Shown: in pieces, positions 1 through 64,000 of the stretch
Layout: each line of letters starts with the position of its first letter
Numbering within the stretch: position 1 is the first letter of the stretch
NCBI RefSeq assembly: GCF_963676685.1
Contig: NC_092345.1
Coordinates: 25,916,001-25,980,000, forward strand
Reading direction: 5' to 3'
Length of the DNA: 64,000 bases
Source of the DNA: Mytilus edulis
Taxonomy: Eukaryota
The notes under the pieces: model-generated
Database searches by the model: none
What the model was told of the DNA's origin: nothing
What the model saw: only the letters and a program-made list of their open reading frames with translations
Made by a program: the position numbers and the translations under genes

Positions 1-479
1 AGATGCAGTTTTTAAAATCACTGACTGAATTCCTGATTTGGTTCAGCCACTAGAACAGATTGTGGGGTTGAAGATTTTTTAGTAAGATCTTTAGTTCAAT
101 TAAAATCAGAGCAGAAATGGAATTATATTTATACTTCAAGGTGAAAATAATAAACAATGTCCTATTAAAGAATTTATAGTTACTATTCACAAGCTCTAAG
201 CTTTTTAATCTGCTAATGTTTAACCAGTAATATCAACACCCACATATGGAGAAACTAAATTTCAACCTTCACAAAGCAGACAACAAAATCTTGTGGAATC
301 TGTCAATGCAGCAAAAAATACAATTTTTTAGTCTTCCTCCAAATCCAAAGTCTATTTTGTGCAAGACTCGATGTTAGGCTTCAGTACTTTCTGTCCCACA
401 TGCGAAAGTCAATATTACAATCTGGTTGCAATTAAGTTAACTATTTTTATAATCCTTCAAATTTCACCCAATATGTTCA

Positions 480-1250
480 TTATCCTTGACCTCATTTTTA
501 TGGAAGTAAATGCTTGGAAAACAGTTTTTTGTTTTGTGAGTGTGAATTTATTATGAGTAATATGATAGGATAACTATTTTGTATATATGGGTTCTTTCTG
601 AGGTCTACATGATCGGCAGACAGGGCTCACATGAACTCGACTATTTCACGGATCATTGATCAAGGCTAAGTTCTTAAAGTTAGTTTGGTTTCTAAATGCA
701 ATAGGTCACCTTTGTTTTATATATGGAACGATTGTCAGGAGTGCATGTCATGACTGACACCTTTCATCCAGCCTTGACCTCCTTCACCATTCAAAGGATA
801 AGATTTAGTTTTGTTGTTACTTCTATTTCTCAAATGCTATCAGCAATATAGGGTCATTATATTTGGTGTATTGTTATGTAGATATATGCATGGTCGTATG
901 TGTTTTGTATTTAGGTCTTCAGAGTTGTGTCCCTTTGTGTAATGATCCAAATCTGTCATGTTATGTTTTCTGTCTCATTGAAACAAACGTGCTATGGAAA
1001 TAGATGTGTTTTTGTTGCTCTTAATCAAATATAACTTTAGTGGCATTGGGAGGCAAGTATTTGTCAGTTTATCAGATACTATGAACAATAGTTAACTTTG
1101 TGGTGTATGCAATGATTGGTATGTGCTCATTTTGATTTGGCAGGGTTCATTTGACTATGACCTCATTTGCATGGTTCTTCGATGAATGTTAGATTTTGTG
1201 GTTCTGTCTGTTTCTCATATACTCAATGCAATAGGGCCACTGTTAGGTTT
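480..1250. repeat. Highly degenerate tandem repeat (~145-bp units), probably a decayed Helentron-type internal array
   Basis: Recurring TGACCTCATTT...CATGG-like motif near 487, 631, 771 and 1158, with similar downstream context. Confidence 0.35.
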
Positions 1251-2872
1251 ATGGAAAATCATTTTGAACATGCCTTGCTTGTAATTGCTTAACACCTTTC
1301 ACAATTGGCATTCTGCACTATTTTTCTGACCATATTTCCAAGTGCTGGAAGTAGTATCTAACAGCAAATAAAAAGAGCAGTCCCATGGAAACACAGCTCT
1401 ACAATTGAGAGGTAAATCTAGCTATAAAACTTGGTTTACTCACCATTTCCTGCAGAAGAAAATGCCTATACCAAGTCAGGAATATGACAGATGTTATTCA
1501 TTCCTTTGAATTTGTTTGAGCTTATGATTTTCCCATCTGGGACTTTCTGTTTAGAGCTTTCCTTGGAAATCAGATTTATTGTTATTTTGCTTTCTACTAT
1601 TAAAGTTGATCATAGGAATATCAAATAAACTTAGGGCATTAATGATGGACATTTATCCATAAATAGTTATAGTTCAATTTGTTTGATTTTTAGAAGAAAA
1701 AAAACATAACCATCATCCTGAATATGTATGTGCAATCTGAAGCTATTTATAAATTAAGATAAAAGAAGAAGCTATGAATTAAGGAAACTTCATCCAATCA
1801 ACACAATTCTACATGAATCTATGTTGACAATTTTAAGATTTACTTCAAACTGCCAAACCATTTTTACAGATGTTTGTGGAAATTTATCATAAAACGTCAA
1901 ACCAATTCAAGAGAGATTCAAGTTTTATTTCATATATATGATATGTACAAAGATTGTTTCTCCTGAAATTTCAGCTATGCTTATTGACTATAAAAACATT
2001 AGTTTTGTGGTATAAATGAAAGCCAGAAGCTTGCTGGACTGGTACAACTAAGTAGTGACTGTTGTTGCTAAATTTTAATATCATTGACAGTAAACATTTA
2101 AATATGAATTGTTTTACCTGTATAATGACTAGGTTCAGTTTTAAAACAATAAATTCAATACTGTACTTTATATGGTATTTTGATTTACGGTTACAATCTC
2201 TTGTTTTTAAACAATGCTAAAAAACATTCGATCAACAGTAGAATGACACGACAGGAACCCAGTTTGCTGTGAATTATATTGCTGTGGTGTGGGATAAATT
2301 GCTACTAAATCCCTGTCATGTTATTCCTTTGGTCCAAACTATAAATTTCACAAATCAAATCAAACTTTTAGTACTTTTATTTTTGTTCATTCCGTCAAAT
2401 ACTGGCCAACTTTAACACTACAGGCATGTATTTGTTATTTTATGAATACCATTTCAATGAGAATAATGTAAATGGAGACATTTTTTGTTCTTTGGAATGT
2501 CTAATATTAGTACAGACTACACATCTCGCATTTCAGCATTTATGATCAGTGAATTTTGACAATACGAATCATAATGATTTTTAAAATGAAGGGAAAAAAA
2601 ACCAAAACTGGTGGTTAAATTAATAACACTATTTATACTTCTGATCAACATGCACAATGGCCAGAAGTTACAAAAAAATATTGTTTTCTTTCTTTAGACT
2701 ATAAATAAAAACATTGCATGATCGTAGTTTAGTATTGTTATTGCTGATACAAGTACAAACTAATAACAAAGATGTATATGAATAAGCATCGAGTGTAAAT
2801 ACAATCGCTAACAATTTAATACAAAATAACTATAATATAAAATATGTCTTTTTAAAATTGTCACTGTCTGGT

Positions 2873-5800
2873 CTAGCCATTCATAACCATCTTGATAAAT
2901 TCTGTAAAAGAGAAGAAATATTATACGATTACCAAATGTTTTCAATATTTCTAACAGTTTTTGTTTTACAAAAAAATTGAAAAAGTGCTTGAAGTTGATT
3001 CATATGGGTTTGAAGATAAGACGTGTTGGGTGGTACCAAATACAAAATTTTCTGTGACAACAGTATTTTCTAGGCATTAAATAATTCAGAGCAAACCACA
3101 CATATAATAATAAGCTGCAATATAACTAATATGAGGCAGGCATTACCTGTAATTGGGGACGAAGTATGTATGAATTATTTTTTTGTAACTTAAATATTTG
3201 TTAAAAAAAAGAAACGGAAATACCGTAACGTTTCCGATTCTGTTGTTAGGGATTTTAGTTGTGACGTTATTTAAATTATGACGTCATGTGCAATGTTAAC
3301 AAAGAAACGATATCATCAGGTAACGTTTTTTCATATCAAGGAATTATTAAAAATGAAATTGGTATTGCACGTTCCTTCCTATTTTATACTAGACTGATAA
3401 ATATATATTTTACTCAAAGTTTCATACAAACGAGACCGGAAAAAGGAAGTACATTGTACATTTCTGCACAGGTCCGGGATTTCAAAACATGACAAAAATT
3501 TTTTTAACGATTTTGAGTTCATTAGTACAATGAAAAATTCAGGAAATTTTCCTGAATTTTTTTTTTTATTGAATTTTCTACTGTTATTGGGGACGAAGTC
3601 CCCATATTAGACAACATCATTAGATTTTGACAGCTTGTTTAATAAAATAATATACCAGTGCACTACTCAAATTTTTTTTTTCATAATTCTTATATGATTA
3701 GCTATATACCTCAGTGTTCCAGCTAGCATGAAATGGAGGGGCGCGGCGCCCCGCCCCCGAAATTTTGCGCCCCTCTGCCTTTTTTAAGCGCCCCTGCGCC
3801 CCTCTGTGCCCTTTTGAAAAAAAGTTTAAAAAACGATCTTTTTTCCTCATATCGTCGCCATTTTGTTGAGTTAATTATACACACACTTCATTAAGACAAC
3901 AGATTAAAATTGTTGACACTTGTTACCTGATTATAATCACCTATTTGATTAGAGTCAATTACTTAATCAGGTGAAATTTACAGCCCTGTCTAATCCCTTT
4001 ACCCTGAAGCACCAAACATCGAAGTTAAATAAATTGATTATTTTAACCAGAGACATATATGTCTCTGTTTTAACACCTGACGATGCAAAACATAATTTAT
4101 AAAATAAATGTGAACGGTGTTCATTTCTATTGTATTTGTTATTTATTATGTCATTTAAAAAGAATCATTCTAATAGGTCAACACGCAAAATGCATGAAAC
4201 ATGATGTAACTTTGACCTCCGTAGCAGAGTTCAAAAAATTTATGGGTCACTGAATATTCACAATTCAGATCGTTTTTGTTTTGATGTTTTTATTTTTGAA
4301 ACTGATCTTTCAAACTAGTTTTAATCCAGAAGAAAGTAAAAACATTGCTTGACTGTACCTTAAGTTGAATATCTATATCCAAATTAAATTAATTAAAACT
4401 GTAATCCATGATCACAATTTGAATGCTTTGTTTACAATTGTTCAAAGCCATGTGCTTTTTGGCGGGAAAATTCGGGAAACCCCTTATTAACAGGAAACAG
4501 TTACATTTCATTGTTATTTATAGACAGTAGGAATTTCATTTTGGAAATCATTTTGATTACAACTTCTAAGATTTATTCATGAAAAATTATAATAATTTCT
4601 TGGGGTGAAACTGATAATACTTTTTTTATTAAAATAATTTACATCTAGGGGTATGGAAAGGGGGCTGTTTTTTTTTGTTTTTTTTTCCAATAATATTACA
4701 AATATATATAAAGTTCACCAGTCTGAAAATACATGGTTAAATGGATTTTAATTCTGAAAAACTCATGTTTATTTAATTCCTTTATTATTTCCATCATAAT
4801 AAGAAACAAGCTACATGTATAAGGTATTTCAAACATATATTTTTGGCTTTTATATAAGAACATTCAAGACTATTAATATGTATGTGCCTGCAGTAAAAAC
4901 AAACCTGGTAAGGCCTAAAAAAATTCTACAGGGCCCTTGTAAAAACTTTTGAATCCAGGCTGGCCTTCAGAGAAAATGTTAAGTATTGTTCCTGACTGTA
5001 TCAGATTTATGTGAAGTTTTTAAACTGACATGCACAATTCATTTCACAAGTGTAATAAAAATAATTCTACAAAACAACGCAGCGCATCTCGTTGCAAATT
5101 CATCTTAGACCCACCATGCATCAAGAAAATGTCTTTATGTGGTAATATTAAGTATTTGATTTTTTTTCAGTGAGAACGCGCTAAAGTGCCCTTTTTAAAA
5201 ACGCGCCCCTCTATTTTCAAATCCTAGCTGGAACACTGTACCTTCATAATTAATGTTGCCTTGTGCATCTTCCTGGCCTTGCAGTAATTGATCTACATCA
5301 TCGTCTGATAATCTGTCACCTGTCAAAAATAAATTCATTTTTATTTACATCACATTGATTGTGCAAAGGCATAACAAGCTGTAAAAGTCTGTTCAGAAAG
5401 CTTTATACTTTAAAAGTTTTGTTGATATCAAATATTTACTGTACTTTTCAGTGGTTTACTTGTTCATTGGTCAGAATGTATTTTTTCTCTCCATTTTTTT
5501 AATTTAGCAGTTTAGTTGTATCAGCACAAGAAGGGCTACTATTCAAGGATTCTTAGAACTGGCCTTGACAAGGCTTGATTCACCAATTTCAGATGGGCAT
5601 CACACAGAAAAAGCTTGATGTTGAACATTACTCAAATTGATAAAGAAGAACTATTTAAAAACTAATTTTCAGCAGCAGATTCTACCAGCTCATTACTTGA
5701 AATTTAATATATTTCTCTACATTTAAATATTAAAAATATTTTTAAATAATTAGTAAATTACTATTTGTTATTAATTTTTCATGTCAGCCTTCTATACCAA

Positions 5801-8800
5801 ACTATACATGTTATATGGTATGTGTTTTTCTAATTGTTAAAATTATGATAACCTATAATCAAGATAATTGCTTTCTACCATTTTATTTAACGCTGGTGGA
5901 AAGTTGTCTCATTTGCAATCATACCATATTTCCTCATTTTAATACTGTTCATAATTTAACTAAACTAAACTATACGTCCTTATGTTGTACTGTTATACCA
6001 CGGTCCCAGGTTAGGGGAAGGGTTGGGATTTGTTTTTTATTCATTTTTGTACATAAATTAGGCCGTTATTTTTCTAGTTTGAATTGTTCACCATTGTCAT
6101 TTCAGAACTTTATAGCTGACTATGCAGTATGGGCTTTGCTAATTGTTAAAGGCCTGACAGTGACTAATAGTTGTTAATTTCTGTCTCATGTGGTGTCTTG
6201 GGGGGAGTTGTTTCATTGGCAATCATACCACAACTTCTTTTTATATATTCATAAAATAAAATAGTATTCACTTAATGCTGTAGAAGAATCTATTTGTACA
6301 AATGTTTATATAACAAATACAATCATGACAATCAGTCCAGCTACAAATCAATTGATCACATTATAGACGTAGAACATGTAGAAATTATTCATAATGTTGT
6401 TGCATTATCACATTCTTAATAAATATATATACACACCTAAACAAGTAAGGACATGTCTAAGCTCTGCGGAAGATATATAGCCATTTTGTTCTTTATCAAA
6501 CATGCGTAGTCCTTCTACAAAATCTTCGTATGTTGCACAGTCTCTGTTCTTGCTGACAGTGTGGAGGATGGGAAGGAAGACCTCAAATGAAATTCTTGAA
6601 TCTGAAATTACACATGTTATTACATTTATTTTAAGAAAATAAATACAGTAAAATTAAAACAAATCCTTAGCATGCTTAGTTTAAACAGGTTAAACAGTAA
6701 ATTATCATTTTTCCCTTCACTTTATTTTTTTCAGATCCACCATTAGTTTTATGAATTAAATATCTCTAGTTCAAAGAAAAATTTGCTCATACAGAGTAAT
6801 GATAGCAAAACATGTTTCATGTGTAGGGTGATCTTCATGAGCTTAACATTTTGTATAGACACCTATATATGACCCGTCTACATCATGCTACATCATAACA
6901 CTGTGCATGCATGTATAATGAAGACAAGGCCAACCTTAAAAATATGTTTGTTTGCAGTTTTCCGACTGTACCTCCAGACTGAAGGGTCGGTAGGTAGGAA
7001 AAATATTTTATTTTATCAGCCAAAATACAGTTTAAACAAGCAGTTACACTAAACCAAGTTTCTTGTGAAAAAAAAAAAAACATTTTAAAACAACAAACAC
7101 TGGACATGCTGAAAACCAACATCAAATGAACAGGCATTTTTAGATAAAAATCTTTTTAACCAAAACTGAAACTTTAACATAGTGTCATTATCCAATTTAT
7201 GACATAAAATATGGAATAATTATTAAATATTGGAACACTTATAAACAAGGAATGACTAGAACTGTTTTAAAGAAATAGAATGAAATTCAAAACAGTGTGG
7301 CTGTGGCCATTGATTGACACATTGAATTCATCCATTGACTGGGACAATTTAAGTGAACGTTTGTATGTAACGACCACTGATCACTATGTACTTTTTAAAG
7401 ACACTTAAACTATGGGGCCACCAAAGGTTCTCAACACCTTAACAAAGTAATTCGAAAAATTAATCAGAAATAACACGATGTTTTTATTTATATCAATTAT
7501 ATAAATCAAAACATAAAGGTTATTCCTGATTATTTTTTCGAATTATTTTATAATTAAAGGCGTTAAGAAACCTTTGGTAACCCCACAGTTTAAATGTCTA
7601 TCGTAGGTACGTCGTGAACAGTGGTCGTTACAGACAAACGTTCACGTAAATTGTCCCAGTCAATGGATGAATTTAATGTGTCAATCAATGGCCACAGCCA
7701 CACTGTTTTGAATTTCATTCTATATTCAGACATGTATGCTTCTTGACTAGAATGTTTTCATGAGTAGAGTATTTTCATCAGAAAAATGTAGATATTAAAG
7801 ATTTATAAGACAATGTATTAAAGAGTGTATTTTTAATAAAAAAAAAAAAAAACCATTGAATCTTCCTCAATTGAAACCAGATGCTCCGCAGGGCGTAGCT
7901 TTATACGACCGCAGAGGTTGAACCCTGAACGGTTAGGGCAAATATGGACACAACATTCAAGCTGGATTCAGCTCTAAATTTGGATTGTGATTAAATAGTT
8001 GACACAGCATAGGTTTCTGACACAGAATGAATGTGTTCTAATGAACTTAAAATTTTTGTTTCTCTTAGAGCAATTCACTATGCTGTTGAATATTAATCCT
8101 CTCAAAAAAATGTTTGAAGAAATTTTCTTTTTTATTTATGAAATTTCAAATGAGAAAAATTGAACCCAATTTTTTTAATCACATCCCCCTTTCCCTTATT
8201 CCAAAACTAATCTCAATTAAAATTTCTAATGGAGTTTGCAACAATAACTACTCATTTAAATACATCATAAAATATTAAGATGTAAAAAAACTGCTTGTTA
8301 TCACTGAATGGTAAAGATTATTTTAATTTATCAGTTGGTAGTAAAAAGTGAATATACATTGTATATTGTATATAACAAAGATTTAAGTTGATTCTGGACA
8401 AAGAAAGATAACTCCAATTAAAAAAAAATCTTGCTATTGCACAATATTTTGCAATTAGATATTTCTTGCTTACTATTCTGGACAAAGAAAGATAACTCTA
8501 ATTAAAAAAAAATTGATATTTCTTGCCATTGCGCAATACTGTGCAATTGAAAAGACTTGCTATTGCACAATACTTAATATAATAATTTTAGATCCTGATT
8601 TGGACCAACTTGAAAACTGGGCCCATAATAAATGATCTAAGTACATTTTTGGATTCAGCATATCAAAGAACTTCAAGATTTCAATTTTTGTTAAAATCAG
8701 ACTAAGTTTAATTTTGGACCCTTTGGACTTTAGTGTAGACCAATTTGAAAACAGGACCAAAAATGAAGAATCTACATACACAGTTAGATTTGGTATATCA

Positions 8801-11800
8801 AAGAACCCCATTTATTCAATTTTTGATGAAATCAAACAAAGTTTAATTTTGGACCCCGATTTGGACCAACTTGAAAACTGGGCCAATAATCAAGAATTTA
8901 AGTACATTTTTAGATTCAGCATATCAAAGAACCTAACTGATTCATTTTTTGTCAAAATCAAACTAAGTTTAATTTTGGACCCTTTGGACCTTAATGTAGA
9001 CCAATTTGAAAACGGGACCAAAAGTTAAGAATCTACATACACAGTCATGACAGTTAGATTCAGCATATCAAAGAACCCCAATTATTCAATTTTGATGAAA
9101 TCAAACAAAAGTTTAATTTTGGACCCTTTGGGCCCCTTATTATGTTGGGACCAAAACTCCCAAAATCAAACCCAACCTTTCTTTTATGGTCATAAACCTT
9201 GTGTTTAAATTTCATAGATTTCTATTTACTTATACTAACGTTATGGTGCGAAAACCAAGAAAAATGCTTATTTGGGTCCCTTTTTGGCCCCTAATTCCTA
9301 AACTGTTGGGACCTAAACTCCCAAAATCAATACCAACCTTCCTTTTGTAGTCATTAACATTGTGTTTAAATTTCATTGATTTCTATTTACTTAAACTAAT
9401 GTTATTGTGCGAAAACCAAGAATAATGCTTATTTGGGCCCTTTTTTGGCCCCTAATTCCTAAACTGTTGAGACCAAAACTCCCAAAATCAATCCCAACCG
9501 TTCTTTTGTGGTCATAAACCTTGTGTCAAAATTTCATAGATTTCTATTCACTTAAACTAAAGTTATAGTGCGAAAACCAAGAAAATGCTTATTTGGGCCC
9601 TTTTTGGCCCCTAATTCCTAAAATGTTGGGACCAAAACTCCCAAAATCAATACCAACCTTCCTTTTGTGGTCATAAACCTTGTGTTAAAATTTCATAGAT
9701 TTCCATTCACTTTTACTAAAGTTAGAGTGCAAAAACTAAAAGTATTCGGACGCCGGACGACGACGACGCTGACGCCAACGTGATAGCAATATACGACGAA
9801 AATTTTTTCAAAATTTGCGGTCGTATAAAAAAGGCAACTCGAAAAATCAAAGCCTTAAAGGCTGTAAAAGCAATTGCTGCCATGTTAATGTTTGGGGACT
9901 TTTATTTTTCATCCACATATATACAAGAATTAAACCTGACATGAGTGTTGTCTAGTTAAAAGTAAGAAGGTTTTAACTTTATATAAATAAAAGACTTTAG
10001 CAGAAAGTCATTTTTAATATGTTTTATATTTCACAAGGAGACAACACGTTTACCAGGCTAAAGTTGGGGTCAAATATACATGTGCTGAAACATATAACTC
10101 AAAAAGAAATCATCATGGATTATCCCCTGGTAGTGTTTGTAACTTCCTTGGCAATAATTTCCTTTATTGATTTAATTTTAACAATTTTCATTATTAATTT
10201 ATATTTAACCATTAACACAAATGATTAAGTTAAAACATTTCAACTTTCCAGACGCAAATGTTAAAAAACGGGAAAGAAATAAAATATCTTACAAGACATA
10301 AACATGTAAAGAATAAATGTATATTTCAGCTTAATAAAAATATTTTCATAATGTTACTTTGTCATCATTTTTAAAACTAAGTTCCAAACATTATTGCTCA
10401 GTTGATATGTGTCCTTCTGATGCGGTACGAGCACAGGCACTTGTTTCTATCCATAGGAAGGTCGATTATCCATATAAATAGTTTTATATGGATAGTCGAC
10501 CTTCCTATGGATAGAAACAAGTGCATGTGGGTACGAGATAACTACAATTCTCATGCAATCCCGAAAAGGGGGGGGGGGTCATCACAGACAAACATGACAT
10601 TAAATCGTTATCACTGAACTAGTATATATATTGTATAGGGGCCAGCTGAAGGACGCCTCTGGGTGCGGGAATTTTTCGCTGCATTGAAGACCTGTTGGTG
10701 ACCTTAATTCTGCTGTTGTATGTTTTTCTATGGTCGGGTTGTTGTCTCTTTGACAAATTCCCCATTTCCATTCTCAATTTTATTATACGAACAAGAACAA
10801 ACAGCTCTACGTTGCTTTGATATTTATCAATTTTCAGGAAACATTGCGAAAAATGATCTTCAATATTTCGAAAACATGTGAAATAAAATTGCTAACACGG
10901 TGGACCGTCGAGGGTACAAGTCAAATCGGCACCTGGTCAAATCGGCACCCATAGAAAAAGTCAAATCGGCACCTGGTTAAATCGGCATCTAGTCAAATCG
11001 GCACCTATTTAAAGTCAATTCGGCATCCAATAATATTTGATATAATATATGGGACTGGGACTATTATGCTAAGTTAGTAAGTTAAGTATACTAGCATAAT
11101 AGTTCCAGATATATATAAATAATTCTAAAAATGTATAAATTCGATCCTGATCTATTTTGGGGGTTGGATTTAACATGCATTACATGTTAAAAAGCATCAA
11201 GGAGTTAAAATACAAGTTAATTATTTAAAGTTTTCTCGACGTACTTTTTTTCAATCTATGTATTAATAAACTAGAAAATTCCAAATTGTAAATATCTCTT
11301 CATCTGGACCGACTTGGCATCTACTACGTTTGGACGGGTCCATTTCATTAGTAAGGTGATCGATAAATATTACGGAGTTTTGACAGAAAAGGAAAACGAA
11401 CTTATTGTTATGTGTTTTCAACAAGGGTTTCGTTCCGCTAAATTATTTGCGCAAATAAAGTTTGTCTATTTTTAGATTACAGGTAATAATTTGACACTAC
11501 GCATTAACCTGTGTAGTGATTTTGATTTTATGATAAATGTATGAATGAACGATAATTTTATGAATGAACAAGAGCACCTGACCTCTTAAAGAAACACAAA
11601 TTTAACATAAAAAAACGTATTTATTAGGAGATAATTCAGTTAAATTTTCAATACTAAATCAACAACTGAAATGAATCCATATTTTGTTGAAACATCGTAC
11701 GAACGGCGGAAAACGGAATCGCATTTATGAAAATGTACTTTTTTTCACTCGGACTTCTATGTTATTTGATAGTCAAACGGTTGACCCTTTAAATACAAAA

Positions 11801-14800
11801 ATTCATCTACAAGAACATATTCTGAAACTTCTTAAATCCACTAACTTTTTTTTTAAAGTTTCAAGCTATGTATTGCATTAGAAAACATACATAGGTGTTA
11901 AAGAATGACTGACCAGGAGCCTGTTTAACAAAATACTATGGCTTGATCTGGGCGGAGTCTCTGATCTGGGTCACAAAGATGGCCATACGCGACGGCATAA
12001 AAGCAATTGCTTTAAAAAAGTACTAAGACATTCGACTGTTTTTATATTTCTAACAATATTTAATTATATGTGATAAGGTTATATTTTTGCCAGGCTTTAA
12101 TAAAAACCAAAGAAATCTAAAGTTTGGGGTGAAATCCATAGCACCCCATTAAAAGTAAATGGTCTGTACTGAAATGTTTTTAATGCATAAAAAAAATTGG
12201 CAGCATAGCTCCTAAGGACATGTTTTAATTGAATTCACACAGGCCACACAGTTTTGGTATATTTAATATTGTAAGAAAGAGAATAATTGCAATGAGAGGG
12301 GCAGCCCCCCCTTATCCTAAAGGAGCATACTCATTGCAATCGAAGATAGATTTATTATAGAGAGAGTATATTTATTTTTCAAGCTAACCATTCATTTTCT
12401 CTACATCTTTGTGTAGTTAGGGTTGCTTCTTATTGATTAGGCATGATCTATATCCATTAACATTTCAAATGAGCCCTTCCTCCGTACAGGCGTGTTTACA
12501 GATATCCATGAAGATTTAAGTCACTGAGGAGTGGTTTCATGACTTTCATCTTTGTCGTCTTCACAAAGATTTGTAGAAAATATGACATACTTCAAGCTGC
12601 TGTCGAATTATTTAACCACTGAAATTGGTTCCATAAAGTCAGGCTCCACAGATTCTGTACCCGATTTGTTTGAGACAGAATGGTTATCGTGTCAGTTATG
12701 AATATCCGCTGCATCATCGTCAATGATATCATCACACATCATTACATGTGCCTGAATCTGTATAAACAGTTTACTAATAAACTTTTTTGTTTGTTATTTG
12801 TCTTAAAATTGACACGAGACGACAGCGTAAAGTACTCCCCCGTGACTTCATGGATACCTGTAAACAATTCCCATGTACTTTATCATTACATGGTCACATG
12901 AACGCTTGACGGGAAGCTAAGAAAAACCGAACTTGAAATGCGCAATTGACCCAGACTTTAAATCATTTCCTGAAAGGACCCAAAGTTCCGGATCGAGTCA
13001 ATAGAAGTATCAAAATAAATTTCTTCAAATATAAAGCAATAAAATTTTCACAGTCGGGAGGATTTTCAAGGGTCGGTCGGTAAACTGCAAACAAACAATA
13101 TTTTAATTTAAGCCCAAATTCAGGGCCTTTTATAGCTGACTATGTGGTATAGGCTTTGCTCATTGTTGAAGGCTGCACGGTGACCTATAATTGTTGATTT
13201 CTGTGTTATTTTGGTCTCTTGTGGACAGTTGTCTCATTGGCAATCATACCACATCTTCTTTTTTATATATATAATGCCAACAAGGAAATGTCTTTTGATT
13301 ATTTGTTTTGTATGGTTTTTGTTATGACTGTCTAATTGGTGTATATGTACCCATACTTCCTGTCATCATGTTTATTCATAGGACAAAAGTTTAACAGAAC
13401 ATTTACATTTGTAAACAACATTTATTTATTACTTTCAAATCAATGCAACATCATTTACTTCTACCACGCCATGTTAGAGTCTACTACATTTGTACATGTC
13501 TTGTATAAAATTGATGGCTATATATTTATAACTTCATGACCAACTTTAGTTATTTCGCATGCATGGATAAGATGAAAAACCCTAAATATATATACCTGGA
13601 TTATTATTGTATCCACACTTTTTGACTTCATGTTCTGTTGGGTTTTGTCCTAATGCCCTTAATACATCACCCAATTGTGCAGCTGCAATTTTGCCATCTC
13701 CTCTCTGGTCAAACAAATTGAATGTTTCCTGGATATCTAAAAATAGTATAAATCATTTATAAAAATGTATTGTAAGAAAGATACAATTTACAGGGTCTAA
13801 ACAAATTGCTTAATCTGAATTTCTTTCAAACCTGCATGTACACATTCAAATGTACAAATTTGTACATGTAAATGTAGGTCAATTGAAAACAACAAACTGT
13901 ACATACTATACCTACTTTAAAATGTATATGGTATAGGTGTATCTACCCTAAAATAGAGGGATGCAGCTTCAAAATATTTTTGTTGTAAATATGTGTTTAC
14001 ATTGCAACTTTTAAACTTTTTTGTTTGTTTGCATGATATACATGTAGGTCTAGCATGATTAGCTTTCTATACAAGTTAAGAGCCTGCTGATAAGTGGTCA
14101 TGGTTTGTTTATGTGGTTCATAAGTGTTTCTCATTTAATACATCGATTTGTTCCTGACCGTTGGTTTTCCTGTTTGAATTGGTTCACACTAGTCATTTTT
14201 GGGGCCCTTTATCATGTTTATCATGCTTATAAATAGCTTGCTGTTCTGTGTGACGCAAGTCTTCGTGATAAAGGTTGTTCCGTGAATTGTTAACTTTTTA
14301 TACATTGTGACTTGGATTGATTGAGAGTTGTCTCATTGGCACTGATACTTTTTATTAATATGTAATTATATAAATGTACATGTACCGACTAAACATGCTA
14401 AACAATAAAAATTAAAAAAAACATTACATGTAGGTTAATGTAAAATAGAATGAATGTATTTCTTTCTCCTAAAAGCAGTTATTTAGGTCATATTTTCTGA
14501 ACATTAGAATTAGATCACATATAGATTACAATTCTAACTTCACAAAAGGAAATGTCTGATGACAAATTGAATATGTGTATATGTGTTTGTTGTATGCATT
14601 GTAAAGTCTAGCTGTGGAGCCGTAGCTCTCTTGTCCTTAAATATAATCTTTGCTATAAGGTGTTCTCAGGCATGTCAGGGTTTCACTAATGACATAACAT
14701 TGTATGGGAATGTCTTTGTATTAAGTCTAGTAAACATGAAACTGGCAAACAAAAAACGTATTGACAATTACCAAATTTACTCAAATTATTTATCTTTTTA

Positions 14801-15290
14801 TAGTCTGCTCACTGCTGTCAAGCTGATACATGTACCATCAAATCACTTTAAAGGGACACATTTGTTTGGTCCATGTTCAAGCACAAGTATACTGATATTT
14901 CTACATCATTAAATGTATACATGTATCTGAGATTTGTCACAAAAATACTCCATTGCGGAACTAAAGAAATATAGGTCAAAGGACTAATAAATAGTAATTT
15001 CTCGTTTTTCATCAATGAGCAAACTTTCATAGGGTCAAACCTCTTAGATTCCCTTCGATATCTGCAAAAAATACTATAAACGGGTTTAAGGTTACAGAAT
15101 TTTAGTGTAAATACCAGCCCCTCCCTTGAACTTCTAAACTTTGTTTTTAACTTTTCTTACCGGCTATCTGATCTTCCGTGAGTGCAGACTGAAAAATAAG
15201 AAAAACATGTCATTAAGCTTCATACTAAATATATATTTAAAGAAATATTAACGTCTTAAACTTAGTTTTTAACTTCCAACAGCTTACCAT
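2873..15290 (-). CDS. MYL6: Myosin II essential light chain (non-muscle, MYL6/Mlc-c-like EF-hand protein), 6 coding exons, 147 aa, complete
   Basis: Exons (minus strand): 15290-15288 (ATG only), 15188-15161, 13736-13596, 6601-6437, 5319-5242, 2901-2873. All introns are GT-AG and phase-compatible; total 444 nt. Protein: [159 protein letters not shown], [13 protein letters not shown] and AELRHVL are essential-light-chain hallmarks. The symbol is the closest vertebrate name; orthology was not tested. Confidence 0.95.
3129..3608. mobile_element. Putative non-autonomous element in the last myosin light chain intron
   Basis: Ends AATATGAGG / CCCCATATT are roughly inverted. TTGGGGACGAAGT occurs twice (about 3153 and 3587), and there is a terminal GGGGACGAAGTCCCC hairpin. 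Confidence 0.35.
3712..5238. mobile_element. Non-autonomous DNA transposon (1527 bp) with CAGTG termini and 5-bp TSD TACCT
   Basis: Left TIR CAGTGTTCCAGCTAGCATGAAATGGAGGGGCGCG; right end reverse-complemented CAGTGTTCCAGCTAGGATTTGAAAATAGAGGGGCGCG. TACCT lies at 3707-3711 and 5239-5243. No transposase ORF. Confidence 0.9.
7278..7720. mobile_element. Foldback MITE family A, full copy (443 bp), TA TSD (Tc1/mariner-like)
   Basis: Starts GAATGAAATTCAAAACAGTGTGGCTGTGGCC and ends GGCCACAGCCACACTGTTTTGAATTTCATTC. Near-palindromic over its whole length and flanked by TA on both sides. Near-identical copy at 33342-33784. Confidence 0.92.
7874..9830 (-). mobile_element. Non-autonomous Helentron-type (HINE/DINE-1-like) element carrying two internal tandem-repeat arrays
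   Basis: Subterminal inverted repeats TTTATACGACCGCA (~7900) and TGCGGTCGTATAAA (~9816). Short palindrome GCTCCGCAGGGCGTAGC at the left end, (GAC)n microsatellite at ~9750-9775, A/T-run boundaries. Internal arrays: ~130/261-bp units (8590-9130) and four ~161-bp units (about 9143, 9303, 9464, 9625). Confidence 0.85.
10432..10529. mobile_element. 98-bp hairpin MITE with 8-bp TSD GGTACGAG (hAT- or P-like)
   Basis: CACAGGCACTTGTTTCTATCCATAGGAAGGTCGATTATCCATATAAA pairs with TTTATATGGATAGTCGACCTTCCTATGGATAGAAACAAGTGCATGTG. GGTACGAG lies at 10424-10431 and 10530-10537; termini are CA...TG. Confidence 0.85.
10612..10785 (+). mobile_element. Interspersed repeat ending ...ATTCCCCATTTCCATTCTCAATTTTA
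   Basis: Reverse-complement copies at about 20228-20277 and 51914-52030. Confidence 0.6.
10918..11030. repeat. Six copies of the 14-mer GTCAAATCGGCACC, probably a DNA-transposon subterminal array
   Basis: The direct repeats are separated by only about 2-10 nt. No matching inverted end was seen in the window. Confidence 0.7.
13120..13270 (+). mobile_element. Abundant interspersed repeat ending ...TTGTCTCATTGGCAATCATACCACATCTTCTT
   Basis: The same 3' end recurs near 5905, 6210, 14330, 38260 and 48632, and reverse-complemented at 49014 and ~53385. Confidence 0.65.
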
Positions 15291-15360
15291 GATTTTCAAT
15301 GCTCTGTTCAATTTATTTCCGGTTTACAGGTGCGAACTTCCGGTTAGTCATTCAAATATG
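15291..15360 (-). promoter_or_regulatory. Probable 5'UTR/core promoter of the myosin light chain gene with ETS-type CCGGAA motifs
   Basis: Two TTCCGG (CCGGAA on minus) motifs near 15317 and 15338, just upstream of the ATG-only exon. Such motifs are typical of housekeeping promoters. TSS not known. Confidence 0.4.
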
Positions 15361-15964
15361 CACAACTAAAAGATAACACTATTTTTTACACTGATTAGAT
15401 GTCGTGCTTCATTTGATTTTTGTAAATCAAAACTTTTCGAAATATATTTTTCTACAAATGATATTCAATGATTATATAATCAGAAATTCTAAATGATTAC
15501 ATCCATGTGTTATTATCAAATCTCAGGCTGATTAATATGTATCGGTTAAATGATTTTATGGTATCTTGCGGCCATACCTACCTACACATGACACACGCAT
15601 TTTTAACAACTATCGCAAATAACAACAATTACAAATGAAATTTCTCATTTATTTGTTAATGTCTATATAAGGTAATATTTATTTGTTAATGACTTTATAA
15701 TGTAAGGTCTTAACTACATGTATTGAACATATATGGATATGAAAACATGGTCCCGGTTGAGTATGTAATTTTCAGTGGATCTAAAAAAAAAAAGCCACGA
15801 CTTCTGCTGACTTCAGTTCTTAATTTTTTCTTCATGAAATTTCTCATCGTATTAAAATATATTATGCTTTATATTAGGAAATAAAAAATGATAAAGTTTA
15901 ATTGTGCCGCAACTTAAAACTCAAAACTTAGCGCGAACTAATAAATTTATCAATTACGGATTCT

Positions 15965-16209
15965 GGGCATCGGTGGCCAAGTGGGCCACGTTGTTCTTCT
16001 ACTACCAAAAAAGCAGTTCTACTGTAATCACTAGCCAGTCAACACTGAGGTTGTGATTTTCGAACCCCACTCGTGCGGGTGCACTCGACTCCAGTCTTAA
16101 TTGACTAGGCTTGTTAGTTTTTCTGTCGAAGGTCGGTGGTTCTAGGCACTCCGGCTTCCTCAACCAATTAAAAAGTGGCGTTAAAATACCGACAATCAAT
16201 CAATCAATA
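15965..16209 (+). mobile_element. tRNA-derived SINE (Nin/Deu-core-like) with (CAAT)n tail
   Basis: A-box-like GGTGGCCAAGTGG, B-box-like TTCGAACCCC, core GGTCGGTGGTTCT..GGCACTCCGGCTTCCTC, tail CAATCAATCAATCAAT. Confidence 0.75.
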
Positions 16210-16308
16210 ACGGATTCCAGTTTTCGCCATTTAACGCAGACTTAAAATTATTCAAAGTCGTCACCGTCACTGTTTAATATGACAGGCTATTCCACTGATC
16301 CACTTTTG

Positions 16309-16458
16309 CATAGGCGGATCCAGGGGGGCCTGGGGGCCCGGGCCCCCTTTGGTGGGGAAAATTTAGTTGATTATATAGGGAATCATTGAAGCATGACTGG
16401 AGCGGCCCCCTTAGGTCAGTCAGCGCCCCCCTAAGGAAAAGTTCTGGATCCGGCACTG
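16309..16458. mobile_element. GC-rich 150-bp MITE
   Basis: TIRs CATAGGCGGATCCAGG and TCTGGATCCGGCACTG. Flanks TTTTG and TATTG may be an imperfect 5-bp TSD. Confidence 0.75.
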
Positions 16459-17738
16459 TATTGGAATTGAAAACGTTTATAGTCTATGCCGTCGTCTTGC
16501 ACTGTTTCTTAATAAGTTTTAGTTGTATTAGATGGTTTATAAGTATATAGGTTCATTCATGCAGTTGATACCAGCAATACCATGTAACGCTTTGCAGACT
16601 TGATTCATGTCGTTTCTGTAGATATTCGAAGGTTGGCAATCTCAATGAACATATAATCTATCTTCTTAACTTAAATGATTTATATCCTCAACTAGTAAAG
16701 TAGTCCTAGCTACTTTGGACATATACCTATTTACGAATATCCGTTTTTTTTAAGGTGTGGAGATCGGACGCATGTAGCATATGTTGCAAGTGGATGAACC
16801 GGCAATTGGCGTATAGACTATACATCTATTGTTCGTCCAATGTTAGAATATGATACCTGCGTCTTATATTATAGAGAGAGAATATAAGAACATTGTGTTC
16901 ATTCATGTAGTCGAAGAAATAATGAATTATAGATATAAAACTATCTGTGTTTTATTAACAACACCTCTTAGATAAAGTAATACAGTTGTCTGAATCTTGT
17001 AACAGGGTGTATTAACGTAAGATAAATTACGCTTGAGATGTCAAGTCAGGCGCTGAGAATTTAAACTCCAGCGCATCAATTATAAAGTCTAGCGCTGTAG
17101 ATATATAAAAAAGTCTTGCTCGATTTTAAACCTTTGGCGCTTGGCTTTCGTCTAAATTGCTTAACTGAAAATCTAAATGGCTACACTTTACATCGTCAGC
17201 GTTAAAATATAAATCCACAGTGCTAGACTACATTTCCAGTGCTTAATTGACTTTGAATCTACAGCGGCGCGCTACACTTTATATTTCCAGAACTATATAC
17301 TTTGAAAAAAACCACAATTCTCTTTATATTTACATATGAGACCAACAAGGATCCGTAAGACTAGTGTTCAAATGTATTTATAAAATGACGAAATATATTT
17401 ATAAACTGCTATATGTTTGTGTTTTTATTTAAGACTGATGATATATCAATCTTAAGTTCATGTACTTATTGGTGTGATAAGAAATACATATACTTAGTGC
17501 TACATGTATCCACACCAAACGTATCAAAACATGATTTTAATGATTGTAAGGAAGCCAACAAACAAAGTTTCTCAACGTGTGTGATCTTTCTACGCATATC
17601 ATTCAAATCTATATGCGCAATGATTATCAGATCATATCAAAATTTAAATTATTATCTTTCATTGCCGATAAATGAATGTTTACTATCTAAATAAAATATG
17701 CACACATGTATCGTAATGTTTACTGTCCATAGTTGAAT

Positions 17739-20700
17739 ATGGACGAAAACGAACCTCTCATTAATAAATCTGGTGATAAAACTATTATAATATATACCAG
17801 ACGATGGTGGGTTTTAGCAATATTTTCATTGAATTGTTTTATGCAAGCCATAATTTGGAATACATGGGGACCAATTGCACAGTCAGCAAAAGAAGTATTT
17901 GGTTGGGACGACGGACAACTTGGAATGCTTCCTAACTGGGGAAACATTGGATTTATAGCTACTGTAATTTTTGCCAGTTATATCATGGACGAAAAAGGTA
18001 TATAATTTATAATTCGTTTGAAAGACTAAGTCTAGTACTTTCTTGTTAGTATATACCACGTACGCACTAATAGTCTACCATCGGATTAAAATTGCATATA
18101 TTTGAAGGAATTGCTCATATACTTGTGGTACCAATGTATGATGTCAAACCAATGTTTGTTTTTCTACTGTCACATGACAAGAATGTTTATATCAGAATAC
18201 ATGTATTATACAAACAGGGCCTCTAAAATGACCCCAGGCCACATTGCTTATTTGTTGACTTAACATATAAGGATAGAACGCTACACCAAAAGGGTTTTGT
18301 TATGTGTCTCAATAAAAAAATCGATTGATGCTCAGAGTTACAACAAACATATTGTATTCTATAAAGATTCAATAAAACTGGACCTTTAAACAAATAAAAT
18401 TTCATCAAAAACCTTTAACATTTGGGTTTCACTTATCATAAACATATTATAAATTCAAAGTTTATGACAGCATGTTCGTTCGTTGACTTTAACTGAAAAA
18501 TATATATGTCTATAAATATTTATCAGAATAAAGCATATATATATTTTCGAGATAATGTGTAGTAATTTAGTTAAACAATATATATATTCTGTGTGCTCAA
18601 ATAGTATAGATCGTCAAAGTAATTTTAAAAATCTTCGTTATTAATTCGACTTCTCATGTGCATAAAGTGTGTAACTAAGCGAACAAATAATTGCTAAGGT
18701 AAAGAATTTGAAGGTATATAAGTCAAGACTATTGTAATGTTTTACTTACATTTTGTATACTCTACAGGCTTGAGAATATCGTGTGTGGTGTGCTCAGGAT
18801 TGATATCAGCGGGAGCCGCATTAAGATGCATTACGAGCATCCCGAAATACGCTACATGGTAATTAAAATAGAGATAAGTTTCTTCCTTGTTTTTTCCACT
18901 TTTTTCATGCACATTAATGGCGAAACGAAATTAACAATCAAGGCAATATTTTGGTTCTGCAAAAGAGAGATACTAAAGGGACATTCAAACTAATCAGTTG
19001 AAAATAAACTGCAATGAAAGTTGACCGACATGAAGGTCAGACCATTGCTCAAGGTCTAAAAAATCATAAAAAAAATTCAACTAAATACAATAGAGTTCAC
19101 TTAAGAAGTTTTAGTCAGTCTATGACATTCAAACTAATATTAAGTTGAAAATAAACTGCAATGGAAGTTGACCGGCATGAAGGTCAGTCAACCATTGAGG
19201 TAAAAAAAAATCATAAAAAAAAATCAACTAAATACAATAGAGTTTACTTAAGAAGTTTTATTCAGTCTATGAATTTTACTTTGTCTAAATAAATAGGTTA
19301 ATCAACACTTCAGCCATACTGAATGGTATTGCTGGAACGGTTTTCTTTGCTGGACCGGCGTTGATAGCATCTGTATGGTTTCCATTAGACCAGCGAGCAA
19401 CAGCGACAGCGATTGGTTCATTCTTCAATTATGCTGGAGTTGCTGTTGGGTTTGTTATTGGTATATAGAATGAAATTCAAAACAGTGTGGTTGTGGCCAT
19501 TGATTGACACATTAAATTCATCCATTGACTGGGACAATTTAGGTGAACGTTTGTATGTAACGACCACTGCTCACTATGTACTTTTTAAAGACACTTAAAC
19601 TATGGGGTCAACAAAGGTCAAATGGCCACAGCCACACTGTTTTGAATTTCATTCTAATTGTATTGAAATAAAGCTTTAATTTCATTTGTTCGACGTAAAT
19701 TGCCAGACTGAATATGAATTTTTTTCCTGAAATACATATTCTTCATTGCTTTAGGTAAGCATATTTTTTAAATATCATATTTGATTTTTTTTTATTCTGT
19801 TTCATTTCTCAATATGAACATTTGGTATTACTTGAAACTTCAGTAACGAAAAGTAAAGTCTCTAAAGAAATGAATAACACGATAGGAATAATCATTTTGT
19901 ATTTTTGATGTAGACAGTTACATTTGTATTTATTAATCATCAAATTGCTATAATCTTAATATTTTTCTAATTATTGAAATGCATTCAATCTTATTGTAAC
20001 TGTATTTTATAGGCCCTCAATTAGTGTCTGCTCCAAAATATAACCACTCTAGTGCTACCGGATCAAGTCAAAGGTAGGTAAAACCTCTTTTAAAATGTGT
20101 TCAAACATCACCAACTGAAGAACGATGTACAATGTATGATATACTCTTAATTAATGACGAAAGTACTATTTCGGTACGATGTCAGATTTTACAGGACATT
20201 ATATTTTAGAATTATTACCATTCACAAATAAAATTGAGAATGGAAATGGGGAATGTGCCAAAGAGACAACAACCCGAGAACATAATGGAACACATCTGTT
20301 GTAACGTAGGCGCTTTTTATTTGTCTATTGAAGTGATTGAGCTTTAAAATTCATGAATTCAGAGTTGTCTTTCTTTTGTCGTAGAATATAATGAATTTAA
20401 AACTTGATTAAAAACTTGGAAACATCATCATGGGACAATAAGCTGTAATAGATTTTAACAAATTTAACCATAAAAAAAAACAGTCAACATTACGTACACG
20501 AATATTGTATATATGTTGTATCTGGAAGATAATAGTTCCAAGTTTTTTCACTTTACAATGGCTTTGAGAGTTCTATTTGAAAGTCAATCAAAATATCCAT
20601 ATTAAAATCAACTAAAGTTGTACGTTTCACTTTGATTTGTACAAAATAACTTCCTTTGGAACTGTTTTTGTTTGTTTGTTTGAAAAAGAACTTGAAAAAA

Positions 20701-23700
20701 GATATGTTTATGTGCGTACACTTCTTTTGTTGTAGTAACGATTTAACAACTGACATTTCTGTGACAACTGCTTCATACGACAACCACACGAGTAGGTATT
20801 AAATATATACGATTTAGTTTCGTATTATTATGTTCAGGTTACTGTCTAGATAAAGAGCAACATACATATCGTTTTTATAGTTGTAAGTATATTGTACAGT
20901 CGTACGCGAAACAAAATATAATGTGTCGCATTATATTCTTTTTGAAAGAGCAATAACTAATCAAAAGCCGAACAAATAATAAATAAACAGCTGCGTCATG
21001 AGCGCATGATACGCACGTCGTCTTGTGTGTGAATTTTTATGCAATAATCATAAATAGTTTCTGACATACGGCGCGACATGTGAACCCCCCCCCCCTCTTT
21101 TTTACAAAAATAAAGTTTTAAACCATCAGCAAAAAGTATACAGATCTTTAGATTAATATAACTAAGAAGAGTGTAAAGTCTTAAGCATTAATCATAAATT
21201 GTTTTTGAAATACAGCCCTGTTTTAATTACAGTTTTAATCTTATTTTCACCAAAAAGTATACAGATCGTTTGACCATTATTAGAAACAGCAATGGTAAGT
21301 TTCATGAAATTTAGATATTAAGTCATTCTCAAGTAACGGTGCGACAGACAGACGGACAAACGGACAGACGACATTTGTATACCATAATACGTTCAGTCAA
21401 AATTTTGACGGGCGTATAAAAATATTACAATGATCAATAAGGTGAATTTTTGCAGATATACTAAGTCTTGTTTTACGTTTTTGATCATCTTCAATCTAAC
21501 TATATTTTCAGCACTTTTGAATTATTCACAATTACAGACTGAGACAATGTGGCTAATGTATTACGGTAAGTTAACTTATGTCAAACGCACTCCTGGAAAG
21601 ATAAAGTTGGATTTTTATTTTTCTGAATGTTTGACTAACAAGCAATGATATCAGTATGGTATTATATTATCCTCATCTTTCCTTTTCGTTATTGTAACAT
21701 CATTAACGTACGAACAAACTGTTTGGATCACTACATTTAGATATCAAGCTAATGTTTCTGTAGTAACACATTTTTGTTTTGATCAAGTTTCGTGCATTGA
21801 GGGTAAGATTCTCGCATTTAATTTTGTGATGTTTTGTTAAAAGCTTGTTTTACATGGAACTATTGCGTCCCGAATGCATATTTCACCAAACAGGGAATGT
21901 AAATTTATTTATGGTCAATTTAAACCATCGTGAATTGCATTTTCAATTTAGACAATGCCTTAAAACAAGTTTAAACTACCAAGTAATGTGACGGTATGGC
22001 GATGTTATAACAACAATAATGATACGCGAACTACGATGCAATGTAAAGACGTTGCCAAAACGAAAAAGACGACTTCAACGTTACAGGACAGTGAAACTAT
22101 TCAGATTCAGGGTTGTATTTTTATGTACAAACTGGACAGAAATCCGGAAGATACTTATAACTGGTAACTTTCCCTCAAATTTTTTTATAACACGACTGCA
22201 TATGTAATCAACATCTTAATATCAAGCTATGAATATTTCATTTCAGAGTGTATGGCTGCAGGTGCCCTTTTTATAGCTGGTTTGATATACTTCCCTGATA
22301 AACCACCAACCCCTCCTAGTTATACTGCTTCTGTCAAGAGGATAGAATATACAAATGCTTTAGGCAAAATTATAAGGTAAGATTTATAATGTCAATAAAA
22401 AACGAAAAAAAATCATTTTATCATGCGTCGATCCGTAGATCTATTGGATTTAACTCGTCAGGAACGCCCAAAGACGATTGTTTGAAGGCCAATGATGTGT
22501 AACAAGTTGTAACAACCGAAACAGTTGAAGATCTACAGAAAAATGGTTTCAAATGTATTTGAATTAGAGAACAAGTTTTGCCGCCTGCTTACCAATTAAA
22601 ATACATGAACGATTTCTGTATAATTATATGACTTCTTTCTATTTTAAAAGTCTATGTTTAAAAGTCTGAACATAGAATACTTGTTTGTGGTAGCAATGAT
22701 TTGATATTGCCCATCATTCGTTATTACAAGACAAAATAGATCTACATTGTTCGTTATTATCAATAAACAATAATAAATGTCACAACTGTAAAAATTTGTA
22801 GAACGAAATTCAAATTGTAGGAACTTAAAATACTGAAAATATTTATCTTTTGAAAATATTACAAAACAAGAATGTGTCCAAAGTACACAGATGCCCCACT
22901 CGCACTATCATTTTCCATGTTCAATGGACCACGAAATTGGATAAAAATATAATTAGGCATTAAAATTAGAAAGATCATATCATAGGGAACATGTGTACTA
23001 AGTTTCAAGTTGATTGGACTTCAACTTCATCAAAAACTACCTTGACCAAAAACTTTAACCTGAAACATGCACTTTCATTTTCTATGTTCAGTGGACCGTG
23101 AAATTGGGGTCAAAAGTTTAATTTGGCTTTAAAATTAGAAAGATCATATCATAAGGAACATGTGTACTAAGTTTCAAGTTGATTGGACTTCAACTTCATC
23201 AAAAACTACCTTGACCAAAAACTTTAACCTGAAGCGGGACAGACGGACGAACGAACAGACGGACGGACGGACGAACGGACGAACGGACGCACAGACCAGA
23301 AAACATAATGCCCCCCTACTATCGTAGGTGGGGCATAACAATATTGTTTTATGGTTAACTTATAATTCATATTTCCAATACAGCTTCTTTTTAAGACTAA
23401 ATCACAAAAACAAACCGGTTTTTTTCACGAAATGTTTCAATTGTTTTTCCATAGGAGTGGTCCTGTATGGTTAATCTCACTAGCTTACGCATTACCTGCG
23501 GGTGTTTATGGTGTTTGGGGTTCAGTATTAGATGTTATTCTTAATCCAGTTGGTGTTAGCCAGGCAAGTTTTTCTTTCAACAGTGGTGTCAACGTGTGCT
23601 ATGTTCAGAGATCTGCAGTGTGATTACATTTCAAACCATAGCCTTTGATCTTTCCCCCTATTTTTGCTTCGCGATAGCAATACTCAGATGAGCAGGGGTT

Positions 23701-26700
23701 TTATTAATTAATGATATGATTTCCGAGTCCATGTTTTTCAAATTCCCTTCATTAGGTACGCACGCGACGAAAAGTGAGGAAAACAATGTAACGATTTGAG
23801 AACACAAACACATAATTGGCCTATCTAGAAAAAGCCAAGACAACCACCTACTTTTTTTAAAATCTCCTAAGTGAGTTTCAATTTAAGTTTAACCCTGGAC
23901 GTGTTAATTATGAAAACGTTCAGTAAGTTGATTGGAATTTTAAATGCAAATACAAAATAGACTTTGTTGTCTATTTTTTTTTATTCTATTGCAATTGATA
24001 AGAATAAGCAAATCCATTTTCTTCAAATTCCCGAATCAAGGATATCAAATATTTTCTGCGATATGTCAAATAGGGATGTTCCATTAAATTGATTTGATTA
24101 AATCCGTTAAACTTTAAGCCGTCGCTGTATTCCTCCGAACATGAGACATATTCCTGAAATAACATCCCATTATTCAAAAACATTAAGACCACAATAGTCT
24201 TAACGTTCAGAAATGACACCGGAATCAGAACATCTCAATAATTGTCAACAACTAAATATTTCAGACAGACGTAGGATGGATTGGGTTCTTTGCTACAATG
24301 GCTGGATGCTTTGGAAGTTTAGTTATTGCAAGGTTTGTTTTCAAGTTTACATTCATTTAAAATTGCTATTTTACTTTCAAGATTAACACAGAAATACAAG
24401 TTTAATGTTAGGAAATACAAGTATAATGTTTAGAACTGCAAGTATAATGTTAAGAAATAAAGATATAATGTTAAGAAATACAAGTATAATGTTAAGAAAT
24501 ACAATGCACTATGTTCAATAAACTTAAAATAGTAGTTTGTTAGATAGTCGTACAGCCACGGGAAAGATGTTATTTTTTCTGTTTCGTACTATTATTTTGT
24601 CGCAGAATTTCAATGTAGAATCGCGTTGTAGTCCTCAAACAATTGAAAGTCTAAAGTATGTTGATTCGGATCCCACGCACTTGATAAAATAGCCAGGCGG
24701 ATAAGAATAAACCAAGCACGAATCGAAAATGTATCAAGCTCTAATGCATAGGAGAATCATACGATAAACGTGAATCCATAATATCGCTTTTGGTCAGATC
24801 TCGTGAACAATTTTCAAGAAGAATAGCCAGTGACAAATTATCTGCAACTGCAAACGTATAATCTCTTTATTTCCAGGTTCGCTGATCTATTTATGAAACA
24901 CATGAAGTTATTTTTAGTTTGTTTATATATATGTGGTGGAGGATCTTATGTTTGGTTTACTTTGATCTGTACAAAGATAATTCCATACTCTTTAGGTAAT
25001 GTATTAATTCATGAATAGAAAAGTAAGGTCAATTTACATCATCAGCAGGATTATTAAAAAAATCCTAGTGAATTGTACGAGACAAGGAATCAATATTATA
25101 GATCATTACAGTACTGTAGCCATGTGTCACACCTAATTGAGCTTCGGATAAAATTAAGTAATCATTCAATGTTTTATTTGATTTTTAAAGCGCAATGATA
25201 TCTTTAAACTGCATATTATTTTTACCACAGAAGATTTTGCTGAATAAGGATGAAATAATGAATGAAAAAGCACTTCCGGAATCCTATTGAAAATAAAACG
25301 ATACATTTCTTTCACATGCAGACTGATTCAATTTGATTTTGGTAGATTTTCACTGCGCAAACTCGTGAAATAAGTAATAACTACAATTTGAAACTCTGAA
25401 TTTCAACAAGAAAAGAAGAAGAAATACAGAGAGCGAAGTAACTGCTTCCTTGACTGACAAACGTATAATCTATACATGTATAACAATGCGTATTTCAACT
25501 ACCTGTACTATTTTAAAGCTACTTTATTTATGTTTCTATCGCTTTAATTAACACTTTTTTTATGAACATTTTTTTCCCTATCTTGCAGTTCAGATTTATA
25601 TATCTTGTATCATTGGCTGTATATTTCTTAATGGAGGCATACCATTATTTTACGAACTTTCTTGTGAAGTATCATATCCCATAGCAGAAGGAATAACGGG
25701 TGCTTTTCTTACTCTACTAAATAACTCATTTGGTGTTATGTTTTTGTTAGCACTACAGATTCCAAATATAGGTAAATCATTATATATTTAAATAGTATAT
25801 ATGCAATATGTTTATTTATAATTTTTTATTAGAATGTTTGAGTCTTTGACAAAAATGTAAATTGCGTCTTATTTTTCATTAAAATCAAACAAAAAGTAAA
25901 ACTAAAATACCGAACTCTTTTTAAAAAGTGTAATAACTGACAAAATCAAACGATATGCATCAACGGAGAAACAACTGTCATATTCCGGATTTGGTTTATG
26001 CATTTCCTTAGAAAATAATGGGTTAAACCTGGTTTCATAGCTGACCGAACCTCCTACTTGTATGACAGTTGTTGACAGTCCCGATTAATAAACAAAATCG
26101 TGTGTGCACTCAAAAACAGCCACAAAATGTCAATTTGACATCAACCTGGATTCAGCAGTCAAAACTGTATAAACATACATCCTAGACATACAACACATCT
26201 GACCAAACATTCGAACACACATAAAGTAATCCATTAGCATGAGGTCGTTATTATTTCACTCGTTTAAATTGTTTTGTCATGTAGGATCTTTTCATAGCTG
26301 ACTTTATATGGTTATGGTTGTGCACAGACAAAAGGACAAAAACACATGTTTCTATATAATATATAACTTCTTGAAAAACTGTATACGAATTTCTTTTCAA
26401 TTTCAAGAAATAAAACATAATTTTGAAAAGTACAAAATGTAGTTATAATGGTATACGTTTTGGTTTAGTAAACATTTGTTAAAATTTAATTTGACAGATT
26501 TTAAAAGGGATATTTTTTAAGAAAAAAGTGCAGAAAAGAGACTTAATTTATAACATAAAAAGCCCATCGAAACGATCAAGATGATATGAAATAGATAAAC
26601 AGTTTATTCATGCTTAAAATATTTTCTAGAATATTCTAATCACATGAAGTGACAACCAACAACTTTAGAACGCCAACAAAAAAAATTAAATATAATTAAT

Positions 26701-27233
26701 CGAAATAAAACGTTTAACTATTCATGACGAAAGAACCCTGCATGAGAATGTTGCAAATTACGTTTGAAAAGAAACTAAAACAAAACAGTGTTATGGAATA
26801 TAAGGTATCTTTGATGACTTGTTTTCACAAATGACTGAGACGATGACACTGTTGGTTGAGGTTTCCTCCCCAAGGGCATCCTCAGATCAGTAGTCATCAC
26901 TTTTGTGTTGACATTGTTGGAGAAACCTAACACAAAAGAATGTATAAGCATAACACATAATGATAATAAATATTAAATGTAATATCTGAAATATTATATT
27001 GATTAACAGGAACATCTTGGATGAATTGGACATTGTTAGGTAGTATAGCTGTTGGACTGCTATTTATGTTTGCATTCCCTGAATCATATGGTAGAACTGA
27101 CTTAGATATGGAAATAGATATTCCAGCTCCAACTGAAGAGGAAAAGTCTATTGTTTTTATACCAAACGGTTCAAATAAAATCATAGTGAATGACGATATT
27201 TTAACAACTACTCATGATATAGCATCAACATGA
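17739..27233 (+). CDS. SLC49A4: SLC49A4/DIRC2-like lysosomal major facilitator superfamily transporter, 12 coding exons, ~505 aa
   Basis: Exons: 17739-17997, 18768-18858, 19297-19460, 20013-20073, 20736-20791 (least certain, needed for phase), 21512-21565, 22247-22376, 23455-23563 (GC donor), 24265-24332, 24877-24995, 25589-25771, 27010-27233; 1518 nt in frame. Family motifs: YTRRWWVLAIFS, WNTWGPI, WFPLDQRATATAI, YFPDKPPTPPS, GWIGF, ARFAD, PLFYELSCEVSYPIAEG, WMNW, YGRTDLD. N-terminal ENEPLI fits the [DE]xxxL[LI] lysosomal sorting motif. An AG acceptor at 17731-17732 implies an upstream non-coding exon. Confidence 0.92.
18980..19272. repeat. Tandem duplication, 2 x ~145 bp, in SLC49A4 intron 2
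   Basis: GACATTCAAACTAAT...AGTTGAAAATAAACTGCAATG...CTTAAGAAGTTTT..TCAGTCTATGA is repeated at ~18980 and ~19124. Confidence 0.85.
19468..19654. mobile_element. Foldback MITE family A, internally deleted copy (187 bp), TA TSD
   Basis: Same termini as 7278-7720, with the centre deleted. Begins at intron position +8 after the exon ending at 19460. Confidence 0.9.
20985..21421 (-). mobile_element. Non-autonomous Helentron-type (HINE-like) element
   Basis: Terminal palindrome TGCGTCATGAGCGCA, subTIRs ATACGCACGTC and GACGGGCGTAT, GACA/GACG microsatellite at ~21343-21370. Confidence 0.75.
22864..23338 (-). mobile_element. Non-autonomous Helentron-type (HINE-like) element with two ~167-bp tandem units
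   Basis: Hairpin TGTGTCCAAAGTACACA, subTIRs ATGCCCCAC and GTGGGGCAT, repeat units at ~22902 and ~23069, (GGAC/GAAC)n microsatellite at 23238-23290. Confidence 0.85.
24390..24503. repeat. Minisatellite, ~5 x 21-22 bp (AGAAATACAAGTATAATGTTA)
   Basis: Direct tandem copies in the SLC49A4 intron after the exon ending at 24332. Confidence 0.8.
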
Positions 27234-27429
27234 CGTCAACAATTGATATTATCATCTTAATTTATTACTTTTGCAAAACCATTTTAGAAATTTTGTATTT
27301 GTTTATCCATATACTTACATAATAATAGTTCTACCTCACATTGAATTAGAATTCTTAACTCCTTATTTTACACAAGAACTAGGAATTGTAGACTTTTTAC
27401 TCATAATACACATAGAATGAATTATTGAC

Positions 27430-27990
27430 TAAAAAATGACACAGTTCAACTATCTCCTAAAATAGCAAATATTAATAAAAAAAAAACCTGACAACAAACA
27501 CACTTTTAGTGCCAGCAGCCAGCATAATGAGAGCATTCGAATTGTATGAAGAATTATCCGGAAACGCTATGCAAGTAAATACTAAAATATAGATGACAAA
27601 GTTCAACTATCTCCTAGAAGAGCAAATATTATTAAAAAAAAAATCCCAGCCCACATGCACACCTTCATTATATGTTCAAACAGCAGACAAAGTGAAAACC
27701 TCCTAGCATTCAAACTGTAGGAGGAGCTATCCGGAAACGCTATGCACCACTTATGCAAGTATGTCCTACAAAATAAGAAAGTTTATCTATCTCCCAAAAA
27801 AGCAAAATTCAATACAAATCAAAACCATGACTGCATGCACACCTTCAATATATGTACAAACAGCCAGCAAAGTGAAAACATCATATCATTCAAACTGTAG
27901 AAGGAGTTATCGTGAATAACTATATAACCACAATGAGAAGAACTGACACACGGACGGACGGACGGACAGAGGTAAAACAATACCCCCCAA
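27430..27990 (-). mobile_element. Truncated HINE-like element with three ~160-180-bp tandem units and a (GGAC)n microsatellite
   Basis: AAGTTCAACTATCTCC-like motif at about 27441, 27598 and 27778; GGACGGACGGACGGAC at ~27951. Confidence 0.7.
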
Positions 27991-28850
27991 CTTTTCTACT
28001 TGCATCAAATTAACAAAAATGTGCTATTGATATCATTTCTTGATATAACTACCACATGTGGTTTCAGGATTAAAGCCACTGATCACTTGCGTCGTATATT
28101 GAAATTTAAAATGTTTTTGTTTGTTCCAACAGAAAGACTGGTTTACTATTGTGAATGTGATGTCTTCAATTAAAATTATGTTGATTTTTCTAATCTTCTG
28201 TCAAACTGTTTTTTTACACGAATTCTAATTTTGTCCAAAAACATCATTTTGATCTTACAATGATCAATGTCATTTCATTGTGTTGGACATATTTGAAACT
28301 TAACAATTGAAATATAAGACAGGCTTACAAATACTTAAATCAAACAACCTATAGCAATGTATGCCACATTCTCAACAGCCTCCATTGAAATAAAATAAAA
28401 AAAAAACGTTTTCTCCTTAGTGAAATGGTTTTGCAAATGGATTAAATATATAATATCCTTAGCGTGTAGTTTCTTTTAATATTTTGACTTTTGTCATCGT
28501 CCAAACAACCCATATGTAGTTTTAACGTTTAGTAGTAACGGTGGTCGTCCAATAACAACCAAATGTGATTCATTTTTATGCATTAGTTGAAAGTGTATAA
28601 CATTTTGTCGGAAAACATTTGCAAATCGAAACATGATTTACATAGTTCAACATAGAATACACTTTGATACATCTACTGAAGCGTATTATGTTGAAACACA
28701 AGTCATGTAGCAATAACCGGCATTATGCAAAATGTCTGACAAAATGAAAACAGCTAGTTAACAAAATTCATACTTTCAAAGACTTTTCCAGATTTACTTT
28801 CATTAAGGAAGCTCAAATAGTTATCAAAGGTACAATGATTATAATTTAAT

Positions 28851-28894
28851 ACGCCAGACGCGCGGTTCGTCTACATAAGACTCATCAGTGACAC
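28851..28894 (-). ncRNA. Minimal type I hammerhead ribozyme motif (copy 1; A15.1 changed to C)
   Basis: GUGUCA CUGAUGA GUC UUAUGUA GAC GAA C CGCGC GUC / UGGCGU. The GUC cleavage triplet is intact, but the core reads GAAC instead of GAAA. Confidence 0.85.
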
Positions 28895-29025
28895 TCAGAT
28901 CACAATAGTTATAAAGGCCAAACAAGTACAAAGTTGAAGAGCATTGAGGACCAAATATTCCACCAGCAGTGGCATCAAACCAGTGGTGTAAATAGTAATC
29001 AAAGGTACCAGGATTATAATTCAAT

Positions 29026-29069
29026 ACGCCAGTTGCGCGTTTCGTCTGTATAAGACTCATCAGTGGCAC
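29026..29069 (-). ncRNA. Minimal type I hammerhead ribozyme motif (copy 2; cleavage triplet GUC changed to AAC)
   Basis: GUGCCA CUGAUGA GUC UUAUACA GAC GAAA CGCGC AAC UGGCGU. The catalytic strand is intact and the substrate triplet is mutated. Confidence 0.85.
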
Positions 29070-31957
29070 TCAGATCAAAATAGTTATAAAAGCCAAACAA
29101 GTACAAAGTTGAAGAGCATTGAGGATCCAAAATTCCAAAAAGTTGAGCCAAATACGGCTAAGATTATCTTTTCATGGGATAGGAAAATCCGTAGTTTTTT
29201 AAAAAAATTCAAAGTTTTGTAACAGGACATTTATTAAAATGACCATATAATTGATATTCATGTCAACACCGAAGTGCTGACTTCTGGGCTGGTGATACCC
29301 TCGGGGACGAAACGTCCACCAGCAATGGCATCGCCCCAGTGGTGTAAATAGTTATCAAAGGTACAATGATTATAATTTAATACGCCAAATATTTGAAAAT
29401 CAAGGATGTATAAAAAACCAAAACAATTGTAGAGCTATATAATCCAAAGGACTTAAAATAGACAAATTCATCTGAGGTCAACTTAACATGTTTAATAAGT
29501 CTGGAAACATGGACAAATTGATTTTTGCACCATTTCCCCGAACAAATTTATAGTGTTCAAAATTATACAGAAGATATAGCATATTGCATACTTTCAAGTT
29601 AAGAGGGTGTTTTGGATTAATGTTTTTTTTTTAATAACTTTCATGTCGATAAACGAGAAGTCTTCATCCCCATTGTTTTCTTTCTAAAATCAATAAACTC
29701 TTGTACCCTTTTTTTATAAGTAAATTTGCGGGTGCAGACCTTATGCACCTGACGCAACATTGATAAGTAACAAGGTATGCTCGTTGATGATTATTGATTT
29801 TATTAATAAGGTAATCAATTATGGCTTGAAATTATTTTGTCGGATTTTTTAACTTCTTTGGTACAGAAAATGTTGCTTTAAGTACTTTCATTTTAGCTAA
29901 CGCTTTTATTGCAAAAGCATTGTTTCTTTTATATTTACTTTACATTAAACATTACTTTAGAAATATAAATAAAAAGTATGGATGATTTTATATAATAATC
30001 AGAACATTCAGAACGAGTGAGTGATATCATATCTGTTATTATGTATAATATGGAATGACAAAAAAAAAACCAATAAAAGAGTGATAATTTCTAAAGAAGA
30101 TGATGAAATCCTCAACAGGGTCATCTGGTAATACTTTATGATGAGGTCTATCGCTGGTCCATATTTGGTCTTTGTTACTTCAACAGAAACAAGAGACGGG
30201 AATGTTAAAAAAATGTTTGAAGAAAAGAAAGAAAAAGAAAACATTAGAAAAACAATAAGGTCTTTCCTCACGTAGAGGAAATACCTTAATAAGGAATAAA
30301 TGAAGTACTGTTTTCCGTTAATTGTGAAAACCACCCATGCATCAATTATGTGTTACATTAACGTTTAAAGACTTTAAAGGGTATACAATATATATTGAAA
30401 TTTGAAACTCCTATAGCAATTGAAGTGTTTAAACTTCCGTGTTAAATAAAGTTTTATATACAAAATAGCATTATTTGCATAGGAATAATGAATTGCAAGC
30501 TGTGTTTTTACATTGTCGCATTTCTATTCTTTGAAAACTGTGAGTATTTAAACATTAACCAATCTTATGAAGGGATGAAAAACATAATATTATTAATTAA
30601 TTTGATTTCAAAAACGTCTTTTAACACAATTTTTGGGTGGGGTACTAAAAGGAAGTTACACCATTGATGTACGATGAAACACGATGCCTATATTTCGGGA
30701 TAACATTATATAATGAACAAAAGGAGCACGCAGTGAAGCAGTAGAGTAATTCAGTACAAAAAAATAAGTTTTATAATTTCTTTTCAGTTTTGATAAAACT
30801 GAAAAAACTCTTTTAAACAATCTTGATCATTGCAAATAAATCGTTTAAAAAACTTCAATGAAATCGTATTGAAGAAAAATTTCTCGATTTAAACGAATGC
30901 TTTTAGAGCAAATATAATAAAACATGAAGTCACGCTTGATATTTACTAAAGTGGTATATTGCATCCACTTTTTACAGCAATATTGTTCATAAAGCTGACA
31001 AATTAAAATATTTCCCTACAAGTTTTCTCTTTGGCATCACCTCCTTATTGGAAAAGTAAATTATTCTGCTTGTATTCAATCGTTGCATCTGTGTTTTGTT
31101 TTTAGCATTAATTCAATAATTCATATTTTGAACAATACAAACATTTTTTTCGGAGTCTTTGAACCATACTACAGATAGTGTCTTTTTGACTCTTAATGAT
31201 ACTGCTAGCACTTATGGTGTAAGAAATCCACTGTGAAATTCAGCAACCGATATAAAAGTACAAAAAGGCGTACATACCAATCACCAGCTTAAGTACTTTG
31301 CGCTTAAATTTCTTAAATATTCACCGTTGATGTTCGAGTACTGTGCTTCTCCTCTGATTAACTTTAGATTTAGTATTTGTATTATTTTTTTTTGTGTATT
31401 ATAAATTGTGAAATAATCAACTCTTGTATATGTGGAAGTTGAAATATGTTTGAGAGCATGATATGAGTTGGCTCCCGGAGGACAAACATTGCCACTCATC
31501 TGGATAAAACACCCTTAAGAAAGAGTTCCAATTAAAGATGCGTCGTCATTTATGAAATGTAGTTAATATTCCAGCTAAATGAAATATGTTTTCTGTATTG
31601 TCTTCTTCCTTAGATAATCATGATAGGTAATATTTTTGATTTGTGTTACCATAATTAGCTGATCTTTTACTAATAAGATATACTAGTAAACTACAATGAC
31701 TTGTAATTGAAGATTATCCAGGAAGTTTAAATTCTTTTGAATTCATAATCATCATAAGTTTAAAACATTGACCTTTAATAACAGCAATAACAAAGAACAT
31801 GTTGCATGATAGAAATAACTTTTTTTGGTCTCGTGGTAATTTTAAATGTGTATACTTATATATATACATACCTTCTTTGTAAGATAAAAATTGTTGCAAT
31901 ATATTAACGATTTCTAAGGTTTGAATGAAGTTTACTCCAATTTTCAAATCCTGAAAG

Positions 31958-32520
31958 GAGTATGTTCGATAAGGTCCTAAAATGGCCCCCTTTTTTAGCT
32001 TAAATTTCAAATTCGGATTTATTTACCAATATCACGGTAAATTATAGCTAATACATTGACTAGATAGGATATAAGTCATTTTATTGAAAATTTCACGTTT
32101 CTGCGTTTCATTATGACGTCACAAGTTGTACTCATATTGATTTTTCACGAAAAGGGGTAAATTTCCATAGATTATTGGACAGGAAACATAGAGCGCATAC
32201 GTCGAGAACAAAGATCTTTTAAAATAATGTTTGTGAAGACATTTCACATGTCTTATTTGAATATTAAACTTGTCGACGCCTGCGCTCTATGTTTCCTGGT
32301 CCTTTATTTGGTTGAAATCCAGCGGATTTTGTCAAATTTCACAAAAATCTCTCATCTTGACCTTTTTGGGATGTAAAAATCAACGTGTTAGAATTAAACT
32401 TTGACAAAAACAGTTCTGTTTAACTTTCTCACATGTATTTAAGGCAACTTAAATCATTTATTGTCTTGTAACTATGAACTTTATAATTGGGGCCAAATAT
32501 GGCCCTTACAGAACTTACTC
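31958..32520. mobile_element. Old MITE (~560 bp) with imperfect ~32-bp TIRs and an internal inverted repeat
   Basis: Left end GAGTATGTTCGATAAGGTCCTAAAATGGCCCC; right end reverse-complemented GAGTAAGTTCTGTAAGGGCCATATTTGGCCCC. Internal GGAAACATAGAGCGCA and TGCGCTCTATGTTTCC at ~32182 and 32281. Confidence 0.7.
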
Positions 32521-33341
32521 ACACACCAAAATATCTAAATGTGACCTTTGAGTGGAATTTTCAATCAAGATGAGGCAACTTCGCAAGTACTATAAAAATG
32601 GTGAATTTAACTTCTAACTCATTTCCCTTTTATTTCTACATTAAATACATTGTACTGACATTTGGGTGAACAAATGCTGGATTTGCCTTTACCCCCTACA
32701 AGTTTAGGAACTAAAATAAGTATATCCGAGAAAAAATAATAAAAAAAATTCAGAACTCCAAGAAGAATTCAAAACGGAAAGTCACTTAACAAATGCAAAT
32801 TCTTGAATGGGAACAGGCATTTCCTTCTGTAGAAAATGGTCGATTAAACCTTGTTTTTAGCTAGCCAAGTCTCTCAATTGTATGACAGTTGCATAAAATT
32901 CAGTAACATTGACAACGATGTGTGAGCAAAACAAACAGACAAAATAGGTAAAAGTGTAAAAATAGGGGTACAGCAGTCAACGTTGTGTTATAATGTTATA
33001 CACTATACAATCAAACAAACATGCCAACAAAGAAAAACAATGTGGCATATAGACAAACCACATTAGCAAAAATGAGACAATAATACAACAAAATTACCAT
33101 GGTAGATTATTTCACGTGAAATGCTTAAAAGGGAACAAAGGAAATTTGGGATAGTATTGTCAGATGTATTGTTTAATATCAAGCTAGTTATTAAAGTTTA
33201 AAAGTTAACTTTGAACTTTATATGTGAAATAATTGATGTTTCATAATAAAAAGGATTTAATAGTAAGGTTGTTTTTAAGTGCTTAAGATTTATGTCAAAA
33301 TGTATCTTGTAAGGTCAAATAAAATATATCTGTGTATCCTA

Positions 33342-33784
33342 GAATGAAATTCAAAACAGTGTGGCTGTGGCCATTGATTGACACATTAAATTCATCCATT
33401 GACTGGGACAATTTAGGTGAACGTTTGTTTGTAACGACCACTGCTCACTATGTACTTTTTAAAGACACTTAAACTATGGGGTCACCAAAGGTTCTCAACA
33501 CCTTGATAAAGCAATTCGAAAAACTAATCAGAAATAACACGATGTTTTGATTTATATCAATTATATAAATCAAAACATAAAGGTTATTCCTGATTAATTT
33601 TTTGATTTATTTTATAATTAAAGGCGTTAAGAAACCTTTTGTGACCCCACAGTTTAAATGTCTATCGTAGGTACGTCGTGAACAGTAGTCGTTACAGACA
33701 AACGTTCACGTAAATTGTCTCAGTCCATGGATGAATTTAATGTGTCAACCAATGGCCACAGCCACACTGTTTTGAATTTCATTC
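33342..33784. mobile_element. Foldback MITE family A, full copy (443 bp), TA TSD
   Basis: Same length as, and highly similar to, 7278-7720. Confidence 0.92.
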
Positions 33785-34426
33785 TATTTTCCTACCTAGC
33801 CTATATTATATGCTTAGAAATAGACTACCTTAAAGAGTTTTTGATACTTTTTCAATAAACACTGTTAAAAGTCAGATTTTCTCACCCAAAGGCTCAATGT
33901 GATTGTTTTCTGTAAAATAATAAAATTCCATGCCTACCTACCCTATTTTTTTCCAAACATGTAATATGAAATACACATATTATTTTATTTGGCCTGATAA
34001 AAAAAGGAAAAAGTTATAGCAAATAAATATTCTAATCTTTTGTGAGTCCAGTTAACACTTCTGTGTTTACATGCCTTATGAATGATATTGTCATATTTAT
34101 ACGTTAATTAATTACAAAACTATGAATTATTCGACATACTGACGATTAACTACCCAGGGAATACATTATCGTAGTTGTATTTGGCAAAACCTTTTGGAAT
34201 GTTTGGTCCTCAATGCTCAATTTCATTTGCCTTTTTCTCTTTTCTTTAACCTTTTTTTTGTATCTTGAGTACACATTATAGGTCTGGTATCTTTGAAGAG
34301 TTTATATATACATATATTTCTTGACTTACTTGCACGAACAACATCCTGTGGATAGAACTTTAACCCAAGTGATGACATACGCGCGAAAATAAATATCATT
34401 ACGATTGTCTTTGCCTTATTTTAAAG

Positions 34427-37400
34427 ATTCATGCACATTGGTGTATAGATATAATTCTACACAATTAACCTGGGATTCCGCCAGAGATGATTGCTTACAA
34501 CGAGGCGGGGATTTAGTAAATGGTTCTTTTCAACAACAGCTGTATAACTGTTCATTTCGTCAAAACCAAAACTTTTGGGTTGGAACATATAATGAATTTA
34601 CACAGTGGATACAGATAATGGGTATGTAGATGTTTTGACGATACAATTTTGTGAGAAGGTATATATTTTTTTTTCAATTGATGAAAGATTATTATCAGAA
34701 ATATAATCATTTCAAATATAAGGATACAGTTTGTCCCACCATTGGGCAAATCTTTTACTAGAAAAAAAATGATTTTTTTTGTTAATTTTATCAAACATAG
34801 AGTTTTATTCGCATGACGATGTGGAGCATTTTTAGAAAAATGATATTTTTTCTCTGTTTTTCAGGTTGTTCCCAGATGGATACGTCTGGCATTGTTAACC
34901 AATTTACTAGTGATAGCCCACATACGTGTGTTGATAATTGTAATGAGTTCTTCGGAATGATGGTGAGCAATTTTGTAGTAATAAGTTTGTATTGCATTTT
35001 GTTTATAATAACATATAAAAGTAATTACATAATTCATTACACACCCAACACATTTTAAGTCTCTAATGGATGGATAACGAGAACAATTGATCTCAAGCTA
35101 TGTTTGGCCTCCAAGAATTCATATTTAAACTTTAACTTTAAATGGACATTAGCTGTCAACTCATGTCCAAGAGTTGAACTCAAATTCTCATATTTTATTT
35201 ATAACATATTTAAAATGTATACCAAAATTACAAAAAGTCTAAAATTAACAATAAATAATGCATAGACTTGATAATGTGCATAAGCATTTCGTGTATATAT
35301 ATGAGTATTGACGCCATCGTATTAACTATCGAGATGACTTACGAATACTGCCGACGGTCACATTATCCGTTATAAACATAAAACAAATATGAATAGAAAT
35401 GAACATGTGCAATTTGATTATTCTAGGTCTGTTTGATTTGATTTTATTGGTTACAACATATGTTAACATAGATTTAAACTGTATGAGAAGGATTTTTATG
35501 GTCGAATCATTTAACGAAATGGCCCTCCTTTGTTTCTTAATTTCTAAAGACTTTTAATTGCATTTTCATAGACGAAAACGCTTAGTGCATCCGTAACCAA
35601 TACCATTTAAATAGACGAAAACGCTTAGTACATCCGTAACCAATACCATTTTATTTAACGAAAACGCTTAGTACATCCGTAACCAATACCATTTAAATAG
35701 ACAAAAACGCTTAGTACATCAATAAACAATACCAAGGGATTAAATTGAAGAACACATAAATACGGATCCTATGACGTTAAATCGCTGACTAGCAAGTCAA
35801 TAATGCATCAGTGATAGTTTTGAAGCTGTTTTAAAGAATTTGGACCAAAATTCTCTGTTTTTAGTTCGTCATCAGATTTGTACATATACCTTGTAGTACT
35901 CTACCAATTTGTGTGTCTGAATCAGGAAAGGTTTAATAGACCAGTTGTTGTTTGTCATTCTACGTACGTCTATATTTTCGGAAGAGGTGCGGATGGACCT
36001 CTTTTTTGGGACGTTAGGGATGAACCTTAATTATAACGGGAAACTTGGACCCTTATTTTTGCGGGAATTCGTGCTTTACACCTATCGGGCATCGGGAATT
36101 AATGATTACATTTTCGTGATCCGGGAAAGAATGATTTATTTTCTGGACTGCCATTTCATCCGCTCTTATCACTTCTCTCGGAAGGGTTTACTGCAGTGTC
36201 GCACATTTTGGAAATTTCTGTTATCCTTCCTTTGTACCATTCATCATTCGACTGATGTAAATTTCATGCAAATGAGATTAATCGCTTTTGTATTTTATTA
36301 CAAGAGTGGTAGTGAAAATAGGGCAATCACTTTGTTTCCAATTCACAGTCATCCTTTTGTTACCCGTCTTATAATTTGATTGATTAGTAATATCTATTGG
36401 TCTCTTTCGCTAGAATGTAATGTTGATTTTATTGCGAATTTAGCAAATCAAAGACTTAACTTAAAATTGTTTACAAAAGTATATACTGCTTCTCAGTTTT
36501 CAAATAAAAATATACTAGATGATTTTGAACGTTGCTTTTTTATTCGGTACATTTGCCGTTGTCGCCACCTATAGATGGCTGCATTTTAAAAAGCAATACA
36601 CATTATATAATTTGTACTAGTAAATCTATGATTATATATTGTAAAACTAAGTTACCATACAAAAAAAACATACAATCTGGAGAGAAGTTTATAATTTATT
36701 TATGGACGAAATTGTGAAAATGACAGACCTTGAAATGAAATACAATAATTATATAATTTCAGTTCCTCGTACTTATCACATTACTGTTTTGCATCAGGTT
36801 TTCTCATAAAAAGACATGCCTCGTATTTCACATAAAAAAGATGTACCTTTCAAAAGTAGTTCAAAATTACATATCACAATCCTCATTTGAATTGCAAATG
36901 TGTTCAACCATATCATAATTGATGTTTAAAGTAGAATATAAAGTTTAGATTCTGTTCAACCAATTAAATAAAAACAAAAATATATACAAAATAAGTTACC
37001 TGTACTTCCCCTTGATACTTCCCACATCTCACTACAAAACCTACCGCAGTTGAACAAAAGATTCGTTAATTTATCTGACGTTTTGAAAAATTTCGAAACA
37101 GGTAGACTAGCATTTATAATAATAATGAAAACCATCAGAAAATACAAAAAGGAACAATAAGGATTTAATGATAATATAGATAAAATAAACGAAAATAACT
37201 CGCTATAAATTTGATAGGCATTTCTGGATTTACTTTCATCATAAACGATCAAAGCCGAATGTACGAAAGCCAAGGATGATGTATACGAACCGAAAAAGTT
37301 GAAGAGCTTTATGACAAAAAGGACATACAAATAGCAAAGTCTATCGAGGGTAACTTTGCATGAAAGAGTTAGAACGTTTGGTTCTTTTAAATTTAAAATT

Positions 37401-40400
37401 TCCTAAACGGACAATTTGAGAATGGACGCTATAATTCATGTTAATGCCGAGGTATTGAAAACTGATGTGATAATTAGAGATTTTCTAGTGTTGAATTAGT
37501 AGCAAGTATGTTCAGTTTCTATTGCCCAAAAGTAAGTTATTTGCCTCTCTGTTAAGCTTAACGCCACGCCACCTTCACCTCTTGTTCGCCTGCATATGTC
37601 ATATTTGTTTTGAGGCTTTTAATTATCGTCCTGATTACGAGTTGTGATTCCTCTTTTAGACTTTTCTTATAACTACACTCAAACTATACCCTTGTGGTTT
37701 ACTTAACCAGAAGAAATAATCCACCAATGCCAACATATTCTTGATTCGAGTTGTGACACTTAAGTGGGCTCCATAAGTTAACTTCATCAGAGGAAACAAT
37801 CCACCACTGCCAGTTCTGTAAAAAACATACATTTTTTTACATCCAAATTTGGAACTGACTACTCGTGGTACTGGAAGCAGCACACTTATTTTTGTGTTGA
37901 AATTGTGACCTTTTTGTTCTGAAACTTTATTTGTATTTGTTTTCGAAAATTCTTGATGTTTATACGGGATATTCGGGATACATGATTTCTTTTTGATTAT
38001 TTTTAGTTCTGAACTAGCTTTCAGTAACTGCTTTTACTTTTAATTACATCTTGATAATCCTATATTCTGCAGTTTCTTTAACCACTGTCCCAGTGTAGGG
38101 AATGTTTTTTATTGTAGTTTTGTACATTAATAAAGCCGTTGGATTTTCGTTTGAATTGCTTTATAATTTGCTATGCAGAATGAGGTTTTCTCACTGACAA
38201 ATGTTGTACGGTGACATATAGCTTCCAACATCTACGCTGGTCTCTACTTGATAGTTGTCTTATTGGCAATCCTATAACATATCCTTATTTTATAATACAC
38301 ATAGTTGTTACCGGATCTTCTACCTGTTTTGAGGCTAAGTTGAAACATATGTTTAAAATTTATATAATGCAAAATACTCATCTCACTTAAAACGTAATAA
38401 AACGAAGGCAGTGATGCATCAGCGACGCTTAACAAAAGGTTTCATTAATAATCCTTTATTAAGAGCTATACTAACTTTATCAACAGAATGTAGTTTAATA
38501 TATTATAAAAGAGGGGCAAAAGATACCAGAGGGATATGCAAACTTATAAATCGAAAAAAACTGACATCGCCATGGCTTAAAAAGACAAACAGACAAACAA
38601 TAGTACATAAATTACAACATAGGAAAATAAAGACTAAGCAACACGAACCCTACCAAAAACTGGAGGGAAACCTCAGATGATCCGGAAGGGTAAGCGGGTC
38701 CTGCTCCACATATGGCATCCGTCATGTTGCCCATGTTAGTGCTAACCTTACAATAATTATAATCCGATAGTCACAATATAAGTTAATTCAAAAATTGATC
38801 AAGGGCAGATGCAGAAAAATATAACAAAGAAGATCGCATAAATTTTGATTTGAACACTTTGTAGCTATTGTTCAGATATGCTGATATAACATACATTTTC
38901 AAGATTCGTATTTGCTAGTTATTTTCCAAAATAATTTTAAAACATTTCCCTACATTTATTTTACAAACAAGATAATTTTCTTTAATCTTTTGAATGTGCA
39001 CTCTAGGTTCTTAGCAGTAAAGCAGCATGTGTGTACGAAGTCGTTGAAACTAAAATTGAGTTATCATATAGTTCTTGCTATGCAACATCAAACAGAACAA
39101 GAAATGTGCTGTATTATTTTAAAGTTTACTAAAACTGATAAACGTATGTGTGTATTACATTGATTTTGATTGATCTCTATTTCTAAAAGTGTTTAAAATA
39201 TTGGAAATCAGCTTCAGATTTCGATTCTGTCACTATAACATTTTTAGAAAACTTGTAATTGATGTTTGTAATATTCCTCATTTGGTCCTCCGATTTATTC
39301 AAATATTATATTCAGATTGTCAAACGTTTTTTTCTTTTTTTTCACAAATTAGAAGCTTTACTTTCCTTTATCTACAGGTTTTTCTATGTGTTAAACAAAG
39401 AATGTTAGCAAGATGGAGAAACGCGCGTCTCTCGTACAAAACTATAAGCTTAGTATCTGTTATGAACTAATTTAACACTAACCCCACTTCAACTAACTCA
39501 TCAAAGAATCCAGGCCTATAATTTTGTAGGACAGATACCCGTTTCGTCTACAAAAAACTCATCACTGTTGCTTGATTAAAAGAATGAAAAAGTATAATAA
39601 AGTACGAAGTAGAAGAGCATTTGGAAACCAAAGTTCAAGCGAGGTTGAGCAGTTCTAACATTACTTGTTGAACCAGTCTCCTTGCTGGTAAATTTCAAAG
39701 TTTAATGTACGAGGACTTTTAACAGTATTTTCTTCTGGTTGTAGGGTAACAGTTGTTATTGTATACCTGATAATTATTCATGGGAGACAGATCAAAGTAA
39801 AGTAAATGATTCAATGTGCAACAAGACATGTGGAGAAAATATGCAGGACTCTTGTGGTGGCAATGGGTATATAACTGTTTATAAGACGGGTACGTCTACA
39901 TTTAAATACATATCTATTAACGACGATCCGCCTCACAAAATATCATGTCGTTTTAATTTGAAGTGATATGGATATAAGAAAATAAGGTTTGATTGTCAAT
40001 GAACCAATTATCCATCAAAGTTTTAATGAAGTGGATATAAGCAATCAAAAGCAACCCGACAAAATTCAACAATCAGAAAGCATCATATCGTATAGCTATA
40101 AAAGGCCTTGAAATGATGAATATGAAACAACTTAATTTAGAAAACTACCGGTCTAATGCATAACAATTTAATGCACAACGATTTTCGAAAAACAAATATG
40201 ACCGACATGAACCAACGATCACAATTGATCTACAGGCTTCTGACTTTGGACATGTACAAAATGCATGTCAATGTTTTTTAATGTTTATCCGCCTGCTTAC
40301 CTGTGACTGTAAAAGTTATCATTTATATTATTAGTGTCAAATAGTATAGTGCTTGACAGGGATGATGAGCCAGACAAAAATTCTATAATGTGTGGTTGTA

Positions 40401-43400
40401 TGGAGTGCACCAACAACGGATGGCTATACTATGGGTATTCTTGTAACCAATCACTACAGACGACTTGTAGTAAGTAATTTGTATCCATACTGTTTTTAAA
40501 ATGACTATTATGCAACATGTTGCAGGCTCCATTGTAATACAAATTTCTTTTCTTTTTATTTTGAATACGTATTATTGGAATCACGCATTACATTGTAAAT
40601 CTAAAATTTTCGATTTAATTTTTCACTTCGTGTATTTTGGCATTATGGGGTTAAATGTTTTGCATGTCAATCTGAGGTATTTTTCTTTTATTTGTGCCCA
40701 AAATCTTAATCTTGTATTTTTGGGCTAATTTATCTTGAAAAAAACTTTTTGGAGATCGACTTATCTATGCTATTGTTTTGTTTAAAATATTTTCGCGGTT
40801 TGTCTGTGAATTATCTTATATCATGCAAGTAAGCAAATACTATGAATGAAAATGCAAAATCGTTTGAGGATAGTATTCTTAAAAATCTTCTTAAATGTTT
40901 CTTAATCTTTTAAATAGATGACAAAAGCGAGATAGAATGTAACAGAAATTGGAATGAAGGTAAAGAAGCTTGCTGGTCCGATCAACAATCGTTTCTCTTA
41001 GCTGGAACAAATATCGATTCACGTTGTGACAATACGACAAGTAGAGCCCCGGTTTGGATAGGTCTTTACAGGCGTAAAAGAACTCAAGTTGTGAAAGGTA
41101 AATGTCCAGTCTTAATAAATCTATTCACAGCTTCTGTTAACTCATGAATACTATAATTACATATGGTATTCAAAACTGTCAACTGTAGATGTTTCAATTG
41201 TTATTGTGTTTTTTTTTAAATTTCCTTACATATCAGCATCAATTTGTTGTTGTGTTTGGTGGAATGATATTTCTACAGATGTTTGTAACATAGGAAGCAT
41301 AGTTTCCAGTAGATGATAACGTTAAGTTTCAAATACTGAATTATTCTTTACTCTTTTTTTCTTCCGACTTTTTTCTTCTATGATTGTTTATGGTGAGTCT
41401 TGTGTAGGTGACACGAATGTCTGGCATACCAAATTATAAGTCTAGCAACTTTAATGAGTTTTCGTAATACTAATATACCTCCTTCTAATGACGATGAACC
41501 TATCAAAATTGTAACTCTTTTCAGCGTTTACACTTATAAGGTTTATTATTCCTTTGATATCTTTCTCCTCTATTGAGCATGAATCCTTTATCTATTTAAA
41601 TTCTATGTTCTAACGTATATGAGCAACAGCTGCAATCTCAATATATTTTGTCATACACTGTTTTAATACAGCAATATTGATGCTGTTACTGAATCTCATT
41701 CAATGCATTCGTCACACCCCCCCCATGCGAATCAACCCTTTATTTAAATGTCCCAAACAACATTCTTGTATCCATTGCCCTGAAACAATGGAAACATGCT
41801 TTTAATGAGTTCAGAAACAGACACATCATATCAATCGTCCCTGTTCCTTTTGTGTCATCGTGTATAATAATATATTTGCGTGATTTCTAGTAGACCTTTT
41901 CAACTTGTCTCGACACCGACTAATGACACCTACAGTTTACAGGTAAAATGGGTGGGTCGTCTCAAAGACAAAAAACATCATGATTATCAATACGTAACAT
42001 ATTGGATTGGCGGTTATATACTGTCTTGACTATATAGCTTCAGAATATATATCAACCAAATAAATAAATAAATATATGTCTCTGTCATATAATATTCTTA
42101 TTTTGTATGTATTTACACGACATTTTATGTTGGATTGATTAAAACAAATACAGCAATCATTCTGCATCCTGATCCACTTTATCTTCAATTTTATGATTAA
42201 GCGAGTCTTTTACCAAATATTTGCCGCATGTAAATAACGATTCGTTTGTTTATGTAAAAGCTTTTATTCCATTTATGATCCGCTGCATTTCCAGGAGGAC
42301 TGTTCTCCTTAGAGACAAATTTATCCAAATCGTCATCCTTTAGTTACACCATTTACAACACCTCAAATTAATTGTAAAGCATAACATTTGAGAGAAAGAG
42401 CAGAAAATTTAATCGCGTGATTGGTGAATACAAAATTCAAGTGGAACATAAAATTGGTGAATTGAAATAACTGTTACATTATGGAGGCACCCAAAGCCAA
42501 AACTAACAGACATTGTGGAAACATGTGCCGCTCTTGTCAACAGAGATATTTATGATAAAACATTGATTAATTAAATATCAACTACAATTAAACATGCTTT
42601 GATCTTTTCATTTCCCAAATTCCACCAGGACCGCTAGAAGCTCAACGTCTAAAAAGATGAAATGTGACTTAAAGTTCATCATTTTCTTTATAATAAATTA
42701 AAAAAATCCATGTTATTTGGACTCTGTAGGAAAGCTATATCATTGTCAATGAAAGCAATAAAATCAATAATGATTTTAATTTTTTAGAGACGACCCCTCA
42801 CATTTTACCTGTCGTAGTCGTTCTCAACTGTAGGTGTCGAGAGATGTTGAAAAGGTCTACTGAGACTACATCGTCACATATACACGGAACAAAGATTTAG
42901 AGTAAATAGGTCAAAGGATCATCCTAAATAAAACGAATCATTTACATTCTAATCTGTTCCTTTGAGGTTGTAAACAAAACTCACAATCGTCACAAATGTC
43001 CTGTGTTTGATAATGCTTGTATCCTTCACATATACTCAAGGTCAATGCTTTCAATGCAAATACATTTTGTATTTCCCGATTCCTATTTCCAGTTTCTGGA
43101 ACAACAATAACAAGCATGAGCGTGGAACTGTATAGTATGCAAAAAAGGAGATGCGACATATTTCTTCCTGTGCAATCATTGTAATTTTAAAGCAATACAG
43201 ATATCATATATAACAAAGATTACTTGTGTCATTAACAGAAGAAGAGTCATCAGTATCTGCAGTTTCTTGTTTTCATGGGATGCTTACTGCTGGTGTTCTA
43301 AGTATAGACAGTAACTTAAATTGTACAGCTCAACTTCCATTTATATGCGAATTAGGTAAGAAAAAGTAAACAAATTTGAATATTATATAAAGATATTTAT

Positions 43401-46400
43401 TTAAATTAATGCAAGCATTTATTTACAGTGCAAATTTAACAAAACAGAAAAAAAAAATCGAAATGTAAATTTAAAATAACAACAGATAAAATAATGTGTA
43501 TAGGTTTAATTGATTACAACAGATCAAATATTATTCAATCTCTTTTCGATTTTTTGCATATAGCGTAATTTCTTTCTCTTTTACATTTATGCCATAATTA
43601 CAACCTTCCATCTTTTCCTATAGTGAACTTTCCATTTCTGTGTAGCAACATCCCAGCGGCACCAGCATATGGAGTATATGTGTCTTAATTGATATGTTAC
43701 TCTAGAGCTAGCTCAAAGTACGCTGATTTTGTTGAACGAGGAATACTGCTTTCTCAAAAGTTGATAAGACAGGGCTATGAATCAATCAAATTAAGGTCAT
43801 CACTCAAGAGAAATTTTACGGTCGCCATCATGAGCTGATTGGCCATTATGACAAAAGTGTGTCAGAAATCATATCTGATATTCTTCCTCAGTCATAATAA
43901 CCTTCCATCATTACCGAACTGAACAAAGAAATAACACGACCGGTGCCGTATACGGTGCAGGAAATACTTACCCTTCCGGAGCACCTGATTTCACTCCCGG
44001 TCTTTAATGGAGTTCGTGTTGTTTCTTATTTATTATTTATAACTGTTGATGTAAATGTCCTTTGGTTTTGTGAGTCTTTGTTTACTCCTTGGTTTTTATT
44101 GTTATTGTCTTCAAGTCTTTTATTAATGATTTTTGTAGAAAGCTTATCACTGGTTGTCCCGTACATTACATGCGTTTACATAAATACACTTATATTTTGC
44201 GAATCAAAAATGCTTGGAATTAGTTAAGTTCATGGTAAAAATGTTAATATAGACTTATCACCAGGTTTGTGCTTGCATTAGCGTCACGACGGGTGTCATT
44301 TGTAGAGAAAAGTATGCTAACCCTTCCGTAGCACCTGCTTTAAACCCTGGTTTTTGGTGGGGTTCGTGTTGCTCAGTCTTTAGTTTCGTCATTTTTGTTT
44401 TTTGCCATAAAGTTTTCAGTTTATTTAAGACCATGCTTTTGAATTCTTTAGTGTTTTTCGATCCTTTTTGAAAAATATATATTGTAAAACTATTCTCAAT
44501 ATTAAATCAGATACAGAAGACGTTTTGTCCTCTGATTGCTATGTATATCCACCAGAGCATGTAACAACAGAGTTAACAACAGTAGAAGAAGTAACAACAC
44601 AAACAAAATCTGTTGACATAACAACGCCTGCAAGCGGAACATCACAACCAAAGAAGTTAACTGATGATAATGATGACATTAGCCCAGGTAATTTATGAAA
44701 AGAAGACTTCATGTAATGTGTTATTTATCTAATATATGCTCCGATGGGCGTAAAAATATGTGGTGGATTTTTTGTTAGAATTTGATGATTCGAATTTGAT
44801 TCAGTACGATTTTGTTTTATTTTACCATATTGCTTCAATGTTTTAAAATGTTAACGATAAGGTTACTTTGGTTGCAAGATTTATTGATAATAACGTCAAG
44901 AGGAAACTATTACATGCTAGTTCGTGTGTGTAATTGTTTAATCTCATATGAGTTGAGACTTTGATATCTTGTAATGATTATATTGTACTATTGTATACAA
45001 GTCAAGTGTGTCTTAATCCATTTTTTGTTTGTAACAGATGAGCATTATAGAAAGTTTTATAGTAAAAAGTCTTCTTGTGCTTTGCAAGTTGTTTGCTAAT
45101 TATTTTGTTTTTCTATATTTTGTATAGGCGCAGCTGTAGGTATTGCGTTTGCAGTAGTTTTACCTACCCTTCTGGTCATTGGTACTATAATCTGTCACGT
45201 GGCATGTGGACAAAAGTATGTGTTACTTATAATAGACATTCTTACTCTTGTATTTATATAGGCACCACTTACAAGGCAGTTTATCAAATATATCGTTAAT
45301 TATGTGCAATGTGGAATGAGGGTAACAAAACCTTCGGGAGTTCTCATTTGATTGGAGGAACCTACCAGTAAACAGTTTAAGATAAAACAATTAGAATGTA
45401 ACTATTATTTTTATTTCCTTTCAGGTCTTATAGCTCCTCATTTTTCAGGTATTCGGACATACTAGCCTAGTTGGCATTAATTTTTTGGGGGTTTGAGCGT
45501 TCCTGTTGTCAGTTTAATCCAGAAAATCGCTTCAGACAAAATAAACTTATAAAATGTCACTTTCAATCATAATTCTCAAAATCTCATCAGAGAATTTTAA
45601 AGAAAAAAGAGGGACGAAAGATACCAGAGGAACATTCAAACTCATAAATCAAAAATAAACTGACAACGCCATGGCTAAAAATGAAAAGGACAAACCGACA
45701 AACAATAGCACACATGACACAACATAGAAAACTGAAGAATAAACAACACGAACCCCACAAAAAACTAGGGGTGATCTTATGTGCTCCGGAAAGGAAAGCA
45801 GATCCTGCTCCACATGTGGCAAATGGAAAGTTCACAATTGGAAAGCTGAAATCATCTCTTTTGTTGTAAAGTTTTGTTTTCAATCGACCCTCATTGTCAA
45901 TTTCTAGATTTAAGTCAAAATATGAGGCCGACTTAACTGTATCTGTTGTATCCTTTATCTCTAGTTCAATGGGATAGATGCATTCGACATAGTCACCACA
46001 TTTTGAATTATTTAGTGAAAGAACATCATCTATATAGCGGAATGAAGAGGGGCACAATTTATTCCCATTGGAATGCCGATAGTCTGTTGAAAAACACGTC
46101 CTCCGAACGTAACAAGTATGTTGTCAATCAAGAAATCAAGCATCTTGATAATGTCAGTTTCAGAGAATTTTTTGTTTGAATCAGAGTGATCCTTTACAAA
46201 GTAGGATTTATCCCTTCCTAAGACAAGATACTTGTATCTTCGTTGACCATTCTTTTTTGTATTAAACAAAGCAATACCAACTCTATCAATTTGTCTTTTA
46301 GTTTGGAATGTGGAATATTTGTATAAAGTGTAGAAAAGTCAAATGTTTTGATACTATAACAAGATGAAAGAGAGTTAGATTGCATGTACTCTAAAAGATC

Positions 46401-47816
46401 TTTCGAATTTTTAAGTATCCACATCTGATTCACGCCACCTCAAGAATATGCAGTTTCACAATAACTTTGAAGCCCGTCTTGATTGCTGATAAAATAGATG
46501 TTCTTAATTTAGAAAGAGGTTTGTGGTGCACTTGGAAGACCCAGCAATATACCGTTGTGTGTAAGGACACTTATGGAAGGTCCAGTTCATCATCTTTAGA
46601 ACTGACACAACAGTACATTATACATGCATCATACATAAGTGATTAACTATAGTTCTTTCTTCATTGGAGACGCTACTCTTATACCATTCGAATTATCTTC
46701 CTTTGATTATAAAAATAATAAATACGACACTTGAGTCATTGAATTAAATATGCTATACTCATTGTGCATCCATCAATAAGATGCTATTGAGACAAGCACG
46801 AATCTTACGCTGAACAAGAAAAGCAGTCACGGACAAAATAGCCATCATAATAGTTCAAACCCTAAACCTACTTTGCTTCTCTAAGGTGATTCTCGAAACA
46901 TGTCGTGAGCAGTAAATTTGGAAGTACTGTGTATCTTACTACGAATATGGCTGCTAAAGGGCGGGATTACCCAGACGATACCAGCCTTCTAGTATACGTT
47001 GTTTTTGTTAGTATTTATCAGATACAAAAATGTTAGCTTTAAGTTTATGAATAATTTTAATTGAAGTTACTTTAATAAAAGTCACTATAATTGAAGTTTT
47101 TAACTCAAATGTCTAACTCTGATCCTTTCGGTATGGGTACTTACATCATTTGTGTACTTTGTTCATGTTGTTGTCGTACCTCGACATCTTATATGTTATT
47201 GTAGACAATCATATCATGCCAAGTGATTTTTTATAATTTACTTATATGACAAGACGCTGCTGTATATATTGTAAAAACATATAGAAGAATAATTATGCTG
47301 TAAAAAGGAAGAAGATGACCACGGTAATGAAAAGCCACAAGTCGAAGGTATACATACAACATGACGGAGAAAAGAAAGATAAAACAGAGGAGGACTAAAG
47401 ATTGAGCTAAACGAATATCACAAATCTATATCGTTATATTTAGCCGATTTCAGTATCTTACTCTATTATTGTCCCATTTTTATTTTAGGCCAACTGAAAG
47501 AAAGCCGGAGGATAAAGTTGAACTTCGAAAGAAAGAGGAATATTATATTCGCCCTTCTAGCGAGATGTCAGAAATAAATATACGATATTCATTGTTTGAA
47601 CAAGAACCGGACAATAAAGAATCCGATAGTGGAATTGGAGAGAATAGCAATGCTTCTGTTTCGTATGAAAAATCACGAGATGGTCACGTGTCGACATTTA
47701 TTACAATACCAAAAGTACAAGCACCAAATGGTCCAGGCATAGAAGCACCAAACGGTCCAGACATACCCGTAGATAATGTGTTAGTTAATGACGATGATTT
47801 GGTTACTAAGTTATAG
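34427..47816 (+). CDS. Single-pass membrane protein with C-type-lectin-like domains and a WSC domain, Thr-rich stalk, TM helix and cytoplasmic tail (5' exon not located)
   Basis: Phase-compatible GT-AG exons: 34427-34621 (TWDSARDDCLQRGGDL...FWVG), 34865-34962 plus 39745-39889 (WSC: GCS...CVDNC..FFG..GNSCYC...CNKTCG.....CGGNGYITVY), 40335-40469 (CGCMEC...YSCNQSLQTTC), 40918-41097 (NWNEGKEAC...VWIGL), 43239-43355 (C...NCTAQLPFICE), 44511-44687 (Thr-rich), 45128-45215 (TM AAVGIAFAVVLPTLLVIGTII), 47489-47816 (tail, stop). About 487 aa without the first exon. Confidence 0.85.
35568..35734. repeat. Minisatellite, 4 x ~43 bp (ATAGACGAAAACGCTTAGTACATCCGTAACCAATACCATTTAA)
   Basis: Contiguous head-to-tail copies with no unique spacers. 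Confidence 0.9.
38508..38740 (-). mobile_element. 3' non-coding end of the Penelope-like retroelement family (truncated or non-autonomous copy)
   Basis: Matches 45605-45820 (AAGAGGG..AAAGATACCAGAGG...CAACACGAACCC...CCGGAAGGGTAAGC...CCTGCTCCACAT). Another copy lies on the plus strand at ~44265-44468. Confidence 0.7.
41550..43159 (-). pseudogene. Possible decayed secreted Cys-rich gene (adhesion-GPCR-like ectodomain) antisense within a lectin-gene intron
   Basis: Signal-peptide-like start MSHLLFCILYSSTLMLVIVVPETG and Cys cluster DICDDCEFC...LECK*. Further stop-ridden fragments lie beyond the 41889-42861 insertion. Family assignment is by pattern resemblance only. Confidence 0.3.
41889..42861. 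mobile_element. Non-autonomous DNA transposon (~970 bp) with ~80-90-bp imperfect TIRs
   Basis: AGTAGACCTTTTCAACTTGTCTCGACACC...ACAGGTAAAATG...GGTCGTCTC is mirrored at 42787-42861. TSD not resolved. Confidence 0.75.
43605..44120 (+). mobile_element. Penelope-like retroelement fragment (RT C-terminus plus 3' region), degenerate
   Basis: Translates FPIVNFPFLCSNIPAAPAYGVYVS*LICYSRASSKYADFVERGILLSQKLIRQGY then, after a frameshift, FYGRHHELI..YD. Followed by the family's CTTACCCTTCCGGAGCACCTG tail. Confidence 0.8.
45605..46615 (-). mobile_element. Penelope-like retroelement reverse transcriptase pseudogene with internal deletions
   Basis: Fragments: LHKCPYTQRYIAGSSKC; MWILKNS...TFDFSTLYTNIPH; FGGRVFQQTIGIPMGINCAPL; FRYIDDVLSLNN...ASYFDL...LKTKLYNKRDDFSFPIVNFPF. 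They are frameshifted and joined to the 3' tail. Confidence 0.88.
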
Positions 47817-48339
47817 CAAAAGTAATATATTGATATGCAAATAATCAGACTTGCAATGCTTACTCAAAATTACATTCAAGTAATAAGTTAAGGAGCAAAG
47901 CATAAAAAAGGGATGTAATTCCGGAAATTATATCCCGGTTGTAATATATGAATTACATTTATATATACTTGTGGACTTTGTTATTGGAATAAGAATGTAT
48001 GAAATTATTAACTTTATAAATGATGCTTTATTCATGGTCATATATAAATAAAAGGTTGAATATTGTATGATATTTTATTAGGAGAACTAAGTAATTATAA
48101 ACTATATGCCAAATTGTACCAAGCATGGCCATAATCATCATTTGGGTAAGCAAACATTATCTTATAATAATAATTTTATTGTCAAATAAACAAATGAAAT
48201 GTCAAATTAGATACGGAAGCATAAATACAATACAAATAGTTTCAAGTTAGCGTCTTAGGAGGACATACTCGCTTGTTTCATAATTCTTATTAACTTACAT
48301 TAATTTTGTTATCGAAATGTATTCCTTTACTCTATAAAT

Positions 48340-48540
48340 AATCTCATCATAGATACCAGGATTGAAAATTTGTATTTACGCCAGACGCGCGATTCGTCTA
48401 CAAAAAACTCATCATAGACGCTCGTATCAAAAGAAGTTATATAAGCCAAATAAAGAACGATGTTGAACAGCATTGAGGACCTAAAATTCCTATTTTTTTG
48501 CTACAATACAGCTAAGGTAATTTATTTCTGATTTAGAAAA
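48340..48540 (-). mobile_element. Degenerate retrozyme relic with mutated hammerhead core
   Basis: Minus strand reads GAGCGUCU AUGAUGA GUUUUUUGUAGAC GAAU CGCGC GUC UGGCGUA (48378-48423), with flanks homologous to the 28815-29387 unit. Confidence 0.75.
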
Positions 48541-48869
48541 TGTACTGATCAATTAATAACATAAGGGAAATCATCCCCAATGTCAAGTTGACAGAATTAC
48601 ATGTTTTATTTTCCTTTCTCTTGTGGAATGTTGTCTCATTGGCACACATTACCACAATTCATTTAGTCTGAATTACAAGAATTCTGGTTTGGGAAGGGCA
48701 TTTAAAGACGCAAACTCTGTCCTAACCCGGAGCAGTGTGGAATATTACAACAGAAGAACACACTGTAAATATCAGTTTGAAACGACTCGACTCACGAGGT
48801 ACACAAGACAGCTAAGATCAGATACACAATACCGAACAATGGCAACTCGCAAATACTAAAAGTTATTTC

Positions 48870-49600
48870 AATTTGAAATACTAAGGCTTTTCTATCCCAG
48901 GAATAGATATCTTAGCTGTAAAAACCTTTTAAGAATGTTTGGTCCTCAATGCTCTTCAAGTTCGTACCTTATTTGTCCTTATTAACTTTTTTTAATTCGA
49001 GCGTCACTGATAATAGATATAGGAAGATGTGGTGTGAGTGCCAATGAGACAACTCTCCATACAAATAACAATTTAAAAAGTAAACCATTATAGGTTAAAG
49101 TACGGCCTTCAACACGGAGCCTTGGCTCACACCGAACAACAAGCTATAAAGGGCCCCAAAATTACTAGTGTAAAACCATTCAAACGGGAAAACCAACGGT
49201 CTAATCTATATAAACAAAACGAGAAACGAGAAACACGTATATATTACATAAACAAACGACAACTACTGTACATCAGATTCCTGACTTAGGACAGGTGCAA
49301 ACATTTGCAGCGGGATTAAACGTTTTAATGGATCCAAACCTTCTCCCTTTTTTCTGAAACAATAGCATAACATCACAACAAAGAAAAACATACGATAAAA
49401 TATCAATTGGCAGACTTAACTCAATCAAAAAACCTATGATTAAACAATGAACGAATAAATTTGATCTGCGATATCTGAATACAAATGCACAGTTAATTAA
49501 ATAAAAGAGACAAACACAACAAAGATAAGTCTTTTGAAGACTAAACGCGTGTCTGTTGCAAATACATAATTTCAATCCTGGTATCTGTGATGAGTTTGTT
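48870..49600 (+). mobile_element. Retrozyme relic whose hammerhead core is interrupted by a 510-bp repeat insertion (49014-49523)
   Basis: GAGCGTCACTGATAA | insertion | GATAAGTCTTTTGAAGACTAAACGCGTGTCTG. GATAA is duplicated at 49009-49013 and 49524-49528. Confidence 0.75.
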
Positions 49601-50692
49601 CAAAGCCCTTTAAACTAACACTTTCTTTTATTCAAAAATTATTACATATACATCCAACAGATTTAGCATATTTCAATGTTTCAATCTCTGTGTTGAAATT
49701 CTACAATGCAACATTAAATGACTGACTGTCAAGATTTGCATGCAATTTGGTTATAGTTTTTACAGCACATATTATGTTTAGATCCTCGTTCATTTTTCTC
49801 AAAATGTTTTTTTTTTAATGTTTTTTAAGACCACATGTACTTTTAATTATTTAATTAAAGGAAAATTTGGCTTATTTTTTTCGCAAAGGGAATTCACTGC
49901 AGTAATTTGTGTTTCTCAATTATAGAACATTTTTAGATATATACTACAATACCTATTTTGAATGTAATCACGAATTGACTGATATATCCGGTAATTTTAC
50001 GCGTATTATCATTATTAAACACCTGTGTAGAGGTAACTGCCTGTAATTACTCAACAGTTAGTGATAACAGAGTACACTGGTTGTCAGCACGCCAAATGTT
50101 AACTTCAATAATTTTGTCATTTTGATTTAATTTTATGATAACCGTCAAATGAGCTTATCTACGTTTCTACGTTATTGTGAGGTGTCACGGCGGCCACTTT
50201 GGTATTGATGTGTTAAAGGCGTGATTGATACAAGAAAAATAGTCAAATGTTTGTGATTTTCGCGTCATTATGTAGTAAATATTGTAAAATAACTGTTTTA
50301 CTTGTAGAATTATGATAACGGCATGAATGCCCTTTGATATTGGATTTAATTAAATTCCAAATGTTACCAGTAGAAGAGTATTAAGATGAAATATAGCAAT
50401 CAGAATACGTATATAATTGTGATGGGAACTGAAACTTTTTGTGGTACAGAGAAAGTAAACAGACACCGCCTCATGTCAGATAATTTATCAAGAATCCTTT
50501 TCTATTTAACATGTTTAACAGAACGGATGTGCAGCCAGTCTTGTTATACTGTCTTGACCTAGGTATCATTTACTGAAGGGTTCAAAACTAGAGTATCATA
50601 ACCTTTGGCTGTATATTGAAATAAGTCGATTTTCATCGTAATGATATGGTCAAATATAAGCTTCCAATTTTATTTAGTGTTGATATACTTAT

Positions 50693-50772
50693 AAGCGTAA
50701 GTACTGTCGAAAAACTTCCGGTTTCTTACTGAAGCGTAAGTACTGTCGAAAAAATTCCGGTTTCTTACTGAA
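50693..50772. repeat. Tandem duplication, 2 x 39 bp
   Basis: AAGCGTAAGTACTGTCGAAAAA(C/A)TTCCGGTTTCTTACTG occurs twice. Confidence 0.85.
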
Positions 50773-53599
50773 TCTTTAAATGCAAAGTCCCACCGAATTA
50801 TATTTACCACCATTTTGTGAAATATAGACGCTGAAAGTTGTTTTGCTTATGGGCTGTCAGTTTTTTGGAATATAAACCTGTAGTGGACAGTACGTTGGTA
50901 CTAAGATAATTTGAAGAATGCAATTTTAATAAAAAAAAAATACAAAGTTTATTTATTTTTGAGTCTTCTTTTCTTTTTTTTATATTATTATTTTATATGC
51001 TGAAATTTCTACATGCTCAATCATTTACAAAAAAAAATATCCAAAATTTGTCAATTATCAAGTAACATGAGTAATGTCAAATAACAAACAACATTATATA
51101 CAAAGCGACATAACTCAAAAGTAGCTTAATAAAATAAATAATATTCTGTTAATGTACATTTTAACTTTAAGTTCGGTCCTTATAAAATCTATGCACTTAA
51201 ATAATTATAAATTAAGAATTACATGAAACGGCTCTCCAAAATATTATCTGATGTTACTGCAGTGTATCAATAATTGCTTTTTAATGAAAAATAGCAATGC
51301 AGTGGCGAAGTTCTGTTAATTTATTCATATTTTTCTTTTATCTCTTCTATTTGAAGCTGTTTGATCCGTGTATGTGGCTTTGACAAATTATTGTTCTATC
51401 CAACTCAAACCAACATACTCTATCATCTTAAATTTGCATGAAATAGTATCACTGTACGTTAGACGAACAACAATCAATCAATATATCGCAATTATCCTAC
51501 TCTATAGAGTAAATAGGTAAATGCAGTCGATTCTAACTTGATCAAATCAAAATGACCGTTTCAGACATAAATCTTGCTACTAATGCTAACATTATGTATC
51601 AAATCAAGACTTTTTTCCAGAGGATATCTTTTGAATCATAATATGTGCTTACCAACAGGTCGGAAATACCTAATTGAAAAGGACTAAAATCCCAGTATCC
51701 ATATACCTGTCTTATTATAAAAGCCATTTTCTGCTCTTCGATCATTTAGATGTTGACTCTAACAATGATGGCATTAAAAGATGTCTGTCTTTCTCATTTT
51801 CTCTATCGTATGATTTTTTTACGTTTATTTTCAACAGTATCATTACTGATATCAAAAACATGTAGTATTTGTTGTTCCACAATTCAATACTTTTGGAGAT
51901 TCATAACTTGTACAGTAAAATTGAGAATGGAAATATGTGTCAAAGAGACAATAACCACACCAAAGAGCAGATAACAGCTAAAGGCCACCAATTGGTCTTC
52001 AATACTGCGTGAAAATCCCGCACCCGAAGGTACCATATATAAATTTTACAGGTGTGCAATGTATAAACTTTTTACATATTTTTCATAATCTTTGAAAATA
52101 TTTATATCAACTTTGTAATTTCCGGTCTAGAATATGCCAGTTGATGGATCAAAATCTTGACCTTTTGGCTACAAAAATATATTATCTGATATTATATAAA
52201 GATTAAGATATGGTATCGTCTAGAATGACGACAAATTTGGTACGGTTAATTCGGATAGGATTGTGTTAAGGTAATCAGAAGGCACTGTGGTATAATGTTG
52301 TTTGTTCAAGGATTAGACAAATTGCATTTTCATTTCATTAGATTAACTAACGAGCGATAAATTAGACTGCTTAGGCCGTGGTATTTTATGAAAAGTAAAC
52401 ATTCATTCACCGATTCTCTGACGATATAAAAATCTTCCAATTTTATGTCACATTTATCTTTTACATATTTATTTTTAATTTGTTTTTCAGTATTCAAAAT
52501 TTTAAATAAAGTATAATAGAATAGACACTTCGGATTAATTATGTTTTAACACTCTTAGAATACAAGGGTGCAATCAAAAGCTATTGTACAAAAGCGAAAC
52601 ATAGATTTAGTATATTTTACATAAAAGTACAATAATTTTTTTAAACTTCAAAATAACGAAAAAGAATAAGGCCTGAATGCGTTTGTCTAGATGTATATCG
52701 TCTTGGGGTATCAAATTTATTTGAATGACCTCCCTTGCTACAGTACCAGTTAGTCAACTATGTCGCTACGTCTCCGAGTCCTTGTTTCTATCTATAACAC
52801 TTTTAAAATCTTAAAGATATGGACAACCGAAAAGACATCAAACTTAGATTTCGCATAAATCTATTTTGGAAATTTAGACTAAAAGTAAAATACTAAATGA
52901 TCGTCTGTTTCAGTTTGGTCTTTAATTCCCTGTATGCACGAGTTTTTATCAATTAGTTGGGTATGCGTATGGTAAGCTTACAAATATTGAATAAAGCTCA
53001 ACAACCAATTTTTGCTATTCAGAATTCATATCACATTTCGATTTTAATACTTCGTGATTCGAGCCATCGCTTAAATTGCATGGTCTTCCTGAGTGGGCAA
53101 AATAGATCTGATACTGGGCGTTAGGCAAAGAATAGTCTCAATATCAGCGCAATACTGTTGTGCAGCTTTCTTTTACCTGTGTATTTGTATTGTCGGTTGG
53201 TATACTATTGCTTTCTTTTCCATTCTTGATCATATAGTTCTTAATTTTTCGTTTTGTTTCTGTTCAATGGTCGTGGAAATCAATATATTGTTTAACATTT
53301 TTGCGAACCACGGTCTTCTACATGTTGGAAGAAGAAAAAAACATGTCGAAATTCCTCCCCTGTTCCTATAAATTTAGGGCAGGACGATGTGGTATCATTG
53401 ATGAGACAAATGTCCACTAAAGACCAAGTGACTAGGATGTGAACAGGTACAGGTCATTGTATGGTCTTCAACAACGAGTAAAACCCACACCATATTGACA
53501 GTAACTAACTATGCTGGATTAAAAGCATCTGGTTTAAACCATACACACACATAAAGTGGCAGAGTTAAACATGTTTGCTAAACACTACCCTACATTGCC

Positions 53600-53860
53600 A
53601 TAAAAGTGGAAGGTTTGGCTAGCCATAAAACCAGGATCAATCCACTATTTATATTTTTAAAATGTCCTTTACCAATTCAAGAAAATTGCCATTGTTATAT
53701 TATAGTTCGGTTCTATGTGTGTTACATTTTTGTGTTGTGTCGTAGTTCTCCTCTTATATTTGATGTGTTTCCTTCAGTTTTAGTTTGTAACCCGGATTTG
53801 TTTTTTTTCTCAATCGATTTATGAATTTCGAACAGCGGTATACTACTGTTGCATTTATCT
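53600..53860 (+). mobile_element. Interspersed repeat (GCTAGCCATAAAACCAGG...CAGCGGTATACTACTGTTGC family)
   Basis: Related degenerate copies at ~1415-1590 (plus strand) and at ~25960-26070 and ~32810-32890 (minus strand). Confidence 0.55.
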
Positions 53861-54279
53861 ATATATATTATGAGACAGTGGTGTAATGGTAAAACAAGAG
53901 AACAAACAGCAAAGATCAGACCACTTATCAAAATAAGTTCTTTATTTTAAGCGCACACCAAAAAAACGAAATCAAAACTGACAAAATGAAGATTGACACA
54001 AAGTTTCGACATTAGAGTACTCAAACTGAACGAAAACAAGTTCAAAGTCCAAGTTTAGTTACTTGGTAAACTAGATCTTCCCAGACTAAAGAATAATCAT
54101 ATATCGAATTATGTTATAAAAGAAATATCTAGAATTTTTCAAACGAATCAGAGGTGAAACATTTGTATGTTGTAAGATTGTTTGTCAATACATATAAGTG
54201 CTGCATATGGAGTACGGGGTAGTAATTTTTTTATATAGAAAATGAAGCTACAATTGATTGAAAACGTTTGTACATTTTT

Positions 54280-54638
54280 TTTAATTAAGAATTGAATTTA
54301 TTGGGGTGTAAAAGCGTTGACCGAAGTATATTTTGTATGAAGCGCGGAAGCTCTTCATTCTAAAAATGTACGCACGGACAACGCTTTTACAACCCTATAA
54401 AGTTACAAAAAAAAGCATTCAATACCTATAATTACATTTTTTAGCTATGATCATGAAAACACGAATTTTATATATTTTATTATTTAATTCACCTGTGCAC
54501 TTTATTGTTGGAGCACGTGTTATCATGAGTGAAAAGTTGTATTGAGCAATGCAACTGCTTACGGAATAACACGTGATGTGCAGTTAGCCAATCAGAATAA
54601 AATATTATAATGAAACATACATCTAATGTAATTATATA
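54280..54638. mobile_element. Probable interspersed element with internal hairpin
   Basis: Inverted repeat GTAAAAGCGTTG / CAACGCTTTTAC enclosing a second imperfect palindrome. Boundaries approximate. Confidence 0.35.
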
Positions 54639-55964
54639 TGCATGAAAAAACATTTTTATGTTAAAATTTAGACTGAATGTACATTAAAAGCCTTTTCATG
54701 AAAAAAAATAAAATGTACAAGACTGCTAATTATAATTATCGATTATTGTTTCTTGTTTCATTTTTCAGTCTAATTTCCATGGGAACTATTTAAATACTAC
54801 CATACATGTTTTCCCCTCCGAACTCGCATTTCAAGATCGTTGCAATTAAACCAATTGTCATACCCTTTTGAACTGAGTTTTACAATGTATTTTTATGTTG
54901 TGCTGTTATACCACTCCATAGGTTATGGGATGTTGGTCGGCTGCACACATATTTAACCCTGCCATATTATGTATGACTTTTTGTTGTGCCTGTCTAACAT
55001 TAATTTTCTTTATCAAAATAAGAACAATACGATGTGAAATTATATTCCTCAAACAAGATTACTGTGAATGATCATGGACATAATCCATTCACATTTTTTA
55101 CAGAAATAAGCATTTTCATCATATTTAAAAGAGAAAAGATATATGTTTGTATTCAAATTGTATACAATTTATATTCCACAGCTTTCCATCGTTATAACAT
55201 AAGCAAAAGCTACAATTAACAACAGGTACAGGTATATTACTGGCAACTAGACCTATATTATAGGTTCCACAAGGTGGACAACAACTGCTAACCAATTCGG
55301 TGCACCTGAAGTTCAGAAAGGTTCGTTTGTTTTCTGTTTAGTGTTTCGTGTACTATTGTTAGAGCACATCCATTCTATAAAAAAAATCGGTAATGGTAAT
55401 GCAAAAACGTCGTACGTATTTCTTTCGAATTACGTTGCAATCTTACTTTTTTAATTGTTTTTGTTTGTCTCATTAATATTTTCCTAATGTTAATTATATT
55501 CAAAATTCATACTGCATTTGTTTTGGAATTTTGTATTATATTTGTTTAGTTTCCTTTATAAAATCAAATCGTTCTCTGTGGGGTTTTTTTTATTCATTAA
55601 AACTGCCTCCGACCTTTTTTAAGACTGTGATTACTCTACCAATTCGTCAAATTTGGTACGTTTCTATTGTATTAACAAGAATGTATTTTTCATAAATTAT
55701 TTTATTTCACATTACATAACAACAGCACTATAAATATGGCAATGGTTTCGTGGACGCAATTTTAGGTCTACAATCACTGACATTTACAGTTCACGTATGT
55801 ATCTTGTTGTAGGCAAGTATTTTTCAACAACTTGTAAGGTTTTTAATATCTTGCCACATACTGACAACAAACGTTTTCACTCTGGCATTAGAAGTGATCT
55901 TTGTCCGTATTGAGAAAGGTTCGACGTATTACCATTCATTATGTTCTTGTAAAATGTTATGATG

Positions 55965-57244
<1,280 letters not shown>

Positions 57245-60123
57245 TTATTTACTTATTTCACTTATTTATTAAAACATCTATACATATATATACATAAAGT
57301 TTTCTTTCATTCGAATATATGTGCATCGTGTCAATGTATAAAGGTGTACATGTTTCACTATTCGCAGCTGTACTTTTGAATAATAAACTAGTCGATCATA
57401 CAGAAACATAAATTTCTTAAATGGTTCTAAATGCTGTATAATTTTCACTTCATTCAAGGATAAGAGGGATAAGAGGTACTTCCATTGGGTAAAACAATCA
57501 AACAAATGAATTAAATTTATGATCTGTGTATTTGTTTTACGACAGTGATCAAGTATAGTATGTAATTATTGTCCCCCGAGCAAAGTACCTAGAAACTAGC
57601 TCTGATATGTATCCACAATTGGATGTCTTTACACATCTATAAGTATTCAGAAGTTTTATTTCTGTCATTGGTTACAAAATCACAATCACTATAGAATTTA
57701 GTATTTAAGAAGAGCTGTTAGTTGAATGCGCTATATGCCCAGTGGCAAATATTACATGGATATTCAAGACGACTGATCATTTTGTTCCAGACGTTAATTC
57801 TTTTTTTTTTAACAGTTTAGCCCAAATATGGTTAAAAACCTTATTCTACGGTTAACTGTATCCCTATGGGTTAAATCCCTGATTAATGAACCCTATCTAA
57901 ATGAGCGCCTATCTTCGTTTAAAAAGGGAACTAAAAGAAAAATTCGTTTATTTACCCGAAATTTACTTTAGTTTTTTTTTGGTCCGCCACCACAGTCTAA
58001 TTGTGTTCATAATTTCAAAGTGAAATTCGACTAGAAAATAAATATAGGATCGAGAGTATCCTTGTTATGGAAAATACGAGATTGGATCTGTACAAATTAA
58101 ATTTTATCAGCTAGTAATATAATAGTACTTTTATTTTCGTTATATGTTATTTAACAAATTAGCTACATCTATTAGCAGCCATAACTGTTCAGCAGTGAAT
58201 AGCTATCGTCGATTTAATTTGGTGGAAATTCGTAGTGTTTAATCTAAGAAATTGCTCGTTTTATGGTAATTGTCAGAACCCGTTGACGGTAATGTGCTTG
58301 TTTGCCGAAATACCATTTAATCTGGAGTTTAATTTGTCACGAAAAGTGATCCTTATACACCAGAGGATAAATTCATTAGTTAATTAGTTCTATCTTCGCT
58401 AGTTTAAGAAGTAATCTTCAAATACTTTCTCATTCCTCTATTGTGTATCGACCGCAATTCTTTTGACGGTTGTAATTTGTTAAATCGGGGTCTCATCGAA
58501 AAGATGCAAGAACGTACTCTATTTTGATGGTAATGCTATTAATCTAACTTCGTCTGTTTCTTACGAATTGAGCAAATACAAATTGGCAGTAATGTAAAGG
58601 CAAATCGCCTGTCTTCAGCGTCTAATAGTTGGCGAATTGAAAATTAAATTAGCAAATTGCGCTCTTTTCGCCCGTTAGATACCAGTTTAATTTCATCATG
58701 ATTGTCGAATCTGTTGACATTTGGTGGGGAAATAAATGAAGCCAGCTGCCGCATACATACAGATAACGGGCGTTAATGAAATTTTACTACCAAATTTTCT
58801 AGTTTTCTATACAACTTTCTTACTGATGAATTAATAGTTAGTCCCTCGTGGATTGATTTTTTGAAATGCCTTTACATTTTTAAACAAAACGTATCAGAAT
58901 TTCTACAAAACTATTGAGTTTACTGAAAAAGAAGTTTGCTTTTTCATAATTGATGCCGGAAGAATAGTGATGTAAAATTGATATCTTGTTAAAAGAACAT
59001 TTGTCAAGAATATTAATTACTTTACTAGGAGAAAAAACAATGAAATTCACAGCTTGGAATTTAAGAAAATGCATGGTATTTGTATAATTTGTATGGAATA
59101 AAAATTACAAAGAGGCTCTTTAAGGAATTTTATATTTCATATAACGAGGATTTGGACAACTTTTGCATTAGTCACTTTCGCTTATATTTTGTGCAATTAT
59201 TAACAATATTGTTTAATTTTTTTTTTTGATTTATTACTTTTTTTAATATTTATACAAAAAATAAAATGACAAAAAAAGACAACTTAAAAAACGAAAGTTA
59301 AACTTGAATATGGATTAAAATATGTGGATGTAGGGATCAATTCGATAGCAAAGTTTGGTTTGTTAATGAAAAAATAAATTTACAAAACAATTTAAACAAA
59401 ACGAACAACCCAGAGAAAAAGTTCAACTACTTATTTACATAGAAAAACCCCAAAATTAGGACTCACTGGTCGTAATAAAAACTATTATGATTTGTTAACA
59501 TAAAAAAATAACCTCACAACGCTGGTCTGTATAACAAATGGCATTGCCTATGTATGAAGTACAACCACAACCATTGAGATAAGACGAACCGAACAGTTTT
59601 AGCTTTCTGATTAGTATACTAGTCTTACGACAACTATTGTAACAAACAATTTATAAAATATGATAACATGTGTTATCGGACATTGATAAGTCATTAAACT
59701 TGTACAGATCCCTATCAATATTTCACCGATTAATTTATAATTTGAAAGAGATAGCGCATGTTTTGATCTGTTGGATTTTCGTATTATCATTTCATAGTCT
59801 CATAGTCGGGGTAATTTGGGTAGATAGAAATAGCTATGTGAAAATATTTGTTTTAAAGATATTTCAGATACTTAAATTTTTCTTTTAATTCTTCCAACTT
59901 GTAATTTCGGAAATGTATTTATTGAAATGTAGATTTCCGTCAGAATGTGACTGAACGGGGTACAGACCATTTAATGGAGTTAACTCTTTAAAAATCAGCT
60001 GAACGTTTACCAAATTATATTTGTAAAAGAGAGAATAAGATGTAGGTATGCGTCGACCAAACAACTACCTGATAACACTAACAAAAATTACGTGTAAATC
60101 ATTGCAGAAAAGAACTCATGTTT

Positions 60124-60366
60124 GAGGCTCCCGCAGGGTCAAAAACGACCTGCGACCTCTGGGCTTTTTAGAGGCGACTTCCGATCTGAGGGCCTTCTAA
60201 AAACAGCCTGCGACCTGATAAATTTGGAAAAAAATTACCTCCAACCGACTTCGGTCCTCTGTGTTGGGAAAAACGACTTGCGACCTGTACATTTCCCTTA
60301 AAAACGACCTCTCGACGAATTTAAAAGCGACCTTGCGACCTGAGGGGGGTACCCTGTGGGAGCCTC
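60124..60366. mobile_element. 243-bp MITE with 16-bp TIRs, 6-bp TSD ATGTTT and internal CGACC repeats, 5' of the Mnx homeobox exons
   Basis: TIRs GAGGCTCCCGCAGGGT and ACCCTGTGGGAGCCTC. ATGTTT lies at 60118-60123 and 60367-60372. Many AAAACGACCTGCGACCT-like motifs inside. Confidence 0.85.
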
Positions 60367-63300
60367 ATGTTTCTCATTCTTTATACACTCTTGGTTCCAA
60401 TCTTAAAAGTCGTTTGAACCTAGTACAAAGTCCGTACACAAAATATCATCTTGATTCGTACAGACTTGCCAAAGAGTAATGATCTGTTATAAATGTGCAA
60501 ACTTATTTTACTATTATAGCCGAAAAAGGCGATTCTTTCTTTAGAAAGTTTTATGTATGAAATGAATCAAATATTTGTTTTGCATGGTATCATATATACT
60601 TTAAACAGTAAAACAAATATCCTGCATGATTAATTTCGTTGGATTTAAAGAAATAAAGGACACTACAAAATCTTTTTAGTTTTCAACTAAATATTTTGAT
60701 TGGTCAGAAATTTCAACACAATGTTTCAATTATGTCAATTTGATCAATTTAAATTTTAAAAAATCATTTATATTCCTTAAATCTAAAAAGTGAGTTGTTT
60801 TATTCAAAATGAATAAAATGCAAAATCTACGGCGAAAATAATAATAAAAAAAAATATATTTTGAGACATAAAGAATTGTTCAAGACTATATAGATATTCG
60901 TCATTTTGCATAAAGACGCAGTATGATGCAAACAAGGGAAAAGTTGTCATAATCAGCCAGCTACATATATGTGTTTATATCTCTGGCTGTACATTCTAAT
61001 TTAAATTTATTGAAACCATAAAATAAAATCATAAATGTCTTCAAACAGTTTTTGTGTTTCATGTGTATATTCATTACAATATCAATTATATGAATATTAT
61101 CAGGTTTATGGTAAATCTACTTGAAGAGATTTGAGATAAAGTTGTGTGCGTTTTTATCCAAACTTGTTCTTAAAAAGTACTACCCCACTACAAATTTTAT
61201 CAAAGATCTGCCCCATTCCCTTCATTTACCGTTACTGTGTGTTTTGGTATTTGAAAATTCGTGTGGAGCGAAGTCTCATGTTCCTAATATTTGTTTTCCA
61301 TTCGTAAATTGCAATGTAGTCGGGGTACAAAATATAAAAACGTAATTTAGTTCAAACCCATTATGTTTTTAAAGATATATAGGAAAAAATATCATTATAG
61401 ATTAATAAAACAATTTAAGAGACAAATTACTATCCAAGAACCATATTGTTGAGTGGAGATATTATTCAAGGTGGGAATAACGACGTAATTAAAAATCATT
61501 CCAAGTTAATATATCTAATAAATTACAATAGAACCACTTGTTTTATTACATACATTTTTTGCAGCCAATTTGTCCCTACTCATCGAAACTATTCCTATAT
61601 TTTACATTGATAAATCATTCCCGTCTGTAATTTAAGCTTTCCTATTCAGTAATAAAATTCTCCATCGACGTATCCGTTGTCATCGTCTGCGGAAAATTCG
61701 CGCGTCTTTTGATCTTGAGGTTTGTTAATCTTAACAATTTATAACAGTGATTTTAAGTAGCCTGATGATGTTAAATTATAGTTTTATGTTTACAAATCAG
61801 CTAAATTTCGTGCTTGAGGTGTGCTGAATTGTAACAACGTTTAATAAATGTCACAAAATAGACTTTGATTGAAATACAGTCTATGGAAGCCCGTTATGGT
61901 CATAAAACCTTTTCTCACCTTGTCATTGCTGAATATAATTACATACGTCTCAAGTTTATGGCAATGTTACACGGAACATATACTTAGGTGGCGTAATGAC
62001 ATTACAGCTGTTTAAATATAACATATATAATAGTTGATATATTTATATCTATGCACGTAACTTATTTTCGTTTTAAAGTGAAAGACATCTGAGTTGGTGC
62101 CGCTTCAAATTAACTCTCAGTTCGGAAGATACATGCAATTCAGTATTTACCAGATGACTAGATGACTAAAAATTACTTTCTACATTATACCAAAACAATA
62201 AATTTTAAATTACAAAGACCAAGTAGATTGTATAACACTGTGTCCGATGTGTTTGTTGTTTTTTGGGGTGTTTTTTTCTTCTTTTGTAATAGCCAAGAAT
62301 TATAGCCAAACACCTCCACTTCGCGGAAGAAAGGAGTTATACAATGTCCTAAGCGCTAGTATGGCGTCTGATCACCTTATTTTGTAAAATGTTGATCGGT
62401 TTGTAAAACCTTAGGTGTTTCTAAACTTTCTCGAATATGTAATTAGCATAAAGTCTCCCTAAATATATGACCGAATCGATCTCAACTGATTAACACCCAC
62501 TTACAGAAAAGGCGGTAACCGATGATTTTATATGTGTAACTATCGTCTTTCGTGTACTCTCCTTCTGATACAAACTTCTTGGAAAGATCATTGAAGTATT
62601 ATATTGATAATACTTCATATAAAGACCAATAAATATAATTATGTCCATGTCCTTTCGCCATCCCTCTCCCACAAAACCCCAATTTACAAGTCTCATTGAT
62701 CTTTATATCTGATGCAACTCAGATCTTCTTATTCCTTTTAGTATTCTTTAATTGGATAGCATTTGTTATAAGCATGAAAGTTAAATGATAATGTTACTTA
62801 TAACACTTACATGGTAAAAAAGATAACTTGAAACATGTATCTATGTTTATCTTAATGTTTATCACATAATTCATGTAAACGCGCATTAAATATTTGTCAT
62901 TGGACCTCAGCATTGGACCCTGGCACATCAAACAAACATATTGTACATTCATGTATTGTACTCGTTTGAAAAATTTCAACTGAACTTCACTTTCACCTTC
63001 AAGCTTTAAAACACCACATGTATGTGTTCTCTTAAAACACATGCTCACGATGTAGACACCACTTTTTCTTCCTTAACCACAAATTTATCGTGTAGCTACA
63101 ATTGTAAGGTACTATTTTATTTTTCACACTTTATCATTCGAGGAACATTTGACGAGATTAACAAATTCTATTCCCTTATCGTAAATTTACTACACAATTA
63201 CACTTGATTCACTGTGGATTCGGTCAACACCATCGTAATATCGTATCAAGTTAATTTCTTACTTTTGAAGAAAGGTCCATTTCAACAAATTTTAGAAATT

Positions 63301-64000
63301 TCCCTTTCAAATTTCAGTAAGCAATCAACTTATACGGATTTAAAAGGATTAGTTTCTATATAATTAGTTTAAAAGGGAACTTAATGATATTTCGGAACAT
63401 TGATAAGATAGGCAGTTCAAACATTTGTACAACAACGATTACAGGTGTGAGGGCTTTTCATCACCAAAGCGTTTTAACAAAGAAAACCCGTGAACTTTTC
63501 AATATGACTGCTTTATTTGCTCAATATAGGGCTTAAGTTCTTAGCGATAACATGCACTGAATTAATATGGCATTTTAATGAACATGTAAAGGTTTACTAA
63601 TGATTTTATTAATCAAATGAATGGGATTTAATTCTATTATATTGGCGATTAGAGCAACTTGCTTCGGTAATAAATGAATGCTTTAAAGAAACAACCCATT
63701 GATGGTGTTCAATGGTAGTTTGAAAATTAAAAATAATAATTGATTGTTGTACATACAGCAGAATACTCAAAATCCTTTTTGTAAAACCAACACTATGAAC
63801 CTGGTTATGAGCTCACTCGTGTCGTGGGGCACCGTGAAACCCCAATGGACACTAACGCGTGAGCGCAGAACCATGCTGAAACTTTAAAAATGTATTCTCA
63901 GTTATGTAAATGGTTCACTTATTTTAATTCTGGAAATATTTCAAAAGTTGTTGAACTTTGTATAATTCGTAGAAAAATATGACACAATAAAATTATAAAA

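What the first reader, a model, noticed from the sequence alone, without database searches (positions are those of the whole stretch)
28815..29387. Retrozyme locus: tandem ~356-bp units with minimal type I hammerhead ribozymes
Seen in sequence: tandem units carrying CUGAUGA, a 3-bp stem II, GAA and a palindromic CGCGCG stem III on the minus strand, with no ORF. Established knowledge: such non-LTR retrozymes are described in metazoans including Mytilus, yield small circular RNAs, and their ribozymes resemble those of Penelope-like elements. Nothing in the ORF track explains this locus, and it is the clearest self-processing RNA system in the window.
Basis: partly seen in the sequence, partly recalled or inferred. 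Interest (0 to 1): 0.7.

Follow-up and report, generated by a model that had tools for sequence, protein, structure and literature searches.

The report
Decayed mussel retrozyme with Naiad signal
This is a worn-out copy of a known mussel repeat that carries a self-cutting RNA motif, and its family shares a predicted RNA hairpin and a fixed end point with Naiad jumping genes, which likely names the enzyme that copies these repeats.

Summary
The locus is a real copy of the known mussel non-LTR retrozyme, but not a tandem of intact units. On the minus strand it holds one 356-bp unit, a 175-bp deleted unit and a 42-bp end piece, nested inside an older, related hammerhead repeat without target duplication. 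Both hammerheads here are mutated in stem III, whereas 53 of 55 sampled family units are intact; no transcript of this copy was detected. The value lies in the family. Young copies end 41-45 nt past the cut site (10 of 10 in an unbiased sample), at the foot of a 60-nt hairpin. The same hairpin (55/63 identical in one family, paired changes in another) opens the ORF of two Naiad Penelope-like families, whose copies end at the same place. It is absent from the ORF starts of 19 other PLE loci. Naiad reverse transcriptase likely starts there and runs round the circular RNA. A 2020 review says no such motif was known, and my searches found it in no paper; earlier notes of this scan reported it on other DNA, and I took the lead from them and tested it.

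The parts
29032..29387 (-). Unit a: full 356-nt retrozyme monomer, from the base after a hammerhead cut site (q1) to the next cut site; 92% identical to the family majority sequence
28857..29031 (-). Unit b: 175-nt deleted monomer (q1-73 fused to q251-355 at a short imperfect homology); about 10% different from unit a; junction not found elsewhere among the scored hits
28815..28856 (-). End piece a' (q1-42): ends at the family's fixed 3' end; 42/42 identical to the start of unit a
29025..29070 (-). Type I hammerhead copy 1: stems I (6 bp) and II (4 bp) intact, cleavage triplet GUC changed to AAC, stem III lost; predicted inactive
28850..28895 (-). Type I hammerhead copy 2: stems I and II intact, GAAA changed to GAAC (A15.1-U16.1 pair lost); predicted inactive or weak
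29278..29350 (-). Bulged hairpin shared with the 5' end of two Naiad families; the fixed 3' end of insertions lies at its foot; likely recognition signal for the Naiad reverse transcriptase
28959..28994 (-). 5' half of the same hairpin in unit b, cut by the deletion
29388..29484 (-). 5' part of the host element: an older, related hammerhead repeat (family B), 5'-truncated at about 29484
28741..28814 (-). 3' part of the host element, with a decayed family-B hammerhead, ending at a T-run equivalent to the family end

Best explanation
The locus is a decayed, likely inactive genomic copy of the mussel non-LTR retrozyme, inserted into an older related repeat, and the family is likely copied into the genome by Naiad Penelope-like reverse transcriptase. 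Shown: intact family members carry a type I hammerhead in ~355-bp tandem units and are transcribed; young insertions share one 3' end 41-45 nt past the cut site, at the foot of a hairpin that also opens Naiad ORFs, where Naiad copies end too; 5' ends are scattered; most insertions run across the cut site. From the literature: mussel retrozyme transcripts self-cleave and accumulate mostly as circles (PMC7229834), and a PLE protein starts reverse transcription inside its RNA (PMC11167929). Inferred: the Naiad protein binds the hairpin on the circle, nicks AT-rich DNA with its GIY-YIG domain, starts cDNA just 5' of the hairpin and runs round the circle for a variable distance. Here it produced 573 bp, joined to the target through short homologies (TGGC at the 5' end, TTT at the 3' end) with no duplication. 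Odds by step: family membership 0.98; this copy not self-cleaving 0.9; Naiad as helper 0.8; internal start on a circle 0.6.
For: Family and core. Fixed 3' end: 10 of 10 young non-edge insertions in 600 kb sampled at even positions; 33 of 38 in search-selected loci; RNA reads break off into unrelated flanks at the same place (loose ends at L014 1532-1535). Across the cut site: 8 of those 10 insertions span it and none stops at it. Units within an array 99.1% identical, between arrays 94.7%. Naiad hairpin: a model built from 16 retrozyme hairpins only hits 2 of 2 ORF starts of the abundant Naiad family (86.2 bits) and 11 of 11 of a second family (25-30 bits), and no ORF start in 19 loci of C-terminal-endonuclease PLEs (read); 55/63 identity; 4 of 13 outer pairs change on both sides (3/500 shuffles). 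Naiad ends at the hairpin foot: 11 of 11; 8 of 10 end-motif occurrences in the abundant family stop within 4 nt, the other 2 run on into hairpin and ORF. Host repeat and junctions. HHR-sense transcription 5.7:1 and 5.3:1 if the libraries are of the usual stranded type.
Against: No binding or reverse-transcription test was possible. Covariation rests on 7 related sequences; with all 23 pairs only 3 change on both sides (32/500 shuffles). The hairpin could mark an RNA end or a promoter instead of an internal start. Only two Naiad families and about six other PLE families were examined, chosen from the top GIY-YIG hits, so another PLE with the hairpin is not excluded. Short reads cannot tell circles from tandem read-through. 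The perfect identity of the two terminal 42-mers, against ~10% difference between units a and b (chance about 0.015), does not fit a single monomer circle followed by independent ageing. The 3' flank alone found no relative in the genome search and scores above shuffles in only 11 of 20 host copies. The whole circle is not unusually stable (z -0.64).
Confidence: 0.72

Rival explanations
1. Same Naiad helper, but the hairpin marks an RNA end (a processing cut or a transcription start) at q42/43. The enzyme would start at the 3' end of a linear RNA and build tandems by jumping from the 5' end of one RNA to the 3' end of the same or another.
For: In L013 a family-A dimer sits in a family-C array with both switches at the hairpin foot; L006 and L019 show restarts at q44 inside arrays. 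The odd a/b/a' pattern here fits jumps between two templates.
Against: No pile-up of read ends at that site (table 6; fragmented libraries are a weak test). Circles dominate in mussel tissue (PMC7229834). Arrays are internally homogeneous (99.1% against 94.7%). Internal initiation is shown for another PLE (PMC11167929).
Confidence: 0.17
2. The family is mobilised by another PLE or LINE, and the shared hairpin only records descent from a Naiad 5' end or a borrowed promoter; tandems grow by DNA-level duplication, as proposed for vertebrate retrozymes.
For: Preprint 10.64898/2026.07.22.740005 derives vertebrate retrozymes from PLE pLTRs and invokes local amplification; hammerhead-bearing PLEs are present in this genome, while Naiads lack hammerheads (PMC8557442).
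Against: The hairpin is kept at the same distance from the cut site in four retrozyme families with different hammerheads, the element ends coincide with Naiad ends, and the sampled hammerhead-bearing PLEs have no hairpin hit at their ORF starts.
Confidence: 0.08
3. One reading: this locus is itself a working self-cleaving unit that yields a ~356-nt circle.
For: Stems I and II and the CUGAUGA core are intact in both copies; a full monomer lies between cut sites at 29387 and 29032.
Against: Stem III and the cleavage triplet are mutated in both hammerheads; unit a has no hammerhead at its 5' side; 108 of 108, 109 of 110 and 123 of 124 laid reads fit only in part and the flanks have no depth (about 6% of each run, other individuals).
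Confidence: 0.03

Closest known systems
Mytilus galloprovincialis non-LTR retrozyme (PMC7229834; sequence drawing in PMC4918200 Additional file 11)
   Same: Type I hammerhead with the same arms, core and cut site; 350-390-bp tandem units; low GC (39%); no ORF; same hairpin downstream of the cut site (visible in the published drawing).
   Different: This copy has broken ribozymes, an internal deletion and is nested in a sister family. No target-site duplication here or in sampled arrays (the paper reports longer TSDs 'when present'). The papers name no helper and no fixed end; the 375-nt drawing resembles the sister subfamily D more than this one.
Naiad Penelope-like elements (PMC8557442)
   Same: Shared 5' hairpin, 3' ends at its foot, 5' truncation, tandem and inverted arrangements in some loci.
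   Different: Naiads encode an N-terminal GIY-YIG endonuclease and a reverse transcriptase and lack a canonical hammerhead; the retrozyme has the ribozyme and no ORF. The parts of the paper I searched mention no hairpin or stem-loop (0 occurrences).
Anolis Poseidon PLE, internal initiation of reverse transcription (PMC11167929)
   Same: Fixed genomic ends that match a start site inside the RNA, downstream of a hammerhead cut site, at a stem-loop; AT-rich targets.
   Different: Autonomous element of another clade; start sites 111-118 nt into the ORF; two start sites give a 'tail'; linear templates tested.
Vertebrate non-LTR retrozymes as PLE derivatives (preprint 10.64898/2026.07.22.740005)
   Same: Links retrozymes to PLE terminal sequences.
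   Different: Vertebrates, hammerhead-bearing pLTRs; no mollusc, no Naiad partner, no start signal or fixed end in the parts read.

Membership tests
Metazoan non-LTR retrozyme (mussel family) | Type I hammerhead in each unit | tested here: met
   Family: 53 of 55 units intact. This locus: motif present but stem III broken in 2 of 2 copies.
Metazoan non-LTR retrozyme (mussel family) | Tandem units of 150-450 bp (mussel 350-390), low GC, no ORF, no LTR | tested here: met
   Units 352-356 bp, GC 39%; arrays of more than ten units in the genome; no ORF. This locus holds about 1.6 units.
Metazoan non-LTR retrozyme (mussel family) | Sequence kinship with the published mussel retrozyme | tested here: met
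   By-eye match of hammerhead and hairpin to PMC4918200 Additional file 11; the supplement of PMC7229834 could not be read and its GenBank clones were not compared.
Metazoan non-LTR retrozyme (mussel family) | Dispersed, high copy number | tested here: met
   6016 first-look candidates; 11 young insertions in 600 kb, roughly 25,000 genome-wide by extrapolation.
Metazoan non-LTR retrozyme (mussel family) | Transcribed in the ribozyme sense | tested here: met
   Family: thousands of reads in 3 raw RNA runs, strand ratio above 5:1 in two (direction assumes the usual stranded protocol). This copy: not detected.
Metazoan non-LTR retrozyme (mussel family) | Self-cleavage and circular RNA | not testable with these tools
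   Shown for M. galloprovincialis in PMC7229834; short reads cannot separate circles from tandem transcripts.
Metazoan non-LTR retrozyme (mussel family) | Target-site duplication longer than 4 bp (optional in the paper) | tested here: not met
   None at this locus; shared words of 7 nt or more in 3 of 37 arrays against 6% in controls.
Minimal PLE-type hammerhead | Helix III lacking its non-conserved nucleotides | tested here: not met
   Family has a 2-bp stem III with a GCGC loop and a 4-bp stem II; definition from PMC7761336.
Naiad PLE (for the proposed helpers L123 and L166) | N-terminal GIY-YIG, C-terminal RT, DKA motif | tested here: met
   L123: Pfam GIY-YIG at residues 179-269 of 1053, DKA at about 609. 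L166: GIY-YIG pattern at about 134 (pattern match only), RVT_1 at 645-854 (E 7e-5, below cut-off), DKA at about 555.
Naiad PLE (for the proposed helpers L123 and L166) | CxC motif, IFD and placement in the Naiad clade by phylogeny | not tested
   No tree or motif alignment was made.
Non-autonomous partner of Naiad | Shared terminal sequence or structure and shared element end | tested here: met
Non-autonomous partner of Naiad | Mobilised in trans by Naiad protein | not testable with these tools
   Needs biochemistry or a cell assay.

The most novel reading that the evidence does not exclude
The hairpin is the start signal of Naiad reverse transcriptase, and Naiad RNA itself is copied as a closed loop without any ribozyme: each Naiad insertion carries a near-perfect second pass of its own 3' end (10 mismatches in about 4,260 nt over 11 loci; strictly closer to its own end than to any other copy in 8 of 11, tied in 3). 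Mussel retrozymes would be viroid-like circles that joined this signal to a hammerhead and so hijack one of the most abundant retrotransposon clades of bivalves by rolling-circle reverse transcription.
Probability: 0.3. Interest if true: 0.82.

Novelty: new member of a known kind. Interest (0 to 1): 0.55.

Why it matters
The locus itself is ordinary and probably dead. The family result bears on an open question: PMC7761336 states that metazoan retrozymes show no conserved motif from which to deduce the autonomous partner. A shared, structure-conserved hairpin with coincident element ends names a partner (Naiad) and a start site, and turns the question into a direct assay. It would also give the first cis signal for Naiads and a small RNA tag for writing circular RNA into DNA.

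Tried and rejected
Rfam: only sub-threshold hammerhead hits. A second, plus-strand hammerhead at about 29290-29320 was considered by eye and dropped: it is the reverse complement of the minus-strand hairpin. That the 5' end lies exactly at the cut site was considered as a sign of a linear self-cleaved template and rejected: the first four bases also match the target, and only 2 of 37 other 5' ends lie there (two more called at q1 visibly run on upstream), 0 of 10 in the unbiased sample. A second copy of the deletion junction (a source for a 531-nt composite unit) was not found among 40 scored of 489 candidates. A target-site duplication was not found. BLAST of the retrozyme against 20 PLE loci did not show the Naiad link; its hits were neighbouring retrozyme copies or short words; the link came from reading L123 and from the structure model. 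Whole-unit folding is no more stable than shuffles. The look-up of sequencing runs: no RNA holder listed. A contig of run X16 covers the 5' junction with only 28 bases on the insert side, below the tool's bridging rule, so it is not counted. The supplement of PMC7229834 could not be read; it holds the mussel hammerhead families and a mobilisation model (Figs S4, S5, S9) that may bear on novelty; supplements of the 2026 preprint were not seen.

Full report
Numbering. q1 is the base after the hammerhead cut site on the minus strand; a unit is about 355 nt.

1. What is at the coordinates. The minus strand reads: unit a (29387-29032, 356 nt), unit b (29031-28857, 175 nt, q1-73 fused to q251-355) and end piece a' (28856-28815, q1-42). 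Both have the CUGAUGA core, a 6-bp stem I and a 4-bp stem II. The 29063 copy has AAC in place of GUC and the 28888 copy GAAC in place of GAAA. By established hammerhead chemistry (recalled: NUH rule, A15.1-U16.1 pair) both should be inactive or very weak. Rfam hits are below threshold and the bare motif is not clearly above chance. No frame of 100 aa overlaps the locus.

2. The family. The window lies in a 1.37-Gb genome; a unit query gave 6016 candidates, of which 40 were scored, many in tandem arrays. Of 55 full monomers taken from 23 of those 30 loci (7 dropped as self, overlapping or mixed), 53 keep an intact core. Units within an array are 99.1% identical (109 pairs), between arrays 94.7% (1376 pairs); the window units are 92-93% identical to the majority sequence. 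The hammerhead and the downstream hairpin match by eye the M. galloprovincialis retrozyme drawn in PMC4918200 Additional file 11, so the genome is likely a Mytilus mussel (inference). In 60 evenly placed 10-kb stretches, 32 related insertions were found, 11 of them at 88% identity or more: roughly 25,000 young insertions genome-wide, a rough extrapolation.

3. Expression. On an intact monomer (L014), 5586, 6380 and 3139 reads were laid from 6-18% of three raw RNA runs of one species label; in two the strand ratio over the unique middle is 5.7 and 5.3, which means ribozyme-sense RNA if the libraries follow the usual stranded protocol; the third shows no strand bias. Depth runs through the cut site and no place has a pile-up of ends. 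On the window locus at 97% likeness nearly all laid reads fit only in part (108 of 108, 109 of 110, 123 of 124) and the flanks have no depth. These runs are from other individuals, so this is weak evidence of silence.

4. The insertion site. The 5' flank (29484-29388) is a repeat (39 other matches among 40 scored), and in those copies the next bases resemble the 3' flank (28814-28741) and carry a different hammerhead, family B. Against 20 non-duplicate host copies (9 segmental duplicates of 29 dropped) the flanks are 82% and 71% identical to the majority line; the 3' flank beats all base-shuffled controls in 11 of 20, though alone it found no relative. The host has 7 nt between the two flanks in 11 of the 12 copies where the pattern matched; the insert supplies them with its first four and last three bases. 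So there is no duplication and no loss, with short homology at both joints. Family B has the same hairpin.

5. A fixed 3' end. In the unbiased sample 10 of 10 non-edge insertions at 88% identity or more end at q41-45; over all 31 non-edge matches only 11 end in q36-48, because most diverged ones belong to sister subfamilies whose alignment to this query breaks earlier. In search-selected loci 33 of 38 end at q38-47 (49 loci listed of 60; 39 at 88% or more) and 37 5' ends scatter from q1 to q324. Eight of the 10 unbiased insertions cross the cut site and none stops at it. A linear self-cleaved monomer primed at q42 would give only 42 nt, so the template must be a circle, an uncleaved tandem, or be rejoined by template jumps (inference). 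RNA reads show the same end as loose junctions at L014 1532-1535.

6. The Naiad link. Earlier notes of this scan gave the lead. I found PLE loci through GIY-YIG. L123 has a 1053-aa frame with N-terminal GIY-YIG and the DKA motif, diagnostic of Naiads by PMC8557442; its frame opens with a homologue of the retrozyme hairpin. A decayed RT in the window (about 45605-46575) led to a second, abundant family, of which L166 is full length. A covariance model built from 16 retrozyme hairpins only hits both ORF starts held for the abundant family (86.2 bits; the other 8 of 10 stretches show no ORF start) and 11 of 11 of the L123 family (25-30 bits, E 2e-4 to 3e-3; these carry a 21-nt insert). In 19 loci of C-terminal-endonuclease PLEs its three hits coincide with neighbouring retrozyme copies. 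In the 600-kb control 8 of 9 hits coincide with retrozyme copies; one (L173, 26 bits) is unexplained. The retrozyme and L166-family hairpins are 55/63 identical. In the two outer helices 97.8% of cells pair and 4 of 13 pairs change on both sides (3/500 shuffles); over all 23 pairs, without the L123 family, 3 pairs do (32/500). The sequences are related and few, so this is support, not proof. All 11 L123-family copies end in a direct repeat that stops at the T-run before the hairpin; in the abundant family the end motif was found 10 times in 8 of 11 loci, 8 stopping within 4 nt and 2 running on into hairpin and ORF. Four retrozyme families with different hammerheads keep the hairpin about 40-48 nt after the cut site.

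7. Mechanism. Shown: anatomy, family, fixed ends, shared hairpin, sense-biased family RNA. Literature: self-cleavage (kobs about 0.1 per min) and abundant circles in mussel, helper unknown, PLEs suggested (PMC7229834, parts 1-4 of 6 read; supplement unreadable); internal initiation and AT-rich nicking by a Poseidon PLE (PMC11167929, parts 1-2 of 4 read). Inferred: Naiad protein binds the hairpin, nicks the target, starts just 5' of the hairpin and circles the RNA. The main rival keeps Naiad but makes the hairpin an RNA end with end-to-end jumps; the mosaic array L013 and the restarts in L006 and L019 fit both.

8. Unexplained. The terminal 42-mers a and a' are identical and share two substitutions seen in 1 of 174 other fetched copies, while b has the common form; with a and b about 10% apart, identity by chance is about 0.015. 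One monomer circle plus ageing does not give this. Options: one pass plus 42 nt round a 531-nt composite template (rearranged units do occur in tandem, L046; no source found), jumps between two RNAs, or later conversion.

9. Novelty. The element is a new, decayed member of a known family. The Naiad hairpin and fixed end were not found in print by four searches in a library that lacks most subscription journals. PMC7761336 (passages) says no such motif was known; PMC8557442 (section 6 and passages) has no 'hairpin' or 'stem-loop'; preprint 10.64898/2026.07.22.740005 (parts 1-3 of 5) links vertebrate retrozymes to PLE pLTRs without this signal. Earlier unreviewed notes of this scan reported the same link on other DNA; they are not independent support.

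Verdict: real, known family, locally dead; interest 0.55 for the testable helper assignment.

Noticed in passing
window 45605-46575 (-): Decayed, internally deleted RT fragment of the abundant Naiad-type family (5182 candidates); it ends at the family's fixed T-run.
   Followed up: yes
window 26804-26914 (+), 34050-34218 (+), 39500-39636 (-), 41391-41455 (+), 48346-48525 (-), 48866-49011 (+), 49524-49591 (+): Seven further old fragments (74-80%) of related retrozyme families; the first holds a full hairpin.
   Followed up: partly
L013 (G000:C12:59587529-59590884): Two family-A units sit inside an array of family C, with both switches at the foot of the shared hairpin: the two families meet at the proposed start site.
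   Followed up: partly
L046/L047 (G000:C2:100703588-100707077): Array with a period of about 440 bp caused by an internal duplication repeated in each unit: rearranged units are copied in tandem.
   Followed up: no
L152-L161, L123: Naiad terminal repeats of 104-1555 bp are near-identical within each locus (10 mismatches in about 4,260 nt), as if the same RNA were copied more than once.
   Followed up: partly
L128-L131, L139, L140: A young C-terminal-endonuclease PLE family with intact ORFs of about 790 aa and its own hammerhead-like motif about 90 nt after the stop, unrelated to this retrozyme.
   Followed up: no
window 55965-56300 (-): Last exon of a homeobox gene (Pfam Homeodomain positions 44-57, E 4e-4, below cut-off), about 27 kb from the locus.
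   Followed up: no
window 27436-27980, 22902-23289, 8603-9736: Other 135-180-bp tandem repeats, two ending in (GGAC)n runs; not examined.
   Followed up: no
L173:8672-8743 (-): Hairpin-model hit (26 bits) with no retrozyme BLAST match: perhaps another Naiad start or a distant family.
   Followed up: no

What the first reader, a model, noticed from the sequence alone, without database searches (positions are those of the whole stretch)
28851..29069. Two individually broken hammerheads with complementary lesions could form one active ribozyme
Seen in sequence: the 5' motif (29069-29026) has an intact catalytic strand (CUGAUGA...GAAAC) but a dead AAC triplet. The 3' motif (28894-28851) has an intact GUC site but GAAC in place of GAAA. 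In a double-hammerhead fold, ACGCGC of the 5' copy pairs perfectly with GCGCGU of the 3' copy (6-bp stem III) and GUGCCA pairs with UGGCGU (stem I). That restores every core nucleotide, with predicted cleavage between 28857 and 28856. An internal deletion has brought the motifs to 175 nt apart. Established knowledge: minimal hammerheads with palindromic stem III cleave best as dimers. Inference: this may be a natural split ribozyme making one cut rather than releasing monomers. The pattern could also be coincidental decay.
Basis: inference. Interest (0 to 1): 0.72.

Follow-up and report, generated by a model that had tools for sequence, protein, structure and literature searches.

The report
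Decayed mussel retrozyme hammerhead dimer
This is one worn copy of a mussel repeat that carries over 13,000 intact self-cutting RNA motifs; its two damaged motifs could on paper pair into one working ribozyme, but such pairs recur elsewhere about as often as random decay would give, so it is likely ordinary.

Summary
The sequence observation is right. The 5' motif has an intact catalytic strand and an AAC triplet, the 3' motif has GAAC and an intact GUC, and the cross-pairing restores all 16 helix pairs and every core base. The locus is a decayed two-unit copy (356 + 175 nt + 42-nt tail) of a hammerhead repeat with 13,310 intact motifs in this genome, matching the mussel non-LTR retrozymes of PMC7229834. 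Neighbours of triplet-dead motifs are catalytic-strand-dead in 13 of 33 cases against 31% genome-wide (p = 0.35). Fourteen other complementary pairs occur, in both orders, several folding better. Here the hybrid fold is predicted 6.8-9.8 kcal/mol above the ensemble, against a median of 2.1 in intact dimers, and a local helix competes for stem I. The deletion junction is unique. No read from three RNA runs was assignable to this locus. Double hammerheads and natural split hammerheads are both published. Weak in vitro cleavage at 28857/28856 remains possible; function is unlikely.

The parts
28815..29387 (-). Whole retrozyme-type insertion: one full unit, one internally deleted unit and a 42-nt tail
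   Evidence: Self-alignment and TRF; family matches in the genome; tail ends where 78 of 287 family motifs stop following the unit, 39-45 nt past the cut site
29032..29387 (-). Unit 1, 356 nt, starting at the cleavage-site position; 9% from young copies
29026..29069 (-). 5' hammerhead motif: catalytic strand intact (CUGAUGA 29063-29057, stem II 29056-29044, GAAA 29043-29040); G16.2>A and U16.1>A at 29034 and 29033; four further changes
28857..29031 (-). Unit 2, 175 nt, lacking 181 nt of the unit; 7-9% from young copies
28959..28962 (-). Deletion junction with 4-nt TGGA overlap; found once in the genome
28851..28894 (-). 3' hammerhead motif: A15.1>C at 28865; GUC intact, predicted cut between 28857 and 28856
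28815..28856 (-). 42-nt tail, the usual 3' end of this repeat family
29092..29098 (-). Upstream GUUUGGC: UGGC is predicted to pair with GCCA (29067-29064) of the 5' motif and to compete with the hybrid stem I; also offers a weak type III-like fold at GUU
29284..29322 (+). Hammerhead-like motif on the opposite strand of unit 1 (CUGGUGA...GAAACGUC) with three mismatches to a working core; deleted from unit 2

Best explanation
The locus is a decayed two-unit copy of a hammerhead repeat with over 13,000 intact motifs in this mussel genome, and its complementary lesions are likely random post-insertion mutations that happen to fall in the same half of the family's predicted double-hammerhead fold. 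In a tandem transcript the palindrome ACGCGCGU of two neighbouring motifs would pair, so that each catalytic strand works on the other copy's GUC. One hit in the 5' triplet plus one hit in the 3' catalytic strand then kills one active site and leaves the other complete on paper, with no selection needed. Shown: repeat structure, copy numbers, lesion positions, frequency of such pairs. Inferred: insertion by reverse transcription, decay after insertion, the fold. I put weak in vitro cleavage at 28857/28856 at about 40% and a biological role at under 5%.
For: 13,310 fully intact motifs; 19,423 with stem II and substrate side intact, so 6,113 (31%) carry a change in CUGAUGA or GAAA. Each lesion recurs alone: 16 AAC copies, 42 GAAC copies, 187 copies with U16.1 lost and the catalytic strand intact. 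Neighbours of triplet-dead motifs are catalytic-dead in 13 of 33 scoreable pairs, p = 0.35 against background; 8 of 17 upstream versus 5 of 16 downstream, p = 0.48; neighbours of GAAC motifs are catalytic-dead at a similar rate, 5 of 11, p = 0.74. Fourteen other complementary pairs at 12 loci, 11 with all 16 pairs, 7 folding better than this one. The two units differ at 21 of 174 shared bases, about 6% decay each, which alone predicts the pattern in about 3.6% of such dimers. Hybrid fold 6.8-9.8 kcal/mol above the ensemble in four constructs versus median 2.1 in 25 intact dimers. Junction unique.
Against: The neighbour test is small: the 95% interval for 13 of 33 is 23-58%, so a modest enrichment is not excluded. 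The background also counts neutral changes at position 7 and uses other constraints than my neighbour classes. All 16 hybrid pairs and all core bases survive here, and one change in the 5' motif (T>C at 29066) turns a U-G pair of the hybrid stem I into C-G. One of 10 reads over 28865 in one RNA run carried the window's base; it could come from this locus or any of the other GAAC copies. ViennaRNA models neither tertiary contacts nor co-transcriptional folding.
Confidence: 0.86

Rival explanations
1. The locus is a retained, single-cut split ribozyme: it is transcribed on the minus strand, the 5' catalytic strand cuts the 3' GUC, and loss of the second site and the deletion were kept because they give one cut instead of circles, for instance to end an antisense transcript running into the DIRC2 gene.
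For: All hybrid pairs and core bases are intact. The element lies about 1.6 kb past the DIRC2 stop codon on the opposite strand. Split hammerheads exist in rodent lectin 3' UTRs (PMC2920678 passages).
Against: No enrichment of the pattern; hybrid no better than the median chance pair; a competing helix holds the stem I strand with predicted probability 0.8-0.99; zero read depth on the unique flanks in three RNA runs (weak).
Confidence: 0.04
2. The 5' motif would cut by itself, through a type III-like fold on the upstream GUU (cut after 29096), so any cleavage needs no second motif.
For: Rfam's best match at the locus is this type III arrangement, 22.5 bits, E 0.039. Its stem I (UGGC/GCCA) is predicted at 0.8-0.99 and the whole fold costs 5.2-9.6 kcal/mol, equal to or less than the hybrid in three of four constructs and within 0.1 in the fourth.
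Against: Far below the gathering score of 48.5; stem III is three pairs with predicted probability at most 0.01; U17 is a poor cleavage base (recalled, no call).
Confidence: 0.05
3. The 175-nt unit or the lesion pair is a variant that replicated as RNA and was inserted as such, a mini-retrozyme lineage.
For: Two other loci have 174- and 178-nt units that also lack 181 nt; both window motifs share one C>T change.
Against: Those two share a different junction, at the family's usual 3' end; this junction occurs once; no other AAC motif lies next to a GAAC motif; the two units differ by 12%.
Confidence: 0.02

Closest known systems
Non-LTR retrozymes of Mytilus galloprovincialis (Cervera and de la Pena 2020, PMC7229834; read parts 2-4 of 6, supplement unreadable)
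   Same: Type I hammerhead in tandem units of about 350-390 bp, thousands of copies, two related subfamilies, low GC, mussel host (DIRC2 exon 100% identical to a Mytilus edulis record).
   Different: This copy is decayed, has an internally deleted second unit and no intact single motif. Sequence identity to the published clones could not be checked.
Double-hammerhead structures of ASBVd, newt satellite 2 and Penelope-like elements (PMC4209133, PMC6466107, PMC3088659; passages only)
   Same: Two tandem motifs join palindromic stem III/loop III sequences so that each catalytic strand acts on the other copy's site.
   Different: Here only one of the two sites is complete, through mutation. The mussel motif also cleaves in a single cloned repeat, unlike the amphibian ones.
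Split (discontinuous) hammerhead of rodent lectin mRNA 3' UTRs (review PMC2920678, passages)
   Same: Enzyme and substrate parts separated by up to hundreds of bases on one transcript.
   Different: That one lies in an mRNA in the sense direction, occurs in several mammals and has expression data; this one is antisense to and downstream of the nearest gene, with no conservation or expression shown.
Rfam RF00163 Hammerhead_1
   Same: Same core and the same GAAACGcgCGUC stem III; a family copy scores 32.5 bits, E 1.5e-05.
   Different: The 3' motif scores 20.1 bits, below the gathering score of 34; the 5' motif is listed only as a type III match; nothing passes gathering in the window.

Membership tests
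Non-LTR retrozyme (mussel) | Type I hammerhead motif in each unit | tested here: met
   Family copies match RF00163; the two motifs here are 6 and 2 changes from the commonest family motif
Non-LTR retrozyme (mussel) | Tandem units of about 350-390 bp | tested here: met
   Unit 1 is 356 nt; 117 of 130 adjacent motif pairs in the fetched loci are 340-379 nt apart
Non-LTR retrozyme (mussel) | Thousands of dispersed genomic copies, no coding capacity, low GC | tested here: met
   13,310 intact motifs; no ORF of 90 aa over the element; region 31% GC
Non-LTR retrozyme (mussel) | Target-site duplication (variable, 'when present') | tested here: inconclusive
   No shared word of 6 or more bases at the two boundaries
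Non-LTR retrozyme (mussel) | Sequence identity to the published M. galloprovincialis clones | not testable with these tools
   Supplement unreadable
Non-LTR retrozyme (mussel) | Expressed and self-processed into circular monomers | tested here: inconclusive
   Reads of other family copies are present, none assignable to this locus; with one complete site at most, this copy is predicted unable to release a monomer
Double hammerhead | Palindromic stem III/loop III able to cross-pair | tested here: met
   Family ACGCGCGU; 6 of 8 cross-pairs remain here
Double hammerhead | Cross-paired fold actually forms and cleaves | not testable with these tools
   Prediction only: 6.8-9.8 kcal/mol above the ensemble
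Natural split hammerhead (lectin type) | Complete core from two separated parts of one strand | tested here: met
   16 of 16 pairs, all core bases
Natural split hammerhead (lectin type) | Lies in a host transcript in the sense direction | tested here: not met
   Nearest gene DIRC2 is on the other strand and ends near 27233; no flank reads (weak); an unannotated minus-strand transcript is not excluded
Natural split hammerhead (lectin type) | Kept across species or beyond chance | tested here: inconclusive
   No enrichment within the genome; orthologous alleles could not be read because family contigs swamp the locus
Penelope minimal hammerhead | No helix III or loop 3 beyond core bases; located in a PLE terminal repeat | tested here: not met
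   Motif has a 2-bp helix III with a GCGC loop and lies in a 356-nt non-coding unit

The most novel reading that the evidence does not exclude
Double-hammerhead pairing lets decayed tandem copies rescue each other, so that the genome holds dozens of single-cut ribozymes born by mutation from a circle-making element, and this one is transcribed and cuts an antisense RNA just downstream of DIRC2: a split ribozyme caught at birth.
Probability: 0.05. Interest if true: 0.6.

Novelty: already known. Interest (0 to 1): 0.15.

Why it matters
As it stands it matters little: one worn copy among more than 19,000, in a described family, using a described fold. The useful by-product is a set of 14 natural complementary-lesion pairs that could serve as ready-made tests of whether mussel hammerheads cleave across copies. 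If the locus were transcribed and cut in tissue, it would show a route by which a mobile circle-making repeat gives rise to single-cut split ribozymes like those in rodent lectin mRNAs.

Tried and rejected
Rfam at gathering scores found nothing in the window; only sub-threshold matches appear at the locus. Target-site duplication: none at the boundaries. Propagated short unit: junction found once; the other two short units share a different junction, found twice. Internal repeat that might explain the recurring 181-nt loss: no excess identity at offsets 174-182. DNA contigs of four runs were swamped by other family copies and no piece spanned the locus, so allele state in other individuals is unknown. 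RNA reads of three runs (one study, about 6% of each run, a species label other than that of the best DNA holder): 108, 110 and 124 reads laid, nearly all only partly, zero depth on 28500-28827 and 29402-29700, the family base at 28865 in 7 of 7, 6 of 6 and 9 of 10 reads, no pile-up of ends; this is no proof of silence. The bacterial promoter scan is irrelevant to an animal genome and was at chance level. An intact version of the opposite-strand motif: the 27 matches are, by their listed letters, 26 ordinary family motifs lacking the GCGC loop and 1 unrelated, none of the opposite-strand type. Literature: searches listed no paper whose title or abstract start describes natural complementary lesions in retrozyme dimers; one search (double-hammerhead, GAAAC, mutant) returned 0. 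Lunse 2017 and Davies 1991, the likely experimental precedents with mutated dimers (recalled), are not held, so that precedent is unread. Earlier scan findings were not available.

Full report
Observation. The 5' motif (minus 29069-29026) has the full catalytic strand and AAC at the triplet; the 3' motif (28894-28851) has C at position 15.1 and an intact GUC with C17 at 28857. Pairing the 5' catalytic strand with the 3' substrate strand gives six pairs in stem I, four in stem II and six in stem III, all standard. The other cross-pairing has C-A mismatches at 15.1-16.1 and 15.2-16.2.

Anatomy. The motifs belong to an insertion at 29387-28815: a 356-nt unit, a 175-nt unit lacking 181 nt, and a 42-nt tail. 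The deletion has a 4-nt overlap and its junction occurs once in the genome. The tail ends where 78 of 287 family motifs stop following the unit, 39-45 nt past the cut site; 5' starts of arrays are spread over the unit. A fixed 3' end with variable 5' ends is what reverse transcription into the genome would give (inference). No target-site duplication was found. The nearest gene is a DIRC2/SLC49A4-type transporter on the plus strand, its first exon identical to a Mytilus edulis record, coding exons 17739-27230; the element is about 1.6 kb beyond it on the other strand.

Family. The genome holds 13,310 motifs with a perfect core and 19,423 with stem II and the substrate side intact. Young arrays have units of 353-359 nt with near-identical motifs. 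This matches the mussel non-LTR retrozymes of PMC7229834 (parts 2-4 read: about 5,000 type I hammerheads, units of 350-390 bp, two families, a single cloned repeat cleaving at about 0.1 per min, abundant circular RNA). The supplement with sequences could not be read, so membership rests on host, unit size, motif and copy number. A family copy matches RF00163 at 32.5 bits, and that model's consensus has the same palindromic stem III.

Is the complementarity more than chance? Each lesion recurs alone: 16 AAC copies, 42 GAAC copies, 187 copies with U16.1 lost and the catalytic strand intact. I fetched the surroundings of the first 100 of those 187, all 16 AAC and all 42 GAAC copies. After dropping this locus and duplicate loci, 104 triplet-dead anchors had 38 neighbours 120-420 nt away. 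Five were set aside (2 gapped, 2 dead on both strands, 1 triplet-dead). Of the other 33, 13 were catalytic-dead, against 6,113 of 19,423 (31%) genome-wide, p = 0.35; without two very decayed partners, 11 of 31, p = 0.70. Orientation does not matter, 8 of 17 upstream and 5 of 16 downstream. Neighbours of GAAC motifs were catalytic-dead, the useless combination, in 5 of 11 cases after dropping one shared-lesion pair counted twice, and triplet-dead once. The interval on 13 of 33 is 23-58%, and the background is approximate, so a mild enrichment is not excluded. The two units here differ at 21 of 174 shared bases; 6% decay per copy predicts a complementary pattern in about 3.6% of dimers. Scaling 13 pairs per 104 anchors to 187 gives about 23 such pairs under this strict anchor alone (my arithmetic).

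Would it fold? An intact dimer at 174-nt spacing costs 1.4. Among the 15 complementary pairs this one is the median; pairs in L165, L163 and L112 cost 0.9-2.4. The T>C change at 29066 strengthens the hybrid stem I but also makes GCCA, which pairs with an upstream UGGC at predicted probability 0.8-0.99 and opens a weak type III-like fold on a GUU at 29098-29096. These are equilibrium predictions without tertiary contacts, so weak cleavage is not ruled out.

Expression. Three RNA runs gave only partial reads, with the family base at 28865 in 22 of 23 reads and no depth on the unique flanks. That is one study, 6% of each run and another species label, so it gives no support and little refutation. 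DNA contigs could not resolve alleles.

Mechanism. Most likely a tandem cDNA of the retrozyme circle was inserted, unit 2 lost 181 nt, and both units decayed. Because the family's two-motif fold assigns the 5' triplet and the 3' catalytic strand to the same active site, two independent hits can leave the other site whole. Shown: structure, counts, frequencies. Inferred: order of events, fold, activity.

Comparison. Double hammerheads through palindromic stem III are described for ASBVd, newt repeats and Penelope-like elements (passages of PMC4209133, PMC6466107, PMC3088659, PMC7761336). Natural split hammerheads are described in rodent lectin mRNAs (passages of PMC2920678). The locus works like the former on paper and fails the transcript and conservation features of the latter. 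Searches listed nothing on natural complementary lesions in retrozymes, but two likely precedents were not held.

Verdict. Real observation, known family, known fold, chance pattern. Interest 0.15.

Noticed in passing
window 29284-29322, + strand (opposite to the ribozyme strand), and 128 motif matches in the fetched loci (overlapping loci not removed): A hammerhead-like motif on the antisense strand of the retrozyme unit, CUGGUGA-13 nt-GAAACGUC, spaced like the sense motif and with an ACGU palindrome, but with G at position 6 and two mismatches at the base of stem II. A loose after-the-fact pattern matched 27 of 2,000 shuffles. The second subfamily lacks it, both strands fold the stretch into hairpins, and no intact version was found. 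Possibly a relic of an opposite-polarity ribozyme.
   Followed up: partly
L002:1855-2029 and L003 (minus strand, 178-nt unit): Two other short units lack 181 nt, the same length as in the window, but share another junction at the family's usual 3' end, found twice in the genome; no internal repeat explains the length.
   Followed up: partly
L165, L163, L112, L093, L114: Complementary-lesion pairs that fold better than the window's, 0.9-4.8 kcal/mol above the ensemble; better test cases for cross-copy cleavage.
   Followed up: partly
L188-L193, L195-L197 and 17 more places in G000: Family motifs that have lost the GCGC loop of stem III and read GAAACGUC, the minimal form; two lie 346 nt apart as a tandem pair.
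   Followed up: no
window 17739-27233, + strand: DIRC2/SLC49A4-type MFS transporter gene, about 12 coding exons.
   Followed up: partly
window 26805-26914, 34050-34218, 39418-39636, 41391-41439, 48346-48490, 48872-49011: Older fragments of the same repeat family at 70-81% identity, without a recognisable ribozyme motif; the first lies in the last DIRC2 intron.
   Followed up: no
window 45587-46338, - strand: Broken reading frames with a YIDD motif that look like a Penelope-type reverse transcriptase fragment (resemblance recalled; Pfam gave no supporting match).
   Followed up: partly
window 55965-56300, - strand: Last exon of a homeobox gene, homeodomain positions 44-57, E 0.00037.
   Followed up: partly
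window 8603-9736, 18980-19272, 22902-23233: Other tandem repeats with periods of 126-169 nt.
   Followed up: no
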